A DNA stretch of 64,000 nt, from the NCBI GenBank assembly GCA_038845865.1, contig JAWBQJ010000004.1:77689-141688 (forward strand), read 5' to 3'. A program made the position numbers and the translations under genes. How positions within the stretch are numbered: the first letter of the stretch is position 1; the number at the start of each line of letters is the position of its first letter. The stretch is from Desulfurococcaceae archaeon. GTDB taxonomy: Archaea; Thermoproteota; Thermoprotei_A; Sulfolobales; Desulfurococcaceae. Of this stretch, positions 1 to 64,000 are shown piece after piece. Below the pieces are notes generated by a model, which was not told the origin of the DNA, searched no databases, and worked only from the letters and a program-made list of their open reading frames with translations.

Positions 1-136
1 GTGGAGAACCTAGCTACTAAGCCCATGTTTTCTCTGTCTCTCTTGTAGGATTGTTTTGAGACACTTAGTATTGATGCTTATTTAATGGGTTGTATGTGTT
101 GTGTAGGATTGTCGCTACTAGTTGTCTTATGTGAGC

Positions 137-409
137 TAGAGGTTGGAGCTGTTATTAGTACTTAGTGCTATTATTATGCATATTGTTGTAGGTATAATCC
201 GTTGAGGCCGTGTTCTGCTATTGAAATTAGTGATACCTATTAGTGGCGTTATTGTTCCACCTACTATTGTGATTGTTGCAGCATGTGCTCTTAGGTAGAA
301 ATATTGTAGTTTTAATATACCTACTATTTCGAATACTCCTCCTAATCCTAGTTAGGATTATACCGGTTGTTTTTAGTATCTCTGTGAGTATGTTGATACC
401 CGTAATCAC
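137..409 (-). pseudogene. mrpG/mnhG-like paralog, apparent frameshift (AT-rich copy)
   Basis: Minus-strand translation from GTG at 409 gives MITGINILTEILKTTGIIL, matching the N-terminus of the window's own MrpG (14356..14760, MLEWILIVVGEILVIIGAV). The homology then continues in another frame (LGLGGVFEIVGILKLQYFYLRAHAATITIVGGTITPLIGITNF versus LLGAVGMLRFPNFFVRLHALTVGTIGGAFVPLIGVTLIAL). The frame switch falls around 335..355 with no homopolymer. Local GC is about 35-40%. Confidence 0.45.
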
Positions 410-448
410 TTTTTATCCCTCTCGTAGTGTACCATGAGATGTAGATGT

Positions 449-655
449 CTAAAGTGTGTATGCCCATAGTGCTATTGGGATCATGCATACTGCGAGGATA
501 TGCCTACTTGATAGTGATATCATAGCCATGAATACCGCTAGATCATAGCTCAGTGTATCAATAGCTAGTACTCGGTCAAATACTCTTGATCCACGCATAA
601 CTCCGTATAGGAATAAGACGGCTGAGAGTAAATAGAGTATGATCATGGCCTCCAA
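449..655 (-). CDS. MrpF/MnhF-like Na+/H+ antiporter subunit paralog (low-GC copy)
   Basis: The 68-aa hydrophobic ORF aligns to the mrpF of the mbh operon at 14735..15019 (AIDTLSYDLAVFMAMISLSS...IALWAYTL versus AVDALSYDMAVLLAVLSVLF...VLMLWAYAL). It sits directly upstream of the mrpG-like remnant on the same strand, as in the main operon. Confidence 0.55.
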   Translation of the reverse strand: MEAMIILYLLSAVLFLYGVMRGSRVFDRVLAIDTLSYDLAVFMAMISLSSRHILAVCMIPIALWAYTL

Positions 656-956
656 TAGTGGTTTTACAAATGATCTTCCCTGCCTTTCCCGGGAACTGAA
701 TTCTTTTTAATGGATTCTTGTTTTATACAACAGCCCTATCTTCTTTCCTCGGTGAAATGTCCACGAGACCACAGTATTCGAGATGTGAATAGTCTCAATC
801 CTCCTCACATAGTTATTACCTCGATGAGTAGGCCTACAGGGGTAGTAGCCCGAAAGCCTCGCCCCTTCAAGACAGAGAGAAAACCAGCCCGAGAAACCCT
901 ATTGCTGCAAAAACTTTATTAATATTCATAGTCAACATTATTAAACACTGAGACTC

Positions 957-2471
957 GTGGAAACGGAGTTGAACATGACCGAGACTAAACCCGAGTTGAA
1001 ACTATACGAGAAACTACTTATGATCTTTCCTGGGTACCGTGGATACAAGGAAAAAGAGCTAATAAGAGAAACCGATAAAATAGTCCGAGAGCAACTATAC
1101 CGGAGACTAAAGAACATCATTAACATACTTAGAGATATCCAAGTTGACCTCTCATCGAGAAACAAAATCACCGATGCCCTCGAGATAGAGAGACTAGTCT
1201 ACAGCATAGATACAATAGCAACTAGAACAAAACACGCTCCACACGGGTACAAACCACTATTCTACGTAGTCAAAGTAGATGAAAAAGACTTATCAAAACT
1301 ACTAGAACACGACCTCTCCCTCAGCGAAATAATTGATAAACTAGTAAAAGCAACCGAGACACTTAGAGAGAAAACAACGCGTGGAGAAGACATCAAAGCA
1401 AGTATTAGAGAGATACAAGTCAAAGCTGGCAGAAAGAGACAACATAATCACAAGCACAGGTGTAAGACAATGAGCAAGAAAACAAATGTAATAGAATGGG
1501 TTAACCCAGGACCAGATGACATACTATGGGTATACCCATACGAAGATATCAGATGGGGTAGCATAATAGTAGTGAAAGAGTACGAAGTAGCAGTATTCAT
1601 GCGTGATGGAAAAGTATACGATGTCCTCCCACCCGGTAGACACATGATTACAACACAGAATATACCACTATTAACAAGAGCATACAACCTAGTAATGGGA
1701 TACGGGGAAACACCATTCAAAGCAAACATAGTCTACGTCTCACTAAAGCAATTCAGAGGGAGATTTGGATTATCAACGAGAGTTAAGCTAGGTCCAAGAA
1801 CATTATACATGACAGAGCTACAAGCATATGGAGAATACTGGTTTAGAATAGCAGACCCAGTGTTATTCCTAACACAAATAGCTGGAGCAGTGCAAAGAAT
1901 AGATACACAGAGCGTAACAGAGTTCCTGAGAGGATACATGGTTCAAAACCTAATAGAACAACTCAGCAACTACACAGCTATAGATGTCTACTCAAGACTA
2001 GGCGAAGTAGTATCAAAGATAAAAACGGGAATACTATACGATGCCTTCAAAAGCAGAGGAATAGAGCTAATAGATATACGAGTATCAGGAATATCACTAC
2101 CACAACTAGAGAAAATGGAGAAAGAAGACCCAACATATGGACTACCACTACTCCTAGCAATACAGAAAGGAGATGAGGACAAGGCACTTGAGATCATTAG
2201 AACGGTTGAGAGCCTGAGAGCCCTTGGAAAAGCACCAGGAGCGGGGATACTAGGAGCATTAATAGCAATGCCAGGACTACTACAACCAATACAACCAGCA
2301 CCGCCTCAACAACCACCCCCGCAACCACAGCCAACACAGCCACAGCAACCATCAACAAGCATAGCTGACAAACTACGAGAACTCAAAAAACTCCTAGATG
2401 ATGGATTAATAACACAAGAAGAATACGAGGCAATGAGAAAGAAGATCCTCGAGGAGTTCACGAGGAAATAG
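957..2471 (+). CDS. SPFH/band-7-like (Band_7_1-type) domain protein with PQ-rich linker and C-terminal SHOCT domain
   Basis: 504-aa ORF with a probable real start at ATG 975 (MTETKPE...). The central region (VNPGPDDILWVYPYEDIRWGSIIVVKEYEVAVFMRDGKVYDVLPPGRH...) fits the SPFH/Band_7_1 pattern. The C-terminus (DKLRELKKLLDDGLITQEEYEAMRKKILEEF) is a typical SHOCT motif. The N-terminal ~170 aa are coiled-coil-like. GC is about 38%. Confidence 0.6.
   Translation: METELNMTETKPELKLYEKLLMIFPGYRGYKEKELIRETDKIVREQLYRRLKNIINILRDIQVDLSSRNKITDALEIERLVYSIDTIATRTKHAPHGYKPLFYVVKVDEKDLSKLLEHDLSLSEIIDKLVKATETLREKTTRGEDIKASIREIQVKAGRKRQHNHKHRCKTMSKKTNVIEWVNPGPDDILWVYPYEDIRWGSIIVVKEYEVAVFMRDGKVYDVLPPGRHMITTQNIPLLTRAYNLVMGYGETPFKANIVYVSLKQFRGRFGLSTRVKLGPRTLYMTELQAYGEYWFRIADPVLFLTQIAGAVQRIDTQSVTEFLRGYMVQNLIEQLSNYTAIDVYSRLGEVVSKIKTGILYDAFKSRGIELIDIRVSGISLPQLEKMEKEDPTYGLPLLLAIQKGDEDKALEIIRTVESLRALGKAPGAGILGALIAMPGLLQPIQPAPPQQPPPQPQPTQPQQPSTSIADKLRELKKLLDDGLITQEEYEAMRKKILEEFTRK
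2282..2352 (+). repeat. degenerate CAACCA/CAGCCA tandem repeat encoding a Pro/Gln-rich linker
   Basis: Sequence ccaatacaaccagcaccgcctcaacaaccacccccgcaaccacagccaacacagccacagcaacca encodes PIQPAPPQQPPPQPQPTQPQQP. This low-complexity stretch lies between the SPFH and SHOCT domains. Confidence 0.6.
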
Positions 2472-2484
2472 GTGAACTAAGAAA

Positions 2485-3513
2485 ATGGCGTGGAAAATAT
2501 GGAAAAACGAGACAGAGAGATTTGAAGAGGAGATGAGAAAAGCATTTGACAATAGAAATAAAAATAAGATCGAGAAAGCAATAGAGCACTTCGCGAACGC
2601 ATATAAAATAGCAAATAGCTCCAGTGACCCAAGCCTACGCGAGAAAGCAAGAATAGCGTATGCATACATGTTAATATACAACGCTATACAATACAAAAGC
2701 ACCGATATACTTAAAAATACCTTTGAATACCTAGCAAGTCTACCAGGAGACATCGAGCTCGACCTAGCACTACCAAGACCAGTAAAAGTAGGTGAACTGG
2801 TAGAAGACTTCAAGATCCTCAGCTTACTCTCATCTATACCAAGCATAGAGCTCGAGAACGCATCAAGTATCAACCTCGAAGAAGCGAGGAGAATAAGAGA
2901 AGTCGGAGAGTACCTATTATCAAAAGGAAGCAAAAGACTAATACTAGAAGACATATTCAACATTAAGGAGCCAATGAATATAATTGCCTTGAGACTACTA
3001 GGATACTCAAAGCTAATAGAAGCCACTCACATTGAAAAAGAAGATCTAAACAAAAGCATAGAGCTATACGCGGAGGCACTAGTATACTTCCAACAAGCAG
3101 CTGATAAAATAGCAAGCAACGTGATGACAAAGATAGAGAAACTAGGCAAGGCAACAAAGTGCTGGATATGTGGTAGAGCTATACAAGGCGAGGACGTGAA
3201 CTTCATATACCTTGATAGCTTTCTCACAAAGTACATCGTTGAGAAATACAGCGGTGACGCCCCTGGAATACTGATATCTGAGCATGGAAAAATAGCAACG
3301 TGTAGTGCGTGCTATGGTGTCATATATAACTTAAGCGATAAAATAGCGAGACACTACTATCAAGAAGCAATGAAAGCACTAAGAGAACTTGAACAAAGAC
3401 TCCTTGCAATAATAAGTCAATTACAAGCTCAGATAAACATGCTACAAACACGAATAACAAGCATAGAGTCATCTATCTCATCACTAAGAACAACCATAAT
3501 GTTCAAAAGGTAG
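2485..3513 (+). CDS. hypothetical protein, helical N-terminus, internal C4 zinc ribbon, C-terminal coiled coil
   Basis: 342 aa, starting 14 nt after the previous stop. It has a CxxC...CxxC unit (CWICGRAIQGEDV...CSACYGV) followed by a heptad-like tail (LRELEQRLLAIISQLQAQINMLQTRITSIESSISSL). I recognise no family for it. Confidence 0.55.
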   Translation: MAWKIWKNETERFEEEMRKAFDNRNKNKIEKAIEHFANAYKIANSSSDPSLREKARIAYAYMLIYNAIQYKSTDILKNTFEYLASLPGDIELDLALPRPVKVGELVEDFKILSLLSSIPSIELENASSINLEEARRIREVGEYLLSKGSKRLILEDIFNIKEPMNIIALRLLGYSKLIEATHIEKEDLNKSIELYAEALVYFQQAADKIASNVMTKIEKLGKATKCWICGRAIQGEDVNFIYLDSFLTKYIVEKYSGDAPGILISEHGKIATCSACYGVIYNLSDKIARHYYQEAMKALRELEQRLLAIISQLQAQINMLQTRITSIESSISSLRTTIMFKR

Positions 3514-3519
3514 AACACA

Positions 3520-4980
3520 GTGACAATCGTAGTAGAGAAGCTTAGATGCACTAATTGCGGGGCACCACTACCACAACTAAAACAAGGAGAGTCCTTTATA
3601 AAATGCGACTACTGTGGCTTCATAAATCGCATATATGACTCAACAACATACATGGAACAATTAAAAAGAGAGATATCCAAGTGGATCTCCCAGATACTAC
3701 CACAATATACATCTCTATCCACGATAGCGGACCCCGTTGCAAGACATCATCTATTCCAAGGATATGTAAAACCAAGACTAATCCCAATAAGTGTAAATGC
3801 TAAGACAACATACATAGAGACAATACACAAGCCCTTCATAGCGCTCAACCCCATATACAGCCAAGCATGCAAAGAGCCAAAATCACTATTCGAAGAGTCT
3901 ATTAAAATAGAAAGTGTATCAGAACTAGCTATAAGCGACGAAGATAAATCATTCATTAGTGATACACATCGATATCTCACCGTATCCGCTTACATATGCA
4001 ATGCATTAATAGACGCCAACGAAGAGAAATACACCGAGAGCGCGAAGAACATTGATGAAGCATTACGATACCTAGAAAACACCGAGGATAAAACCCTAGT
4101 AGCAAGGTTGAAAATCGCGAAGTCCACATACACAGCATTAAGCGAACTATATAATAAAAACACACAGGCATCGCATAGCTTAATCGGGTTGGCACTCTCA
4201 CAAGTAAACGAGCTATTAAACATGAAGGAGGCAGCATCCAAGCCCAAATACCAAGGTGCACTAGAGATCGAGAGAGACCTTATCAACTTAGTAAAGAACA
4301 TTATTGAAATATCCAATATATACTTCGAGAATGGACTAGATCCGCTAACCCCAGCTCCAATAATAAAGAAAATACTTACATACATAACTCGCAGCGTTAA
4401 AGACCATAATAGACCATTAAAAGACGCAGTAGAGGTTATTACCCACTGCAAGAAAACTATCTTGTCAAGATTTAGAAGAGCCAGAGTCAAAGTGCTCGGA
4501 GAGGGAGATACATACCTCCCATTCTACGTTGTGGGCGTAAGTATAACTTATACATCTGGGTTACTTTTCAAGAAAGGGCATGGATCGAGGATAGATCTAT
4601 TGATCTCCGCTGCATTCCCAACTCTACCAGCTATAAGCGACGTATTCGGACTATACACGGGTAGATTAGTAAACCTGGAGAAAGAAACTGACAAACTAGA
4701 ATCAATAAGTAGTCTCCTTGAAAACACTAGAGAAGACTACCTCGGTAAGAACACAGTCCTACCATTAATATCACATGTAATAGCTGAAAGCATGATTGAT
4801 AAGTACCTTGAATACATCGGAGCCAGGTATCATGGTAAGATAAAACTATCAACAACACAGGCAAAAGAGGATATTATATATGTGGGTTGTATGCTAGATA
4901 AAGGAGGTTTCAAGCCCTCTATACCACTAACTCCTTTAAGCAGTATTGATTATAATGTATTAAAAGAGATTATGGTGTAG
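3520..4980 (+). CDS. hypothetical protein with N-terminal zinc ribbon
   Basis: 486 aa, starting 7 nt after the previous stop. It opens with a CxxC-x17-CxxC ribbon (CTNCGAPLPQLKQGESFIKCDYCGF). The rest is predicted alpha-helical with no recognisable catalytic motif. Confidence 0.55.
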   Translation: MTIVVEKLRCTNCGAPLPQLKQGESFIKCDYCGFINRIYDSTTYMEQLKREISKWISQILPQYTSLSTIADPVARHHLFQGYVKPRLIPISVNAKTTYIETIHKPFIALNPIYSQACKEPKSLFEESIKIESVSELAISDEDKSFISDTHRYLTVSAYICNALIDANEEKYTESAKNIDEALRYLENTEDKTLVARLKIAKSTYTALSELYNKNTQASHSLIGLALSQVNELLNMKEAASKPKYQGALEIERDLINLVKNIIEISNIYFENGLDPLTPAPIIKKILTYITRSVKDHNRPLKDAVEVITHCKKTILSRFRRARVKVLGEGDTYLPFYVVGVSITYTSGLLFKKGHGSRIDLLISAAFPTLPAISDVFGLYTGRLVNLEKETDKLESISSLLENTREDYLGKNTVLPLISHVIAESMIDKYLEYIGARYHGKIKLSTTQAKEDIIYVGCMLDKGGFKPSIPLTPLSSIDYNVLKEIMV

Positions 4981-4984
4981 TTTC

Positions 4985-5332
4985 ATGGTGTTAAAGATAA
5001 GATTTATACACGACTTCATAGTGTTTACTATATGCCTAGTGATTGGGGTAGCCCTGACATATGTCTACCCAGTTGCACTCTCGATAGCTATATTCATACT
5101 ATTCTATGGCTCCTGGCTACTAATAACGAGCTCTATAACGCATATAGAGCATGTATATGCATTAAATCCACGTGTCGCCAGGTCCTCTCTGGCATCAATA
5201 CTGGTGTTGATATCAACATTGGTTATTTTAAGAGCAATACATCTCGAAATAAGGCTCGCATTGATTACGTTTTTAATCGTATTGATGATTCTAGCTATAT
5301 ACGTATACTACTTATCAAAACGCAGTAGATAA
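4985..5332 (+). CDS. small integral membrane protein (3-4 TM)
   Basis: 115 aa with several long hydrophobic segments and a basic C-terminus (YYLSKRSR). It starts 5 nt after the previous gene. I prefer it over the overlapping +2-frame ORF 5032..5328, which is not protein-like. Confidence 0.5.
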   Translation: MVLKIRFIHDFIVFTICLVIGVALTYVYPVALSIAIFILFYGSWLLITSSITHIEHVYALNPRVARSSLASILVLISTLVILRAIHLEIRLALITFLIVLMILAIYVYYLSKRSR

Positions 5333-5433
5333 GTGGAAAGCAAATTAATAGTTCACCAGGCTATTTCATTAGATAAACTTAAACAATACTTACCACTACA
5401 CTATGTGAATAGCATACGAGTGAGTAATGTTCA

Positions 5434-5508
5434 CGGGCCCGCCGGGATTTGAACCCGGGTCCTCCGGCTCCGCAGGCCGGCGCCCTATCCTGGCTAGGCG
5501 ACGGGCCC
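5434..5508 (-). tRNA. tRNA-Arg (anticodon GCG)
   Basis: Reverse complement is GGGCCCGTCGCCTAGCCAGGATAGGGCGCCGGCCTGCGGAGCCGGAGGACCCGGGTTCAAATCCCGGCGGGCCCG. It has a 7-bp acceptor stem, a CCGGC/GCCGG anticodon stem with loop CUGCGGA (anticodon GCG), and a GGGTTCAAATCCC T-arm. No CCA is encoded. Confidence 0.9.
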
Positions 5509-5516
5509 TGTACTAC

Positions 5517-6176
5517 TTAACGGTACTTTGCTTTAATTACTTTTGTATACTCGTCAGCTATTTGCAGAGGTATTGGTAGTCTCTTCTTCTCAGTGAGTAG
5601 GCTTTTCACGAGCTTGACTGCGTCTTCCAGCCTCACCCTGTAGCCTACGCTAACGTAGAGTAGGGCTCCTTCGTGTTCCAGTACTTCGCCTACGGGCTTC
5701 CCGTGAGCGTGTATGAGTTTTCGGCCTCCCCTCTCAATGATTTCTCCGTACAGGTGGCTTTTAGCCACCCCTATGCTGGGCTTCCCGAGCACTAGGCCCA
5801 TGTGAGTTGCTATTCCGAATGCCCGTGGATGGGATAGCCCGTGACCGTCTACTAAGACCACGTCAGGCACCGTGACTATTTTTCTTAAAACCCTCATGTA
5901 ACCCGGCACTTCCCTAAACGCCAAGAGCCCGGGTATGTACGGTACGTGTACCCTTACCGCCGAGTATGCCTTTTCAACTACTCTCGAGTTCGCGAGGTCG
6001 TATACAACGATGACAGCACACTGAGTACTACGCGCGTACGAGGAGTCGAATGCCCCAACGTAGCGGATCTTACTGAAATCCAGTGGTGGAAAGGCATCCA
6101 GCTCTTCGAGCACTCTGCGTGAAAGCAACAACTGTAGTTTCATTGCCCTCTCAACGCTGAAAATCGCGACCACCAC
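5517..6176 (-). CDS. nfi: endonuclease V (deoxyinosine 3' endonuclease)
   Basis: 219 aa with the hallmark motifs VDGHGLSHPRAFGIATHMG and KPSIGVAKSHL. Confidence 0.85.
   Translation of the reverse strand: MVVAIFSVERAMKLQLLLSRRVLEELDAFPPLDFSKIRYVGAFDSSYARSTQCAVIVVYDLANSRVVEKAYSAVRVHVPYIPGLLAFREVPGYMRVLRKIVTVPDVVLVDGHGLSHPRAFGIATHMGLVLGKPSIGVAKSHLYGEIIERGGRKLIHAHGKPVGEVLEHEGALLYVSVGYRVRLEDAVKLVKSLLTEKKRLPIPLQIADEYTKVIKAKYR
5528..5546 (-). promoter_or_regulatory. putative BRE/TATA element for the tRNA-Arg gene, embedded in the 3' end of nfi
   Basis: The minus strand reads ...caaaagtaattaaagcaaag about 23-36 nt upstream of the tRNA 5' end at 5508. The tRNA begins only 9 nt after the nfi stop codon. 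Confidence 0.3.
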
Positions 6177-6238
6177 TCTAAAAACGCCTACTTCAATTTA
6201 TTATTCTCCCTGGCCCCAATAACATATCGGGTGCGTGC

Positions 6239-6796
6239 ATGAAGTACAGCATGGAGGAGCTCGTAGAGGTTTACAGGGAACTGGTCGAAGAGGGGGTGAA
6301 TGCGGTGGTCATCGGTAACACGTGTGTGCAGTTAGCGCTCGGGTACACGGAGCTGGAAGGGGATCTAGACCTTTTCGTCGTAGACCCGAGCCCCATCGCG
6401 GAAAGGGACTTCTACTACCAGCTAGCCGAGAGAAAGGGGTGGGACTTGACCACTACGGAGATTGGGGCTCCCGCGCTGGTGGTGCCCTTGAGGGAGGGAA
6501 ACCTCATCGTGGAGCTTTACGAAAACTACATGGACATAGACGTACCCCTCGAAATACTGGAAGATGCCCAGGAGTACAGGGTTAGGGGTGTAAGAGTGAG
6601 AGCGCTGAAGCCCGAGTACTACCTAGTGCTCAAGGCGAGGCAGGGAGTAGACCTAGACAGGCTTAAGCGGTACGTGGCTCACTTAAAGGAGCGTGGACTG
6701 AACACAAAGCTAGTGGAGTACGCGGCATCCCACTACCCGGAAGACGAGAGGGAAGTCATAGTGGAAAGGCTTCGTGACGCGGGCTTAGAGTTGTAG
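6239..6796 (+). CDS. hypothetical protein, minimal nucleotidyltransferase-like fold
   Basis: 185 aa. The N-terminal VVIGNTCVQLALGYTELEGDLDLFV resembles the G[SN]x...[SG]DxDx motif of minimal nucleotidyltransferases. There is no HEPN partner adjacent. Confidence 0.45.
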   Translation: MKYSMEELVEVYRELVEEGVNAVVIGNTCVQLALGYTELEGDLDLFVVDPSPIAERDFYYQLAERKGWDLTTTEIGAPALVVPLREGNLIVELYENYMDIDVPLEILEDAQEYRVRGVRVRALKPEYYLVLKARQGVDLDRLKRYVAHLKERGLNTKLVEYAASHYPEDEREVIVERLRDAGLEL

Positions 6797-6882
6797 CGGG
6801 GAGGAGGGTTTTTAAGTCCCTGTCTGTATTTGACACTACGGTGTAGGGAAGCGCTCGAAGCCACAGTAAACGGGGTGATATC

Positions 6883-7068
6883 GTGCCAATAACTGATCCG
6901 GAGCTACTGAAAATAGTTTCGGCGAGAGTGCTGAATAGGTACGTGTGTAGGCGTTGTGGCGCGCTGAACCCTCCAGGCGCGACTAAGTGTAGGAGGTGTA
7001 AATCCAAGGGCACCCTCAGGCCGAAGAAGGCGCTTAAGGCCGGTCCAAAGGCCACAAAGACAGCGTAG
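6883..7068 (+). CDS. rpl40e: 50S ribosomal protein L40e
   Basis: [49 protein letters not shown] has the C4 zinc-ribbon pattern of archaeal L40e (compare Sulfolobus MPLTDPAKLQIV...ICRKCGALNP...ATKCRRC). The ORF uses a GTG start. Confidence 0.88.
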
Positions 7069-7084
7069 CCCGTAGTAGGCCGTA

Positions 7085-8074
7085 TTAAGCATGTTCACCG
7101 GCTTCGTCACGTATATTCTTAGGTCTCTTTAGTAGTACGAGTAGCCCTATCAATACCGGCACAAAGAAGTACAGCACGCGGTAAGCTACTACGGTATCCG
7201 CTGGAAGCGCTAGTGATAGGCCGTACTCGGCAACCCCACTACCACCCGGGGTCGGTAGGATGCTAATAGACTGCATCAAGTAGTAGGCGGACACGGATCT
7301 CCATAGAAGCCCCATAACGCCGGAATGGGCAACCTCGCTACACGGTATGAGAGGTATTAGTGAAACCGACCACAAGGTGTGCACGAGAAATGTCAGTGCC
7401 CAGGTCAAGGCTTTCAGCTTAGTGGTCACCCTTGACGATACCTCGGTATAATGCCCTTTAAACCGGGTAAGGGGGTACACCAGCTTGTCGAGGTATTTAC
7501 CGACTAGCGACCCCTTCACGCGCTTACTACCAAAAATTCTCCTGCACAAGAAGCCCGTGATCTTGTCAAGGCTACTGAACACGACGATCCAGAGAGCGCC
7601 TGCAGACACCGACGTGATCAGCACTGGTAAGCCGAGTGGCATGTAGTTTAAGCTCACTGCAGCGCCCATCGCGCACGTCAAGATCACGTCGAAGTACACC
7701 TCGTAAATTGCGAGCGCGTAAGCTTCAAGGAAACTCAAACCAGTCCTCGTGGAGATGTAGTATGCTCTCGCAGGTTCGCCGCCAATGGAAGATGGCGTCA
7801 TCTTCGCCAAGACATCACCAGCGAATCGGGCCTTAACGCACACTCCAAGCGAACACCTTAACCCGGGCTTAAATGCCCGGAACAGGAGCTTCAACCTGAT
7901 GGCGGAAACAAACCACCCGGCTAGTAGTAATGCCGCGGAGAGCAGTACGCCGCAGACCGTGACATTTAGAGCACGGACGTTCATCAGGGTCGAGTACGCT
8001 AGGAGCACCGTTACAAAGATGATCGTGGTTGCCGCGAGCCTCCTCGCGAGCCCCCTTAAGCCTACCTCGTTCAA
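7085..8074 (-). CDS. polytopic membrane protein (flippase-like / UPF0104-type)
   Basis: 329 aa with about 8 predicted TM helices. The family assignment is tentative. Confidence 0.45.
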   Translation of the reverse strand: MNEVGLRGLARRLAATTIIFVTVLLAYSTLMNVRALNVTVCGVLLSAALLLAGWFVSAIRLKLLFRAFKPGLRCSLGVCVKARFAGDVLAKMTPSSIGGEPARAYYISTRTGLSFLEAYALAIYEVYFDVILTCAMGAAVSLNYMPLGLPVLITSVSAGALWIVVFSSLDKITGFLCRRIFGSKRVKGSLVGKYLDKLVYPLTRFKGHYTEVSSRVTTKLKALTWALTFLVHTLWSVSLIPLIPCSEVAHSGVMGLLWRSVSAYYLMQSISILPTPGGSGVAEYGLSLALPADTVVAYRVLYFFVPVLIGLLVLLKRPKNIRDEAGEHA

Positions 8075-8185
8075 CGCTTAATACCTCAACACGTTTATTA
8101 GGGTACTAGGCGCGTATCACTATATTCACGGATAGCTCTTATAGAAGGGGCCGGGTTATGAGCTTTTAGCTATAATGAAGAGCAG

Positions 8186-9295
8186 TTGGAAAAGTTAAAA
8201 GTAGATAAGCAAATGCTACGCGAAATCATAAAGGAGCTCGCAAAGTGGAAAGCTCACGCAACTGTACTGTTAAGCCTGTACATACCGCCGGGAAGGCCCA
8301 TAAGCGACGTCTTAGCCCTGCTCAGGCAGGAAATATCCGTAGCTGACAACATAAAGCTGAAAAGAACTAGAAATGCCGTAGAGTGGGCCTTAAACGTCGC
8401 ATACGATAGGTTGAGTAAAGTACCAAAGACGCCCGAAACAGGGCTAGTCCTCTTCGCCGGCATGAACCCCGACACCGGTGAAACGATAGTACTGATGCTC
8501 GTACCGCCCGAAAAGGTCCCCATATTCTTCTACAGGACAGATAAGTACTTCCACACGGAGTTTCTCGAGGAAATGGTCTCTGAGAGCAGTGTAGCCGGGT
8601 TGCTGATCGTGGAAAGGGACGCGGCGACAATAGGCTTGCTTAAAGGTAACAAGTTAGAGGTGGTCGAGGAGCTTGAGGCCTACATTCCCGGTAAACACCA
8701 CAAAGGTGGTCAGAGCCAGAGGAGGTTTGACAGGATAATAGAGCAGATGGTCGAGGAGTTCTACAAGAAAGTTGGTGAACGCGCTAATAGCGTATTCCTG
8801 CCACTACTCGAGCAGGGCAAGCTCAAGTTAATAGTCATTGGAGGCCCCGGATACGCTAAGCACGACTTCGTTCACGGAAACTACCTAGATTACAGGCTCC
8901 TGCAGATCACCGCCTCCCAGCTCGTCGACGTATCTTACCAGGGAGAGGTCGGGTTGAGAGAACTTATTTCCAAGGCGGGGGACATCCTCGAGGAGTACGA
9001 GTACGCTGACTCCATGAAGTACCTGGAGGAGTTTAAGTACCACCTGGCAAAAGATGACGGGCTAGTAGTTTACGGTGAGGAGGAGGTGAAGCTGGCGCTA
9101 GAGCAAGGACTACTAAAAACACTACTACTAGGTGAAACAAGAGAGGACTTAAGTCAGTGGCTTGAAGCCGCCTCTAGAGTCGGGGTAAAAGTCGTAGTTA
9201 TAGGTAAAGACCTCCCTGAAGGGGAGTGGTTCAGTAGAACTTTCAACGGGGTAGCCGGTATTCTGAAGTTTAAAGCGGGAGGAGCTAGGTCTTAG
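8186..9295 (+). CDS. prf1: peptide chain release factor aRF1
   Basis: Contains a GGQ motif (KHHKGGQSQRRF) and a NIKS-like loop (NIKLK), and the eRF1-family domain order. The ORF track starts at TTG 8186, and an in-frame ATG lies 9 codons downstream. Confidence 0.85.
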   Translation: MEKLKVDKQMLREIIKELAKWKAHATVLLSLYIPPGRPISDVLALLRQEISVADNIKLKRTRNAVEWALNVAYDRLSKVPKTPETGLVLFAGMNPDTGETIVLMLVPPEKVPIFFYRTDKYFHTEFLEEMVSESSVAGLLIVERDAATIGLLKGNKLEVVEELEAYIPGKHHKGGQSQRRFDRIIEQMVEEFYKKVGERANSVFLPLLEQGKLKLIVIGGPGYAKHDFVHGNYLDYRLLQITASQLVDVSYQGEVGLRELISKAGDILEEYEYADSMKYLEEFKYHLAKDDGLVVYGEEEVKLALEQGLLKTLLLGETREDLSQWLEAASRVGVKVVVIGKDLPEGEWFSRTFNGVAGILKFKAGGARS

Positions 9296-9377
9296 GTACG
9301 TGGCTTTAGGAACGAAGCGAACGCCGCCAACGAGCTCGGATCTTCCCGGTGTAAACGGTGCTCCTCGGCGCATTAGA

Positions 9378-10445
9378 CTAGCCGAAGAGGGCTGCGTGCG
9401 TGAAAGCGAGGATCAGAGCTATTATCGAGGGTAACAGGCCGTACTTCATCACCAAGGCTATTCCCTGCTCTATTCTCCTACGGCCATACGAGGCCCTGAC
9501 CCACGTCAGTACGAACAGCACTACGAGGAACTTAACTATCAGTAGCGCGGCCCCCTCGAAGCTCAAGTGCCTGTAGGGGTAGGGCCCTCCGATGAACACG
9601 TACGTTATCAGGATGGCAGAAAACGCGAATTTAACGTCATGTGAGAGATTGTATAAAGCCAACACGCTCCCCGAGAACTCGGTCATGTGACCCGCTATAA
9701 GCTCTTGCTCTGCTTCGGGTATGTCGAAGGGCTTGAGGCCTAGCTTAGCCTGCGTGGCCACTATCATCGATAGCAAGGCTAGAGCCATCGACGCGAACGA
9801 CAGGGGAGAGGCTAACCAAGCCCTCCACGAGTTCGTAGCTGCACACGTGACGGAGTATGGGAGATCGCAGTGAGGCGTTAGTACCACCATCGGTACCAGG
9901 ATCGAGCCGAACACTACTGGTTCCACCACCACCGTTAACGCTATTAGCCTCGACAAGCCGGCGATGACGAAGGGGTTGGGGTAGGCTAAGACTGCTAGTA
10001 ATATCCCGGTGAAGTGCCACACCGCGTAGAGGTATACTAAGACGATGACATCGTAGGGAGCAGATAGCCTTACCGGCGATATTGGCAACAATAGCATTGA
10101 GGCTATGACGGACGCTATTGATATTCCCAAGCCTACTTCTGCCAGTAGTGTTGACGAGTATTTCTGCTTTTTAACTTCCTTGGCTAGAAGCAGCTTTAGC
10201 AGATCCGCCAGCGGCTGGAGTAGCCCTAGAGGGCCTGTATACGACGGCCCCATTCTATTCTGCATCCTAGCCGTGGCCTTTCTGTAAAACCATTCACCGA
10301 AGAGCGCTAGCGTGGCTGAAAATACAAGTCCTGGAAATACCAGCACCGCGAATATAGTGTAGAGGAGCTCGCTCACCAAGGGCCTCACCAAACCACGTAA
10401 ACGATCAGCGCTATTAACGCTATGAGCAGCACCAGCCCGAGCCAC
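9378..10445 (-). CDS. mbhM: NuoH/MbhM-like membrane subunit of the Mbh-type complex
   Basis: 355 aa and polytopic, with NuoH signatures (RMQNRMGPSYTGPLGLLQPLADLLKLL). Confidence 0.85.
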   Translation of the reverse strand: MARAGAAHSVNSADRLRGLVRPLVSELLYTIFAVLVFPGLVFSATLALFGEWFYRKATARMQNRMGPSYTGPLGLLQPLADLLKLLLAKEVKKQKYSSTLLAEVGLGISIASVIASMLLLPISPVRLSAPYDVIVLVYLYAVWHFTGILLAVLAYPNPFVIAGLSRLIALTVVVEPVVFGSILVPMVVLTPHCDLPYSVTCAATNSWRAWLASPLSFASMALALLSMIVATQAKLGLKPFDIPEAEQELIAGHMTEFSGSVLALYNLSHDVKFAFSAILITYVFIGGPYPYRHLSFEGAALLIVKFLVVLFVLTWVRASYGRRRIEQGIALVMKYGLLPSIIALILAFTHAALFG

Positions 10446-10744
10446 ATACTCATGTACCCGTACCAGTCATTGAGGACGCCCGTGTGAACGGAGTCTCTAA
10501 GCGTTTCAAAGGCCCTTCTCCACGCCTTCCGCACGATGCCCCAGTAAAGTGCGAGAACGCTGGGTATCTTGCGCCTCAGTACTTCTTCGCCTTCACCGCC
10601 AATGTACATCTCAGCGCCTTCGGTCGACATCCTACCACGTCTAGCCACCACGACTATGGCCACCGTGATCAGCGCAACGAGGATCGTGGCCCCCGTTAGG
10701 ATCAGGCTTAACCCTACTATGTCTAAATTACACGTCACGACCAT
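10385..10744 (-). CDS. small membrane protein of the mbh/mrp operon (MbhI-like?)
   Basis: 119 aa with two TM segments. It lies within the operon and overlaps the annotated nuoH start by 60 nt. Confidence 0.4.
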   Translation of the reverse strand: MVVTCNLDIVGLSLILTGATILVALITVAIVVVARRGRMSTEGAEMYIGGEGEEVLRRKIPSVLALYWGIVRKAWRRAFETLRDSVHTGVLNDWYGYMSMWLGLVLLIALIALIVYVVW

Positions 10745-10750
10745 GCCCGT

Positions 10751-12370
10751 TCACCTGCCTAGAAGACTGGCCATGTAAGCCAGAAACACCTCTATGTACT
10801 TCTTGTAGCCATACATGGCCGAGCAGACGTCTTCCAGGTACTCGTAAAGCCCCACGGGCAGTAGGGTACCCAGGAGAACTAGAATGACCGCGAGCAGTAG
10901 GCCCGGTAGCGAGAACCTCATGTCCTCCTTTACATTTAAACCCTTAACGCCGGTACCGAAGACCATGAGTAAAAGCTTCGCGTAGCCCATGACGCTTATG
11001 GCCGTCGCTAATATGACCATTAGCGCTATTACTGGCTGCGAAACCTCTAGTGCTGCCTGGTATATCATTAACTTGCTGAAGAACCCGCCGAGGGGTGGTA
11101 GCCCTACCAGGTTTAAGACGCCCAAGACCACGCTCGTGCCAGCCACGGGCATGTACCTCCCCACACCTGCAAGGGCATCAATGTCGCGGCTACCAGAGGC
11201 CTTCTCCAAGGCCCCTACTGCCAAGAACAACATCGAACTTGTCACCACGTAGTTAACCATGTGGAATATTGCCGCCATCAACGGCAACCTGCCCTCCTGT
11301 GAGAACGCCGTTAATCCCAGCGCCATGTAGATGAAGCCCACGTGGCTTATAGAGCTGTAACCCAGTAACCTCTTCGCGTCTCTCTGCAAAGCCATCATGA
11401 CCCCCCCGACAATGGAGGCAACTACGCCCAGAGCTAGTAGCACGTACAAGACGGTTGACCTAACGCCGTTCTCCGCGAGTATGGAGTCCGGTCCGAATAT
11501 GGTGAAGAGGTAGCGTATAACAACGTACGTTGACGCCATTTCCGCCACCGGTAGCACGGCCGATACGGGTGTGGGGGCCTCGCTTATCGCGTCAGGTAGC
11601 CAGAAGTGGTTTGGAAACAGCGCTGACTCTAACGTGAATACCCAGATAATAATAGCCATGGCTATGGCCGTGGCGACGCGTATATCTGCGAAGTAGCCGC
11701 CACTAAGTAGCGCGGACTGGTAGTAGCCGAACTCTGAAGGCCTCGACTTTATGGCTAAGTCCGCCATGTTAAGCGTCTGGTAGCTTCCATATATTAGTAG
11801 AGTCGAGAAGAAGTACAGTACGAGCGCCACGATGCTAACTAGGGAGTACTTTATCGCGGCCTCCACGGCTTCTGCCCGCGTCCTGTGGAATGCCACCAGC
11901 ACGTAGAGGGATATGCACATCACCTCCATCATCACGAAAAGATTAAAGATGTCCCCGGTGTAGAAAACCCCCATAACGCCCGCCGTAAAGCCCAGTACGG
12001 CCGTGTAAATGTAAGATAGAGTTGAAGGCTTGTAGTTCTCCAAGTAGCTTGTAGACGCCACAACGGATAGGAGTACTATGATAGACGCTAGAAGTGCCAA
12101 GGAGGCGCTAAGCTTGTCCACTATGTAAGCAATGCCTATGGGAGGAGGCCAGCCGCCGAACGGGTAGAGAGCCACGTCTACGCCGGTGAAGATGTTTCGC
12201 GCTATGATTCCAGCGATAACGGTCGCCGTAGCTACCACCACGATCGCGTAGAGCATGAAGAATTTCCTGCTCTTCACGAACAAGCCGAGTAGCGGCGTTA
12301 TGAAAGCCAAGGAAACGAGAAATGGAGGTACCAGCCCGTAGAGGATGTCGAGGTACTGCATGCACGACAC
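10751..12370 (-). CDS. mbhH: MrpD/NuoL-like antiporter-type subunit
   Basis: 539 aa and polytopic, with MrpA/D-NuoL/M/N family features (a proton-pumping membrane arm subunit). Confidence 0.85.
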   Translation of the reverse strand: MSCMQYLDILYGLVPPFLVSLAFITPLLGLFVKSRKFFMLYAIVVVATATVIAGIIARNIFTGVDVALYPFGGWPPPIGIAYIVDKLSASLALLASIIVLLSVVASTSYLENYKPSTLSYIYTAVLGFTAGVMGVFYTGDIFNLFVMMEVMCISLYVLVAFHRTRAEAVEAAIKYSLVSIVALVLYFFSTLLIYGSYQTLNMADLAIKSRPSEFGYYQSALLSGGYFADIRVATAIAMAIIIWVFTLESALFPNHFWLPDAISEAPTPVSAVLPVAEMASTYVVIRYLFTIFGPDSILAENGVRSTVLYVLLALGVVASIVGGVMMALQRDAKRLLGYSSISHVGFIYMALGLTAFSQEGRLPLMAAIFHMVNYVVTSSMLFLAVGALEKASGSRDIDALAGVGRYMPVAGTSVVLGVLNLVGLPPLGGFFSKLMIYQAALEVSQPVIALMVILATAISVMGYAKLLLMVFGTGVKGLNVKEDMRFSLPGLLLAVILVLLGTLLPVGLYEYLEDVCSAMYGYKKYIEVFLAYMASLLGR

Positions 12371-12373
12371 CCC

Positions 12374-12886
12374 TTAGTCGAATACCCGTTTAGAGTACTT
12401 CTCGAAGGTTTCCGATATCATCTTGTGGCACTCCTCAGGCTCAAACGCTTTAACGTCTATCCAGTGAACGTAGAAGCATCTTCTTTCCTCGTCCACGTCA
12501 ACGACGACCGTACCCGGCGTGTTGGTTATGGAGTTAGCTACCGCCGTTATCCCGTAAGCCGACGAGACCTTAACGGGCACCTTGACTATACCTGGGTTTA
12601 TGGGCATTCTCGGGCTTAAGATTCTCCTAATAACGTCTACGTGGGCTTTAACCTCGTCTATGAAGAAGTAGTGCAGTGCGTACGCTATAAGCCACGCCCA
12701 TCTCTTAACATCGAATACCTTTGAAGCGTTCGTAAGTAGGATGTTTGCTGTAACCGCTCCCACTAGTACCGACGTTACCAGGCCCGTGACTATGTCGTAC
12801 ACGGTCGCCGAGCCAGAGAAGACTATGTAGGTCACAAACACTAGTAGCGTTACGGGTATTGCCCTTGACCACCTACCCACGCTCAT
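12374..12886 (-). CDS. MrpE/MnhE-like subunit
   Basis: 170 aa with two N-terminal TM helices and a soluble C-terminal domain, typical of MnhE. It is in operon context. Confidence 0.65.
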   Translation of the reverse strand: MSVGRWSRAIPVTLLVFVTYIVFSGSATVYDIVTGLVTSVLVGAVTANILLTNASKVFDVKRWAWLIAYALHYFFIDEVKAHVDVIRRILSPRMPINPGIVKVPVKVSSAYGITAVANSITNTPGTVVVDVDEERRCFYVHWIDVKAFEPEECHKMISETFEKYSKRVFD

Positions 12887-13281
12887 CCCCTCAATTTAGC
12901 TATTTTCCTAACGTCGGTTGTACCATAAATACGGTAAATCTGTGTAGTTATAAATATCAGGAAGAGAGTTACAGCGAGGCCTATGACTATAGCTGTAAGG
13001 ACTAAAGCCTGGGGTACCGGGTCCACGGCCTTGGCAACGAAGAGCTCCACGTCTTCGGGTCTCGGCGGTATCGACACTAACACTGGAGGTATCGGGTTCG
13101 GCTCGGCGTACCTAAACCCTATAAGAACGGCTAAGAGGTTTACGGTGTCACTGAATATTGTAAGAGCTATTATCTTCTTCACGAGGCTGGGCCTCGCGAA
13201 TATACCATACAGGCTCAGCCCCACGTTTATGATCATGGACAACATAACGACGTTGAATAGGAATACAGGCGTCATCTCCAC
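12883..13281 (-). CDS. MrpC/NuoK-like subunit
   Basis: 132 aa with three TM helices and a NuoK-like pattern. Confidence 0.7.
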   Translation of the reverse strand: MEMTPVFLFNVVMLSMIINVGLSLYGIFARPSLVKKIIALTIFSDTVNLLAVLIGFRYAEPNPIPPVLVSIPPRPEDVELFVAKAVDPVPQALVLTAIVIGLAVTLFLIFITTQIYRIYGTTDVRKIAKLRG

Positions 13282-14102
13282 TAATCCTCACCCTTTAAAA
13301 CAACCTCCTTCGCAGGTGCCTCGGGCACCGTTATAAGGATGAGTAATGCAACGAATCCGAACGCAACCGCGAACATTTCAGCTACGTTGAATAGTAAAAG
13401 GGTTCCACCTAGTACAGTGGCGTCTCCTACGTATGAGGGTATGCCGTAAGGTGCCCCCACCTTTGGCTGGTTTTGGAATATATACGCGTAACCTCCACGA
13501 GTTAAGGCTACTAGTAGAACTAGGTACGTGGTAACCGCTATTGCCGCCAAGCCGGCACTCCTGAGGAGAACTGCCCGTTTCACGGGCACTCTCTGGGCTA
13601 AGAAGTGCACCGAGAAGGCGATGATCATTAGCATGGGTGCCACTGCTATGGTAGCCCCTCCTTGGAAGCCTCCACCCGGTGTTAAGTGTCCGTGAAATGC
13701 TATTGAGATCCCAACAGCCACAATCATGATCGTCGTCAGCCTGGTGACAGTCTTCACTATTAATGAGAGGCCGCCTCCTCCTGAACCCGGTCCCGGTACC
13801 CTTTCCCCGAGCCCTCTAAAGATCATGAGGGCGCCGACGATCGCCAAGAACATCACGGACGTTTCGAAGAGCGTATCCAGCCCCCTGTAGTCCCAAACTA
13901 TGGCTGTTACGGCCTCTGGTGATAGGGGGCTTAGGGCGAAGTTTGTATTAAATGTGGTGTTCAAGTAGATCTTGGCGAGAGAACGCACTTCGAGTGGTGG
14001 CATGTAAAGGCTTATGCCCCCCACCGTAAAGGCCGTGCCAAGCCCTATGGTCAGTAGAACTAGCGACGTTATTACAACTAGGTGTAAGTAGCTCCTCATC
14101 AT
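13281..14102 (-). CDS. MrpB-domain membrane subunit
   Basis: 273 aa and polytopic, with MnhB-like features. Its start overlaps the mrpC-like stop by 1 nt. Confidence 0.65.
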   Translation of the reverse strand: MMRSYLHLVVITSLVLLTIGLGTAFTVGGISLYMPPLEVRSLAKIYLNTTFNTNFALSPLSPEAVTAIVWDYRGLDTLFETSVMFLAIVGALMIFRGLGERVPGPGSGGGGLSLIVKTVTRLTTIMIVAVGISIAFHGHLTPGGGFQGGATIAVAPMLMIIAFSVHFLAQRVPVKRAVLLRSAGLAAIAVTTYLVLLVALTRGGYAYIFQNQPKVGAPYGIPSYVGDATVLGGTLLLFNVAEMFAVAFGFVALLILITVPEAPAKEVVLKGED

Positions 14103-14359
14103 TCACCACCCTCGAACCTCTCCGTCTTCTTAATTAAGACCAGTACTAGTGCGGTGTAAAGGCCAACCGATACAGGTATGTACGTTAAAAATATGTCAGG
14201 GGCCATTATCAGGTAGAATATTAGGGCGTAAAGAGAGCTCTGCAGTGCTGAATATATTACGGCCTTTACGAGGTCCTTTTCTATTACCGCAAGGTATACT
14301 GCTACGATGGAGAGTAACGCGGATGTTGCCATCAGCAAGTAGTAGATTAAGACGATCAC
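14099..14359 (-). CDS. small MrpB-N-terminal-like membrane subunit (MbhD-like)
   Basis: 86 aa with 2-3 TM helices, overlapping its neighbours by 4 nt. Confidence 0.5.
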   Translation of the reverse strand: MIVLIYYLLMATSALLSIVAVYLAVIEKDLVKAVIYSALQSSLYALIFYLIMAPDIFLTYIPVSVGLYTALVLVLIKKTERFEGGE

Positions 14360-14760
14360 GACCCACCACCTTTCCCTCTGTCCTCTTCGAGCTTATCCAC
14401 GACTTTCGGGTAAACTACAGCGGCTCTAGACCTGTGAGCAGCCCTCGCAATGGCGTGCGATCCCGCGGGAGCCAGGAAGAGGAGCAGCAATGCAGTTATA
14501 AACGATGCTCCCGCCACGAACCACCTGTAGGGTCCGAGAAAGTCTGCTCCCAGGGCTATCAGCGTAACGCCAATCAGTGGAACGAACGCCCCTCCAATAG
14601 TCCCCACAGTGAGTGCGTGGAGCCTTACGAAGAAGTTGGGGAACCTGAGCATTCCCACCGCTCCGAGAAGGTCACATACTGCCCCGATGATTACGAGGAT
14701 TTCGCCAACCACTATTAGAATCCATTCCAGCATTTCACTCACCGAACTCCTTTGCCTCAA
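14356..14760 (-). CDS. MrpG/MnhG-like subunit
   Basis: 134 aa. It contains the conserved stretch GAVCDLLGAVGMLRFPNFFVRLHALTVGTIGG. Confidence 0.75.
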   Translation of the reverse strand: MRQRSSVSEMLEWILIVVGEILVIIGAVCDLLGAVGMLRFPNFFVRLHALTVGTIGGAFVPLIGVTLIALGADFLGPYRWFVAGASFITALLLLFLAPAGSHAIARAAHRSRAAVVYPKVVDKLEEDRGKGGGS

Positions 14761-15019
14761 GGTACTTGGCCATGTAAACGTCTAGTGCATAAGCCCAGAG
14801 CATGAGGACTATGGCACAGGAAATGAGTATAGGTGATTTGAAAAGCACGGATAGAACAGCTAAGAGCACAGCCATATCGTACGACAGGGCATCCACGGCT
14901 ATGACCATGTCGGGTATTGTAGGTCCTTTAAGGAGCCTAATGATGTAAAGAACTATCGACACTATGAATAGGGGTATGACGAGCGTTAGTACCGTCATAA
15001 CGTGCGCCTCCACGCTCAT
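14735..15019 (-). CDS. MrpF/MnhF-like subunit
   Basis: 94 aa and hydrophobic, containing the stretch AVDALSYDMAVLLAV. Confidence 0.75.
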   Translation of the reverse strand: MSVEAHVMTVLTLVIPLFIVSIVLYIIRLLKGPTIPDMVIAVDALSYDMAVLLAVLSVLFKSPILISCAIVLMLWAYALDVYMAKYLEAKEFGE

Positions 15020-15423
15020 TGTTTCACCTCCGTGGCTTTGAGCGTTTTAAGTGTAAGGTCCTCGGAGCTTATTTCCCTAGACGACGAGAGCTGATATGTA
15101 GGCGTGACTATAAATGCGTTTACCGGGCACACCTTAACACACCTGTAGCAAAAAACGCACGCCATGTAGTTTACAACGGGGTAGAGACCTCTGAGGTTGT
15201 GTTTGAGCTTCACGTTTTCAGGTAGTTTTTTCATCTCTATGGCCTTAGCTGGGCATTCAAGGGAGCAAAGCGTGCACCCGGTGCACTTGCCAAGATCGGC
15301 GTAAAAAGCGCCTCTGAGGTCTTCTTCGACGGTTATTTTCGCCTTTTTAGGGTATTCTATCGTCGAGGGCCTCGAGAAGAAGTTCTTCAAAGCCTCCTTT
15401 AGGACGCTCATACGCGCTAGCAC
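15016..15423 (-). CDS. mbhN: NuoI/MbhN-like 2x[4Fe-4S] ferredoxin subunit
   Basis: Two CxxCxxCxxxCP motifs are present (CTGCTLCSLECP and CVFCYRCVKVCP). Confidence 0.85.
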   Translation of the reverse strand: MLARMSVLKEALKNFFSRPSTIEYPKKAKITVEEDLRGAFYADLGKCTGCTLCSLECPAKAIEMKKLPENVKLKHNLRGLYPVVNYMACVFCYRCVKVCPVNAFIVTPTYQLSSSREISSEDLTLKTLKATEVKQ

Positions 15424-16628
15424 CTTCTCCGGGCCAGGTAATTAAGCGGAACTCTTTTCTCGCCCCCGCCCTTCAGGTCAATCACCGTGACCCTCTCCAT
15501 GCAGGATATACAGGGGTCGTAGCTTACAAGTATGACCGGTACATCAGCTACACTGTGCCCCACGTAGCTAAATGCACTGTTTATCACGTTTACTGCAGAC
15601 GGTGTCCGTATCTTGACACGGTAGGGATTGGTGCCTCCAGTGCTGATGACGTAGTATACGAGCTCGCCACGAGGTGCCTCGACGCGGGCGTACGCCTCTC
15701 CTGGAGGAAACGTCCTCGGAAGCTTCTTCTCGTCAACTACCGCGGGGCCTTCTGGTAAGTGTTCGAGGATGTACTTACACATCTCTAAGGACTCTAGTGC
15801 CTCGTCCCACCTGACGAGCATCCTAGCTAAGGAGTCACCTTCAGGCCTCGTCACAATGCTCCATGGTACTTCTCCATAGGCATCGTGCTTGTCCTCCGCT
15901 CTTACATCGCTTTTAACACCGCTCGCTCTGAGTACCGGCCCCACCAGTGAGTGGTTGAGCACATCAATAGGTTTAAGCTTACCCACTTCGGCTAGCCTAC
16001 TGTGGATCGTTGAGTCCTCCTCGAACAGCTTCCTGTAGTACCTAAGCCTGGGTTCGAGCCTTTTCAGTAGGCCTAGAATCTTTTCACGCTTTAGACCGTC
16101 TATGTCTCTTCTAACGCCGCTAAACATGTGTATTTCAGCTAAAACTCTATTTCCAGCAAGCACTTCTTTCGCTTTCATGACGAGCTCCCTATCCCTCATT
16201 ATGTACATGAACAGCGTGTCGAACCCTATTACCTCGGCCATGATCGCGTTTATGAGCATGTGACTGTGCACCCTCTCAAGCTCCATGGCTAGAACCCTTA
16301 TGTACTTAGCCCGCTGTGAAGGTTCTAGCCCGGCGATGTGTTCAACCGCCCTCGTATAGCAGTTTTCGTGAACGGTATTACATATCCCGCACACTCTTGA
16401 AGCGATGAACTTGCCCTTGTAGTATGAGTTTTTCTCCATCAGCTTCTCTATCCCCCTGTGGTTGTACCCCGTGTTTATTTCCGCGTGAACGACTTCTTCG
16501 CCGTCCGCATATATTTTCAGCATTACGGGCTCGTGAATTGCCGGGTGCTGGGGGCCTATGGGTATTTCCAGCGATATCGGTATTTTTAACAGCGTGGTCG
16601 CGTCTTTGACGGCTGATTCCGTGTCCAT
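15417..16628 (-). CDS. mbhL: [NiFe]-hydrogenase large subunit / NuoD-like (MbhL)
   Basis: 403 aa. It has the N-terminal RxCGxCxxxH motif (RVCGICNTVH) and the C-terminal DPCxxC motif (DPCISCMER), followed by a 23-aa tail like the cleavable extension of hydrogenase large subunits. Confidence 0.85.
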   Translation of the reverse strand: MDTESAVKDATTLLKIPISLEIPIGPQHPAIHEPVMLKIYADGEEVVHAEINTGYNHRGIEKLMEKNSYYKGKFIASRVCGICNTVHENCYTRAVEHIAGLEPSQRAKYIRVLAMELERVHSHMLINAIMAEVIGFDTLFMYIMRDRELVMKAKEVLAGNRVLAEIHMFSGVRRDIDGLKREKILGLLKRLEPRLRYYRKLFEEDSTIHSRLAEVGKLKPIDVLNHSLVGPVLRASGVKSDVRAEDKHDAYGEVPWSIVTRPEGDSLARMLVRWDEALESLEMCKYILEHLPEGPAVVDEKKLPRTFPPGEAYARVEAPRGELVYYVISTGGTNPYRVKIRTPSAVNVINSAFSYVGHSVADVPVILVSYDPCISCMERVTVIDLKGGGEKRVPLNYLARRRC

Positions 16629-16631
16629 ACG

Positions 16632-16967
16632 CTACACCTGCGCATCTTTTCGCAGTGGGTGCGTTCCTTGGGAAGCAACGTCGAGAGGGACGAAGAACCC
16701 TCTTCTCAAGTACCTGTTCCCGACGAACTCCACGCCGAACAGATCGTAGATCTCGGCCTCGGCCGAAAATGCGCCCGGCATGATGTCGATTATCGTGTCT
16801 ACTCGGGGACTCGTTTTAGGCGTCGACGTTCTAATTACGATGGTCTTACCCAGCGAGACTATGTGTACGAAGTAGTTTAACTCAAAGACGTTTTCTTTTA
16901 CCCTGTCGACACCTGCTATCGTGGCCAGGTACACGTTACCGCTAAAACTGTTTTTAAGGACCTCCAT
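16632..16967 (-). CDS. mbhK: NuoC/MbhK-like subunit (annotated ORF probably N-terminally truncated)
   Basis: The 111-aa ORF starts at an internal-looking ATG. A further 43 codons upstream in the same frame are NuoC-like (DDALKPYTVRKEVIKPGRDVYVVEASRIREV) but contain no ATG, GTG or TTG before the TGA at 17088..17090. Confidence 0.7.
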   Translation of the reverse strand: MEVLKNSFSGNVYLATIAGVDRVKENVFELNYFVHIVSLGKTIVIRTSTPKTSPRVDTIIDIMPGAFSAEAEIYDLFGVEFVGNRYLRRGFFVPLDVASQGTHPLRKDAQV

Positions 16968-17073
16968 AACCTCCCTAATCCTCGATGCCTCAACGACGTA
17001 GACGTCTCTGCCTGGTTTAATAACCTCCTTCCTAACAGTGTAAGGCTTTAAGGCGTCATCTACGCTTAAAAAG

Positions 17074-17550
17074 CTACTCAGTGAGCCTCACCTCGACTTT
17101 TTCCCTGCCGAGGAGCATTAGTATGGCACGGAGTATTTCCTCAGGCCTTGGAGGGCATCCCGGCACGTACGCGTGTACCGGTACTACCTTGTTAGCGCCT
17201 CCAACAACGCTGTAGCTACCCTTGAAGACGCCTCCATCGTACGCGCACGCACCTACCGCGACAACGTACTTTACGCTAGGCATCTGGTCGTAGAGCCTTT
17301 TCAGCCTCTCAGCTGCTTTTTTTGTTACTGCACCCGTAACTACGAGGACGTCTCCGTGCCTGATTGAAGGAGCTAGCTTGATGCCGTACCTCTCGGGGTC
17401 GTATAGGGGGGTTATAGCTGTGAGCACCTCTATATCGCAACCATTACAAGCCCCCGTATTGAAGTGCACGAGCCACGGGCTATACTTAATCATCTTGTAA
17501 CTAGCCTTTTGAAGCCTCCTCGCCGCCGTCACTATAAGCACACCCACCAT
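17074..17550 (-). CDS. mbhJ: NuoB/MbhJ-like hydrogenase small subunit
   Basis: 158 aa with the proximal [4Fe-4S] ligands CNGC, GACA and GCPP. Confidence 0.85.
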   Translation of the reverse strand: MVGVLIVTAARRLQKASYKMIKYSPWLVHFNTGACNGCDIEVLTAITPLYDPERYGIKLAPSIRHGDVLVVTGAVTKKAAERLKRLYDQMPSVKYVVAVGACAYDGGVFKGSYSVVGGANKVVPVHAYVPGCPPRPEEILRAILMLLGREKVEVRLTE

Positions 17551-17571
17551 TCACTACTGTTAATGGGGGTT

Positions 17572-17590
17572 GGAATTATAAATCTTGCCC
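17572..17590 (-). promoter_or_regulatory. putative BRE/TATA promoter of the mbh operon
   Basis: The minus strand reads aagatttataattcc, with the TATA element centred about 30 nt upstream of the mbhJ start at 17550. It lies in the 48-nt gap after hypF. Confidence 0.4.
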
Positions 17591-17598
17591 GGTTATGG

Positions 17599-19932
17599 CT
17601 ACCCTGTTTCCTTGATCTTGAGTGACGCCGCCACAACCTGCCCGAAAGCAAGACCGCCGTCGTTAGGAGGTATCCTTCTCGGTAAGTAGGGATATAGGCC
17701 TTCTTCCCTTAGCCTATCCCGAATACCCCGGTGCATGAATTCGTTCACGGACGCGCCTCCCGACATGACGACGTAATCCACCCTCGTGCCCTTAATAGAA
17801 GCTAAGAGTAGGCTACCAATAGCATTTCCGAGAGAGTAGAGAAAGCCTCTCGCAAGTGAGGGGGCATCGTACTTGGACCTGTGCTCTACGAGCCAGTCAA
17901 CCGCGCTGTCATAGTCGAGCCTGTACACGTCACCATCTCTGCGGACCTTGAAGTGGTCTATCACGATGACATTGCTACCTCTCCACGCCTCCGCTTCCAG
18001 CCATATGGCTGGTTCTCCCTCATACGTTCTCTCAATGCCCGGGTTGAGAATAGACGCCACGAGGTCGAGAAGCCTGCCCGTACTAGAAGCTGGGGTATAT
18101 CTCTTAAGCTTTACCAGGGTATGCGCAGCCTTGCACTCGAACACCTCCTTCCCGTTCCTGACGTTCATGTACTTCAGGATTTCAGCGAGGTCGACACCTC
18201 TGAGAGAATAGTACGCGCATAGTAGCCTAAGGGGTATGTACGTATCCCTGTCACCAGTAAGAGGGAGGGGGTTTATGGAAGCTATTCGTTTAAAGCCGTA
18301 AGACTCCGTGTTAAAAACCACTACTTCGCAACCCCATATGGTCCCATCGGTACCCCAACCGACGCCGTCTGTTGCTATACCGGCGACCGTGCCTTCCAGT
18401 CCGTTGTCCACTGCAGCTCCCAGAACGTGAGCGTAGTGGTGCTGTATCTCGATCCACGGCGAGGATCTCAGCTTGGCGTATTCTAGCCCTAAGCGCCTGG
18501 AGTGGAGTTGAGGGTGCATGTCTACTACTATGTAGGGCTCATTTCTCAATCCAATATTGTAGTTCCTCGCGAGGAAGTCCACGTACTTCAGCATTTCTTT
18601 CTGTGCTTGAATGGAGTCTAGGTCACCAATGTACTGGGTTAAGACCACCCGGTTTTCGAACCCAACCGCACCCGCGGAGGCTAGATCTCCACCGAAAGCT
18701 ATGAATTCCCCTCCAAGGTCTCTGTTGAGGTTTATCCACATTGGCGCGTATCCCCGGCTTCTACGGATCATTAGGTACTGATCGCCCGTCTTCCTGATAA
18801 CACTGTCGTCTACCCTGTTCACGATTACCCGGTCGTGTACGAGGAAGTAATCGACGATCCTGGATAACCTCGACTTCGCGCACTCCTCATCCGTACACAT
18901 CGGTTCGCCTGACACGTTTCCACTAGTCATTACCAGGAACTTATCGCGGGTGTTCATTAGGAGTAGGTAGTGTAGCGCGGTGTAGGCCACGAAAACACCT
19001 TCGTGGTACAGGCCCGGAGACACGTACTTCGAGACGGGAGAACCTTCTTTCTTGGGGAGTAGGAGTATGGGTGCTTGGGGAGAGTTTAAAAGGGCCTCGT
19101 CCACCTCATCCATGTGGACAAGGTCCCTTAAGACATCGGTATTGAGGCCCATGATGGCGAAGGGCCGGTGAGGCCTTTTCTTCCTCCTTCTTAATTCCAG
19201 TACTACGTCATCGTTTGAAGCCAGGGCGGCTATGTGATACCCTCCAATACCCTTAACCGCCACAATGAAGCCTTCATCGATGAGCTTTGAAGCCTGATAT
19301 ACTGGGTCTTCGGAATCTACTAGTTTGAAGTCCTTGTCAAGTAGATATGCACGAGGTCCATCTCTCGGGCAACTAATGCCCTCTGCGTGGTAGCGCCTTA
19401 AATTGCCGGGGTCATCGTACTCGCGGAGGCACTCATCACACAGTACGTACTTGTTCATTGCAGTGTTTTCTCGGTCATATGGAACCCTGTATATCATCGA
19501 GAACCTTGGACCACACCAAGCACATGAATTGAAAAGGTACCGGTACCTCCTGTTTTGGGGGTCTAATACCTCAGCGAGGCAGTCCTTGCAGATCGCGAAA
19601 TCAGGCGGGATGTTCGACCTCGCAATAGCGTTTAAGTGACTTTTCTCGATGCTGAAATTCGTGTATCCACGAGGTTCCTCGATGGACATGTATACCTGGT
19701 CAAGAAGTGCGACCACGGGCTTGTCCTGGTGAAGGGCAAGTAGAAACTCGTAGACCCTGTCTTCGGGGCCCTCAATCCATATTTCGACCTCGCTTCCACC
19801 TACGTTTCTCACGTACCCGTAGATGTCAAGCCCGGTAGCCAGTCTCGATACGAAGGGCCTGAACCCAACTCCCTGCACAAGGCCTATTACTAGTAGCCGT
19901 ACCGCTATCTGCTTCTGGTTTTCGTAGCTCAT
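17599..19932 (-). CDS. hypF: [NiFe]-hydrogenase maturation carbamoyltransferase HypF
   Basis: 777 aa with an acylphosphatase domain, two zinc-finger units, a YrdC-like domain and a Kae1-like domain. It sits immediately upstream of the hydrogenase operon. Confidence 0.9.
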   Translation of the reverse strand: MSYENQKQIAVRLLVIGLVQGVGFRPFVSRLATGLDIYGYVRNVGGSEVEIWIEGPEDRVYEFLLALHQDKPVVALLDQVYMSIEEPRGYTNFSIEKSHLNAIARSNIPPDFAICKDCLAEVLDPQNRRYRYLFNSCAWCGPRFSMIYRVPYDRENTAMNKYVLCDECLREYDDPGNLRRYHAEGISCPRDGPRAYLLDKDFKLVDSEDPVYQASKLIDEGFIVAVKGIGGYHIAALASNDDVVLELRRRKKRPHRPFAIMGLNTDVLRDLVHMDEVDEALLNSPQAPILLLPKKEGSPVSKYVSPGLYHEGVFVAYTALHYLLLMNTRDKFLVMTSGNVSGEPMCTDEECAKSRLSRIVDYFLVHDRVIVNRVDDSVIRKTGDQYLMIRRSRGYAPMWINLNRDLGGEFIAFGGDLASAGAVGFENRVVLTQYIGDLDSIQAQKEMLKYVDFLARNYNIGLRNEPYIVVDMHPQLHSRRLGLEYAKLRSSPWIEIQHHYAHVLGAAVDNGLEGTVAGIATDGVGWGTDGTIWGCEVVVFNTESYGFKRIASINPLPLTGDRDTYIPLRLLCAYYSLRGVDLAEILKYMNVRNGKEVFECKAAHTLVKLKRYTPASSTGRLLDLVASILNPGIERTYEGEPAIWLEAEAWRGSNVIVIDHFKVRRDGDVYRLDYDSAVDWLVEHRSKYDAPSLARGFLYSLGNAIGSLLLASIKGTRVDYVVMSGGASVNEFMHRGIRDRLREEGLYPYLPRRIPPNDGGLAFGQVVAASLKIKETG

Positions 19933-19975
19933 TAAGCCATCTACCTTGTCGCGGTGAAGCTATCGTCACTGCTAG

Positions 19976-20668
19976 CTACTCATTACTCGCCCGCCGCTGG
20001 TAGCGCTTAGCATCACCGACTACCCAGTACTCGCCATCCGACCTCCTTTCAAGCTTAAAGATCGGTACTTCTTTCTTAACTCGTTCGAGTATATTGCGCG
20101 TTGCATTTAATGCTGAAACCCTATTCTGGGCAACGGTGGCTATTATGACCGTCACGTCTCCGGGTTTACGCTTACCGAGGTAATGCCACAACACTACGGC
20201 ATTTAGGCCGTGCTTTTCAGCCTCTTCGTGGGCAATCTTTTCGAGCTGTTTGAGTGCAACACTATTTACCGCGCTGTATTCGAGTTCGTAGACCTCGTGA
20301 TCTTCAACGTATTTCTTAACGAAGCCTACAAAAACGCTCAAAGCGCCTGCTCCGGAATTCATTAACCCTTTCAACAGCTGGTTGAAGTCTACTTCCGAGT
20401 CCTCGTCGAGGATTTTGACGTCAACGAGCCTGCCACCACCAGAAAAAGGAGGGGCTACGTGCACGGTGGTGTCTCTATCTATAACGTAGTTTTCATCCAC
20501 GACCTTGTCGTCTACGATTACGAGTTTTTCGAGATCTCGAGGCAGGGTGTACCTTTCTTCCAGGATCCTTAAGAGCTCTCTAACGGTTAAAGGCTCTTTA
20601 AGCTCTAACTCTATTTCGTTTCCAAGGACATCTTTGAATACCGAGTAGGTTTTAATCACGACCTTCAA
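19976..20668 (-). CDS. MoaD-MoaE fusion (molybdopterin synthase sulfur carrier fused to catalytic subunit)
   Basis: The N-terminal ~78 aa form a ubiquitin-like MoaD/ThiS fold ending in FSGGG. A MoaE-like domain follows. Confidence 0.7.
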   Translation of the reverse strand: MKVVIKTYSVFKDVLGNEIELELKEPLTVRELLRILEERYTLPRDLEKLVIVDDKVVDENYVIDRDTTVHVAPPFSGGGRLVDVKILDEDSEVDFNQLLKGLMNSGAGALSVFVGFVKKYVEDHEVYELEYSAVNSVALKQLEKIAHEEAEKHGLNAVVLWHYLGKRKPGDVTVIIATVAQNRVSALNATRNILERVKKEVPIFKLERRSDGEYWVVGDAKRYQRRASNE

Positions 20669-21119
20669 CGCTCACCTCCCGTTTTATTTTCTCCAGGACC
20701 TTGATCTCCGTGATCTCCGTGTACGGGTACCCACCTTTCTCGTCTTTCTCGTACTTCTTAACCATATCCCACACGTTGAGGAGTGCCACGGCAACGCCTA
20801 CTAAAGCCTCCATTTCAACCCCCGTTTTCGCGGTTGTCTTAACCTTGACGTAGACTTTAACACCATCGTCTTCGACGTTGAACTTCACGTCCACGCCCGT
20901 AATCGGGATGTTGTGAGTTAAGGGTAGTATGTGCGGGGTTTGCTTGACTGCGTTTATGGCTGCAACGCTTGAAATCGTTAAAACATCGCCTTTCTCGACC
21001 AGGTTTCTCTTAATAAGCTCTACCGTGTCGCGCTTTAACCTGATAAACCCCGTCGCTGTCGCCTCTCTGTAGGCTTCATTTTTACTGGTTACGTCGATCA
21101 TCCTGGCCGACACCACCAC
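20652..21119 (-). CDS. moaC: cyclic pyranopterin monophosphate synthase MoaC
   Basis: 155 aa with the MoaC family pattern. Confidence 0.85.
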   Translation of the reverse strand: MVVSARMIDVTSKNEAYREATATGFIRLKRDTVELIKRNLVEKGDVLTISSVAAINAVKQTPHILPLTHNIPITGVDVKFNVEDDGVKVYVKVKTTAKTGVEMEALVGVAVALLNVWDMVKKYEKDEKGGYPYTEITEIKVLEKIKREVSVEGRD

Positions 21120-22044
21120 CCACCTCTAACTTGAAGTAGGGCATTCTAAGCTTCACTACCTCGTGAAGCGCGTTCATCAACCCTTCTCTGTCCCTCGCCT
21201 TAACACTCTTTAACACACATACCTTTAAGTCTTCAACGTAAAGGCACGGCTTCAAATACCCGTCCGGCGTCAACCTTAGCCTAGAACACCTACTACAAAA
21301 CAGGTAATTCCCATACCCAATGACGACCTCGACTTTTATACCGCTGGCGAGAACGTAGACGGGCCTGTTGTGTAGTTCCCTGTAGTACTTAGCCGCGCTG
21401 TTTCTTTCCAGGAAGTCCACGATGGAGCCCAAGAACACGTGTTCTCGCCTATAGGTATCTAGTGGTACGCCGAGGGGTATGAGCTCTATCAGGTTGACGT
21501 CTAGACCGTTCTCCTCTGCAAACTCCAGTACCTTGAAAAACTCACCTAGGTTAGACTTCATTGCCAGGAAATTTATCTTAACCTTAATGCCGTACTTGAG
21601 GGCTTCTTTGACCCCTTCAACAATCCTGCTCACCGGCACGTAGCTACCGGTAACGTATTCGTATAGAGCTTTACTAAACGCATGTAGGCTTACGTTCAAC
21701 CTATCTAAACCGGAATCTGCGAGGAGCTTCGCCTTCTCAAGTAGTAGTGAGCCGTTCGTGACCAGGGAGAGTTCGCGTGCGTGCGGTTTTATGCTCCTCA
21801 CTATATCAGCTATATCGTCTCTAAGCAGTGGCTCCCCTCCACTGATTTTGTAGAATTTAATGCCCACGCTACTGGCGACTTCCGCTATGAAGCCGTAATC
21901 TTCGGCGTTCAGCACCTCCTCCGCGTGCCCTAGAACGCCCTCACTATGACAAAAAATGCACTTGTAGTTGCACTTGAGAGTTACGAGTATTCTAAGGCTG
22001 TCAATAACCCTTCCATACGGGTCTTCTAGCGTGGTGGTAAGCAT
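21082..22044 (-). CDS. moaA: GTP 3',8-cyclase MoaA (radical SAM)
   Basis: Contains the CNYKCIFC radical-SAM cluster motif and a GGEPLL motif, with the MoaA C-terminal domain. Confidence 0.9.
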   Translation of the reverse strand: MLTTTLEDPYGRVIDSLRILVTLKCNYKCIFCHSEGVLGHAEEVLNAEDYGFIAEVASSVGIKFYKISGGEPLLRDDIADIVRSIKPHARELSLVTNGSLLLEKAKLLADSGLDRLNVSLHAFSKALYEYVTGSYVPVSRIVEGVKEALKYGIKVKINFLAMKSNLGEFFKVLEFAEENGLDVNLIELIPLGVPLDTYRREHVFLGSIVDFLERNSAAKYYRELHNRPVYVLASGIKVEVVIGYGNYLFCSRCSRLRLTPDGYLKPCLYVEDLKVCVLKSVKARDREGLMNALHEVVKLRMPYFKLEVGGGVGQDDRRNQ

Positions 22045-22118
22045 TAAGTGAACCCCAATGGCCCGCTATCTATTTTACTGGTTGAAGTATTAATCCTTAA
22101 CTACGTAATATGTAGCGC

Positions 22119-23030
22119 GTGGGGTCGGGCTTGAAACCAGAAATAGAGTGCTTAAGGTGCATTCTATCAACCAGGCTTAAGGAAGTAGAACAAGCCGGTG
22201 TCAACGCTAAGTTAAAATTAGAGTTCGCGAGAAAACTAGCATTAAAAGTGCTCGAAGGGTTTAGTCTTGACGCAGAGTTAACGGAGCTCGCCTCAGAGTT
22301 CTTCAGGTATGTGGCTCTAAACGTTCCAGGCGTCGTGGAGTACTACAGGGCGCTGAAGAGCGCATCGAATAGAAGGGCACTTGAAAACCTTCCGCTGCAC
22401 ATGGAGTACGCCTCAAGGCTTGAAGGCTTTAAGAAGTTTAACTACTTGGTTAGACTATCGGCGGTGGCTAACCTCGTTGACTACGGGGTTGCAGATCATA
22501 AGCCCCTCGAATACGCAATGACCCCTCACTTCGTGGAAGGATACGCCGTCTACAAGGATGACTCTCGCCTCCTATACGACCTGGTCGTAAGGGGTAGCTT
22601 GAAGATCGTCTGGCTCTTCGATAATGCGGGCGAGGCGGTATATGATACCCTGCTGATAAGCGAAATTAGGAAGTGGGGTAACGCCGTCTATGGCCTCGTA
22701 AAAGATGAGCCCGGGTTTCAGAATGACATTTCGCTAAGTGACGTAGAGCAGCTCAATTTAGGTAAGCTGGTTGACGGGATTAAGAGTTACGGTTGTAGCT
22801 GTTCAAGCATACACTTGAACCACGTCAGCGAAGGGGTGCGAAGCCTGATCGCGGAGTCTGACCTCGTAGTAGCGAAAGGGATGTCCCATTTCGAGTACCT
22901 CTCCGACATTGACCTCGGAAAGCCCGTGGTATTTATACTAGTCCCAAAATGCGATCCCGTAGCTAGGCGGATTGGAGAGGGATCTAGAGGGAAGATCGTG
23001 ACTATATGGAGGAGTGGGGGTGCTCATTAA
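22119..23030 (+). CDS. DUF89/ARMT1-like metal-dependent phosphatase family protein
   Basis: 303 aa with a conserved DNAGE motif (LFDNAGEAVYD). Confidence 0.6.
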   Translation: MGSGLKPEIECLRCILSTRLKEVEQAGVNAKLKLEFARKLALKVLEGFSLDAELTELASEFFRYVALNVPGVVEYYRALKSASNRRALENLPLHMEYASRLEGFKKFNYLVRLSAVANLVDYGVADHKPLEYAMTPHFVEGYAVYKDDSRLLYDLVVRGSLKIVWLFDNAGEAVYDTLLISEIRKWGNAVYGLVKDEPGFQNDISLSDVEQLNLGKLVDGIKSYGCSCSSIHLNHVSEGVRSLIAESDLVVAKGMSHFEYLSDIDLGKPVVFILVPKCDPVARRIGEGSRGKIVTIWRSGGAH

Positions 23031-23380
23031 TGCTCGTCGTGGAAAGGAGTGGTAAGGTTGTAAAGGTGAGGCGGCCGAATATGGATGACATATGTAACGC
23101 CGTTTACGCGTTAACGCAGTTAATACCAGTCGGCTATGTGACTAGCTACGGGCATATTGGAAAAGTCCTGGGCATACATCCACGTGTTGTCGCACGTTGC
23201 CTAAAGATCAACAAGAACGTAATCGTCGTGCCGTGTCACAGGGTGGTATACGGTTCGCGCGAACTAGGCGGGTACAGCGGCTTTGGTACAGACTTCAAGA
23301 GAAAAATACTCGAGCTCGAAGGAGTGACCTTTAAAGACAACAGGGTAGTGGCCAAGCACTTCGTCGATCTCCTCCTATAG
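23006..23380 (+). CDS. ogt: methylated-DNA--protein-cysteine methyltransferase (Ogt/MGMT) DNA-binding domain protein
   Basis: Contains the PCHRVV active-site motif. Confidence 0.75.
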   Translation: MEEWGCSLMLVVERSGKVVKVRRPNMDDICNAVYALTQLIPVGYVTSYGHIGKVLGIHPRVVARCLKINKNVIVVPCHRVVYGSRELGGYSGFGTDFKRKILELEGVTFKDNRVVAKHFVDLLL

Positions 23381-23487
23381 AGCGCGCAGCTACTTTGCCT
23401 TGAAGCGGCTATCCGCGCGCCTCTACATTAATTACTTTAGTGCCAATTAAGTAATCCCGGAACCCAGTATAATCGTGGGTGTAGCGC

Positions 23488-24003
23488 GTGGAAGGCAAAG
23501 AAGAGCCCCTATGCCTCAAGGTAGTGGTCGTGAGCGACCGGGTTGCCGAGGGTTCATTAACCGATGTGAGCGGGGAGCTAGCCGTTAAGGCGCTGAGCGG
23601 TAAGGGCGTGTGCGTTAGCGGAAAAGTAGTAGCTAGAAACTCTTACCGAGAACTAATGAAGGTTCTAAGGAGCTCGCGGGAAAGAGTGCTGTTGTTTTTA
23701 GGGGGTACGGGGCCGAGTCCGCGCGATATAACTGTTGACGTCGTTGAAAATGTAGCATGGCGGTGTTTACCCGGGTTTGGAGAGCTCTATAGGTACATGT
23801 CCTACCAGAGAATAGGAATCAACGCCATACTAACTAGGACTACGCTGTGCATACTGCATGATGGGAAAGTAGCCGTTGTCTTACCCGGCTCACCCGACGC
23901 CGTAGCTCTCGGCGTTGAACTATTATCCCAAGTCATAAATCACCTAGTTGAGGAGGTTGATAGGTTTGAAGCCCCTCACGGGGACTTACCTGAAGGCCGG
24001 TGA
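23488..24003 (+). CDS. mogA: molybdopterin adenylyltransferase MogA/MoaB family
   Basis: 171 aa with a GGTG motif (LFLGGTGPSPRD) and a MogA-like fold pattern. Confidence 0.8.
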   Translation: MEGKEEPLCLKVVVVSDRVAEGSLTDVSGELAVKALSGKGVCVSGKVVARNSYRELMKVLRSSRERVLLFLGGTGPSPRDITVDVVENVAWRCLPGFGELYRYMSYQRIGINAILTRTTLCILHDGKVAVVLPGSPDAVALGVELLSQVINHLVEEVDRFEAPHGDLPEGR

Positions 24004-24727
24004 TAGCGGAGACCGTTGTGTAGTTGGGTTCGACGTGTGGGGGACGCTACTAGACCTCGAAAGGGTGTTAAAGGCGATTGCGCGAAGTGTTGCTTACGCC
24101 ACTGGCCTAGACCTGGACATAGCTACACGGAATGTCTTCAAAGCACACGAAGAGGCGAAGAGCGTGAGGCGTAAGAACCCGGAAATGCCTGTCAACGAGC
24201 TGTTTAACGTATCGAGGAGGCTGCTAGCAATGGCCTTTAACACCAGTACCGGAGAAGTGGATCAGCTGATTAGGGGGGCTTTTGAAACAGCTGGTACTGA
24301 CATCTTGTACGGTGACGTAGTAGAGGCTCTCGAGGCCCTTAACCATGCCGGTGTTGAAACGGGAATAATAGGGAACGTGCTGTTCTGGCCTAGCACGTAC
24401 ACGAGGCTGTTACTTAGAAAACTAGGTATATCGAGGTACTTCAAGCAGTGCGTTTTCTCTGATGAGGTTGGGATCTCGAAGCCCGATCGCAGGATCTTCC
24501 TGCTCTTCGCGGGAAGGATGGGCGTTGACCCGAGCAGGTTTATCTACGTTGGGGACAACGTGGTAGAGGACATTGGAGGCGCGCTTTCATCGGGCGGTGT
24601 AGGTGTGTTGATTTCGAGGCGCCGTACCGAGAAAAAGTACGTGCCGGAGCTACGAGTAGCGCTAATAAGCAATCTCAGAGACCTAGTAGAAGTGTACGAT
24701 ATATTCTGTGGACTGCGACTCGATTAG
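23948..24727 (+). CDS. HAD-superfamily hydrolase
   Basis: Motif I is DxxGTL (GFDVWGTLLD). The true start is probably downstream of the annotated one, which would avoid the overlap with mogA. Confidence 0.65.
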   Translation: MRRLIGLKPLTGTYLKAGDSGDRCVVGFDVWGTLLDLERVLKAIARSVAYATGLDLDIATRNVFKAHEEAKSVRRKNPEMPVNELFNVSRRLLAMAFNTSTGEVDQLIRGAFETAGTDILYGDVVEALEALNHAGVETGIIGNVLFWPSTYTRLLLRKLGISRYFKQCVFSDEVGISKPDRRIFLLFAGRMGVDPSRFIYVGDNVVEDIGGALSSGGVGVLISRRRTEKKYVPELRVALISNLRDLVEVYDIFCGLRLD

Positions 24728-25355
24728 GGCCGGGGTGTCAATAACGATGAAACTGGCCATGAAAGACGGCATTGTTTACGAGGCAGTGCTAACAGCAATG
24801 TACATGAACGAGCCGTACGCGGCTCCCGTTGGATTCAAGAAGAAAGGCAATTTCGTGGAGATTAAAGCGTACAAGAACAGTAGGTTATTCGATGTGCTAC
24901 TATCGTGTAATGTCGTCGTCCTCAACATCGTTCATAAACCACAGTTATTCGTGAAAACTGCCTTTAAACGCGAGCGCGTCTTAGAGTTCGATGCCAACCG
25001 GGAGATCGCAGCCATGCACGGTCTACCAGTACTAGCTGAGGGCGTCGGCTACGTTGTCCTAGAAAGGGCATCTGTAGTAGATTACGGAGAACATGTTATT
25101 GCCGTGTACGAAGTTAAGAGCACTGAATTCAACAACTACGCGGAGGTGGAACCATACACTAGGTGCTACGGTAGCCTGGTGGAATTCGCAGTTTATGCAA
25201 CAAAAGTCAGAGACGTTAAGGACTCTGAAAAGAAGATTCAATATGCTAAAAAAGCCGAAGAGGTGCTGGAGATTATTAACAAGACGTGTAATGAGGAGTA
25301 CATAGACGTGGCAAAAAGGCTCTGGGTGCTCGTTAACACATGGCTAGGAAAATAA
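24708..25355 (+). CDS. hypothetical protein (DUF447-like, possible FMN-binding split barrel)
   Basis: 215 aa. The family call is weak. Confidence 0.4.
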   Translation: MDCDSIRAGVSITMKLAMKDGIVYEAVLTAMYMNEPYAAPVGFKKKGNFVEIKAYKNSRLFDVLLSCNVVVLNIVHKPQLFVKTAFKRERVLEFDANREIAAMHGLPVLAEGVGYVVLERASVVDYGEHVIAVYEVKSTEFNNYAEVEPYTRCYGSLVEFAVYATKVRDVKDSEKKIQYAKKAEEVLEIINKTCNEEYIDVAKRLWVLVNTWLGK

Positions 25356-26290
25356 CGATAGAGGCCCCATCCAGGCTCCACCTAGGTCTAGTTAATCCCT
25401 TTAACAAAGACTACAGGCTCTACATTGCCGTGGGGGTGGCAATTGACCGGCCACAAACGGTGATCAGCGTCTACGTTGACGACCCGATATCAATTGAAGG
25501 CTGCAGATCCAGCGAAGTATACACCCGGATAAAACCCATTGTCGAGGAATACGGCCTGAAGCGTGGCCGAGTAGTCATAGAAAAATGCGTACCCGTGCAC
25601 GTTGGTCTCGGTTCAACTACGCAGCTTCTGCTTTCAGTGGCGCACGGGTTAATGCTTTCTAACGGCTTAAACCCCGACGTTGCAGAGATAGTGGAGATGG
25701 CTAAGAAGATCGGTCTCGGGAGGATTTCAGGAGTGGGTACGTACATATACATGTATGGAGGGCTCGTTGTGGACTCTGGTAAGCGGCATGAAGCGGATTT
25801 CCCGCAACTACTGATGAGGTTTGAAGTACCGGAAAGCTGGAGATTTGTAGTGGCCATTCCCGCTGGAACAGGGCTAGATGAAATACGTGAGAGAGAGGTG
25901 TTCGAAGCCAGGGAAGAGGTGCCGGGCGAGGTAATCTGGTACGCATCTTATACGTTGTTCGCAGAGCTCCTCCCCTCGCTACTCGAGGGCGAGTTCGAAC
26001 TATTCGCAAAAGCCTTAACGAAATTCCAGGAAACGGTTGGCAAGATGTTTAGCAAGTATCAAGGAGGCGTCTTTGCTCAGCACTCCGCAGCCGTTATCAA
26101 TAAAATGAAGGAACTCGGCTTAGTGGGGGTTGGCCAGAGCTCGTGGGGCCCCACTGTTTATGGTATAACGGATACGCACGAAAAGGCCGTTGAGGTCTCC
26201 AGCAAGCTTAAGGAGGTGTTTGACGGGTTACACGTGTTCGTTGCAAGGCCCAGGAACAAGGGCGCGGTAGTGAGGTTCGTAGTAGAGTAG
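25340..26290 (+). CDS. GHMP-kinase family protein, beta-ribofuranosylaminobenzene 5'-phosphate synthase-like
   Basis: The N-terminus IEAPSRLHLGLVNPF and the GHMP fold match beta-RFAP synthase-type proteins. Confidence 0.55.
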   Translation: MARKITIEAPSRLHLGLVNPFNKDYRLYIAVGVAIDRPQTVISVYVDDPISIEGCRSSEVYTRIKPIVEEYGLKRGRVVIEKCVPVHVGLGSTTQLLLSVAHGLMLSNGLNPDVAEIVEMAKKIGLGRISGVGTYIYMYGGLVVDSGKRHEADFPQLLMRFEVPESWRFVVAIPAGTGLDEIREREVFEAREEVPGEVIWYASYTLFAELLPSLLEGEFELFAKALTKFQETVGKMFSKYQGGVFAQHSAAVINKMKELGLVGVGQSSWGPTVYGITDTHEKAVEVSSKLKEVFDGLHVFVARPRNKGAVVRFVVE

Positions 26291-26364
26291 TAGGCATTCA
26301 GCTAGGCCCGTCAATTCATCCCGAAAAAGGTCATCCCTTCCAAGCTTCATCCTCGAAGCTATTA

Positions 26365-28056
26365 TTAGCGGGTACAGAGACTTAAAACTTTGTGCAAATC
26401 GAGCTCCGCGATTACCACGGGGTTTTTGAGTTCAAGCCTGCAGAGAACACGAGGATCCACCTCACCGACGAACCCCAGCTCACTACCATGGGCTAGCACT
26501 ACTGCCGTCCTCTCCGGCAGGAAACCCTGAACCCGCCCCTTCACGAAAACCGGCGTTACCCCTAGTTCGCTTAGAATAGACTTGGTGTAAGCTAGTCCAT
26601 CGGTGATTGTTGCTTTATCGTGCATTATTGCTATTCCCAGCCTCCGCTCAACGCGTGCTAGCGTTTCGTAGTTCGCGTCCGGTACTACCACGTCACCGAT
26701 CTCGAACACCATCAACCTAGAGTACCTTTCACTGTTCTCCTTAACTACTTCGAGGAGCTGCGGTGCGAGCCAGATCCTGATTCCTTCAAACCTTTCTGAC
26801 CGCGGGTTTTCAACTAGGAACATCTCGTGCTGGAGGCCTAGTACGTCGAGCTGAACGGCCCTACAGCTCATCATGTAATTAGCGACTTCCTGGAAACCGA
26901 GACCTACGAGTATGTCTCTTAGACGCCTCGAGAGGTATTCTATGGGGCTTATCTTGCCAGGGACGTTGCTTGGAGGAAGCGATCCCGCCTCTGAGCCCAG
27001 TTTCTCGTAGCCGTACGCCATCGCGACGTCTTCGGCTACGTCAACCCAGGACTTCACGTCGATCCTGTAAATGGGAGGCTTTACTTTGAGATGCCTGTCT
27101 GTGGAGCTTACGACGTCGTAATAAAACATCTTGAGCAACTGTGCAATGTCGTCAACACCTAGCTGGACGCCGACGAGGTCGTTGACCTCCTCTACGGGAA
27201 CTTCTACGGGTTCTGCCGTTCTCTTGGGGGCTTCGACAACGATGCCGTTCTCGTAGTGGACTTTAACCACTTCTACAATACCGCTCTCAGAGCGTTCAAC
27301 TATGCTGGTAGCCATGATTGTGACTGCGTTTACAACGTCATCTGCGCTCATCCCCGTAGCGTCTATGAGAACGTTTTTAGTTGCAGGCCTCACTCTACAG
27401 TCCTCGCTATTGATGATTGGTACAAGGCTCAGTACATTGCCCCTCGAATCACGTAAAACCGGGTACTTCTCCATGTGCTTTATTATGTAACCGTATAAGA
27501 TGCCTTTTTCGGTTTTCTCGATGATCTCCCTCAAGGTCATCTCTCTCAGCTCTCCGAGAGGCCTGAAAGTGAGGTCAGGGTCTGCTAAGTCGTAGTGTAT
27601 TGGAGGCACTAGCTCATCTAGGTCGTAAACACCAATACTGATCTTCCTGCGCGCGCGTCCGTAGGTCTGGGTGATCTTTTCTTGTAGCTGCATTATTTGC
27701 GAGATCGCCTCGTCCGATAAAGCTAGATCCCTAACCACGGCTAGCGCTAAGTATGGTCTCTGGGGGATGCTTTTAGCATGCCCCACTACACTCGATTCTA
27801 CCACGGTGAATTCACGCCATTTCAACCCTAGCCAGGGTCGGAGAGCCCTTGCAAGGCCCTCTACGCTGAATAGGTCGGGGCGGTCGCTCGTGACCTCGTA
27901 CTCTATGACGTCGTCTTGTACCCTTTCGACTTCGCACTTTAACCTAGCGAGGGTTTTATAAATGGTTGAAGCTTCTAGCTTTACTTTGAGCAACGACTCG
28001 AGGTCCCTCCTGCTAACCTTAACTACGGGCATGGTATCACCCAATGTCCTCTTCAA
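26365..28056 (-). CDS. pheT: phenylalanine--tRNA ligase beta subunit (archaeal type)
   Basis: 563 aa with B3/B4 and B5 domains and a C-terminal catalytic-like domain. Confidence 0.9.
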   Translation of the reverse strand: MKRTLGDTMPVVKVSRRDLESLLKVKLEASTIYKTLARLKCEVERVQDDVIEYEVTSDRPDLFSVEGLARALRPWLGLKWREFTVVESSVVGHAKSIPQRPYLALAVVRDLALSDEAISQIMQLQEKITQTYGRARRKISIGVYDLDELVPPIHYDLADPDLTFRPLGELREMTLREIIEKTEKGILYGYIIKHMEKYPVLRDSRGNVLSLVPIINSEDCRVRPATKNVLIDATGMSADDVVNAVTIMATSIVERSESGIVEVVKVHYENGIVVEAPKRTAEPVEVPVEEVNDLVGVQLGVDDIAQLLKMFYYDVVSSTDRHLKVKPPIYRIDVKSWVDVAEDVAMAYGYEKLGSEAGSLPPSNVPGKISPIEYLSRRLRDILVGLGFQEVANYMMSCRAVQLDVLGLQHEMFLVENPRSERFEGIRIWLAPQLLEVVKENSERYSRLMVFEIGDVVVPDANYETLARVERRLGIAIMHDKATITDGLAYTKSILSELGVTPVFVKGRVQGFLPERTAVVLAHGSELGFVGEVDPRVLCRLELKNPVVIAELDLHKVLSLCTR

Positions 28057-29656
28057 CCTTAAGCCAGGCCTCTTCCAGTAGCCGCCTCTCCTCGCTACTC
28101 CATTGGAGCAGGTTCTCCAATTGGAAGAGCTCGAAGAAGTTGTTCACGCCATTAAGGTATGCAAGTGGCGCGTACACGGATATGAAGCTGTAAGCGCCCT
28201 TCACGTTCCTCAGCTTGAGAAACGCCGCTACACCGAGTTTACCATACAAATACCGGGAAGAGAGGGGAGTGTATTCGAAGTTTACACTTAACTCCACTTG
28301 ATTTTCTAGGACTCCACTCACCCGGGAAACGTCTATTCCTGCTTTAAGCGACTCGATAGCATACCACGACTTGACGAAGTCCTTGAAGGCGCTCTCGATA
28401 CTACCTTTCCCGTGATTACCGGCAATGGCGCTGCCCACTAGTGCCGATATTACTGCCTTGTTAACTAGTTGCGAGGGCGATATTGTGTCGGCGTCATCCA
28501 TGTCCGTGTGATAGTACTTACTGGGCCACTCGTTCAGCATCACGCTATCTATACCCCACAGCGTAGTTACGTCGTGGTCGCTCCCCGCAGTATATGGTGC
28601 TAGAGAGTACCTGGATGCTGGTAGCTTGAATCCTCCAAAAGAGCTTGCCTCGTCTAGTACAAGTTTCGTTGCTATGTACGCGTATGCCGGTGAAACGGAT
28701 CTCGCGAATAGAGGCGCGTTAACTATGTTGAGCGTTGAGTTCGTAACCCACTGCTTCGAACCCACCATATCCAAGTTTACTGCGGCAACCGGCATCCATG
28801 GCAGGTACTCGTGAACGTAGACCGTGCCCGAGTACTCGGGCACAAAGAGGTGTGCATGAGATATTTTTTCCGGGGATCGACGTAGTAGCTTGGCAGTAAG
28901 TACATTCGCCACTACACCACTAGCGTTGTCATGTGCTCCTGGTTTCGGGTGACATATGTGGCTAATGTAAAGTACACCCGGGTCCTCGCCGCTATACGCC
29001 AGTAGCCCGTACATGGGCTTTGACATGTATTCGGTATCGACTTTCCAGCATACCTCGAGCTTCTCGTTCCTGCCTAGTAGTGAAATGGCCTTTAAGGCGG
29101 TAGTGTAAGGTACATTTACGACACTGGTATTCTTGATCTCCCCTTCCTTGATGAAGAGGCCCGTGTACGGCACGGCCTCCGAGTGTCTCTTGCTATCATA
29201 CAGTATTATTAAGCGCGCGGGTATTTCCCGGTAGGCGATGTAGCCGGGCGCCTCGACTAGCACCACCTCTCCATCGCACCCAGACACCTCCTTACAGTAT
29301 TTGAGCTCTCCACAGCCTTCACTGGGAGGGGAATGAGCTGCAATCAGAGTGGGGTGGTCATGGTAGTTGAACTTGGCTAGTTGGGAACCTCCGATTCTAA
29401 GCTCCACAAACCCGTCCCTGGCGTTCCAGGAAACGGGCGTCTCCATGAACCCCCTTTTACTGCTACTCGGTACTTCGAATAGCGTGGTCTTAAACCCCAT
29501 CGTTTCGAAACTCTCCGCGATCTCCTTGGTGGCCTCCTCGAGCCCACTACTACCTTGAATCCTATGATACAATGTAATTTTCCTTAACAAGTCCCTAGCT
29601 TCAAGTGTTAACGGTACCCCTGAATACCGTTCTAGCAAGCCCCGCAAGCCGTTCAC
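28037..29656 (-). CDS. M28-family metallopeptidase-like protein
   Basis: Contains HPKPGAHDNASG and NLDMVG motifs plus His/Asp ligands typical of M28 aminopeptidases. Its stop overlaps the pheT start by 20 nt. Confidence 0.5.
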   Translation of the reverse strand: MNGLRGLLERYSGVPLTLEARDLLRKITLYHRIQGSSGLEEATKEIAESFETMGFKTTLFEVPSSSKRGFMETPVSWNARDGFVELRIGGSQLAKFNYHDHPTLIAAHSPPSEGCGELKYCKEVSGCDGEVVLVEAPGYIAYREIPARLIILYDSKRHSEAVPYTGLFIKEGEIKNTSVVNVPYTTALKAISLLGRNEKLEVCWKVDTEYMSKPMYGLLAYSGEDPGVLYISHICHPKPGAHDNASGVVANVLTAKLLRRSPEKISHAHLFVPEYSGTVYVHEYLPWMPVAAVNLDMVGSKQWVTNSTLNIVNAPLFARSVSPAYAYIATKLVLDEASSFGGFKLPASRYSLAPYTAGSDHDVTTLWGIDSVMLNEWPSKYYHTDMDDADTISPSQLVNKAVISALVGSAIAGNHGKGSIESAFKDFVKSWYAIESLKAGIDVSRVSGVLENQVELSVNFEYTPLSSRYLYGKLGVAAFLKLRNVKGAYSFISVYAPLAYLNGVNNFFELFQLENLLQWSSEERRLLEEAWLKVEEDIG

Positions 29657-29837
29657 AAAGACACCTTAGCTTGAATTGGAGCCGTCAATCAAGAAAGAAT
29701 GAAAAGTGTAAAATTTAAATACCGCACCTAGGTGGTTGGTTACGGTATTCATGATTCATGCTGGTGCCAGTGTAAATCGGCGTGAAGCATGGTCAAATAA
29801 AACCGTTTCGGTTTTCCCGGTTTGCTGCTTTGAAGAA

Positions 29838-30287
29838 TCACCTAACAACGAATACGGAGACCGGTGCGTTGACTATTAGCGAGAGAGCGAAGCCTCCTAG
29901 ACTTATTTCGCTGAGCCACGTTTTACCCCGTGCACCCAGGATCACGAGGTCGTAGCCTTCGCTAATGATCTCTTTGATTACAGCTGCTTGGGGGCTCTCG
30001 TTTTTAGGGTCATATTCAATGCTCTTGTAGCTAGCATTTACGGGCAATCCCTTTAACCTTTCTTTAGCCTTAACAAGCGGGTCCTCGAGCTCGCCGGCTC
30101 CCCGCGGTCTAGCGCTTACCACCACTATTCGGGAACCATAACGCGTGGCCAGGTCAGCAGCTACCATTAACGCCTTGAGGCTTGTCTCACTACCGTCTAC
30201 GGGTACCAGTATTTTCCTGTAGTAGAAGCTTATCGTGTAAGAAGGGGCTTCCGACAAGCTATCACCACTAGGAGGCTTTAGCCTCAC
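29838..30287 (-). CDS. universal stress protein UspA family
   Basis: 149 aa with a Usp fold and a glycine-rich ATP-binding motif (GARGKT). Confidence 0.75.
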   Translation of the reverse strand: MRLKPPSGDSLSEAPSYTISFYYRKILVPVDGSETSLKALMVAADLATRYGSRIVVVSARPRGAGELEDPLVKAKERLKGLPVNASYKSIEYDPKNESPQAAVIKEIISEGYDLVILGARGKTWLSEISLGGFALSLIVNAPVSVFVVR

Positions 30288-31335
30288 TGGGTATTATGCC
30301 TTGCAAAGCACCTATTCCGAGCGCCTCGTTAACCTTCTTGACCACTTTTAGAGGGTCGGTTTCGAGGTTCATCATCGCATAAGCTACGTCCAGGTTCTCT
30401 GGAATGACTATTGCCTCCTGGTGAATTGCCTGTACCAATGTAAAAGCCTCTTTGGCGAGCTTAACCATGTTGGAGAATACAACATTCTCGTAAATGTCGT
30501 AGCGGGGCCTATTAGCATCCCTTGAAAGCTCTACGATCTTGCCCGTGGAGTCTATCTTCAGTAGCGTAGAGTCGAGAACTAGTATTCTACCACTAGATCG
30601 CAGAAGCCCGGCTAGCTCGTCGGTAGAGAGGGGTTTTTTGAGCTTCACGTTCATTACTTGCATGTGCATTAGCGTCGTAGGAACGACCAAGGCAACTGTT
30701 TCGATGGAAACATCCCCCACGACCGTTTTGACGTCGAGGGCGTGGTGGCTGGGTATCGTAGAGGAATCAAGCGCTATAGAGCTCACGGGACCTCTGTGGT
30801 CTTCGCGAGGATCACTAGCCCTCCTCACGATTACTGCAAACACGGAGTCCAATTGCCCGGTGCCTATGGAGCAGATTATCCTCAACATTCCGGTGGTATT
30901 GCAGCTAACGACCCTTACGTACTTCTTACCAATAGCTGCTTCATAGTTACAGAGTGTGCTGTAACTTAGCCCTGCAACTTCGGGAGACTCGCCGCCCTGG
31001 AATACTGCCGGCTTATTGTACCTAACGTACAGCTCCTTATTCTTAGCGCCCTGTTTCCCTGGTGATGCGTCATACACTATATCAGCCCCATCCACCAGGT
31101 CTTCCACGGTGCCTTCAGGCTCTACGCCGGCGTTCCTGAACTCGGCGAACTTCTCGCGCGGTGTGAATATCCTTATCCCATTCCTATGAGCCAGTAGGGC
31201 AGAGTAGTCGACGGTATACTTGGCAACCCCGACGAGTTCGAAGTCCTTTACCCTTAAAACCGCGTCTGCTATTCGTTTACCTATAGTGCCATACCCGTTT
31301 ACGGCCACCTTTACTCCCATGATACCACCTACCAT
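30268..31335 (-). CDS. gap: glyceraldehyde-3-phosphate dehydrogenase, archaeal type
   Basis: Contains the Rossmann motif VNGYGTIGKR and the active-site SCNTT. Confidence 0.9.
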   Translation of the reverse strand: MVGGIMGVKVAVNGYGTIGKRIADAVLRVKDFELVGVAKYTVDYSALLAHRNGIRIFTPREKFAEFRNAGVEPEGTVEDLVDGADIVYDASPGKQGAKNKELYVRYNKPAVFQGGESPEVAGLSYSTLCNYEAAIGKKYVRVVSCNTTGMLRIICSIGTGQLDSVFAVIVRRASDPREDHRGPVSSIALDSSTIPSHHALDVKTVVGDVSIETVALVVPTTLMHMQVMNVKLKKPLSTDELAGLLRSSGRILVLDSTLLKIDSTGKIVELSRDANRPRYDIYENVVFSNMVKLAKEAFTLVQAIHQEAIVIPENLDVAYAMMNLETDPLKVVKKVNEALGIGALQGIIPSEAKAS

Positions 31336-32558
31336 CCTAGGAATATCTTAGCGGAGAGCTCTAATGCTTTAATAGCGGGGAGTTCTTCGCCGCTCAGGTA
31401 GAGTAGCAGGGAGTTTCCCCCCGTTGAGACGTGTATTCTACTACTGTCTACGTCTAGCGGTGCCATTGAGCTTAAATGGCCACCTGCTATTAAGACGAAT
31501 GCTTGAGACTCAATGGCGACCTTAAGTAGTCTAAGGGTGCCAGCCTTGAACTCTTCTACTTCGATTACGCCGGCTGGACCTCTCATGACTATCGTTTTAG
31601 CCTCCTTTAATAGCTCTTCGTATATCTTGAGGGTGTGCTCGCCTATGTCCATTGCAGTACCTCGCAATTCTCCTAGGTAAGCGTTTTCCGTATTGCCGTT
31701 GTGCTTTATCTTAAAGTCTACGGGCGTTTCGATCGGCGCACCCCTCAGCAAGAGGTGCCTCGCTCTCGGAATGAAGGGGGTGAGGCCGTTTTCCTCGAGC
31801 AACTTGAAGTTCTCTGCACCGATGTCGACTCCTTTCGCGGCCAGGAATAGTAGCCCTAAGAGCCCGCCGGTTAGTATTCGGTCGGCTAGCTTGCTCTTAG
31901 CTAGGTTTTCTATAACGCGCAGGTGTTCTGCGACCTTTTTACCTCCAAGTACGTAAACCCGTGGAGGTTCCGTTTCCGCGAGAATCCTGCGGAGCGCCTT
32001 TATCTCCATTTCAAATAATGGGCCGATCGCGCTGGGTAGCAATAGCGGCAACCCGACAATGCTAGGCTGGCTTCTGTGGGCCGTTGCAAACGCGTCATTA
32101 ACGTAGACGTCCACGACCGAGGCCATTCTTTTAGCAAATATGCTTAAAGCATGTTTTTCAGGAGGAGCTTCTAGAATTTCCTCCGATACCAGCCTCAGGT
32201 TGTCAAGTAGTAGTATTTCACCTGGTTTAAGAGCCCTTATCTCGTTCAGAGCTGTAGGCCCTATGACGTCGTTTACGAATTTCACCCTTTCTCCCAGGTA
32301 CTTCTCTAGGAGCTCCCGGTGCCTTTCTAGTGTAATGAAGTCCGAAGAGCCCGGCCTACCCTGATGCGAGCCTAACACCAGTGCAGGAGTATACTTGTTC
32401 ATTATTTCTCTAATGAACCGCGCATGAATGCGTATCCTCCTGTCATCGATGATCTCCTCCGTATCGGGATCTATTGGCACGTTGATGTCTATCCTCATGA
32501 ACACTTTCTTTTCATGCACATTCACATCACTAAGCGTCGGGAGCCTGGGTACGTACAT
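31329..32558 (-). CDS. pgk: phosphoglycerate kinase
   Basis: 409 aa with PGK family motifs. It is adjacent to gap and co-directional with it. Confidence 0.9.
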   Translation of the reverse strand: MYVPRLPTLSDVNVHEKKVFMRIDINVPIDPDTEEIIDDRRIRIHARFIREIMNKYTPALVLGSHQGRPGSSDFITLERHRELLEKYLGERVKFVNDVIGPTALNEIRALKPGEILLLDNLRLVSEEILEAPPEKHALSIFAKRMASVVDVYVNDAFATAHRSQPSIVGLPLLLPSAIGPLFEMEIKALRRILAETEPPRVYVLGGKKVAEHLRVIENLAKSKLADRILTGGLLGLLFLAAKGVDIGAENFKLLEENGLTPFIPRARHLLLRGAPIETPVDFKIKHNGNTENAYLGELRGTAMDIGEHTLKIYEELLKEAKTIVMRGPAGVIEVEEFKAGTLRLLKVAIESQAFVLIAGGHLSSMAPLDVDSSRIHVSTGGNSLLLYLSGEELPAIKALELSAKIFLGW

Positions 32559-32782
32559 TGCTAGCTACCACCGATCGCGGTAAGGGGCTGAGACCTTATA
32601 AGTACTCATGGACACTTTTATTTTACTAACTGCGGGGGGCAGCGAAGTACTCTACGAGAACTTTTAAAGCAACTGCGTTAAAGTTGTGAGGCAGGGAGCG
32701 CATTAATACGCTTCTTTACATTCAACGGCCAGTAATGCCCTGTGTACCCCGAGAACACGAAGAGCTGGAAAAGTGAAACGGT

Positions 32783-32810
32783 AAAAAAGGGTCTAGCCCG
32801 GTGAACGGGG
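32783..32810 (-). terminator. putative cren7 terminator (short hairpin plus T6 run)
   Basis: Immediately after the cren7 stop, the minus strand reads ccccgttcaccgggctagaccctttttt. Confidence 0.3.
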
Positions 32811-32813
32811 TTC

Positions 32814-32999
32814 TTAACCACAAATCGGGTACTCGTCGGGTACCTTTACTCTAAAGTACCTGCCTGTTTCTGGGTCCTGGAATAACCCTATCTTTACTCC
32901 CTTCCTACCTGCGGGGGCTAGCTGCCACACCTTGATTGGCACTAATTCGAGTTCCTTGCCACTTGGCGTCTTGACTTTAACTTTCTGAGTACACGGCAT
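32814..32999 (-). CDS. cren7: chromatin protein Cren7
   Basis: [61 protein letters not shown] closely matches Sulfolobus Cren7. The real start is ATG at 32999. The ORF track's TTG start at 33011 adds four residues. Confidence 0.85.
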
Positions 33000-33029
33000 G
33001 CGTACCACCAATGGGACATAATACAGTCA

Positions 33030-33050
33030 TGGTTTTAAATACCTTTTTGT
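33030..33050 (-). promoter_or_regulatory. putative strong BRE/TATA promoter of cren7
   Basis: The minus strand reads acaaaaaggtatttaaaacc. Its TATA element is centred about 37 nt upstream of the ATG at 32999. Confidence 0.45.
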
Positions 33051-33117
33051 ACAATGCCATAAACTTGTACATAAGGCACGTGAATGTTTGCTCATTACAT
33101 GAAAGCAGGAACGTTTA

Positions 33118-33180
33118 AGAGTCAGCTACCCCGGAGGGTTAACTTCATCAAGGTCCTAAGGCACGACTCTCATCATCAGT
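33118..33180 (-). ncRNA. candidate C/D-box sRNA
   Basis: The minus strand reads actgATGATGAgagtcgtgccttaggaccTTGATGAagttaaccctccggggtagCTGActc. It has C (AUGAUGA), C' (UGAUGA) and a terminal D (CUGA) box with short complementary flanks. The D' box is poor and the C'-D guide is about 19 nt. Confidence 0.25.
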
Positions 33181-33249
33181 AAAAACTATGGTTATGGAGG
33201 TTTATTTAAACATTGCTACGAAGTCGCGGAAACCCCATTAGAGCAGCAG

Positions 33250-34422
33250 TCACGGCTCTTCGCTGTACGTACCGTACTGTCTGTTCCATTCCCTGTAGAC
33301 CTCGACGAGTTTCATATCAATGCTTGGTTTATGTTTACCGATCACCACAACGAAGTCGTCGGTCTCGACCTTCCTATCAGTAGGCTTTACGCCCCTTTCG
33401 TTGATTTCTTCCACGATGTTGTTTTGTACTTCTTTGACTATGGAAACTATGTCGGCTGAACTGTAGCCTTCCGTCAAGTCAGCTAGTTTATCGCAATCTA
33501 TCGAACCCAGGGGAAATGTTTTTGTAAGCATCCTTATGTAATGTTCGAAGAGGAGTTTACGGATGCCTTTATTTGGTGGAGGCACGTAGATCCTCCGCTC
33601 AAACCTCCTTATGAACCCGATATCGAGTAGCCAGGGTTTATTAGTTGCACCTATCACGAATAGTGGAAGCTTCGAGCACTCCTTGCTTGCAAGCCCATCC
33701 ATTTCTATGAGAAACTGATTCCTAGCCCGCTTCTCGCCCCCTATCTCGACGCTGTACTGTTGGAAAAGGGCATCGACCTCGTCTATGAACACTATTACAG
33801 GGGCGCCTTGACCTGCAAGTTCGCGGGCTACTGTGAAAAGGGCCTTAACATTCTTCTCCGTATCACCAAGCCACTTGCTCATTATATCCGCTGGGCTGAT
33901 GTTTATAAGGACAGCATCTATCTCGTTGGCTAATGCTAGCGTTATCTCTGTTTTACCACAACCGGGAGGGCCGAAAAGGAGTATGCCCTTGGGCCAGCCG
34001 AGGGGGTATAGGTCCGGGCTCTTAACGGGGTAGATCACAGATTTCTTGAGGGCCCTTTTAACGTTCTCTAAATCGACGAGGTCATCGAACGTTTTCTTAG
34101 GCCTCTGCTCGGGCCTCAGTACCTGGAATACTTGTACATTTGCACTATTACCACCAATTACCGGGGAAGCGCCGGTATCCGCTATTCGGGGCCTTTCCGC
34201 GAGCATTTTTTCAAGAGCGGCTACTCTGTTCTTGTACTTCGATATAAGCTCCTTGTAGAAATCTGCCAAAGGCGCATCTGGGTACAAAATCAGGTACTTG
34301 GTGAAGAAGTCTATTGCCACCTTATAGTACTTTACCGCAGTCTCGTAGTCGCCTGCCTTGTCGGCGGCTATTGCTTTTTGCGCATACTCTACGCCCTTAT
34401 CTGCTATGTGGTACATGCTCAC
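33250..34422 (-). CDS. vps4: Vps4-like AAA+ ATPase with N-terminal MIT domain (CdvC)
   Basis: The N-terminal 75 aa form an MIT-like three-helix region. A Walker A motif (LLFGPPGCGKTE), Walker B motif (IVFIDEVD) and the AAA second region of homology follow. Confidence 0.85.
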   Translation of the reverse strand: MSMYHIADKGVEYAQKAIAADKAGDYETAVKYYKVAIDFFTKYLILYPDAPLADFYKELISKYKNRVAALEKMLAERPRIADTGASPVIGGNSANVQVFQVLRPEQRPKKTFDDLVDLENVKRALKKSVIYPVKSPDLYPLGWPKGILLFGPPGCGKTEITLALANEIDAVLINISPADIMSKWLGDTEKNVKALFTVARELAGQGAPVIVFIDEVDALFQQYSVEIGGEKRARNQFLIEMDGLASKECSKLPLFVIGATNKPWLLDIGFIRRFERRIYVPPPNKGIRKLLFEHYIRMLTKTFPLGSIDCDKLADLTEGYSSADIVSIVKEVQNNIVEEINERGVKPTDRKVETDDFVVVIGKHKPSIDMKLVEVYREWNRQYGTYSEEP

Positions 34423-34462
34423 GCTAGCACCTCTGGTTACTCGGCCTGCCTGTACGCTACCG

Positions 34463-35413
34463 CTACCGTCTGCGTACTCTGATGATGTTCCTGGCTTCGA
34501 GGGATCTAATGGCCTCCAGGACTACCTCGCGCGTTACACCATATTTTTTCTCGAACAGCCTTATGTCCAGCACACCCCCGGAAACCTTAAGCTCGTTAAG
34601 TAACCACTGCTCGACAACGTGTAGTGGTACGCTCGACTCCACTACTGCCTTAACCGTATCTTTGAGGACCTCCTGCTCGGGCTTCGACCTCTCGGAAGTG
34701 GAGGGGATCGGTGCTGCTTCAGCCTTTCTTACCGTGACAGCGCTAACGGTTTCTTCTCGTTTAAGTTCAGTGCTTTTTACCAGGTTCCGTGCAACGCTCT
34801 CTAAGGGCTTTTCGCCAGCTCTCAATTCCATGGCCTCTCTTTCAACGCTTTTAGCCCGCTTCTGTTCACTAACGTCGATCTTCGCGCTTACCGGTTGTTG
34901 CGGTATACTACTTATACCCGGTATGTAAGACGACGATAACGCCATAATGCTTGCAACTCTCTGCTCGAGTGCCTTTATCTGGTTGATCAGCTGTGGGTTG
35001 ATCTTCTCGATGACGGGCTCCACGGATCTGAGCTCTTCCAGCACTTCTGGTATGATCTTCAACGGCTCTTCCACGTAGAACAGGGTTTCAAGCCTGTACT
35101 TCACCCTTGCGAGGTCGTATATCGTTTTAGTGATCATCGAGAGGTACCCGTATATGTTCCTGATCTCATCATCGATGATCTTTGCCAGCTCTTTATCGTC
35201 ACCTTGTACCTTTAACTTTTTTTTGTGCTCCTCTATAGCCGTTTCGAGGTTTTTCTTAGACGTTTCAAGGGATCTCAGCATCCTGTCTATGATGCCCGCT
35301 GATTGCAGGATCTCGCGCTTAAGGGGATCTCGCGATTTAAACACCGAATAGAGCTTACTGAATATTCCCGCACTAGTTGCTGATAGGGCCATCACAATAC
35401 CCTCTATATGCAT
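34463..35413 (-). CDS. cdvB: ESCRT-III (Snf7)-like protein with C-terminal winged-helix domain (CdvB-like)
   Basis: 316 aa. The N-terminal charged helical hairpin region resembles Snf7. The C-terminal ~60 aa look like a winged helix (GGVLDIRLFEKKYGVTREVVLEAIRSLEARNIIRV), as in Sulfolobus CdvB. It lies immediately upstream of vps4. Confidence 0.5.
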   Translation of the reverse strand: MHIEGIVMALSATSAGIFSKLYSVFKSRDPLKREILQSAGIIDRMLRSLETSKKNLETAIEEHKKKLKVQGDDKELAKIIDDEIRNIYGYLSMITKTIYDLARVKYRLETLFYVEEPLKIIPEVLEELRSVEPVIEKINPQLINQIKALEQRVASIMALSSSYIPGISSIPQQPVSAKIDVSEQKRAKSVEREAMELRAGEKPLESVARNLVKSTELKREETVSAVTVRKAEAAPIPSTSERSKPEQEVLKDTVKAVVESSVPLHVVEQWLLNELKVSGGVLDIRLFEKKYGVTREVVLEAIRSLEARNIIRVRRR

Positions 35414-35528
35414 TCACTTAATGTATTGCATTTGTTAGAACTTTTAAGGAGGGGAGAGAGTATTACCGCGCGATCTCCCGTGGCTATTATTAATCTCAGT
35501 AGTGTTATTCTCCTAGAGGTAAGGCTCG

Positions 35529-36716
35529 GTGGCATGGTTGATGCTCGAAGGCATTCGAGTAGTAGATTTAAGTCACACTCTAGCGGGGCCGTTTGCGACG
35601 ATGATTCTGGCTGACCTCGGCGCAGATGTGATAAAAATAGAGCCACCTCAAGGCGATGAAACGCGCTCGTGGCTTCCTTTCGTTAACGGGGAGAGCGCGT
35701 ATTACATGTCCGTAAATAGGGGTAAGAGAAGCGTTGTGATTAACCTCAAATCGGAAAAGGGACGCGAGGTTTTGTACAAGCTCGTAGCAAGGTCCCACAT
35801 CGTAGTGGAGAATTTTAGACCTGGCGTGCCTGAGAAGCTGGGAGTTGACTACGAAACCCTAGTCAGGGTGAACCCCCAGGTAGTGTACGTGAGTATAAAG
35901 GGCTTTAGGCAGGGTAGCATATATGAGCATAAAACCGCGTATGACGTTATAATACAAGCAATGTCGGGTTTAATGCTGACGACGGGCAGTGAAGGAGACC
36001 CCCCCGTGAGAGTCAGCTTCGCGCTCTTCGACGTCATGACGGGGATGATGGCCACCATATACACGCTCGCCGCTCTACATGCGGGGGTAAAGCCGGCTAA
36101 AATAGAGGTGTCCATGTACGATACCGCTATATTTTCAATGTGCTACGTTCCCTTAATGTATCTCATGACCGGGCTAAGGCCCAAGAGAATGGGGCACGCG
36201 CACCCCTCAATGGCCCCTTACCAGGCCTTTAGAGACGCCAACGGTAAGTGGTTTATCGTCGCCGCTGCCAATGATCGGCTTTGGAGACTACTGTGTAACG
36301 CGGTTGGCGCAAAAGAGCTGGCGGAGGACCCGAGGTTCAGGACCAACGCTGACAGGGTAGCTAATAGGAAGGACCTAGTCGATGCGCTACAGAGCATATT
36401 CGAGAAAAATACGAGAGATTATTGGGTTAAGGTACTTGAAGAGGGCGGCGTTCCCGCATCACCCGTATACGAGATCGACGAGGTGTTTAGAGACCCTTAC
36501 GTGGCCTCGGAAAACGTCGTGATAAGCCTCGATCATCCAAAGCTCAATAAAACACCTCAACTAAACGAGCCGGTCACAGTTAATGGTAGGAGGTTTATTA
36601 ACACCAGGCACCCTCCACTACTTGGCGAGCACACGGTTGAGGTTTTAAGGGAGTTAGGGTATTCGAGTAGTGATATTGCTAAGCTAAAAGAAGATGGCAT
36701 CGTGTACTACCCCTAG
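35529..36716 (+). CDS. family III CoA-transferase (CaiB/BaiF)
   Basis: 395 aa. The N-terminus VVDLSHTLAGPFATMILADLGADVIKIE is typical of the family. Confidence 0.85.
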   Translation: MAWLMLEGIRVVDLSHTLAGPFATMILADLGADVIKIEPPQGDETRSWLPFVNGESAYYMSVNRGKRSVVINLKSEKGREVLYKLVARSHIVVENFRPGVPEKLGVDYETLVRVNPQVVYVSIKGFRQGSIYEHKTAYDVIIQAMSGLMLTTGSEGDPPVRVSFALFDVMTGMMATIYTLAALHAGVKPAKIEVSMYDTAIFSMCYVPLMYLMTGLRPKRMGHAHPSMAPYQAFRDANGKWFIVAAANDRLWRLLCNAVGAKELAEDPRFRTNADRVANRKDLVDALQSIFEKNTRDYWVKVLEEGGVPASPVYEIDEVFRDPYVASENVVISLDHPKLNKTPQLNEPVTVNGRRFINTRHPPLLGEHTVEVLRELGYSSSDIAKLKEDGIVYYP

Positions 36717-38228
36717 GTGAAGTATATGGTTACAAAGGTAGCGATCGGGGAGAAGGGCGTGGTTTCAGACCACCAGCTAGCAACGCAGGTGGGGGTCGAG
36801 GTACTGAAAGAGGGTGGAAATGCATTCGACGCCGCAATAGCTGTGAGCGCCGTCCTTTCCGTCGTGCAACCACACATGGGTGGGCTAGGAGGAGATGCGT
36901 TTCTACTAGGTTTCATTGGAGACGACGTAGTTGCTTACATGTCATCAGGCAGGTCTCCGAAGGGGTTTGATGTCGACGCATTCTTGGAGAAGAAACCACT
37001 ACGAGGTCCCCTCACAGTCACCGTTCCAGGGCTTGTACACTTGTGGGGGCACATACACGAAGAGTACGCCACCATGCCCCTAGAACGCCTATTAAAGCCC
37101 GCAATTAAGTTAGCGTATAGTGGCTTCCATGTAGGTCTTTCGCTTGCAAGGGCTAGCAAGCTCAACGAGGAGGAGCTCGCAGTTTACAAGTGGGCTAATT
37201 ACTTTAAGGGACTTAGACTCGGGGATTTATATGTGAACAGGGAGATGGCACGTGCATTAAGGTTGGTAGCTTCACGTAGCTGGGAGGAGTTCTATTACGG
37301 TGAACTCGCAGAGAATACTGTTTCAGAACTGCAGGATCAGGGCGTGGACGTGGGACTTGACGATCTAATGGAGCACGGTAGCTATAAGGTAAAACCGCTT
37401 AAGCTCGAAGTAGATGAGATGACCCTTTACGAGTTACCGCCAAATACCCAGGGGGTCTCAACGCTTCAGCTAATAAGTGCGCTGTACGAACTAGGCCTTC
37501 GCGAGGAACCCTTCGACTCTCCAAGTAGAATAGTTAAGTGGAGTAAACCGGTTGCAGACGTTTACTTGTTCAGAGACCTTTACCTCGGAGACCCGGACTA
37601 TATGAGCATAGATCCGCAGAGCCACGTAAAATACTCTGATATAAGTAACCTCGAACTCGAAGCCTCCTCAAACGAGAACGGCACGGCTAGCGATACGACG
37701 TTTTTCGTGGTCTCGGATGGAGAGGCCATATTGGGGTTCATACAGAGCCTCTTCAGTAGTTTTGGCTCAGGACTAGTGATATCGGGCTTTCCCGTTCAGA
37801 ACAGGGCAGTGGGGTTTGCCAAGAAGAAGGGCTTACCGAATAGTCCGGCGCCAGAAAAGCTACCCCTGCACACGTTGTCGGTTCTCGGGGTGGACAGGGG
37901 TAACGAGAAGTATATTATTGGCTGTGTTGGTGGGGATCTAAGGCCTCAGCTTCATTTAAGGGTATTCGAAAATCTGTTCGCGTACAACATGAACGTGGAC
38001 GAGGCGCTCTCAGCTCCGCGATTCATATATACAACCTTCTACGGTAGCCAGAAAGTTATAATTGAAGAGCCCCTAAGAGTGCCCAGCAGGAGCGAGCTCA
38101 ACAACATAGTTGCCGAGAAAGCAAACTACTTCGGCTTGAAGGGGCACGTTCACGTAGGCAAGCTAAGTAAAGGAGTACTGGTATTAGCGTGCGACCCTAG
38201 AAGTGAGGGCGTGCCCCTGGCCACGTAG
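36717..38228 (+). CDS. ggt: gamma-glutamyltranspeptidase
   Basis: 503 aa. The catalytic Thr sits in TTFFVV (autoprocessing site) and GGT family motifs are present. It starts 1 nt after the CoA-transferase stop. Confidence 0.9.
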   Translation: MKYMVTKVAIGEKGVVSDHQLATQVGVEVLKEGGNAFDAAIAVSAVLSVVQPHMGGLGGDAFLLGFIGDDVVAYMSSGRSPKGFDVDAFLEKKPLRGPLTVTVPGLVHLWGHIHEEYATMPLERLLKPAIKLAYSGFHVGLSLARASKLNEEELAVYKWANYFKGLRLGDLYVNREMARALRLVASRSWEEFYYGELAENTVSELQDQGVDVGLDDLMEHGSYKVKPLKLEVDEMTLYELPPNTQGVSTLQLISALYELGLREEPFDSPSRIVKWSKPVADVYLFRDLYLGDPDYMSIDPQSHVKYSDISNLELEASSNENGTASDTTFFVVSDGEAILGFIQSLFSSFGSGLVISGFPVQNRAVGFAKKKGLPNSPAPEKLPLHTLSVLGVDRGNEKYIIGCVGGDLRPQLHLRVFENLFAYNMNVDEALSAPRFIYTTFYGSQKVIIEEPLRVPSRSELNNIVAEKANYFGLKGHVHVGKLSKGVLVLACDPRSEGVPLAT

Positions 38229-38636
38229 TCGAAGAACAGCGAGGACACACGCTTCCCATACCTAGCTAACGTACTCTTTAAGGGGTTAGGGTTATTTGCA
38301 GCTGGGTTTAAGGTTACGCCCCCTCCGCGTGGAGGTTCAGCTTCACGCCCAGTCTGAAGCACACCACTCCTAATAACGCAGGGCCCGAAGTGGGTTGAGT
38401 TTATCGTGTAGAAAATGGTTATCAAGGAAGGTGCTGTAGTCATACCGAAGGGGCCTTTAGTTGCCCGAGGAGGGTGGTTTGAAGCCCCCTAGTGTTCGGA
38501 GGCTTAGAGTCGAGTAAGCTTCATATTGATGGACCCGGAAGAGGCCTCTTTTACGTGCCCACCGCGTGGTTCTAGGCTTCTCCCGGTGACGAGTAATGCT
38601 TGGAGAGATAGGAGTCCCCGAAAACAACCTGGTACC

Positions 38637-39650
38637 CTACTTTCCCGTAAAGTATATGTCACCGCTCCATGGAATTCTCGAAACCATGTTCTTTGAGAGC
38701 AGGTTATTCAACGCTATGATGCCGAGGTCACCGTACATTGCCTTGATCTCTACGTACTTTGAAGGAATCCTCAACAAGTGGTTATATAGTACGGTCGCCG
38801 TTTTCTGCCAGCGCGGAGGCGTAGAAGGGGGCTCGTACCTGTCGATATTCACCTTAAACCCCTCTTCGACGAAGAACTCGCACACACGCTTAACGCGGCT
38901 TTCAGGTAAGGGCTTTACGTGTGGACTTGCAGGAGGCCTGTCAACGGGTTTCAACACCAGGGCCTCTGCCTTAATGTACCTTAAAACGGCGACCGTTTCA
39001 TCTATGTGGAAGTGTTCTGGGTAATAGTTCTCGTGTACTTTGAATAGGTGTAGCTCTATGATTAACTTATCTCGGTTGCTTTCGAAGGTCTTTCTCAATA
39101 GTTCCAAATATTCGCTAAAGCTCCTTTCGCGGGGCCACCCCAACAAGTACTTTTCAGCCCCGTACCAGAGGAACGGTATTAGGAGCACGTCTACCTGCTC
39201 TAATACGAACCTGGCACGTTCCTGTGCACTCCCCTCAGAGCATTTCAGTAGCCCCAGGAGGCTCGTATGAACGTAGAGTTTACGACCAATGCCACGTGAG
39301 CTCAAGAAAGCTCTTAGGGAGAGTAGTATTTCATGTATGTTTACCAGTTGAAGTGGGTCGCCAGAGCCCCATAACAAGACGCCATTCAACTCTACCCCGG
39401 TAGGTAGCCTTTCTTCGATGTTACCTAGGATTTGGCTTGGTTGACTAGCGGTTAGCGAGGCCTCTGTAACTCGGTCTCGCCTCAGGGGGCACGTTATGCA
39501 GTCTACATAGCATTTTCTAGGAGGTAGTAGGGGGTCTACTAAAAGCAGGTTTCCATAAGCGCTACTCGGATATATCCCGTAGAAGTGCTCGACTTTAACT
39601 TCACTCAATGCCTTGCACCCGCAATGCGGTGATGAAAAATCCTTGGCCAT
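38637..39650 (-). CDS. radical SAM domain protein
   Basis: Contains a CxxxCxxC cluster (CYVDCITC) and a glycine-rich SAM motif (WGSGDP). Its start overlaps the upstream Sun-family methyltransferase stop by 50 nt. Confidence 0.6.
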   Translation of the reverse strand: MAKDFSSPHCGCKALSEVKVEHFYGIYPSSAYGNLLLVDPLLPPRKCYVDCITCPLRRDRVTEASLTASQPSQILGNIEERLPTGVELNGVLLWGSGDPLQLVNIHEILLSLRAFLSSRGIGRKLYVHTSLLGLLKCSEGSAQERARFVLEQVDVLLIPFLWYGAEKYLLGWPRERSFSEYLELLRKTFESNRDKLIIELHLFKVHENYYPEHFHIDETVAVLRYIKAEALVLKPVDRPPASPHVKPLPESRVKRVCEFFVEEGFKVNIDRYEPPSTPPRWQKTATVLYNHLLRIPSKYVEIKAMYGDLGIIALNNLLSKNMVSRIPWSGDIYFTGK

Positions 39651-40830
39651 TCACGCGGTGGGGGTAAATTCTAAACGCGCTGTTGGAACACCTGTATCCC
39701 ATGTATCCTTTATCTACATATGGGAGTTTTAATTGGAGGAGCTCGATTTTACCACTGTATTTTTCTACTAAGTAATCCACCACCTCTTCCCCCTCTAATG
39801 GGTGAACGCTACACGTCACGAAGAACAGCTTCTCCGCGTGTTTTAGACAGTTCTCTAACAACGCTTTCTGTACAAGTTGCAGTCTTTTGAGTCGTTTCCT
39901 GGAAAGGTGCAGTTTAACGACGGGGTCAGCGTAGATGGCCCCGCTATTACTGCAAGGCGAGTCTACGAGTACAGCCGCGCCTTTTACATTGTAATGGAGC
40001 GTCCTCGAGTCACCAGTTACCACTATAAGATTTGGCACCGTGCCTAGAAACGAGTTGACGAGTTTGGGGATGACGCTTGCCCGTTTCTCGCTTATATCAA
40101 CCGCGATGGTACGCGTAATGGTGGCTCGCGAGAGCACCTGGATAAGCTTTATGCCTGGCGCGCTACAAGCATCTATAAAGTCCCCGTGCACGTTTTCAAG
40201 AGCTAGCGTTGAGGCGTATGAACTGATGTCTTGCGGCACGACGAGACCCTCCTTTAAGCACTCGTTATCTCCGATCTTAGCAAAGGGGTCTTCGAGCAGT
40301 AGCATCTCCTTGAATTCCCTGTGCTGCTTAACGCGTAAACCGCTTCTTTCTAGGCACTCAATCGCGTCTTCGATCGACGTTTTCGCCGTATTTACACGTA
40401 CCCATCTCTTACGGTCATTTAAACTCCTTAGCATGTTCTCGAGTTCGTTTAGTGGTAACTTCCCGTGGAGATCTCTGACAAACCATGAGGGGTAACCGTG
40501 GAGTAGTGCTAATTGTAGGGTAGGGGACAGCGAGTGGGATAGTTCCTTAACCTCGTCTAGAATGCAGTCTACGTCGAAGTTCCGGGCATATAGGTATTCC
40601 ACTAACCCGCCTATTCGCGGTCCAAAACCGCTGTACGCGGACATGAACCTGATCGTGTGGTAGTATATGATCACCTTGTAGAAGGCCCTGTAGAGCAGGC
40701 CTGCCTCCCTGCTACTCAAACCATGCTTCTTCACGAGCAGGCTGAATGCCTTGTCGAAGGCGATGTCGTGCTTAAGTACTGCTTTTAGCAGTAAGGCTAG
40801 TAGGAGTTTTTGTTTTTGAGGATGAACCAT
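39601..40830 (-). CDS. NOL1/NOP2/Sun-family RNA cytosine-C5 methyltransferase
   Basis: Contains the SAM motif DACSAPGIKL and the catalytic motifs DSPCSNSG and VTCS. Confidence 0.8.
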   Translation of the reverse strand: MVHPQKQKLLLALLLKAVLKHDIAFDKAFSLLVKKHGLSSREAGLLYRAFYKVIIYYHTIRFMSAYSGFGPRIGGLVEYLYARNFDVDCILDEVKELSHSLSPTLQLALLHGYPSWFVRDLHGKLPLNELENMLRSLNDRKRWVRVNTAKTSIEDAIECLERSGLRVKQHREFKEMLLLEDPFAKIGDNECLKEGLVVPQDISSYASTLALENVHGDFIDACSAPGIKLIQVLSRATITRTIAVDISEKRASVIPKLVNSFLGTVPNLIVVTGDSRTLHYNVKGAAVLVDSPCSNSGAIYADPVVKLHLSRKRLKRLQLVQKALLENCLKHAEKLFFVTCSVHPLEGEEVVDYLVEKYSGKIELLQLKLPYVDKGYMGYRCSNSAFRIYPHRVNGQGFFITALRVQGIE

Positions 40831-40844
40831 CGAGCGCTTTAACC

Positions 40845-42392
40845 CTATAAAGGCGCGTCGACTACCTTAACACTTTTACCTGTAGACTTCTTCGTGAAGT
40901 AGTCCAGCCCCTTGAACCTCATACTCGATAGGACTTCCAAGTTCCTTGAAAATAGCAGTCTTATGTCGTCTACTTCGAGAACGGTCATAGCCAGCCTGTC
41001 CACCCCAATACCCCACGCTGCCGCCTTACACGTACTTGCACCAAGTATTTCCATAACCTCCGGTCTAAACATACCTCCTGGAAACACCTCTATCCATCCA
41101 AGTTTCGGGTGTTTAATGTACCCCTCAACACTGGGCTCCGTGAAGGGGAAGTACCCTGGCTTAAACCACACCTCCCTTATACCAAGTGCTGCTGCAAGCT
41201 CCTTGAAGAAGTATAAGAGGTGCTTGAAGCTGATGTTTTTACCCACTATCACCCCGTCTAGTTGGTAGAACTCCATGCTGTGCTTCGCATCGAGGCTCTC
41301 CGGCCTGAAGTTCCTGTCGATGGTGAAGACCCTGTACTCTCCGGGACCCCGCTCGTAAATGGCCCTTGCCGTGACAGCTGTTGTTTGACTCCTGAGTACG
41401 AGTTTGAGAGCTCTTTCAGGGCTCCACTTATAGCCCCACCCAGTTTCGTGGACTATTTGCGTTCTTTCAATCAAGTCTAGAGGTGCGCGTGCTTGTAAGC
41501 TCGTTTTAATGAAAAACGTATCGTGAATTTCCCTGGCGGGGTGGTCTTGGGCTTGGTACAGCACATCGAAGTTCCACAACTCGGATTCTACATGAGGTCC
41601 CTTAACCTCTTCGAAGCCCATGCTGACCATTATCTCCCTTAGTTCATCTATGAATTGCATGAATGGGTGTTTCTTTGAAAGGCGGGGTTTCGGGGGCTCT
41701 ACTGAGAGGTCGAACTCTTTAATTAAGTAACGGTCCAGTTCAGGGGCGTACTCGGGTTTCACAACGGTAACCAAGATCTTCTCTTTTACGAGACCGCGTT
41801 CCCATAAGCTAACTAGCGTGTTAGTGGGCCGGAGGGTTATTACTACCCTTTCTTGCACTTCAACTAGTCTACGCCTCTTCAAGGAGTTAAAGGTATCCGC
41901 GTCTAGCTCCATTCCGCGCGAGACGTTGTTCAAGAGCTCCCGGTAGCTTTTCGCGCTTTTCAACGCCTCAACGCACCGATCTTCATTGACAGCTACTATT
42001 ACTCCTTTATCTATGACGATGCACCTACTTCTTGCAAGGTACTGGATACCTACGTAGACTTCTTCAATGGGGTATTTTGCAATGTTCTCAACGCACTTGG
42101 CGAACTCCTCGACAACCCTGCTTGTACAGGTAGCAAGAGCATCGTGTACTACCTCTTCCGGAAAACCGCGCTCTAAGTAGTACTTAGCGAGCTCTGCGAG
42201 AACGTAATGCCGCCTTTTCGCCCTAACCACCTCAACTAACTTTTTGGCCTCTAACTCGCTCAAATCCCTCATAAGGTCTTCTTGCCGTACTCCGAGCCTT
42301 TCAGAGATTTCAACTAGTAGCGGTTCCTTCAGTTCTAAAACCAATTTGATTATCGAATACTGTCTGGGGGTAACGTACGTGACCGCCTCCAC
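40845..42392 (-). CDS. pheS: phenylalanine--tRNA ligase alpha subunit
   Basis: 515 aa. It has class II core motifs (FNFDVLYQAQDHPAREIHDTFF) and N-terminal winged-helix repeats. Confidence 0.9.
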   Translation of the reverse strand: MEAVTYVTPRQYSIIKLVLELKEPLLVEISERLGVRQEDLMRDLSELEAKKLVEVVRAKRRHYVLAELAKYYLERGFPEEVVHDALATCTSRVVEEFAKCVENIAKYPIEEVYVGIQYLARSRCIVIDKGVIVAVNEDRCVEALKSAKSYRELLNNVSRGMELDADTFNSLKRRRLVEVQERVVITLRPTNTLVSLWERGLVKEKILVTVVKPEYAPELDRYLIKEFDLSVEPPKPRLSKKHPFMQFIDELREIMVSMGFEEVKGPHVESELWNFDVLYQAQDHPAREIHDTFFIKTSLQARAPLDLIERTQIVHETGWGYKWSPERALKLVLRSQTTAVTARAIYERGPGEYRVFTIDRNFRPESLDAKHSMEFYQLDGVIVGKNISFKHLLYFFKELAAALGIREVWFKPGYFPFTEPSVEGYIKHPKLGWIEVFPGGMFRPEVMEILGASTCKAAAWGIGVDRLAMTVLEVDDIRLLFSRNLEVLSSMRFKGLDYFTKKSTGKSVKVVDAPL

Positions 42393-42444
42393 ATAAACAC
42401 CTGTACTCTACTATAAGCGATTGTAAGCAGGCTTAAAAATGAGC

Positions 42445-43266
42445 TTAGATGAGCTCATTGCGGTTTAGTGAAGCTGTTACGTAGTAGCTTAAGACAAGAG
42501 ATCTCGCATACTCGCTTTTCGGCGATCTGAGAACGCAGTCGAGGGGGCCCTCCTCAACGATAATACCGTCCTTAATTATGAGTACACGGTCAGCTAGATA
42601 TTGGGCAACAGCTAGGTCGTGAGTTACCAGTATCATGGTGGGGTGTAGCTTCAAGTACACGTCATTCAGCAAGTTGATGATCTGCGCCTGTATGGACACG
42701 TCAAGCGCAGATGTGGGCTCATCTAATAAAAGCACCGTGGGCTCGTGTATCAAGGCCCGAGCTATTAGAACCCTCTGCCTCATCCCTCCACTCAATTCAT
42801 CAGGGGTTAAGTCCAGTACGTGGCTTGGCAAACCCACGAGCTTTGATATCTCTTTAATTCTCTGCTCGATGGTTTTTTTATCCAGTTTCAGCACTTCGAG
42901 CGGCTCGGCGAGTATTTGCTTAACTTCGAGGGAAGGGTTCAGTGCTTTATACTGGTCTTGCGGAACGTAGCCTACTTTACGTATTGTCTGAACGCGCTTC
43001 TTCCACGGCAACTGGTATATCGATACCCCGTGAATTCTAACCTCGCCTCTTATAGGCTTGAGAAGCCCCAAGATCACTTTGAGGAGAGTGGATTTACCAG
43101 AGCCGCTTTCACCTATGATAGCCACTCTTTCCCCGCTACGAACGTTTAGGTTTATGTTTTTCAAGACCACGTAGTACCGCTTAAAGATGGACATTGCCCT
43201 CCATACGATCTTGTACCCTGCCCAAACGCCCTTGAGTTCCACAACGCTACTACTATCCGTGTTCAA
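42445..43266 (-). CDS. peptide/nickel ABC transporter ATP-binding protein (OppF-like)
   Basis: Walker A is GESGSGKST, the ABC signature is LSGGMRQR and Walker B is LLLDEPTSALD. Confidence 0.85.
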   Translation of the reverse strand: MNTDSSSVVELKGVWAGYKIVWRAMSIFKRYYVVLKNINLNVRSGERVAIIGESGSGKSTLLKVILGLLKPIRGEVRIHGVSIYQLPWKKRVQTIRKVGYVPQDQYKALNPSLEVKQILAEPLEVLKLDKKTIEQRIKEISKLVGLPSHVLDLTPDELSGGMRQRVLIARALIHEPTVLLLDEPTSALDVSIQAQIINLLNDVYLKLHPTMILVTHDLAVAQYLADRVLIIKDGIIVEEGPLDCVLRSPKSEYARSLVLSYYVTASLNRNELI

Positions 43267-44239
43267 TCACCTCTTTAAACCGCCAGCACATGGTATAATG
43301 GGGTTTCCCCGTACCATTCACGGGGACTAAAGGCGGCTCCTTCTCGCAGACATCTGCCCTAAATGGACACCTATCTCTGAAGGGACACCGGGAAAAGTCC
43401 TCTAAGAGGCTTGGAGGTTCTCCCGGTAGTGGTTTTAAAGGCTTCTTGGATCCGAGGACTGGTATGCTTTCGAGAAGCATCCTCGTGTAGGGATGGTAAG
43501 GTTTATTCAAGACAGCTTGCGTAGAGCCCACCTCGACTATTTTACCCGCATACATGACCGCTATTTTGTCGCACACGCTTGCAGTAGAGAGCATGTCATG
43601 CGTTATCAGTAGCAACGTGAGTTTAAGCTCTTTTCTCAGCTTGTTAATTAAAGCTAGTATTTGAGCCCTCAAATTGGCGTCTACGGAAGATGTCGGCTCA
43701 TCCGCGACTACTATTCTAGCACCACTTGCTAGAGCTATCGCGATTAAAACCCGCTGCTGCATTCCCCCACTTAGCTGGTGGGGGTACTTATCTAGCACAT
43801 CGCTATTTAGCCCCACCATTCGCAGGTGTTCAAGTGCGGTTTTCCTGGCCCCCTCCCTATTGAGCTTGTGCAGTTCTCTCACTATGTAGTAGAAGTGGTC
43901 TTCAACGGTTATGAACGGGTTTAAGCTCGTACCCGGGTTTTGGGGTATTAGGCTGACAGTTCTGCCCCGAACGCCATTAAATCTATGACGGGGCCCATCG
44001 ATCACCAGGCGATCGAAGATCCATAGTCTACCTTCCGTTATGCTGTGAGGGGGTAGAACGCCCGCGATCGCGCTGGCTATCGTCGACTTCCCGCACCCGC
44101 TTTCCCCTACTAAGCAAAGTGCCTCTCCTTCCGAGACTTCGAGATTTACCCCTCTAGTGGCCCATATTACGTACCCCTCCTCGCTCGCGTACCCTACTTT
44201 CAGGTTCTCGGCCCGGATCGCTAAAACCACAGCCTCCAC
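43253..44239 (-). CDS. peptide/nickel ABC transporter ATP-binding protein (OppD-like)
   Basis: Walker A is GESGCGKST and the signature is LSGGMQQR. It has the C-terminal oligopeptide-transporter extension with Cys residues. Confidence 0.85.
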   Translation of the reverse strand: MEAVVLAIRAENLKVGYASEEGYVIWATRGVNLEVSEGEALCLVGESGCGKSTIASAIAGVLPPHSITEGRLWIFDRLVIDGPRHRFNGVRGRTVSLIPQNPGTSLNPFITVEDHFYYIVRELHKLNREGARKTALEHLRMVGLNSDVLDKYPHQLSGGMQQRVLIAIALASGARIVVADEPTSSVDANLRAQILALINKLRKELKLTLLLITHDMLSTASVCDKIAVMYAGKIVEVGSTQAVLNKPYHPYTRMLLESIPVLGSKKPLKPLPGEPPSLLEDFSRCPFRDRCPFRADVCEKEPPLVPVNGTGKPHYTMCWRFKEVIEHG

Positions 44240-45117
44240 CTCCTACGTAGCCTGGGGTCTAGGTCTTCTCGCAGAGGATCAGCCACCAAACTGAACCCGA
44301 GAGTGGTTACCAGTATGAAAAGACCCGGTATTATGATCAACCATGGCGCCTTGGTGAACACCTCAATGCTCAGTCCAGTTATGCCCTCGTACAGTATAAC
44401 ACCCCACTCCGGCGAGCCGGGGGGTAGGCCGAGGCCCATGAAGTTTATAGCTGATGCTTCGAGTAAGACGCTACCCATGTCCGAAATCGCCTGGACGATC
44501 ATGGGCTGAATCAGGTTTTTCACGACATGCCGCATAATTATCTTAAGTGGACTTAAGCCCGATAATTTAGCTAGTACTACGTAGTCCAGCTCAACGACGC
44601 TCTTCGCGTAGACGTAGGATATTCTTGCATACCAGGACCACCAAGTCACTGTTAGCGACGCGATGACGACGTGTATTCCCTGGTCCATTGTTAGCCGGAG
44701 GAACAGCGCTATCAGTATTGAAGGTATCGACATGAAAAGCTCTGTTAAGTAGTTGAGAACGGCCTCGGTAACGCCCTTGAAGTAGGCCGAGCACGTGCCC
44801 ATGATCACTCCTATCAGCATGCTCATGGAAATAACAGTTAGAACCTGAATTATAGCTGTCCTGGTCCCGATGATCACTCTCGAGAAAAGATCCCTTCCGA
44901 GAGCGTCTGTCCCGAATAGAAACTGCAATGAAGGCGGAAGCAGCCTCCTACCACTTGATTCGGGTGGCACATAACCATAACCCTCCCGCGGGTAGGGCAC
45001 TATAAATGGGGAAATCACCGCGAGAATGATAACGGTTATGGAAATGAAAAGCCCTATCTTAAACCTCGCTTTACCGAGACTCCTCGAAACTATCCCGAGA
45101 AGGGGCCGCCTGATCAT
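44221..45117 (-). CDS. ABC transporter permease (OppC-like)
   Basis: 298 aa with 6 TM helices and the BPD-transporter EAA-like region. Confidence 0.8.
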   Translation of the reverse strand: MIRRPLLGIVSRSLGKARFKIGLFISITVIILAVISPFIVPYPREGYGYVPPESSGRRLLPPSLQFLFGTDALGRDLFSRVIIGTRTAIIQVLTVISMSMLIGVIMGTCSAYFKGVTEAVLNYLTELFMSIPSILIALFLRLTMDQGIHVVIASLTVTWWSWYARISYVYAKSVVELDYVVLAKLSGLSPLKIIMRHVVKNLIQPMIVQAISDMGSVLLEASAINFMGLGLPPGSPEWGVILYEGITGLSIEVFTKAPWLIIIPGLFILVTTLGFSLVADPLREDLDPRLRRRWRLWF

Positions 45118-45119
45118 CG

Positions 45120-46151
45120 CTAAAGCCTCACCCTCGGATCAATAGTAGCCTGTAGGATGTCAACCAGCGTGTTGATGGCTATGTAGAATATCGTCAAGTA
45201 AACAACCAGCGCTATCGCGACGCGGAAATCAGACTTATGTAGTGCATCTAGTAGAATACTCCCAAGGCCCTCTCTCCCATATATGAGCGTTTCCACGACC
45301 ATGGCGTCCACTAAGCTGTAAACGAACGCCAAGCCGGATACCTGAATCAATGGCGGTATAGCCGATCTTAGCACGAATTGCCTTATGATAGTCTGCCTCC
45401 TGACGCCCCACGCCACTACCGCCCTTATATAGTCCTCTAAAAGAGCCTCAGCCACGAGGGTTCTCGTAACCCTAGCTAGAGCGCCAATGGGGTATATGGA
45501 TATGGCGAGCGCGGGCGGAATCATCCTCTTTAGCACGTCAATAAACACCTGAAAGTTACCCGTTATCAGCGAGTCCAGTAAGTATAAGCCCGTTACGGGC
45601 TCAAACCCGCTCTCCAGGACAAGCTTGCTTGAAACTCTACCGTACGGTATTAATCCGAACGCGCTGTACAGTATTAGTAGTATGATTGCGCCAAGCCAGA
45701 ACGTGGGGGTGCTGGTTAAGACTATACTGAACGATTGGGTAAAGGCATCTAGCCTTCCCCCTCTTCTGAGCGCTGAGCATACTCCAAGCCATACACCTAC
45801 CGGGACAGCTAGCAGGTACGCGAAGACCAGTAGTTCAAGCGTGGATGTGAACCCGGACAAGATGACTTGGTTTACCGGTATCTTATAGGCTATGCTCATA
45901 CCCAGGTTTCCGGTCAATACGTTGTAGATGAAACCGGCCACTTGAACGTAGAGTGGTTGGTTTAAACCTAGTTCACGCCTAGCTAATTCAACTGCCTTAG
46001 CGGCACCTGGCCCGCGGGGATTACCAGCCCATTTTACCGCGGGATCTCCTGGAGTGAGCATTAGTAGAAGGTATGAAAAGACTATCACTCCAATAACAAC
46101 TAGGAAGGAGAGGACGATTCTCCTAATTATGTAGTTCAAGCTTATAGGCAA
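45120..46151 (-). CDS. ABC transporter permease (OppB-like)
   Basis: 343 aa with 6 TM helices. Confidence 0.8.
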   Translation of the reverse strand: MPISLNYIIRRIVLSFLVVIGVIVFSYLLLMLTPGDPAVKWAGNPRGPGAAKAVELARRELGLNQPLYVQVAGFIYNVLTGNLGMSIAYKIPVNQVILSGFTSTLELLVFAYLLAVPVGVWLGVCSALRRGGRLDAFTQSFSIVLTSTPTFWLGAIILLILYSAFGLIPYGRVSSKLVLESGFEPVTGLYLLDSLITGNFQVFIDVLKRMIPPALAISIYPIGALARVTRTLVAEALLEDYIRAVVAWGVRRQTIIRQFVLRSAIPPLIQVSGLAFVYSLVDAMVVETLIYGREGLGSILLDALHKSDFRVAIALVVYLTIFYIAINTLVDILQATIDPRVRL

Positions 46152-46153
46152 TT

Positions 46154-47797
46154 CTACGACCTTACCTTCACTAGTTCAAATCTTATAACGTACATGTAAA
46201 GCGGGTTGAGCGCTTCTTGGGGCACGTAAATTCTCTTCGAGTATATGAATGGCCTTATTTCATCCCATAGACCCACAGCAACCGCTTCCCTGAATATTAT
46301 TTCGTGTGCCTGCCTGTAGAGTTCAAGCGCCTGCTCGTAGTTAGAACCTTCCAGCTCCCACGCAGCATCTATTAACCTGTTTAGTTCCTCGTTCTCGTAC
46401 CCTGCGAAGTTCCACTCTCTCGAATCACTGTGAAACATTGTGTAAAGATAGTCGTATGGTGAGGGCACCGTAGGCCACCAGTCAGCCATTATTATGTGGG
46501 GGGTTTTCTCGGGGTCTTCCCACACACCTTTAGCGATGTCTTTGAGCCTAGTCCAGTCCTGGGCGTTCAGCTTAACTTCTATACCCAGCTCGCTCATTAC
46601 CGACTTGAAGATCACCGCGAACTTGTTCGTCTCTTCGTAATCCACCTGGTACAATAGCTCGATCGGCTCGCTTAGAGGCGTCTTCACTCCCGATTTTTCC
46701 AGATAATCTCTAGCCTTGACTAAATCATATTCGTACACGAAGCCCTCAGTGCTACCTGGAAAACCAGCTGGTATGACGCCACTAGCGACTTGCCCGTAGC
46801 CGAGTAGGACGTCATTGATTATCCTCGATAAGTTTAGCGCGTGAGCTACCGCTAAGCGAAACTCGGTAATGTTGGTTGGATACCTCTTAGTGTTAAAGAA
46901 CAGTAGGAAGTTGTGGAATGCCTTCAGCTTAATTACCCCGAAGCCCCGTTCTTCGAGCTCCTTGACGTTTTCTCTAGGAACACTGCACGCGATGTCGATC
47001 TGGCCTCCCAGTAGCCCGTTGTATTGCGATGCAGGCTCAAGCACTATCTTAATTACTACAATATCCGGTGCGTCCGGGTTGTTTAGTTCTTCCCAGCCCC
47101 ACCAATCCTTAAATTTCTCTAGGCGGATTTCTTTGACGGGGTCGTAGTAGAGGAGCCTGTAAGGCCCCGTCCCTACGGCATTACCCGCATTAAACCATTC
47201 CTCGAGCTTACGATCGGTGTAATGGGTGGAACCACTCTTCTCCAGGACGCTCGGCGAGAAGATGTAGGCTGCATAAGCCGCGGAGGCCAGTAAGTCTAGC
47301 CTTTGTGGGTATCTTAGTCTGAACTTGACCGTGTACTCGTCGACGACCTCGACTTCTTCAACGGCGTCCCATATGTAGCCCAGCCCCCTACCGGTTTCCC
47401 TATATATGTCCCTTGCACGTTCAACGCTGATCTTTACCGCTGTAGCGTTGAAGGGCGTCCCATCGTGAAAGCTCACCATCCTTCGGAGGTGGAAAGTCCA
47501 CTCAGTGCCTCCTTCACTAGAAGTCCAGTTGATGGCTAGGCGCGGCTTCACTTCGCCCGTCTCATGATCGTAGTATGTTAGGGTTTCGTATATGGTACCT
47601 AGCACTACGAGGCCGGTATCGTCCTCGATACTGGGATCTATTCCGGTTATCCTGTCATTGTATGCGTATATCACTACTTTACCCTGCTTTGTTTGAGGCG
47701 TTGAAGCGGGTTTAATGTACATAAACGTGGCTGCAGTGATTGCTGTTAACAATACAAGCACTCCAATTACTACGGTTAAAGACCTCTTGCTAACCAA
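46154..47797 (-). CDS. ABC transporter substrate-binding protein, family 5 (OppA-like)
   Basis: 547 aa with an N-terminal signal/anchor and the SBP_bac_5 pattern. Confidence 0.8.
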   Translation of the reverse strand: MVSKRSLTVVIGVLVLLTAITAATFMYIKPASTPQTKQGKVVIYAYNDRITGIDPSIEDDTGLVVLGTIYETLTYYDHETGEVKPRLAINWTSSEGGTEWTFHLRRMVSFHDGTPFNATAVKISVERARDIYRETGRGLGYIWDAVEEVEVVDEYTVKFRLRYPQRLDLLASAAYAAYIFSPSVLEKSGSTHYTDRKLEEWFNAGNAVGTGPYRLLYYDPVKEIRLEKFKDWWGWEELNNPDAPDIVVIKIVLEPASQYNGLLGGQIDIACSVPRENVKELEERGFGVIKLKAFHNFLLFFNTKRYPTNITEFRLAVAHALNLSRIINDVLLGYGQVASGVIPAGFPGSTEGFVYEYDLVKARDYLEKSGVKTPLSEPIELLYQVDYEETNKFAVIFKSVMSELGIEVKLNAQDWTRLKDIAKGVWEDPEKTPHIIMADWWPTVPSPYDYLYTMFHSDSREWNFAGYENEELNRLIDAAWELEGSNYEQALELYRQAHEIIFREAVAVGLWDEIRPFIYSKRIYVPQEALNPLYMYVIRFELVKVRS

Positions 47798-47987
47798 CTC
47801 CTCTCACGCAAATCTCCATTGCTCAATATAAAGCCAGGATTTAAAAATGTACACCTAGTAGTAGGGTCTCGTAGTGGAGACTCGCGCACGCGTTGTTCCC
47901 GAGCAGGGCGCAGTAGCTAGTGCTCCACTTCACTCATAGACTTTAAAGCGGCGGTATGCTGTAAAGTGGTATTAGTAGGAGTCCGGT

Positions 47988-50204
47988 ATGAACGAGATAT
48001 CGGAGTGCATTGTAAGCCATCTGCCAGATGCGCTGAGCAAGGTGCTCGGCATCGAGAAGGACCTTGTCAACGTGCTAATTACTAGCGGGAAGGTGAAAGT
48101 GGCTCCTACACCGGATTCCAAACTAGGAGACTACGGTATCGCCATACACGCTGTTCTAAGAAACGTAGAGCGCAGTAAATGGGATGAAGTGGGTAGAGCG
48201 ATAGCTAGCGAGCTATATTCCGTTACGTACGACAAGTGCTGGGTTGAAAAGGTGGATTTTGTGAACGGGTATGTGAACGTTACAATAGACTACTCGAATA
48301 TTCTAACCCAGCTTGTCCGGGACTTCGCCACCGGAAAGGTGTTCGAGGAGTTAAAGAGCGTTGGCATGGGATCCCATGTTATCGTTGAACACACTAGCGC
48401 TAACCCCGTACACCCGCTACACATAGGTAGTGGTAGGAACAGCGTTTTAGGAGACACGTACGCTAGGCTACTTCGAAAGCTCGGATTTAACGTTCAAACG
48501 AGGTTTTATGTCAATGATATGGGTAGACAAGTAGCCGTTCTAGTGTACGGTGTTAGTGTTGCCGAGTCTAAGGGAGTCGTTAGACCTGAATCCCTTAAAG
48601 TAGACCACTGGTACGGAGTGATCTACGCCCTAACGCACGTTCTAGTAGAGCTATGTAGATTGAGAAGCGAACTTAAAGGTAAAATGAACCTGCTCGTCGA
48701 GAAAGCTGAAAGCGCTTGCCGTGACTTCGCCAACAACGAGTTCTCGGGAGGCGCTTCTCGGGACCTAGGGTTCATGCTTTGCGAAATAGCATGGAAAAAG
48801 AACTTTAAACTGGAATTACTTGAGTACACTAAGCGACTGTACGAGGTATTGAAAAGGCAGTACGCCAGAGATAACACAGTACCTACCGAAATACTGAAAC
48901 TGATCGACGAGATCAGGAGCTTGGCGCGGGAATATAGAGAGTACCTTGCAGCTGAGAGAAGGCTTGCAACCCACTATCCCGAACTCTATAACGCATTAAA
49001 ATCGTCTGTACTAGACTACAAGGAGGTGGAAGAGTCTATTAGGAAGCTGATGGTGCTCGCTGAAGGTGGGAAAGAGGATGTCCTCGCCCTGTTTAGAAGG
49101 GTCTCCGAAAGCGTTATTAGTGGATTCAAGGAGACGCTTAAAAAACTCGACATAGAGTTCAACGGGTTTGACTACGAGTCTAGCAATGAGATCCTCGAAA
49201 AAGCACGAAATGTAGTTAAAGACCTGGCTAAGACGAGCTACGCTAGAGTAGTTGAGGGGGGGGCGATAGAAGTAGACTTGAACAAGGCAGCAGAGGATCA
49301 CGAGTACGTGAAGGGCCTCTTCTACCCCGATCAGGCAGGCAGGTTCGTGGTGCAGAGAAGTGATGGTACGACACTTTACGTTACGCGAGACATCGCGTAC
49401 ACTCTCTACAAGTTTAGGGATCTCGGTGCAGAGAGGGTATATAACGTCATCGCGGTAGAGCAGGCCCGGGAACAGAAACAGCTCAAAGCGGTGTTGCACA
49501 TCCTAGGTTACGTTAAAGAAGCGGAGAACCTCCACCACTTCGCGTACGAGATGGTCCACCTCAAAGGAGCCCGGATGAGCGGTAGGCGCGGCACATACTA
49601 CACGGTAGACGAAATGCTCGTGGATAGTAAACTAAACGTGTTGCAAAAACTCGTGGAAAAGGAAAGCAGCTTAAACGCCGAGGAGCTCATGAGCGTGGCA
49701 GAGAAGCTCGCCGTCGCGAACACCAGGACACTATTACTATCCGTAGATCCCGGCAAGGTCTTAGTGTTCGACCCTAAAAAACTAGGAGAGGTGGAGTATG
49801 GGACGATCATTGAATATGCCTTCGTGAGGGCGCAAGGTGTTGTTAGAAATCTATGGGGATTGGAGTTCCTCAATGAACCGGGTGCCATTTACGCGAAGAT
49901 GGCCGACGCGGTAAAAGGTGGAGGTAAGATGCAGTTTTCTCCCGAAGAGAAGAAGCTTATCGAGATCCTAATTAAGTTTAAAGACGTGTTACTGGAATCC
50001 TACCGGGAGATGAAGCCAAATAAGCTACTGGAATACGCGATCGGCTTGGCACTGGAATTCAACAAGTTCTATGAAAAGTACCCAGTCATCGGCGAACGCG
50101 ACGCATTTAAGAGAAGTGCACGAATAGCATTAACGCTAATGGTGTTAGTGGTGCTCTCAGAGCTCATGGATATCATGGGCATACCGAAGCTCAAGAGAAT
50201 GTAA
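47988..50204 (+). CDS. argS: arginine--tRNA ligase
   Basis: Contains the class I HIGH-like HIGSGRNSVLGD and the ArgRS signature YVNDMGRQV. At 738 aa it is long, with insertions. Confidence 0.85.
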   Translation: MNEISECIVSHLPDALSKVLGIEKDLVNVLITSGKVKVAPTPDSKLGDYGIAIHAVLRNVERSKWDEVGRAIASELYSVTYDKCWVEKVDFVNGYVNVTIDYSNILTQLVRDFATGKVFEELKSVGMGSHVIVEHTSANPVHPLHIGSGRNSVLGDTYARLLRKLGFNVQTRFYVNDMGRQVAVLVYGVSVAESKGVVRPESLKVDHWYGVIYALTHVLVELCRLRSELKGKMNLLVEKAESACRDFANNEFSGGASRDLGFMLCEIAWKKNFKLELLEYTKRLYEVLKRQYARDNTVPTEILKLIDEIRSLAREYREYLAAERRLATHYPELYNALKSSVLDYKEVEESIRKLMVLAEGGKEDVLALFRRVSESVISGFKETLKKLDIEFNGFDYESSNEILEKARNVVKDLAKTSYARVVEGGAIEVDLNKAAEDHEYVKGLFYPDQAGRFVVQRSDGTTLYVTRDIAYTLYKFRDLGAERVYNVIAVEQAREQKQLKAVLHILGYVKEAENLHHFAYEMVHLKGARMSGRRGTYYTVDEMLVDSKLNVLQKLVEKESSLNAEELMSVAEKLAVANTRTLLLSVDPGKVLVFDPKKLGEVEYGTIIEYAFVRAQGVVRNLWGLEFLNEPGAIYAKMADAVKGGGKMQFSPEEKKLIEILIKFKDVLLESYREMKPNKLLEYAIGLALEFNKFYEKYPVIGERDAFKRSARIALTLMVLVVLSELMDIMGIPKLKRM

Positions 50205-50222
50205 TGAGAGGTGCGCTAAGGT

Positions 50223-51101
50223 GTGAACACCGCTGGCAGGTCCTTAATGAACGTTGTCCAGTTAGTGTGCTTGCTCACCGTCGTGTGGTTGTCGATAAGT
50301 TCCGGTAGTATACTTGTTTTGCTGTCCGGCGCCCCCGCGGAAGCGTGCGCCTTTTGGAGACTACTGCTATCCGTCCCGCTCCTATACCTCATTGACACGT
50401 TACAGGGCGGACCCACCCCACCGAGGATTAGACCACACCATATAGTGTCCGGTGTGTCTCTAGCCTTGCACTTCGTTTTCTGGATGCGTAGCCTTTTCAT
50501 AATACCAGTGTACATAAGTACCCTGCTCGTCGCGGTATACCCCTTCTATTCACTCCTAATAGAGGTAATTGCGTACAGGAGAAGGCTTCCCCTCATGCAG
50601 TTTGTGGGGTTCTTAGCGTGTACGCTTCTGCTTGCTATGTACCTTGGCGTACATGAATTGGTGTTTAATGTTGGTGTTATAGAGGCGATGGTAGCTGGTT
50701 TCATGGTAGCAGTCTACTTCGAGGTGGGTAGCTATGCAAGGTATAAGTTGAAGGAGCCGACTACCAAGTATGCCATTAGCACCTACCTGGTCGCGGCACT
50801 CTTCGTGGCGCTGTTCGCGGGAATGCTGGGCGTTAGTCTGCTGTACTATGAGCCGGTGAAGTACGTGTTCTTCGTGGCGCTTGCTGTCGTGCCCATGATA
50901 CTGGGTCACACGCTGATCAACTACATGCTCGGTAAGTATCCAGCATCGATAGCCACATCCATTGGTTATGGTGAGCCCTTCGGGGCCGGGCTATTGGCGT
51001 ACTTGTTACTAAAACAGGAAATCTCACCGACACACATAGTCTTCGGCATCCTCATAATCGTAACGGTCTTTATAACGGTTACGACCCTTTACGAGGAGTG
51101 A
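50223..51101 (+). CDS. EamA/DMT-family transporter
   Basis: 292 aa with 10 TM helices in two repeats. Confidence 0.6.
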   Translation: MNTAGRSLMNVVQLVCLLTVVWLSISSGSILVLLSGAPAEACAFWRLLLSVPLLYLIDTLQGGPTPPRIRPHHIVSGVSLALHFVFWMRSLFIIPVYISTLLVAVYPFYSLLIEVIAYRRRLPLMQFVGFLACTLLLAMYLGVHELVFNVGVIEAMVAGFMVAVYFEVGSYARYKLKEPTTKYAISTYLVAALFVALFAGMLGVSLLYYEPVKYVFFVALAVVPMILGHTLINYMLGKYPASIATSIGYGEPFGAGLLAYLLLKQEISPTHIVFGILIIVTVFITVTTLYEE

Positions 51102-52348
51102 TAACGGTGAAGGCTCTTTTAGAGCTCATCGACGTCGGTGAAGCGATTAGGCGCCTGGTTGACGCGCTCTCTCGTACACTCCACCTAGACGTAGAAACCG
51201 TAAACCTCACTAATGCTATTGGAAAAGTCCTCGCCGAGGAGGTGTACGCCACTATAGATAGGCCCGGGGAAGACATTAGCGCCGTGGACGGGTACGCTGT
51301 AAGAAGCCTGGATACGGTGGGCGCTTCATACTACAATCCCGTAGAACTGACAGCAAGTAGGTCGGTGAAGCCCGGTGAAAAGCCCGCCTTTCCGTGCATC
51401 GAACCCGGCGTAGCGGTGGAAGTTTACACTGGTACACCAATACCGTGCGGTGCCGATGCTGTCGTGATGAGCGAGGATGTCGAGGTCCGTGGTGATAGAG
51501 TCCTGGTCTATAAGCCGGTTGCGGGAGGCTCTAACATAATCTTCAAAGGTGAGGATTTCAAGAAAGGGGATTTACTGGCAACTAGAGGTACCCTTATTAA
51601 GCCAGCGCTACTAGCAGCTCTTGCAGCTAATGGCGTAGACAAGGTTAAGGTCTATAGAAAGATAAATGTATCTATCATAGCAGTAGGAGACGAGCTCGTA
51701 GAGCCTGGCAAGGAAGCACCTCCTGGTAAGGTGTACGATTCCTCGACCTATATCGTGTACTCGTCACTAGTAAGGGACCTCGTGTTTAACGCCAAGTACT
51801 CCGGCATAGTGCCCGACGACGTTGATGCAGTAGCAAATGCCGTAGCAAGGGAATTTGAACGTGGAGCCGATGTGGTGATTACGACCGGTGGAACCGGCGT
51901 AGGCAGGCACGACATTGTAGTAGATTTCGTTAAACGGCACGGTGAATTCGTATTCAGAGGCGTGAAACTGAGGCCCGGTAGACCTACGAGTAGCTCCGTT
52001 GTGGGTGGAAAACTACTACTTCATCTTTCAGGCTTTCCCATCGCGGCTTGGACGGGTTACGAGGTCCTGTTTCGAACAGCTGTTATCAAGTGGCTGGGTG
52101 TTAGTGGGCTGGAAAGGCACTCGGTCTACGCATTATTGACGAGAAGGCTACCTAACGTCGCTGGTTATACGTCTATTGTAAGGGTCAACGTGTTTGAACG
52201 GCACGGTGAGCTTTACGCAGAGCCGTACATGCTTAGAGGTAGTGGAGTTATATCAAGCATGCTTAGGACGAATGGGTACGTCGTGCTACCGGAGAACGTG
52301 GAAGGGTTCGAGAAAAACACCCGAGTGAAAGTGTACTTTTACGACTAG
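51098..52348 (+). CDS. moeA: molybdopterin molybdenumtransferase MoeA
   Basis: 416 aa with a GGTGVG motif and the MoeA N- and C-terminal domains. Confidence 0.85.
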   Translation: MITVKALLELIDVGEAIRRLVDALSRTLHLDVETVNLTNAIGKVLAEEVYATIDRPGEDISAVDGYAVRSLDTVGASYYNPVELTASRSVKPGEKPAFPCIEPGVAVEVYTGTPIPCGADAVVMSEDVEVRGDRVLVYKPVAGGSNIIFKGEDFKKGDLLATRGTLIKPALLAALAANGVDKVKVYRKINVSIIAVGDELVEPGKEAPPGKVYDSSTYIVYSSLVRDLVFNAKYSGIVPDDVDAVANAVAREFERGADVVITTGGTGVGRHDIVVDFVKRHGEFVFRGVKLRPGRPTSSSVVGGKLLLHLSGFPIAAWTGYEVLFRTAVIKWLGVSGLERHSVYALLTRRLPNVAGYTSIVRVNVFERHGELYAEPYMLRGSGVISSMLRTNGYVVLPENVEGFEKNTRVKVYFYD

Positions 52349-52367
52349 TAACTTAAAGTAAACTGAG

Positions 52368-53363
52368 GTGCCGGAGTTGGAAACCGTTGGTGCCTTGAGC
52401 GAAGAAGAGGTTATCGCGCTGATCGCGGGAAAGCTCTTGTCGAAGACGGGTATTGGCGAGCACCTATCACATCCCGACGACGCGCGCGACGTCATACCCA
52501 GAGCTCCCAAGATACTTTTCTCCATGGATGCTTACACGGTGAACTCGCTAAAACTACCGTGGAGGGGGTATTCCGATGTAGGATGGTCGGCACTTACGGG
52601 TGCCATCAGCGATATCGTTGCTAAAGGAGGAGTACCCCATGCGTGTATGGTGGCTCTCGGAATACCCCCTGAACTAGACTTGAAGCTACTCGATGAATTC
52701 ATTAGCGGCATGAAAGAGGCATCCGAGTACTACAAGGTCCGGGTACTGGGTGGCGATACCAATAGAAGCGCGGAAATGTGGGTGGCGATCTCCGTGCTCG
52801 GCTTCACGACCGCGAGAACGCCCCCGAGTAGAAGGGGGTTGAAACCGGGCGATGCCATCGTCGTAACTGGAATTTACGGTCCAATGGGTTATGTAGTTAA
52901 ACATGGCTTTGAAAAGGCCCTTAACGAAAAATGGGTCGTAGACTTCACTAAAAGGCCGAGAGCATACTTGGAGGTGGGTTACATTATTGAAAACTACTAC
53001 AAAGCGGTAACAGCCAGCATGGATGTAAGTGATGGGCTAGGCTACACGCTCCAAACCATGGCGATTTTAAGTAGCTGCGGAATAGCCGTAAGAGACCCGC
53101 CTCAAACACCACAGCAACTAGTAGACCTGTGTAGAGGGGGGTCTGACTGCCTACTCGAATACGCACTGCTCGGAGGCGAGGAGTATGGGGTAGTCTTCGG
53201 CGTCAAGCCTGAATGGCTACGGACGGTACTAAGAGACCTCGAGCACTTCAACGTACCATTCACTGTCATAGGCGAAGCGGTTGAAGCCGGTGAACCGGGC
53301 CTGTACGTCAACGGGAGGAGGTTTAGAGCCGCTAGATACGATCAGTTTAGGGAGTGGGCGTAG
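52368..53363 (+). CDS. AIR-synthase-related (PurM-fold) protein, ThiL-like thiamine-monophosphate kinase
   Basis: Contains the ILFSMDAY...ISDIVAKGGVP and GGDTN motifs. Confidence 0.55.
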   Translation: MPELETVGALSEEEVIALIAGKLLSKTGIGEHLSHPDDARDVIPRAPKILFSMDAYTVNSLKLPWRGYSDVGWSALTGAISDIVAKGGVPHACMVALGIPPELDLKLLDEFISGMKEASEYYKVRVLGGDTNRSAEMWVAISVLGFTTARTPPSRRGLKPGDAIVVTGIYGPMGYVVKHGFEKALNEKWVVDFTKRPRAYLEVGYIIENYYKAVTASMDVSDGLGYTLQTMAILSSCGIAVRDPPQTPQQLVDLCRGGSDCLLEYALLGGEEYGVVFGVKPEWLRTVLRDLEHFNVPFTVIGEAVEAGEPGLYVNGRRFRAARYDQFREWA

Positions 53364-53444
53364 ACGCGCTTTTACTATAACGTGCCCGGCACTCTGCACT
53401 TATAACCTAATTCATAGTGACAAATCCACTATGGTGTAGGCAAA

Positions 53445-54647
53445 GTGACAGTGGTTTTACTGCTATCGTTACTGATCGCCGTGGTCAACGTAGTGGACAT
53501 ATTCACGGACGTATTAGCAGTAATAGTTGCCAAGGTAAGCGCGTTCCAATTAGGGTTATTAAATTCCCTGTCCTATGTCTTCTACATCGTGGCACTATAC
53601 GCGGGAAGCAGGCTATCCGATAGAGGTATCATTAAGCTACAGGTGTTCTTAGTACTCACATGCTTAGCATCGTATGTGACGTTACTGGGCATATTCGTGC
53701 ACGCTCCAGGCATACCTGCACTGGCCGTGATGTACTTGCTATATTCGAGCGCTCAGGCCTTAGCTAAGACGGCTACCCTTACCTATATACATGAAATGCA
53801 CCCGAGCACTTCGTGGAATGGGCTCCTCGCCCGGAGGGTAGCGGTAACAGTCATTTGTGAGGCCTTACTACTTATTGTGATCTCCAGGGTAGGGTTAGAG
53901 GCTATTGTATGCAACCTAGTCCTCTTCACGATACCGATCTTAGCACCAGTACTCGCAACGCTACTTTTAATCAGGGATCCTTTACTGAAAATAGAAAAAA
54001 CCCTTTATAGGATAGATGTTGGATTGAAGCGCGTAGAGCGCATAATTACTAGTAACCTAGTAGTGTACACTCTGCTAACCGGGCTGTCAGGGTTCAGGCG
54101 TCCCAGCTTCAAGCTACTGACGTCCACCGCGCAGAGTGTTAATGTAAAGAGAATTCTATGGGCTCTAGTAAGCTTTAGGGCTGCAAACGCGTTACTGCTC
54201 ATACAGCTACCCATCTACCTAGGTAAAGTCCTGGGATACGCCCCCGATAGCATGCTCGGAGTATACGGGTTAGCGAGGCTCGTGTTGACGCTGGATTTCC
54301 TCGTACCGGCCCCCATTAGTGGTGGTAAGACGTACCTAGTAATGCTCGTACGCGGCATGCTACCACTACTACTATTGATGCAAAGCAGCAACGTAGCCGG
54401 CACGATGATCGCACTAGTTCTCGGCCTAACACTGTACCTGAACAGTAAGATTGACGTGGCCTTATACTCCATGTACGTTGATGCACTAGGCCGCGTTGAA
54501 ACCACTAAGTACCTATTAGTAAGCGAGGCAACCGGGTTTCTCAGCACGCTGGTGTCGGGAGTAGTTTACGCCGCGGTAGGTTATGGTGGCATCATTATAG
54601 CGACCGCCTTACTACATGCTCTAGGAGCTGTGTTGCTGAGGACCTAA
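53445..54647 (+). CDS. MFS-like polytopic membrane transporter
   Basis: 400 aa with about 12 TM helices. Confidence 0.5.
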   Translation: MTVVLLLSLLIAVVNVVDIFTDVLAVIVAKVSAFQLGLLNSLSYVFYIVALYAGSRLSDRGIIKLQVFLVLTCLASYVTLLGIFVHAPGIPALAVMYLLYSSAQALAKTATLTYIHEMHPSTSWNGLLARRVAVTVICEALLLIVISRVGLEAIVCNLVLFTIPILAPVLATLLLIRDPLLKIEKTLYRIDVGLKRVERIITSNLVVYTLLTGLSGFRRPSFKLLTSTAQSVNVKRILWALVSFRAANALLLIQLPIYLGKVLGYAPDSMLGVYGLARLVLTLDFLVPAPISGGKTYLVMLVRGMLPLLLLMQSSNVAGTMIALVLGLTLYLNSKIDVALYSMYVDALGRVETTKYLLVSEATGFLSTLVSGVVYAAVGYGGIIIATALLHALGAVLLRT

Positions 54648-54729
54648 GTATTTGAGGATCGGTGCCCGCTATCGATGCTACATTCATCGAGTAGTTCTCG
54701 ATCTCCCGGGTTCCTCCTCATCTCCGGTA

Positions 54730-55410
54730 CTACTTATTGCAAATGAGTGATTTAAGCTTGATTGCGGGTCTTAAGATTAACACCTCTATAAAGGATATCA
54801 CGACATACGCGAACGCCGGTAAAATACCCTTCTCGTAGTAGGCTTTTTCGACACCCGCCCAGTCAACCTTGCCAAAAGCTACCATTAAAACGGCGGTAAT
54901 CACGATCATTATGGGGATGCTAACTACCATTGGGAGCTCGGTTACCCCCTCCAACAAGTAGCTTAAGACAAACCCGTAAACAGCTGTTAGCAACGTGATG
55001 ATGAGCTTACCTGTAAACAACGCAATGGCGAACTGCATTACGTTGTAGCCGGAAGCACCGATAGGGATGTAGAAGATATCGTCTGGTATGGGTAGCGCGG
55101 CGATGAGGAACACCGTTATGAACGTTACCTTTTCGTGTTTCCGTGCGAAGTACGAGAACCCACGAATGAAGTTGCGGACAGTCTTCACGCTCGAGATCGA
55201 CCTTCCCACCGCGTAAATCACGAGCTTACCAGCTGTGGCCCCTGCAGCTAGCGCGATTATGGCGATGATTAACGGTAGCCCACGCAACCGAGATAGTAAC
55301 GGGGCCACGAAGACGAGGTACGGGATTGTTGAGTATGGAATGGAATTCGATAGGAAAGCCAGCAAGAACAAGCCTACATAGCCTAAGCCCACGAACAGCT
55401 CTATGCTCAT
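54730..55410 (-). CDS. DedA/SNARE-associated-like membrane protein
   Basis: 226 aa and polytopic. The family call is tentative. Confidence 0.4.
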   Translation of the reverse strand: MSIELFVGLGYVGLFLLAFLSNSIPYSTIPYLVFVAPLLSRLRGLPLIIAIIALAAGATAGKLVIYAVGRSISSVKTVRNFIRGFSYFARKHEKVTFITVFLIAALPIPDDIFYIPIGASGYNVMQFAIALFTGKLIITLLTAVYGFVLSYLLEGVTELPMVVSIPIMIVITAVLMVAFGKVDWAGVEKAYYEKGILPAFAYVVISFIEVLILRPAIKLKSLICNK

Positions 55411-55500
55411 AGACTTCGCCTACCCCACCGTCCTCAACCTTCTTTAACTTGCTTGAAGGTTGTTCATTCCAAGTGTACTTATTACAAGCTTATAAGCAGT

Positions 55501-56520
55501 TTACACCCTGAGTAAGCGGGCTACCTCGGGGTTCGTTCTTGCCGCCTCGTATAGAGCCCTCTCTTCTCCGGGTTTTAGAAGTCCTAGCTTTGCTTTAAAT
55601 AAGCATGCCTTGCAGATTGCGCGAGATGCTGGGTTACCGCACACTACACACCTTGTGTACTTTTTAGTAACGGGCTTGTCCTTACCCCTCATTTTAAGTA
55701 ATTCGAGTAGGCTCCTCAGCAGGCCGTACTTCGAGCCAGGATACTTTTCTTCGAGCTCGTTGAGCATTTTCCTAACGACAAACCTAACATTGTACTTGAC
55801 GTAAGGACACTGCACAAACTCCAGTTGAACTAGGTTATTTAAGAGTGCATATATTGTCGTTTCTTTTTCAGGTACTTCGTAGAAAGGTTTAATCCTCTTC
55901 ACGATAAACTCCTCGCTAGAGGACCTCACCGGGCTGAGAGAAAGGGCTCTATCCCAGCTGTTACTTATGAGGTTCATTAGGTATGTCTGGATAATGTCGT
56001 CCATGTTGTGGGCAGTTGCTATTACCGTCGCACCTATCTCTCGTGCGACCTTGTTCAGGACGTATCTTCTAAATACACCGCAGTAACTGCAGGGCATGTA
56101 GGGGAGTTCCCGCTCAAAGCTATCCCTCACTATCTCGTCTAAGGTTTTACCTACGTAGTCTTTAAAGCTAGCTATAACGTACCTTACTGCGCGCCTCTCG
56201 GCGTAATTAACTAGGTTGGGGATCGTCTTCTCCCGGTACCCCGCAATGCCCTCGTTCACGAGAACGGCCGTTATTTCTAGCCCGGGTATTTTTCCTCTCA
56301 GTTTGAGTAATAGGTGTAATAATGCCATTGAATCCTTGCCGCCGCTAACGCCAACAAGCACGTGATCGCCAGGCTGAACCATGCCATACTTCCTTATAGT
56401 CTTCCTCACCCTGTGTTCGAAGTACTCTACGAAGTGCGGCTTGCAGTAGGCAATATTGCTGATCTTATTGACGTATACCGCTGACCTGTCACAACGGCTA
56501 CACTTAACCACGTCGTGCAC
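55501..56520 (-). CDS. tRNA thiolation PP-loop ATPase (TtuA/NcsA-like)
   Basis: Contains the PP-loop SGGKDS and both N- and C-terminal CxxC zinc fingers. Confidence 0.8.
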   Translation of the reverse strand: MHDVVKCSRCDRSAVYVNKISNIAYCKPHFVEYFEHRVRKTIRKYGMVQPGDHVLVGVSGGKDSMALLHLLLKLRGKIPGLEITAVLVNEGIAGYREKTIPNLVNYAERRAVRYVIASFKDYVGKTLDEIVRDSFERELPYMPCSYCGVFRRYVLNKVAREIGATVIATAHNMDDIIQTYLMNLISNSWDRALSLSPVRSSSEEFIVKRIKPFYEVPEKETTIYALLNNLVQLEFVQCPYVKYNVRFVVRKMLNELEEKYPGSKYGLLRSLLELLKMRGKDKPVTKKYTRCVVCGNPASRAICKACLFKAKLGLLKPGEERALYEAARTNPEVARLLRV

Positions 56521-56624
56521 CTACACGTTAACTACCATTACCTAAGACTCCACTATTAAGGTTACTCTTATAATTGTATAATATAACAACTAGCTAGCAA
56601 CTAATTGGGTGAGAGGGGCGCGCC

Positions 56625-57293
56625 ATGAAATTGCTCGTGGTGAGCGATGTACATGAGAGAACCGGTAACATCAATAGGCTACATGCCAAGTTACAAAGGG
56701 AATCGTTTAAACCGGACTTTGTCGTAGTGGCGGGGGATATAACGTATTTCAAAGACATGGGTACCGCCTATAGCATTCTATCCGGTATTCGTAGGCTATT
56801 TGGCGTTAAGGTGCTGTTCGTGCCCGGGAACTGCGATCCGCCGGAACTCCTCGAGGCTAGAGAGCTGGGCGAAGACCTGGTTAATCTACACTCCCGGTTC
56901 GTGAATATAGGTGAATATACATTTTATGGCGTTGGTGGAGGCGGAATTAGCCCGTTCAACACGCTCATAGAGTTCACGGAAGAGCAGTTCGATGAGTTCA
57001 TGAGCATGCTAGGTAGCGGCTCAGCGGGTAGCCTCATCCTCGTAACGCACCAACCCATATACGGCTTTTTCGATAACGTTAATGGTGAAAGAATAGGTTC
57101 GAAGACTTTCGCCACGTACCTCCGTAAAATCGAACCGATACTTTGGATCACCGGACATGTGCACGAAAATAGCGGGTGGACGCTATCGGGTAAGACCGTT
57201 ATAGTGCACCCAGGACCGCTGATGAGGGGGTACTACGCTGTGGTCGGGGTCGAGGACGGCGTCGTAAAGCACATCAAGGTCGAAAAGCTGTAA
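56625..57293 (+). CDS. calcineurin-like metallophosphoesterase
   Basis: Contains VVSDVHE, GDITY and GNCD motifs. Confidence 0.75.
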   Translation: MKLLVVSDVHERTGNINRLHAKLQRESFKPDFVVVAGDITYFKDMGTAYSILSGIRRLFGVKVLFVPGNCDPPELLEARELGEDLVNLHSRFVNIGEYTFYGVGGGGISPFNTLIEFTEEQFDEFMSMLGSGSAGSLILVTHQPIYGFFDNVNGERIGSKTFATYLRKIEPILWITGHVHENSGWTLSGKTVIVHPGPLMRGYYAVVGVEDGVVKHIKVEKL

Positions 57294-58543
57294 AGCCGGG
57301 TACAAGCCCCCTTATACCCGTAGAGTATTAGTGTGATCTGCAGTAGCAAGAGCAGGACCAGGATGTTCCTAGTTAACGCCATTAGCTGAGCCGAGGAGCC
57401 CAGGATCCAGGGATTTCCACCGCGCTGCATCTCGGCGAAAAATTCTACAATTAGCGCCGCGTTAAAAAGATCGGCAATGGCGTACTCTAGCAGTAAAAAG
57501 CCCTTCAAAGCCAGCACCGCGAGAGGCAGTAACACGATGAGCATTTGAGGCGAGAAGACGTAATTGAACACTATTAACGCGGAGGTGTATGCATAAGCGT
57601 ACCTGATATCCAGCTCTACGCGTGGCTCGTATCTAGCCAGTAACAGCTTTGTTAATACAGCTACGTACAAACCCGAGAATACTGGGTAGAGGTATCTGTG
57701 GAGCGGAGACCAGATATCCTGGATGAACACCATGTAGATGCAGTTTTCACAATACCATGTCGCGTGATGCTCGATGAACTTGAAGAACCCCTGCGGTGCG
57801 ATGACGTAAAGTAGGAGTAGGGGTAGTAGCCCCGTTAATGAGAATCCAAGAGTGTACTTGAATAAATGGTGGAATTTCCTGTTAATGAATGCCAGCTTCA
57901 CGAAGAAGTAGTAGGCTATACCCGCGGTAAGTAGCTTCGCGGAAAAAGACGCACCTAGTAGTAGCCCTCCCTCTAGATACCTCTGATCAGTTAAAGCCAG
58001 CATCCCCAGTAACGCCAAGGATATCGTGGCGATGTCCCAATTATATACAAGGTACAAGATTAACGTGGGGGTAATTAGGGCGAAGACAGCTCGCAAAGGC
58101 TTTTGGCGCGTTTTTAGCGCGAGCTTATTAAGCGTAGATGCGTATGCTAGTAGGAATGCGAGGCTAAAAGTAGCCTGCACGTAGTAGTGAATGCGCGCAG
58201 CGGTGTTCAGGTCTCTGCTAACAGCAAACGCTATACACGTGGAGAGTGCCCACGTGAAGCCAGTTAGTGGAGGGTACTCGAAGTGATAGTCTATGTATGG
58301 TATCGGGCAAAAGGCATCCCCCCGGATAAACGCAGCAAACTTTTCTCCATTAAACCAGAACTTCCCCGCACTGGGCGAGAACCTCTGGTAGAAGACGCCG
58401 TACACCACGTCGCTGTATTTTAAACCCCACAGTTCCATGACTACGGGCGTTGCGGGATCGTGCAGATACGTGGAAATGGACCACACCAGTAGGGATAGTA
58501 CCACTAAGACCGCCCCGCTCCTCGTCGTAGAGCAGTTATGCAT
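57233..58543 (-). CDS. GT-C-like integral membrane protein (putative glycosyltransferase, DUF2029-like)
   Basis: 436 aa with more than 10 TM helices. It sits 5 nt downstream of a PA14-like gene. Confidence 0.4.
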   Translation of the reverse strand: MHNCSTTRSGAVLVVLSLLVWSISTYLHDPATPVVMELWGLKYSDVVYGVFYQRFSPSAGKFWFNGEKFAAFIRGDAFCPIPYIDYHFEYPPLTGFTWALSTCIAFAVSRDLNTAARIHYYVQATFSLAFLLAYASTLNKLALKTRQKPLRAVFALITPTLILYLVYNWDIATISLALLGMLALTDQRYLEGGLLLGASFSAKLLTAGIAYYFFVKLAFINRKFHHLFKYTLGFSLTGLLPLLLLYVIAPQGFFKFIEHHATWYCENCIYMVFIQDIWSPLHRYLYPVFSGLYVAVLTKLLLARYEPRVELDIRYAYAYTSALIVFNYVFSPQMLIVLLPLAVLALKGFLLLEYAIADLFNAALIVEFFAEMQRGGNPWILGSSAQLMALTRNILVLLLLLQITLILYGYKGACTRLYSFSTLMCFTTPSSTPTTA

Positions 58544-58547
58544 GCGA

Positions 58548-59309
58548 TTACCCCAGCGAAAAGCGTAACTCGTAGACGTCCCCGCCCCACATGAGTAAAG
58601 GGTGCTGCGTTCTGTACACTAGCTGGTTCTTATCGTCGTAAATTGAGACCAGGCATTTGAACGGCTGTTCGTTGTACTTCAGCTCAATAGTGCACATGTT
58701 GTTTATACCCATGCATTTTTTCACCTCAACAGGCACCGGTGACTCTATGGGAGTAAGCACGGTGACGTAGTAATCCGGTATATTTGTTATAAAGACGTGC
58801 TCTCCGAGGGAGAAGTAAAGCGCTTCGCGCGGTATCTCTTCCAGCATGCCTTCTTGCTTCTCCCAGCTCACCCGTATTTCTCCGAGTCTTTGCGCGTTGC
58901 AGTACAGTAGCCTCAACCGGTGGAAGCCCTTACGTAGAGGTAGGGGTAGACTGGCGAGCTTTTGCAACCTGTTTGGGTTCCAGGAGCTGATGGTTAATGA
59001 CTCGTCAATCCACAGCTTAACTCCTCCATTAGCGACGACGTGAAGTCTGTAGAGGCCCTCTTCAACTACTTCTAAAAAACCACTGAACTCCACGATGTAC
59101 TTTTCGCTCTTCACCTTTTCATGGGGTTTATTTAACCATATGTGGTTTAAGTTCACGAATACCGACTCCGCCACGCTTGTTAGGTGGTTTACATCGTCTG
59201 GAGGAGCACCTTTCCACTCGTAGAAACGCGCCAGGACCCCCTTGAACAGCCCCGATTTAACCTTTTCGAGGGAAATGCTGAGCCTGCTGATCAAAAGAGC
59301 ACCTTGCAC
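58548..59309 (-). CDS. PA14-like domain protein
   Basis: 253 aa with a beta-rich pattern (GLYRLHVVANGGVKLWIDESL...GFHRLRLLY) reminiscent of PA14 carbohydrate-binding domains. Confidence 0.35.
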   Translation of the reverse strand: MQGALLISRLSISLEKVKSGLFKGVLARFYEWKGAPPDDVNHLTSVAESVFVNLNHIWLNKPHEKVKSEKYIVEFSGFLEVVEEGLYRLHVVANGGVKLWIDESLTISSWNPNRLQKLASLPLPLRKGFHRLRLLYCNAQRLGEIRVSWEKQEGMLEEIPREALYFSLGEHVFITNIPDYYVTVLTPIESPVPVEVKKCMGINNMCTIELKYNEQPFKCLVSIYDDKNQLVYRTQHPLLMWGGDVYELRFSLG

Positions 59310-59433
59310 TAACCGATAACCAATATTCTGCTACCGTTATCGAGGTATATAAGCCCTTTAGGGAATAAAGGTAGTTCTAGGTGCTAGGAGATGTTATTTA
59401 ACTAGGCGTAGTAAATGGCTAACTGAGCTAGGC

Positions 59434-60669
59434 TTGCTCGAAAAAATCCGCATCAGGGCATGGATAAAACCTTTAAATAACAACGAAATCCTCCTCTGGA
59501 ACGACACTGGCACGGCTAGGATACGTGTAACTTGTAACTCCGATTTACTAGCCTCTCTCCCTTGTGGTAGCCTAGTGGAGATTACAGGTAAGATCGGCAT
59601 TAACGGGATTTGCATAGAGTTCGTCAAGCTTATTCACAGGCCCATCCGCGAGGACCTGGCATGCGTCGAGCACGTTCCGGAAGACCCCCTAGAATACACT
59701 CTAAGGCACCACATTTACGTAAGGCGACCCGAAGTCCTCAAAGCCGTGAAGACGTACTTCCACGTCGTAAACTACATGAGGACGTTCCTGGTCAAACGGG
59801 GATTTGTCGAGCTACCTACCGTGGTGTTGGGGCACGCTAGTGATCCCGGGTTACGGGGGGCCTCCAAGGTGGCGGTAGAGCTTTATGGCAGGCCGTTTGA
59901 ACTACAGAGTAGCGTGATCATGTACAAACAGCTATACGCAAGCGTACTTGACAAGGTCTTCTACGTAGCGAAGAACGTGAGATTAGAGCCCCCTGAAATG
60001 GCGTTTACCGGCAGACACTTAGTAGAGTTCACCCAAGTAGACGTGGAGTGCGCCGATTCAACAAGTGACGAGCTCATAAGGCTCGGCGAGGTGGCCTTGT
60101 ACAAGACTGTAAAGCACGTTGTGAACAAGCACGGTGAACTACTTGGTGATAGGGAAATTGAGAGAATAGAGCTTGAGGTCTCAGCACCGCCTTACCCCAG
60201 GCTAACATATGATGAAGCTATTAGAGAGGCGCTGAAAATGGGTATCAATGTAAGACAAGGACAGGAGTTGACCTTTGAAGCTGAAGCGGCCATCGCTAAC
60301 AAGTACGGTTCACCGGTCTGGATCGTGGGGTTTCCGAGCAGGAGTAGGGGTTTCTATTACATCGAAGACCCGGAGAGGCCGGGATACAATGTCGATTACA
60401 ACTTGTTACTGCCTAGTGGTCACGGGGAAGTGCTAGATGGCGGTTGTAGGGAGTACGCGTATGAACGCGTAGTAGAGAGCATAGTTAAAAGGCATGGAGA
60501 AAGCCCGGAAAAGTACAGGTGGTTCTTGGAGCTACTAGAAGCCGGGTTGATAAGACCAACCTGCGGCTGGGGTCTTGGAGTAGAAAGGCTGGTAAAGTAC
60601 TTACAGGGCTTAAAGCACATCGCGTACGCTACACCACATCCAAGGATTCCCGGAATTATCGGTCCCTGA
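59434..60669 (+). CDS. class IIb aminoacyl-tRNA synthetase (aspartyl/asparaginyl-tRNA ligase)
   Basis: It has an N-terminal OB-fold anticodon-binding domain, motif 2 (GRHLVEFTQVDVE) and motif 3 (GWGLGVERLV). Confidence 0.7.
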   Translation: MLEKIRIRAWIKPLNNNEILLWNDTGTARIRVTCNSDLLASLPCGSLVEITGKIGINGICIEFVKLIHRPIREDLACVEHVPEDPLEYTLRHHIYVRRPEVLKAVKTYFHVVNYMRTFLVKRGFVELPTVVLGHASDPGLRGASKVAVELYGRPFELQSSVIMYKQLYASVLDKVFYVAKNVRLEPPEMAFTGRHLVEFTQVDVECADSTSDELIRLGEVALYKTVKHVVNKHGELLGDREIERIELEVSAPPYPRLTYDEAIREALKMGINVRQGQELTFEAEAAIANKYGSPVWIVGFPSRSRGFYYIEDPERPGYNVDYNLLLPSGHGEVLDGGCREYAYERVVESIVKRHGESPEKYRWFLELLEAGLIRPTCGWGLGVERLVKYLQGLKHIAYATPHPRIPGIIGP

Positions 60670-60724
60670 AGAGTTAATTAGACCTCGTATACAAAGATTT
60701 CTTGGACCCCCAGGCTGGTATTCT

Positions 60725-61993
60725 ATGTTTGACCCCGAGGATGTCAGGAAAGACTTCCCGATACTGGAAAGGTCAATTAACGGCAAGAAACTGATTTACT
60801 TTGACAATGCCGCTTCAGCGCAAAAGCCAATACATGTCATCAAGGCCATGGAGGAGTTCATTAAGACCCACTATGCTAACGTTCATCGGGGATTGCATAC
60901 GCTTAGCCAGGAGGCGAGTCAAGCGTATGAAGAAGCCCATGAAGTGGTTGCAAAGTTCATTAATGCATACTCTTGGCGCGAAGTAATATTCGTGAACAAT
61001 ACAACCGAGGCCATTAACACGGTTGCATACGGCTGGGGTCTTTGGAACCTGAAAGAAGGCGACGAGGTGGTTGTAACCTTAATGGACCATCACAGCAACA
61101 TGTTACCATGGAGGCTCATAGCGCAGCTAAAACGGGCAAAGGTAAAATACGTTGATATTACGCAGGACGGCTACTTAAGATACGACCAGCTAGAGGACCT
61201 CATAACCGAGAGGACCAGGATCGTGGGATTCCCCGTGGCGAGCAACGTTCTCGGAACAATAAACGATGCAAAGAGGATTGCTAAGTTAGCGCACGAAGTG
61301 GGTGCAATAGTTGTAGCTGATGGTGCACAAAGCGTTCCCCACGTGCCTACGAATGTCCGCGAACTCGGAGTGGACTTTTTGGCTTTTAGTGGCCATAAAA
61401 TGCTTGGCCCAACGGGCATAGGGGTACTTTGGGGGAGGGAGGACGTCCTCGAAGAAATGAAGCCGTTTAAAGTGGGTGGTGATACGATCAAGGACGTAAC
61501 GCTAGACAGCATTGTCTGGCACGACCTACCCTGGAGGTTTGAAGCTGGAACTCCGAACATCGTAGAAGGCATAGGCCTTGCAGAAGCCGTCAAGTACTTA
61601 TCACACATAGGGATGGAGAACGTCAGAGAGCACGAAGTAGAGCTGATAAAGTATACGTTTAAGAGGTTCGAAGAGCTGCTCGGTGAAATAGAATACTATG
61701 GCCCCAGGAATCCCCGCGATAAAACCGGAGTGGTATCATTTAATATCAAGGGTTTAAATCACCACACGGTTGCAGCAGCCCTAGACATGTTCGGTATAGC
61801 AGTTAGGTCGGGCATGCACTGCGCACATCCACTACACTACAGGCTGGGGTTAAAAGGCTCTGTGAGGGCGAGTTACTATCTCTACAACACACTAGAAGAA
61901 GTAGACTACTTTATCGACTCGCTAGAAAAGATAATTGTCCTCAAAGAAGGCCTTTCAAAGGAAGTACCTAGTAGGGTATGCACGGGTACGTAG
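60725..61993 (+). CDS. sufS: cysteine desulfurase, SufS-type (class V aminotransferase)
   Basis: The PLP lysine sits in SGHKMLGPTGIGVLWG and the catalytic Cys in MHCAH. Confidence 0.85.
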   Translation: MFDPEDVRKDFPILERSINGKKLIYFDNAASAQKPIHVIKAMEEFIKTHYANVHRGLHTLSQEASQAYEEAHEVVAKFINAYSWREVIFVNNTTEAINTVAYGWGLWNLKEGDEVVVTLMDHHSNMLPWRLIAQLKRAKVKYVDITQDGYLRYDQLEDLITERTRIVGFPVASNVLGTINDAKRIAKLAHEVGAIVVADGAQSVPHVPTNVRELGVDFLAFSGHKMLGPTGIGVLWGREDVLEEMKPFKVGGDTIKDVTLDSIVWHDLPWRFEAGTPNIVEGIGLAEAVKYLSHIGMENVREHEVELIKYTFKRFEELLGEIEYYGPRNPRDKTGVVSFNIKGLNHHTVAAALDMFGIAVRSGMHCAHPLHYRLGLKGSVRASYYLYNTLEEVDYFIDSLEKIIVLKEGLSKEVPSRVCTGT

Positions 61994-62067
61994 AGCACTA
62001 GAAACGGGTATGCGAGGTAAAAGTTAAAAAGAGTGTTAATTGAAGAGTTAGTAGTCCCCGTTTACCG

Positions 62068-62238
62068 TTACTCCTTAACTGGCCCTAGTATTCTGGCGAA
62101 TTTCTTGCCAGTGTATGGACTAACCGCGAAGGCAATCTTTATTTTGCCTCTCTTCGTCTCCTTCACTACGACCTCGTACTTGTCTGTTTCAAAGTACTGC
62201 TTTGCCTTTAGGTCGAAGAACTTTAGTTTCTCGGGCAT
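62068..62238 (-). CDS. unannotated 56-aa lysine-rich small protein, Cren7-like
   Basis: The minus-strand ORF ATG...TAA encodes MPEKLKFFDLKAKQYFETDKYEVVVKETKRGKIKIAFAVSPYTGKKFARILGPVKE. Its C-terminal half aligns to Cren7 (RGKIKIAFAVSPYTGKKFARI versus [19 protein letters not shown]). It is below the 60-aa cutoff of the ORF track, and a TATA-like ttaaaag lies about 45 nt upstream. Confidence 0.45.
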   Translation of the reverse strand: MPEKLKFFDLKAKQYFETDKYEVVVKETKRGKIKIAFAVSPYTGKKFARILGPVKE

Positions 62239-62619
62239 GTCCTTCACCCATTATTCAACATTATTCTTTACTACCTGTGCTTTTAAGCTTAATTTTTTGC
62301 TTACACCTTATCCACGTGCACACTTTAATATAAAAAATAATGTAAAAGTAAATAATATTAATATTATGAAGAAGCCGTATTCAAAGTTGGATCGCGTAGC
62401 GCGAAAAATAATCTCATATGTAGATTATTATTAGGTGTCATTGAAAAGTGTAGCATTACATTGAACTAATAGCTACCATTAAGCTGGAGATATTACATTC
62501 GTTTTGTATAAAAGCGTTAGATCGTCGAAACGGGGCGATGCAGCCTCCTTGAGGTAGCGTAACTTGCCCTATAATCGGTAATTAGTTTATGCAGTGAAAT
62601 TAGTAGATTTAATATGTCA

Positions 62620-63171
62620 TTAAACATTTAGCTCTTCGTAAGCTGGCTCTTTCTTGCCGATAATGTCGCAGACCCCGAGACTATCGTAAACAATAACCGT
62701 GTATTTCACCTCGGCATTTTTAGCCTTCCCCAATAGAGATGATAGTTCACTACACTTGTCCCTTGGCGCGTCTTCTTGTTCGCAGAGGTAGTTTAATGCA
62801 TAGATGAAGTCTAGTATAAGGCCCTCTATGGTCGTAATGTAACCTTGAGAGCTTATGCCCGGTTCTACGGTGAGACCTAGCTCTGGAATTTCAATTTTAC
62901 AGGTAGAGCTTTTTACTAGTAGGGCGTTTTCATCTCCTGGTTCCTCGACCCTGTATACTATCTTCCTCGGATTGCTCTTACCTAGGACCAGGACATCCCT
63001 ATGCTTGAACCCGCAAGAAGGGCATTCCGCGGTAGATATGATTACATCGCCGTAGTATGCAATACTGTACTTGTAGTCCAGAACACGTAATTCGTAACCG
63101 CAAAGAGGGCATTTCGATGTGTACTCTGCTAGTTTTTCAGGCACCTCTCCACAGCACATAATTAGCACCAC
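62620..63171 (-). CDS. ZPR1-like zinc-finger protein
   Basis: Contains a CPLCG...CPSCG zinc-ribbon pair followed by a beta-rich domain, as in archaeal ZPR1 homologues. Confidence 0.5.
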   Translation of the reverse strand: MVLIMCCGEVPEKLAEYTSKCPLCGYELRVLDYKYSIAYYGDVIISTAECPSCGFKHRDVLVLGKSNPRKIVYRVEEPGDENALLVKSSTCKIEIPELGLTVEPGISSQGYITTIEGLILDFIYALNYLCEQEDAPRDKCSELSSLLGKAKNAEVKYTVIVYDSLGVCDIIGKKEPAYEELNV

Positions 63172-63206
63172 TATGCAGAAGTATGGTAATGTAGTGCCTT
63201 TTTAAT

Positions 63207-64000
63207 TCACATCGCACCCTGACGGCTGAGGTCAATTAAATGGGAACCATCACAGGTAGGAGCGTTGAAGAAGCCGGAACCAAGCCCTTCTCTACACGTC
63301 GCATAGGTAAGATTATACTTCTTTGCGGGCTCAATAACCAGTTGTAGAAGAAGCCTCCTAGTGCTTCGAGGCAAATACAAGTAACCGTGTACTAGGCTGC
63401 CCAGTTCGCCATACAGCCTGTAAACCTTCCGTGCTACCTCGGGAATTCCTTCGGCAATTCTCTTCAGGGTACTCCACCTCGCCTTGTAAGTCGAGGTAAC
63501 AATGTGCATTGCACCCGCCTCTACAACCCTACCTACTAACTCCTCGATCGCGTAGTAGTCGTCGTTAACAAATGGTATTATCGGGTCTAACCTCACGCCC
63601 ACCGGGATACCCTGTTTTCTCAGCTCACGGAGAGCGTTAAGCCTCTTTTGAGGTGAGGGGGCACCAGGCTCTATGGCCTTAGCTATCTTCTCGTCGAGCG
63701 TTGTAATGGTGATCATGACAGCCGAGGAGGCTTTCAACAGCAGGTCTACGTCCCTGGTGACGAGGTCTGATTTTGTCGTGATGAGTATCTTTACACCTCG
63801 CCTTGAAAGGAGCTCCAAGGTTCTACGCGTTAAACCAAGCTTCTCCTCGATAGGGGGGTAAGGATCACTACTAGTACTTAACTCTACGAGGGTACCTTGT
63901 CTAATCCTCGTTAGGTCTCTTGCTAAGTTTTCTAAGAACCGATTCTTAGGGTAGCTCTCCTTGACACCAATGTACGATGATGCATAGCAGTACAAACATA
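63207..64000 (-). CDS. radical SAM protein, SplB/DNA-repair-photolyase-like (N-terminus runs off the window)
   Basis: The reading frame continues past the TTG at 63995. The codon at 63996..63998 is Cys, giving C-L-Y-C-Y, which fits the CxxxCxYCY cluster motif. The C-terminal region is TIM-barrel-like. Confidence 0.55.
   Translation of the reverse strand, partial: CLYCYASSYIGVKESYPKNRFLENLARDLTRIRQGTLVELSTSSDPYPPIEEKLGLTRRTLELLSRRGVKILITTKSDLVTRDVDLLLKASSAVMITITTLDEKIAKAIEPGAPSPQKRLNALRELRKQGIPVGVRLDPIIPFVNDDYYAIEELVGRVVEAGAMHIVTSTYKARWSTLKRIAEGIPEVARKVYRLYGELGSLVHGYLYLPRSTRRLLLQLVIEPAKKYNLTYATCREGLGSGFFNAPTCDGSHLIDLSRQGAM

Follow-up and report, generated by a model that had tools for sequence, protein, structure and literature searches.

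The stretch of DNA analysed here, referred to as the window, comprises 64,000 nucleotides from a Desulfurococcaceae archaeon. Its first 5433 positions (1-5433, no strand assigned) are the in-window part of a low-GC insert of 5.6 kb, which is delimited by GC and tetranucleotide statistics, the mapping of the window onto contig L002, a direct repeat, and the homology of the host flank to the related genome L012. The block carries remnants of mrp genes, a five-gene operon and a spacer, and it adjoins a tRNA-Arg(GCG) gene.

Remnants of an mrp Cluster

The mrp remnants are all found on the minus strand. The leftmost, mnhB', occupies positions 1-142 and continues beyond the window start to position -99; blastn and tblastn recover it as two pieces with an internal deletion and 55-57% amino acid identity to MnhB of contig L007. 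Next to it lies mrpG (mnhG)' (189-351), which is frameshifted and 69-70% identical at the amino acid level to MnhG of L007. The mbhD gene, located between mnhB and mnhG in L007, has been deleted from the block. The third remnant, mrpF' (390-667; Pfam MrpF_PhaF, E = 1.3e-4), is frameshifted at its C-terminus, and its largest piece is a 68-aa ORF at 449-655. It has 67-68% amino acid identity to MrpF of L007, versus about 42% to the resident MrpF (14735-15019). A functional Mrp/Mbh-type cation antiporter cluster exists elsewhere in the window, at 9378-15019.

An earlier note, made from the letters of the sequence, had described decayed copies of mrpF and mrpG in this block. The tblastn comparison confirms this and adds mnhB': all three remnants have suffered frameshifts, stops and large deletions, and no intact mrpF, mrpG or mnhB is present in the block. 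Pseudogenes make up about 15% of the insert.

The SPFH Operon

The five genes that follow are all encoded on the plus strand. The first, op1 (957-1469), encodes a protein of about 172-178 aa whose sole match among the Pfam and NCBIfam profiles is the LIMLP_15305 family (NCBIfam, E = 1.2e-11, below the curated cutoff); no PspA match was found with these profiles. In L002, L003 and L017, op1 and op2 are two separate genes, while the window alone has lost 20 nt between 1419 and 1420, so that they are joined in frame into a single ORF (957-2471). The second gene, op2 (1470-2471), encodes a 333-aa SPFH protein in which a Band_7_1 domain (Pfam PF13421, E = 3e-29, above the curated cutoff) is followed by a Pro/Gln-rich linker and a C-terminal SHOCT domain (PF09851, E = 1e-9). 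Its dN/dS is 0.05-0.08. The earlier description of the block as holding only unrecognised genes fails for this one, since it is a clear SPFH/Band_7_1 and SHOCT protein.

The product of op3 (2485-3513) is a 342-aa TPR-like helical-repeat protein (AF2 model, pLDDT 84) with an inserted CxxC...CxxC zinc ribbon, marked by the invariant Cys226/229/273/276, and a long C-terminal coiled coil. The top PDB matches in Foldseek, BamD/TPR proteins with E about 0.02, are not significant. The 486-aa product of op4 (3520-4980) has an N-terminal zinc ribbon (invariant Cys10/13/29/32) and a helical-repeat core; its AF2 model has a pLDDT of 62 and a poorly modelled C-terminus, and Foldseek found no PDB match below E = 0.1 and nothing recombinase-like or nuclease-like. 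Homologues of op4 form only 9 clusters among 5.8 billion proteins, and the genes of the operon are rare in general, with 9-19 homologue clusters. The last gene of the cassette, op5 (4985-5332), was identified as an ORF and from its sequence; it encodes a 115-aa hydrophobic (membrane) protein and is conserved in every operon copy. The spacer behind it (5333-5433, 101 bp, 33% GC, no strand assigned) is part of the cassette and is homologous to the post-op5 spacer in L007, L008 and L029.

The five-gene operon is intact and under purifying selection. Most plausibly it encodes a sub-membrane scaffold or a membrane-stress complex. Similar to Bacillus subtilis pspA-ydjGHI and to Band-7/SPFH neighbourhoods (PMC8581546, PMC11237479), the cassette groups a soluble Band-7-type SPFH protein with a small membrane protein and with proteins that carry zinc ribbons. 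A role for SHOCT in anchoring proteins to the inner membrane leaflet has been proposed (PMC8581546, PMC11237479). In contrast to pspA-ydjGHI, the profile searches detected no PspA/ESCRT-III homologue in the cassette, and its TPR-like proteins op3 and op4 are unrelated in sequence to YdjG and YdjH.

Composition of the Block and the Junction at tRNA-Arg(GCG)

The GC content of positions 1-5433 is 39.8%, against 50.2 +/- 1.1% in the remaining window (z = -9.6, with host 5-kb windows of mean 0.502 and sd 0.011 as the reference); the earlier figure of about 52% for the remainder was slightly high. In 1-kb windows the GC content is 0.39-0.41 over positions 1-5000, 0.47 at 5001-6000, and 0.46-0.545 beyond. 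The tetranucleotide distance between block and host is also large (z = +21), and the GC-normalised tetranucleotide correlation with the host is 0.37 for the block, versus 0.83 +/- 0.03 for host windows. Both statistics had been proposed in the earlier note as checks on a low-GC block ending abruptly at the tRNA, and both deviate strongly. As the spacer forming the last 101 bp before the tRNA is still at 33% GC, the change can be seen to be abrupt and to fall at the tRNA 3' end.

The tRNA-Arg(GCG) gene (5434-5508, minus strand) is intact, and ARAGORN and Rfam find one tRNA here, with 61 bits. Its 3' 50 nt (5434-5483) constitute the right-hand copy of the direct repeat described below. The first host gene past the tRNA encodes Endonuclease V (EndoV; 5517-6176, minus strand; Pfam E = 5e-53). 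Elsewhere in the window, the sole later exception in the 1-kb scan is a window of 0.40 at 62-63 kb. It was considered as a related feature and rejected, being an AT-rich intergenic region of about 500 bp that is unrelated to the block.

Left Boundary, Direct Repeat and Reconstructed Empty Site

The conspecific contig L002 is 99.6% identical to the window and extends it leftwards. The left boundary of the insert had been predicted to lie outside the window, and it is indeed found 167 bp to the left of the window start on L002 and on a second conspecific contig, L017. The whole insert thus corresponds to L002 5022-10641 (window -166 to 5433), about 5.6 kb. Immediately to its left, at L002 4972-5021 (window -216 to -167), lies a decayed tRNA-Arg(CCU)-type 3' fragment in the same orientation as the intact tRNA. 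The leftward search for a direct repeat of the tRNA 3' segment, which the earlier note had advised, thereby gave a repeat of 50 nt. Its copies (L002 4972-5021 and 10642-10691) are 5.67 kb apart and identical at 40 of the 50 positions, and their alignment score of 60 compares with a maximum of 23 in 200 shuffles.

The bracketing repeat is imperfect and of mixed isoacceptor origin. The left copy is 93% identical over 45-47 nt, anticodon loop included, to the intact tRNA-Arg(CCT) of L031-L033, whereas its match to the GCG tRNA is limited to the first 36 nt. These 3' 36 nt are identical among the tRNA-Arg GCG, TCG and CCT genes of the genomes compared. The left copy ends near tRNA position 27, and A-C mismatches can be read directly in its T stem and its anticodon stem. 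That it might be a hidden complete, intron-containing or split tRNA was considered and rejected, since ARAGORN and Rfam make no call; no matching 5' half was found anywhere in L002. In the 68-85 bp that separate the left repeat from mnhB', another att-like motif, TGTTCACG...CGGGATT, was also tried as a repeat and is at chance level (its score was reached in 56 of 500 shuffles).

The host flank that adjoins the left copy on its left side (L002 4787-4971) shares 73% identity with the sequence immediately downstream of tRNA-Arg(GCG) in L012, and it holds a pseudogenised copy of an 88-aa gene of L012. The match allows the empty site to be reconstructed. Since the tRNA-like fragment sits on DNA that is found downstream of tRNA-Arg(GCG) in a relative, the block is an insertion of 5.6 kb that has one copy of a tRNA-derived direct repeat at either end. 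The insertion lies at the 3' part of the tRNA gene, and an intact tRNA-Arg(GCG) has been restored beside it. A low-GC stretch that follows tRNA-Arg(GCG) in L012 was considered as an element in its own right and rejected, as its ORFs resemble by eye purine-biosynthesis genes (PurK, PurE).

Distribution among Relatives and Conspecific Assemblies

Seven related Desulfurococcaceae/Thermosphaera genomes (L010-L016) keep the order mrp-aRF1-DUF2204-EndoV-tRNA-Arg(GCG), and every block gene is absent from them. Thus, the comparison with related genomes suggested earlier has a uniform outcome: EndoV and tRNA-Arg(GCG) are syntenic in 7/7 relatives, with no block genes beyond the tRNA. The host DNA next to the block aligns to the relatives over about 2.2 of 10.5 kb, at approximately 72%.

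Within the species, every assembly that spans the site has the block, and neither an empty-site nor an excised form was seen among the conspecific contigs. At least six independent assemblies crossing the junctions contain the insert. The right junction is crossed by four NCBI MAG contigs (one of 324 kb) and two ENA contigs, and the left junction by L002, L017 and L036 with identical sequence. An assembly or binning chimera, in which reads of a low-GC organism were joined to the host at the conserved tRNA, might be suspected from the many short-read contigs that end inside the tRNA. Given the number of contigs that cross each junction, its probability is close to negligible, and the contig ends are accounted for by the sequence shared among tRNA-Arg paralogues. 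Strain polymorphism as a cause of these breaks was likewise rejected, since every contig crossing the site carries the block.

Search for Mobile-Element Genes

Searches with Pfam, PHROGs, PADLOC and NCBIfam found neither a whole nor a split integrase in the block, in 5 kb on its left side or among the conserved host genes on its right side; the earlier remark that none is visible holds over a wider region. At the left junction, the search consisted of inspection by eye and tblastn with Mrp proteins. There is no SSV-type Int(N)/Int(C) split: the ORFs that run through the repeat copies measure 50 and 61 aa and terminate within the spacer and the mnhB' remnant, and neither copy is flanked by an ORF of Int(C) size. 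The idea that op3 or op4 encodes a new kind of recombinase was rejected, as AF2 models searched with Foldseek against the PDB give only TPR/BamD/Bro1-like helical repeats, none significant.

Neither the block nor the adjacent 5 kb on the left side has replication, virion or conjugation genes. The sole PHROG matches are those of the SHOCT tail of op2 to families without assigned function, PADLOC has no match in the block, and no viral or plasmid relative or carrier was found in IMG/VR. Having no integrase, replication, virion or conjugation gene, the block is not self-mobile now. Its content is not that of a virus or plasmid; it looks like a piece of another archaeon's chromosome.

Probable Donor and Cassette Copies in Other Genomes

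The order mnhB'-mrpG'-mrpF'-operon is collinear with L007, a contig of uniform 37% GC, and in tetranucleotide comparison the signature nearest to the block is that of the non-operon part of L007. The probable source of the block is an Ignisphaera-like member of the Desulfurococcales with a low GC content of about 37-39%. The cassette DNA is 85-86% identical to copies in other genomes, with a dS of 0.3-0.75 and a dN/dS of 0.07-0.20, whereas the host genes are saturated in comparison with the same genomes.

These observations bear on whether the block could be native DNA of odd composition that was inherited vertically and lost from the relatives. Its presence in all conspecific assemblies would fit, as would the distant versions of the operon (30-42% identity) known from Desulfurococcus mucosus and metagenomes, where their chromosomal surroundings are ordinary. 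However, such a history is highly improbable in view of the 10-point GC drop and foreign tetranucleotide signature, the bracketing repeat and reconstructed empty site, the low cassette dS beside saturated host genes, and a second, decayed mrp set resembling that of another lineage. Because the uncharacterised operon has been kept by selection in several hosts after transfer, it is a sensible choice for studies of how archaeal membranes are organised.

The cassette is associated with tRNA-Arg genes in other genomes as well. In L025 and L031-L033 it adjoins tRNA-Arg(CCT) and there, too, forms a low-GC island, and in L008, L029 and L030 it lies 1 kb from tRNA-Arg(TCG). No bracketing repeat or tRNA fragment was found at its left edge in L031 or L029. 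The tRNA-adjoining spacer is of type A in the window (L007/L029-like) and of type B at the CCT loci; in L007, L008 and L029 the type A spacer adjoins a different tRNA-like 3' end and not tRNA-Arg(CCU). L008 and L029 are 98% identical up to tRNA-Arg(TCG), after which one continues with EndoV and the other with proteasome beta, and their tRNAs differ only in the 5' third. Divergence exactly at the tRNA-Arg indicates that recombination inside tRNA-Arg genes occurs in this group.

Probable Route of Integration

The most probable explanation, to which we assign a probability of roughly 0.6, is a fossil Campbell-type integration of Ignisphaera-like donor DNA at a secondary tRNA-Arg site, now immobilised. 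The incoming DNA would have been a circular molecule with a CCU-type tRNA-Arg 3' segment of roughly 50 nt as its attachment sequence, and an integrase may have acted in trans or been lost later. One reciprocal crossover would have taken place in the 3' part of the host tRNA-Arg(GCG), within the 36 nt common to all tRNA-Arg isoacceptor genes here. As this is 3' of the anticodon, the right-hand product would be an intact tRNA-Arg(GCG), driven from its own 5' side beside EndoV. The left-hand product would be a dead hybrid on the original host flank, composed of the host 3' end and the incoming CCU anticodon arm and truncated near position 27. The cargo would be a segment of the donor chromosome that took in some of an mrp antiporter cluster together with the adjoining SPFH operon and reached as far as the next tRNA of the donor. 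Once inserted, the mrp genes, being redundant, would have decayed, whereas purifying selection would have continued to act on the SPFH operon. With no integrase left, diverged repeat copies and an insert fixed in the species, the block is now immobile.

In its extent and placement, from the 3' end to the anticodon stem, the repeat agrees with archaeal att sites as described in PMC8371274, where secondary att-site integration and integrase loss are given as routes to permanent capture. Several points weigh against this explanation. No integrase was found in the region searched, and neither op3 nor op4 resembles a recombinase. The cargo is collinear with a donor chromosome and not with any known virus or plasmid. 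The repeat copies are only 80% identical, so that their origin as an identical att pair is not proven. The cassettes of L031 and L029 have no bracketing repeat at their left edge, and the conspecific contigs show neither an empty site nor an excised form. Finally, the donor arrangement needed by the model is not observed, since the type A spacer adjoins another tRNA-like end in the three genomes named above. The earlier proposal of an integrated or horizontally acquired element thus stands as to acquisition and integration at the tRNA, which follow from composition, repeat and the seven relatives without the block, while an integrative element as such is something we infer from the scar.

A somewhat unlikely alternative is capture by host homologous recombination on linear or circular donor DNA, anchored on the shared 36-nt tRNA-Arg 3' segment and involving no mobile element. 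The identity of this segment in GCG, TCG and CCT genes, a donor-chromosome-like cargo without mobile-element genes, and the L008/L029 breakpoint inside tRNA-Arg(TCG) are all in its favour. However, 36 nt is a short substrate, and a crossover with a complete donor tRNA should leave both copies at full length, but the left one breaks off near position 27 and has the size of an att segment. A later deletion of the left copy would be needed as a rescue, and it is conceivable given the large deletions in the adjacent mrp remnants.

The chances are slimmer still for a two-step history, in which the cassette entered the host tRNA-Arg(CCU), as in L031, and was then moved by recombination between the two isoacceptor genes of the genome, being excised as a circle and reinserted at tRNA-Arg(GCG). 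It would account for the CCU-type left fragment and draws on the cassettes at tRNA-Arg(CCT) in L025 and L031-L033 and on the known breakpoints inside tRNA-Arg genes (L008/L029). Yet the spacer is of type A and not of the type B found at CCT loci, the mrp remnants tie the block to an L007-like donor and not to an L031-like context, and the final step would be the same Campbell-type event as in the single integration preferred here.

Comparison with Known Systems

The block is a clear but ordinary captured, integrase-less insertion of a known type, and the findings do not overturn current views. As described in PMC8371274, the captured or degenerate tRNA-integrated elements of Sulfolobales and Thermococcales (SSV-type, pNOB8-type) are alike in their att-sized repeat from the 3' end to the anticodon stem, in foreign composition and absence from relatives, and in immobilisation by mismatched att copies with no integrase. 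Unlike them, the block has no Int(N)/Int(C) fragment, plasmid or virus gene, its cargo is collinear with the chromosome of another archaeon, and its repeat copies stem from two isoacceptors (CCU and GCG). Bacterial tRNA-linked genomic islands also show a compositionally deviant islet that adjoins a tRNA 3' end and has a partial repeat of the tRNA on its other side, and their cargo is adaptive or uncharacterised; in contrast, the block is archaeal, very small, devoid of integrase and partly pseudogenised. The site shows how a hyperthermophilic archaeon has fixed foreign chromosomal genes at a tRNA gene, with the type of donor, the scar, the reconstructed empty site, the decayed redundant cargo and the useful cargo that was kept all visible.

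The tRNA recombination by the pTN3 integrase in Thermococcus (Cossu et al. 2017, PMC5495485, as cited in PMC8371274) resembles the L008/L029 case in its use of tRNA genes as breakpoints. According to that account, the pTN3 integrase requires segments of identity no shorter than 104 bp and yields inversions. The present site differs in having a shared segment of 36-50 nt and an insertion as its result, and a pTN3-like integrase was not observed.

The two-isoacceptor scar and the presence of one cassette next to three different tRNA-Arg genes suggest that tRNA-Arg paralogues act as shared sites of docking and rearrangement in this order. A bolder and unlikely extension, less probable than capture by host recombination, is that the invariant 36-nt tRNA-Arg segment of Desulfurococcales serves as a portable docking sequence, moving operons and anticodon arms between loci and species without an element-encoded integrase. 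If so, the SPFH cassette would have docked at GCG, TCG and CCT genes, and the CCU/GCG hybrid scar would be a direct record of an isoacceptor hop. The EndoV-linked tRNA is GCG in eight Desulfurococcaceae genomes (the window and the seven relatives) and TCG in the Ignisphaera MAG L008, a difference that could then be an anticodon swap by the same process.

Composition of the block

The low-GC block that the earlier note had placed at tRNA-Arg(GCG), in positions 1-5433, is confirmed by large deviations in both sliding GC and tetranucleotide usage. The GC content per 1-kb window is 39-41% over the first 5 kb and 46-54.5% over the other 58 kb, with the sole exception of a 0.40 window at 62-63 kb. 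Host windows of 5 kb have a GC mean of 0.502 (sd 0.011); the GC of the block falls 9.6 sd below that, and its tetranucleotide distance from the host is 21 sd out. The base-composition-normalised tetranucleotide correlation with the host is 0.37 for the block and 0.83 +/- 0.03 for host windows. The block is of foreign origin.

At 62100-62700, about 500 bp at 32-38% GC separate a cysteine-desulfurase-like gene (60725-61993) from a zinc-ribbon protein gene (62620-63171). This looks like an AT-rich intergenic region unrelated to the insert.

The tRNA-Arg(GCG) site and the left boundary

ARAGORN and Rfam agree on one tRNA-Arg(GCG), at 5434-5508 on the minus strand. The block's 486-aa protein is found in exact form on several public contigs. 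The conspecific contig L002 (ENA, 10.7 kb) has 99.6% identity to window 1-5525 and extends 5188 bp further left, while L017, a 324-kb contig of NCBI MAG GCA_038727435.1, spans the whole region. Along L002 the GC content drops from 0.50-0.58, which holds until about position 5000, to 0.37-0.42 beyond about 5200. The insert's left end falls at window -166, outside the window as had been predicted.

The direct repeat of the tRNA-Arg 3' part, which the earlier note had proposed to look for by leftward extension, is present in L002, where a repeat search returns it as the best repeat family. The two copies (4963-5021 and 10633-10691) have the same orientation and are 5.67 kb apart; for the tRNA-derived core (4972-5021) the score is 60, while the best of 200 shuffles reaches 23. 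The 185 bp left of the tRNA fragment have 73% identity to DNA downstream of tRNA-Arg(GCG) in L012, the empty-site reference from a relative, which gives flank, tRNA-Arg(GCG), endonuclease V (EndoV) as the ancestral order. At L002 4648-4851 there is, at the protein level, a pseudogene, with three stops and one gap, of an 88-aa membrane-protein gene that in L012 is intact and placed after tRNA-Arg(GCG). Today the order is flank, tRNA 3' fragment, an insert of 5.6 kb, an intact tRNA-Arg(GCG) and EndoV; that is, an insertion at a tRNA gene, bracketed by a tRNA-derived repeat. It is the scar of a single reciprocal crossover with a molecule that we infer to have been circular.

The host-side flank further left (L002 1-4216) has 52-59% GC, exceeding the window's 50%, and a slightly low tetranucleotide correlation with the host (0.77). 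It encodes a radical SAM/SPASM protein, a lone N6/N4 DNA methyltransferase and two membrane proteins, one Cys-rich and 327 aa long, the other of 127 aa; in the relatives none of the four is found beyond the tRNA.

Species-representative genomes, scanned with the neighbouring EndoV as query, gave seven Desulfurococcaceae/Thermosphaera MAGs (62-66% identity). All seven share the synteny mrp, aRF1, DUF2204, EndoV, followed directly by tRNA-Arg(GCG), and in none do block or left-flank genes occur within 10 kb beyond the tRNA. The proposed comparison with relatives thus yields the site without the block in 7/7, the DNA beyond it varying by lineage. Within the species, the block is present on every contig that crosses the tRNA, and none of them shows an empty site; short-read contigs often end inside the tRNA, because tRNA-Arg paralogues have sequence in common. 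In L012, the DNA beyond the same tRNA (11000-16000) has a GC content of 0.34-0.40 versus 0.43-0.46, and its ORFs resemble purine-biosynthesis genes (PurK, PurE), with no recognisable mobile-element genes among them.

A scar of two isoacceptors

The left fragment lacks the 5' third of the tRNA, has A-C mismatches in both stems, and is called as a tRNA by neither ARAGORN nor Rfam. It has 93% identity over 45-47 nt, anticodon loop included, to the intact tRNA-Arg(CCT) of L031-L033 (contigs of other Desulfurococcaceae MAGs), whereas its match to the resident tRNA-Arg(GCG) is limited to the first 36 nt, a segment identical across GCG, TCG and CCT tRNA-Arg genes. The scar thus combines two isoacceptors, and the CCT-type match beyond 36 nt rules out a copy of the GCG gene.

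The simplest account is integration at a secondary site: the tRNA segment on the incoming DNA would have been att-sized and of CCU type, with the crossover landing in the shared 36 nt, so that the host would retain the GCG anticodon and the incoming CCU arm would end in the dead left copy. Secondary-site integration with integrase loss is listed as a route to permanent capture in a review of archaeal tyrosine recombinases (PMC8371274). We infer that a tyrosine integrase made the crossover, supplied in trans or since deleted; no integrase domain is found in the block ORFs or the left flank.

The main rival, the host's own recombination machinery acting on the 36-nt identity, is plausible, because L008 (an Ignisphaera MAG contig) and L029 are 98% identical until tRNA-Arg(TCG) and then carry different genes, their tRNAs differing solely in the 5' thirds. 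That the left copy breaks off at an att-like boundary speaks for the integrase route, but a later deletion could mimic this truncation, since the adjacent mrp remnants bear large deletions.

The divergence between L008 (7073-7334) and L029 (8008-8736) falls exactly at tRNA-Arg(TCG) after 6 kb at 98%, with EndoV following in L008 and a proteasome beta subunit in L029. The EndoV-linked tRNA is TCG in L008, and GCG in the window and the seven relatives. Recombination may have had its breakpoint here, within tRNA-Arg genes, and possibly swapped an anticodon.

Both the observation and the interpretation of horizontal acquisition with integration at tRNA-Arg(GCG) hold. Of the proposed integrative element, the insertion at the tRNA stands, but a live element does not, as no integrase was found. 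The description that fits the block best is a fossil insertion at this gene, without an integrase, of chromosomal DNA from a donor.

Content of the insert and its donor

The insert begins with 68 bp that match no assigned feature, to the right of which lie decayed copies of mnhB, mrpG and mrpF that bear frameshifts, stops and deletions, with mbhD absent between them. The decayed mrpF/mrpG copies noticed earlier are therefore real, with mnhB in addition. After a further unassigned stretch of about 290 bp come five co-oriented genes: op1 (LIMLP_15305-like), op2 (SPFH Band_7_1 + SHOCT), op3 and op4 (zinc-ribbon/TPR-like proteins) and op5 (a small membrane protein). A 101-bp spacer forms the right end, and the 101 bp directly left of tRNA-Arg(GCG) have 33% GC. 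The host's working mrp cluster lies outside the insert, at 9378-15019; the redundant cargo has decayed and the operon has been conserved.

The resident cluster (9378-15423) encodes MrpF, MrpG, MbhD, MnhB, MnhC, MnhE, MrpD and an NADH-dehydrogenase subunit. It runs on into NiFe-hydrogenase-like and ferredoxin genes, and therefore looks like an Mbh/Mbx-type membrane complex.

In the window, 20 nt present in L002 (6608-6627) and L017 are missing at 1419/1420, between the short direct repeats ATACAAG and ATACGAG, which joins op1 and op2 into a single 504-aa ORF (957-2471). The deletion, absent from every other contig compared, reflects either variation between strains or a fault in the assembly.

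The mrpF remnant has 67-68% identity to MrpF of L007, versus about 42% to the resident MrpF. L007, a contig of uniform 37% GC across 12 kb, has an mrp cluster that is intact, followed by three further genes and by its own copy of the operon (70-94% aa identity to the window's proteins), after which come the same spacer and the 3' end of a tRNA-like gene. In tetranucleotide pattern the block is nearest to the non-operon part of L007, and one MAG with an 83% identical op4 (486-aa) is labelled Ignisphaera sp. This identifies the donor as a low-GC, Ignisphaera-like archaeon. The transferred DNA resembles a segment of that archaeon's chromosome rather than a virus or plasmid; searches of the block gave no informative PHROG, no PADLOC hit and no IMG/VR relatives.

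The op1-op5 cargo, with a soluble SPFH protein bearing a SHOCT tail, two zinc-ribbon/TPR scaffolds and a small membrane protein, may recall the bacterial neighbourhoods of Band-7, zinc-ribbon and membrane proteins tied to membrane-stress responses (PMC8581546, PMC11237479). No PspA homologue was detected in the cassette.

The cassette in other genomes

The cassette, taken as a 4.5-kb operon unit (912-5470), has DNA identity of 85-86% to L008, L025, L029 and L031, and 79% to L007; of neighbouring host DNA, only about one fifth aligns to relatives, at about 72% identity. In L025 and L031-L033 it is a low-GC island (0.36-0.40 within surroundings of 0.43-0.48), and its end lies about 190-220 bp from tRNA-Arg(CCT). 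In L008, L029 and L030 it terminates in a ~22-nt relic of an L007-type tRNA 3' end (6050-6063, 7000-7013 and 3344-3357, respectively), which may mark where the cassette once lay, and about 1 kb without long ORFs separates the relic from tRNA-Arg(TCG). Distant versions (30-66% identity), including that in the complete genome of Desulfurococcus mucosus, lie in ordinary chromosomal contexts with no tRNA nearby. Comparison with L029 and L031 gives dN/dS of 0.07-0.20 at dS of 0.3-0.75. The operon is therefore an old cellular operon of the order, of which one low-GC subclade spread between lineages after their divergence, was kept by selection, and always ended beside a tRNA gene. What makes the locus moderately interesting is the two-isoacceptor scar, together with the presence of one cassette at three different tRNA-Arg genes.

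The MAG of L012 also has the cassette, on contig L032, beside tRNA-Arg(CCT). At L031 19192-19385 there are two tRNA-like 3'-end matches, 91-96% identical to tRNA-Arg 3' parts and to the tRNA-like end of L007; ARAGORN calls neither, and they may be fragments or else tRNA genes with introns.
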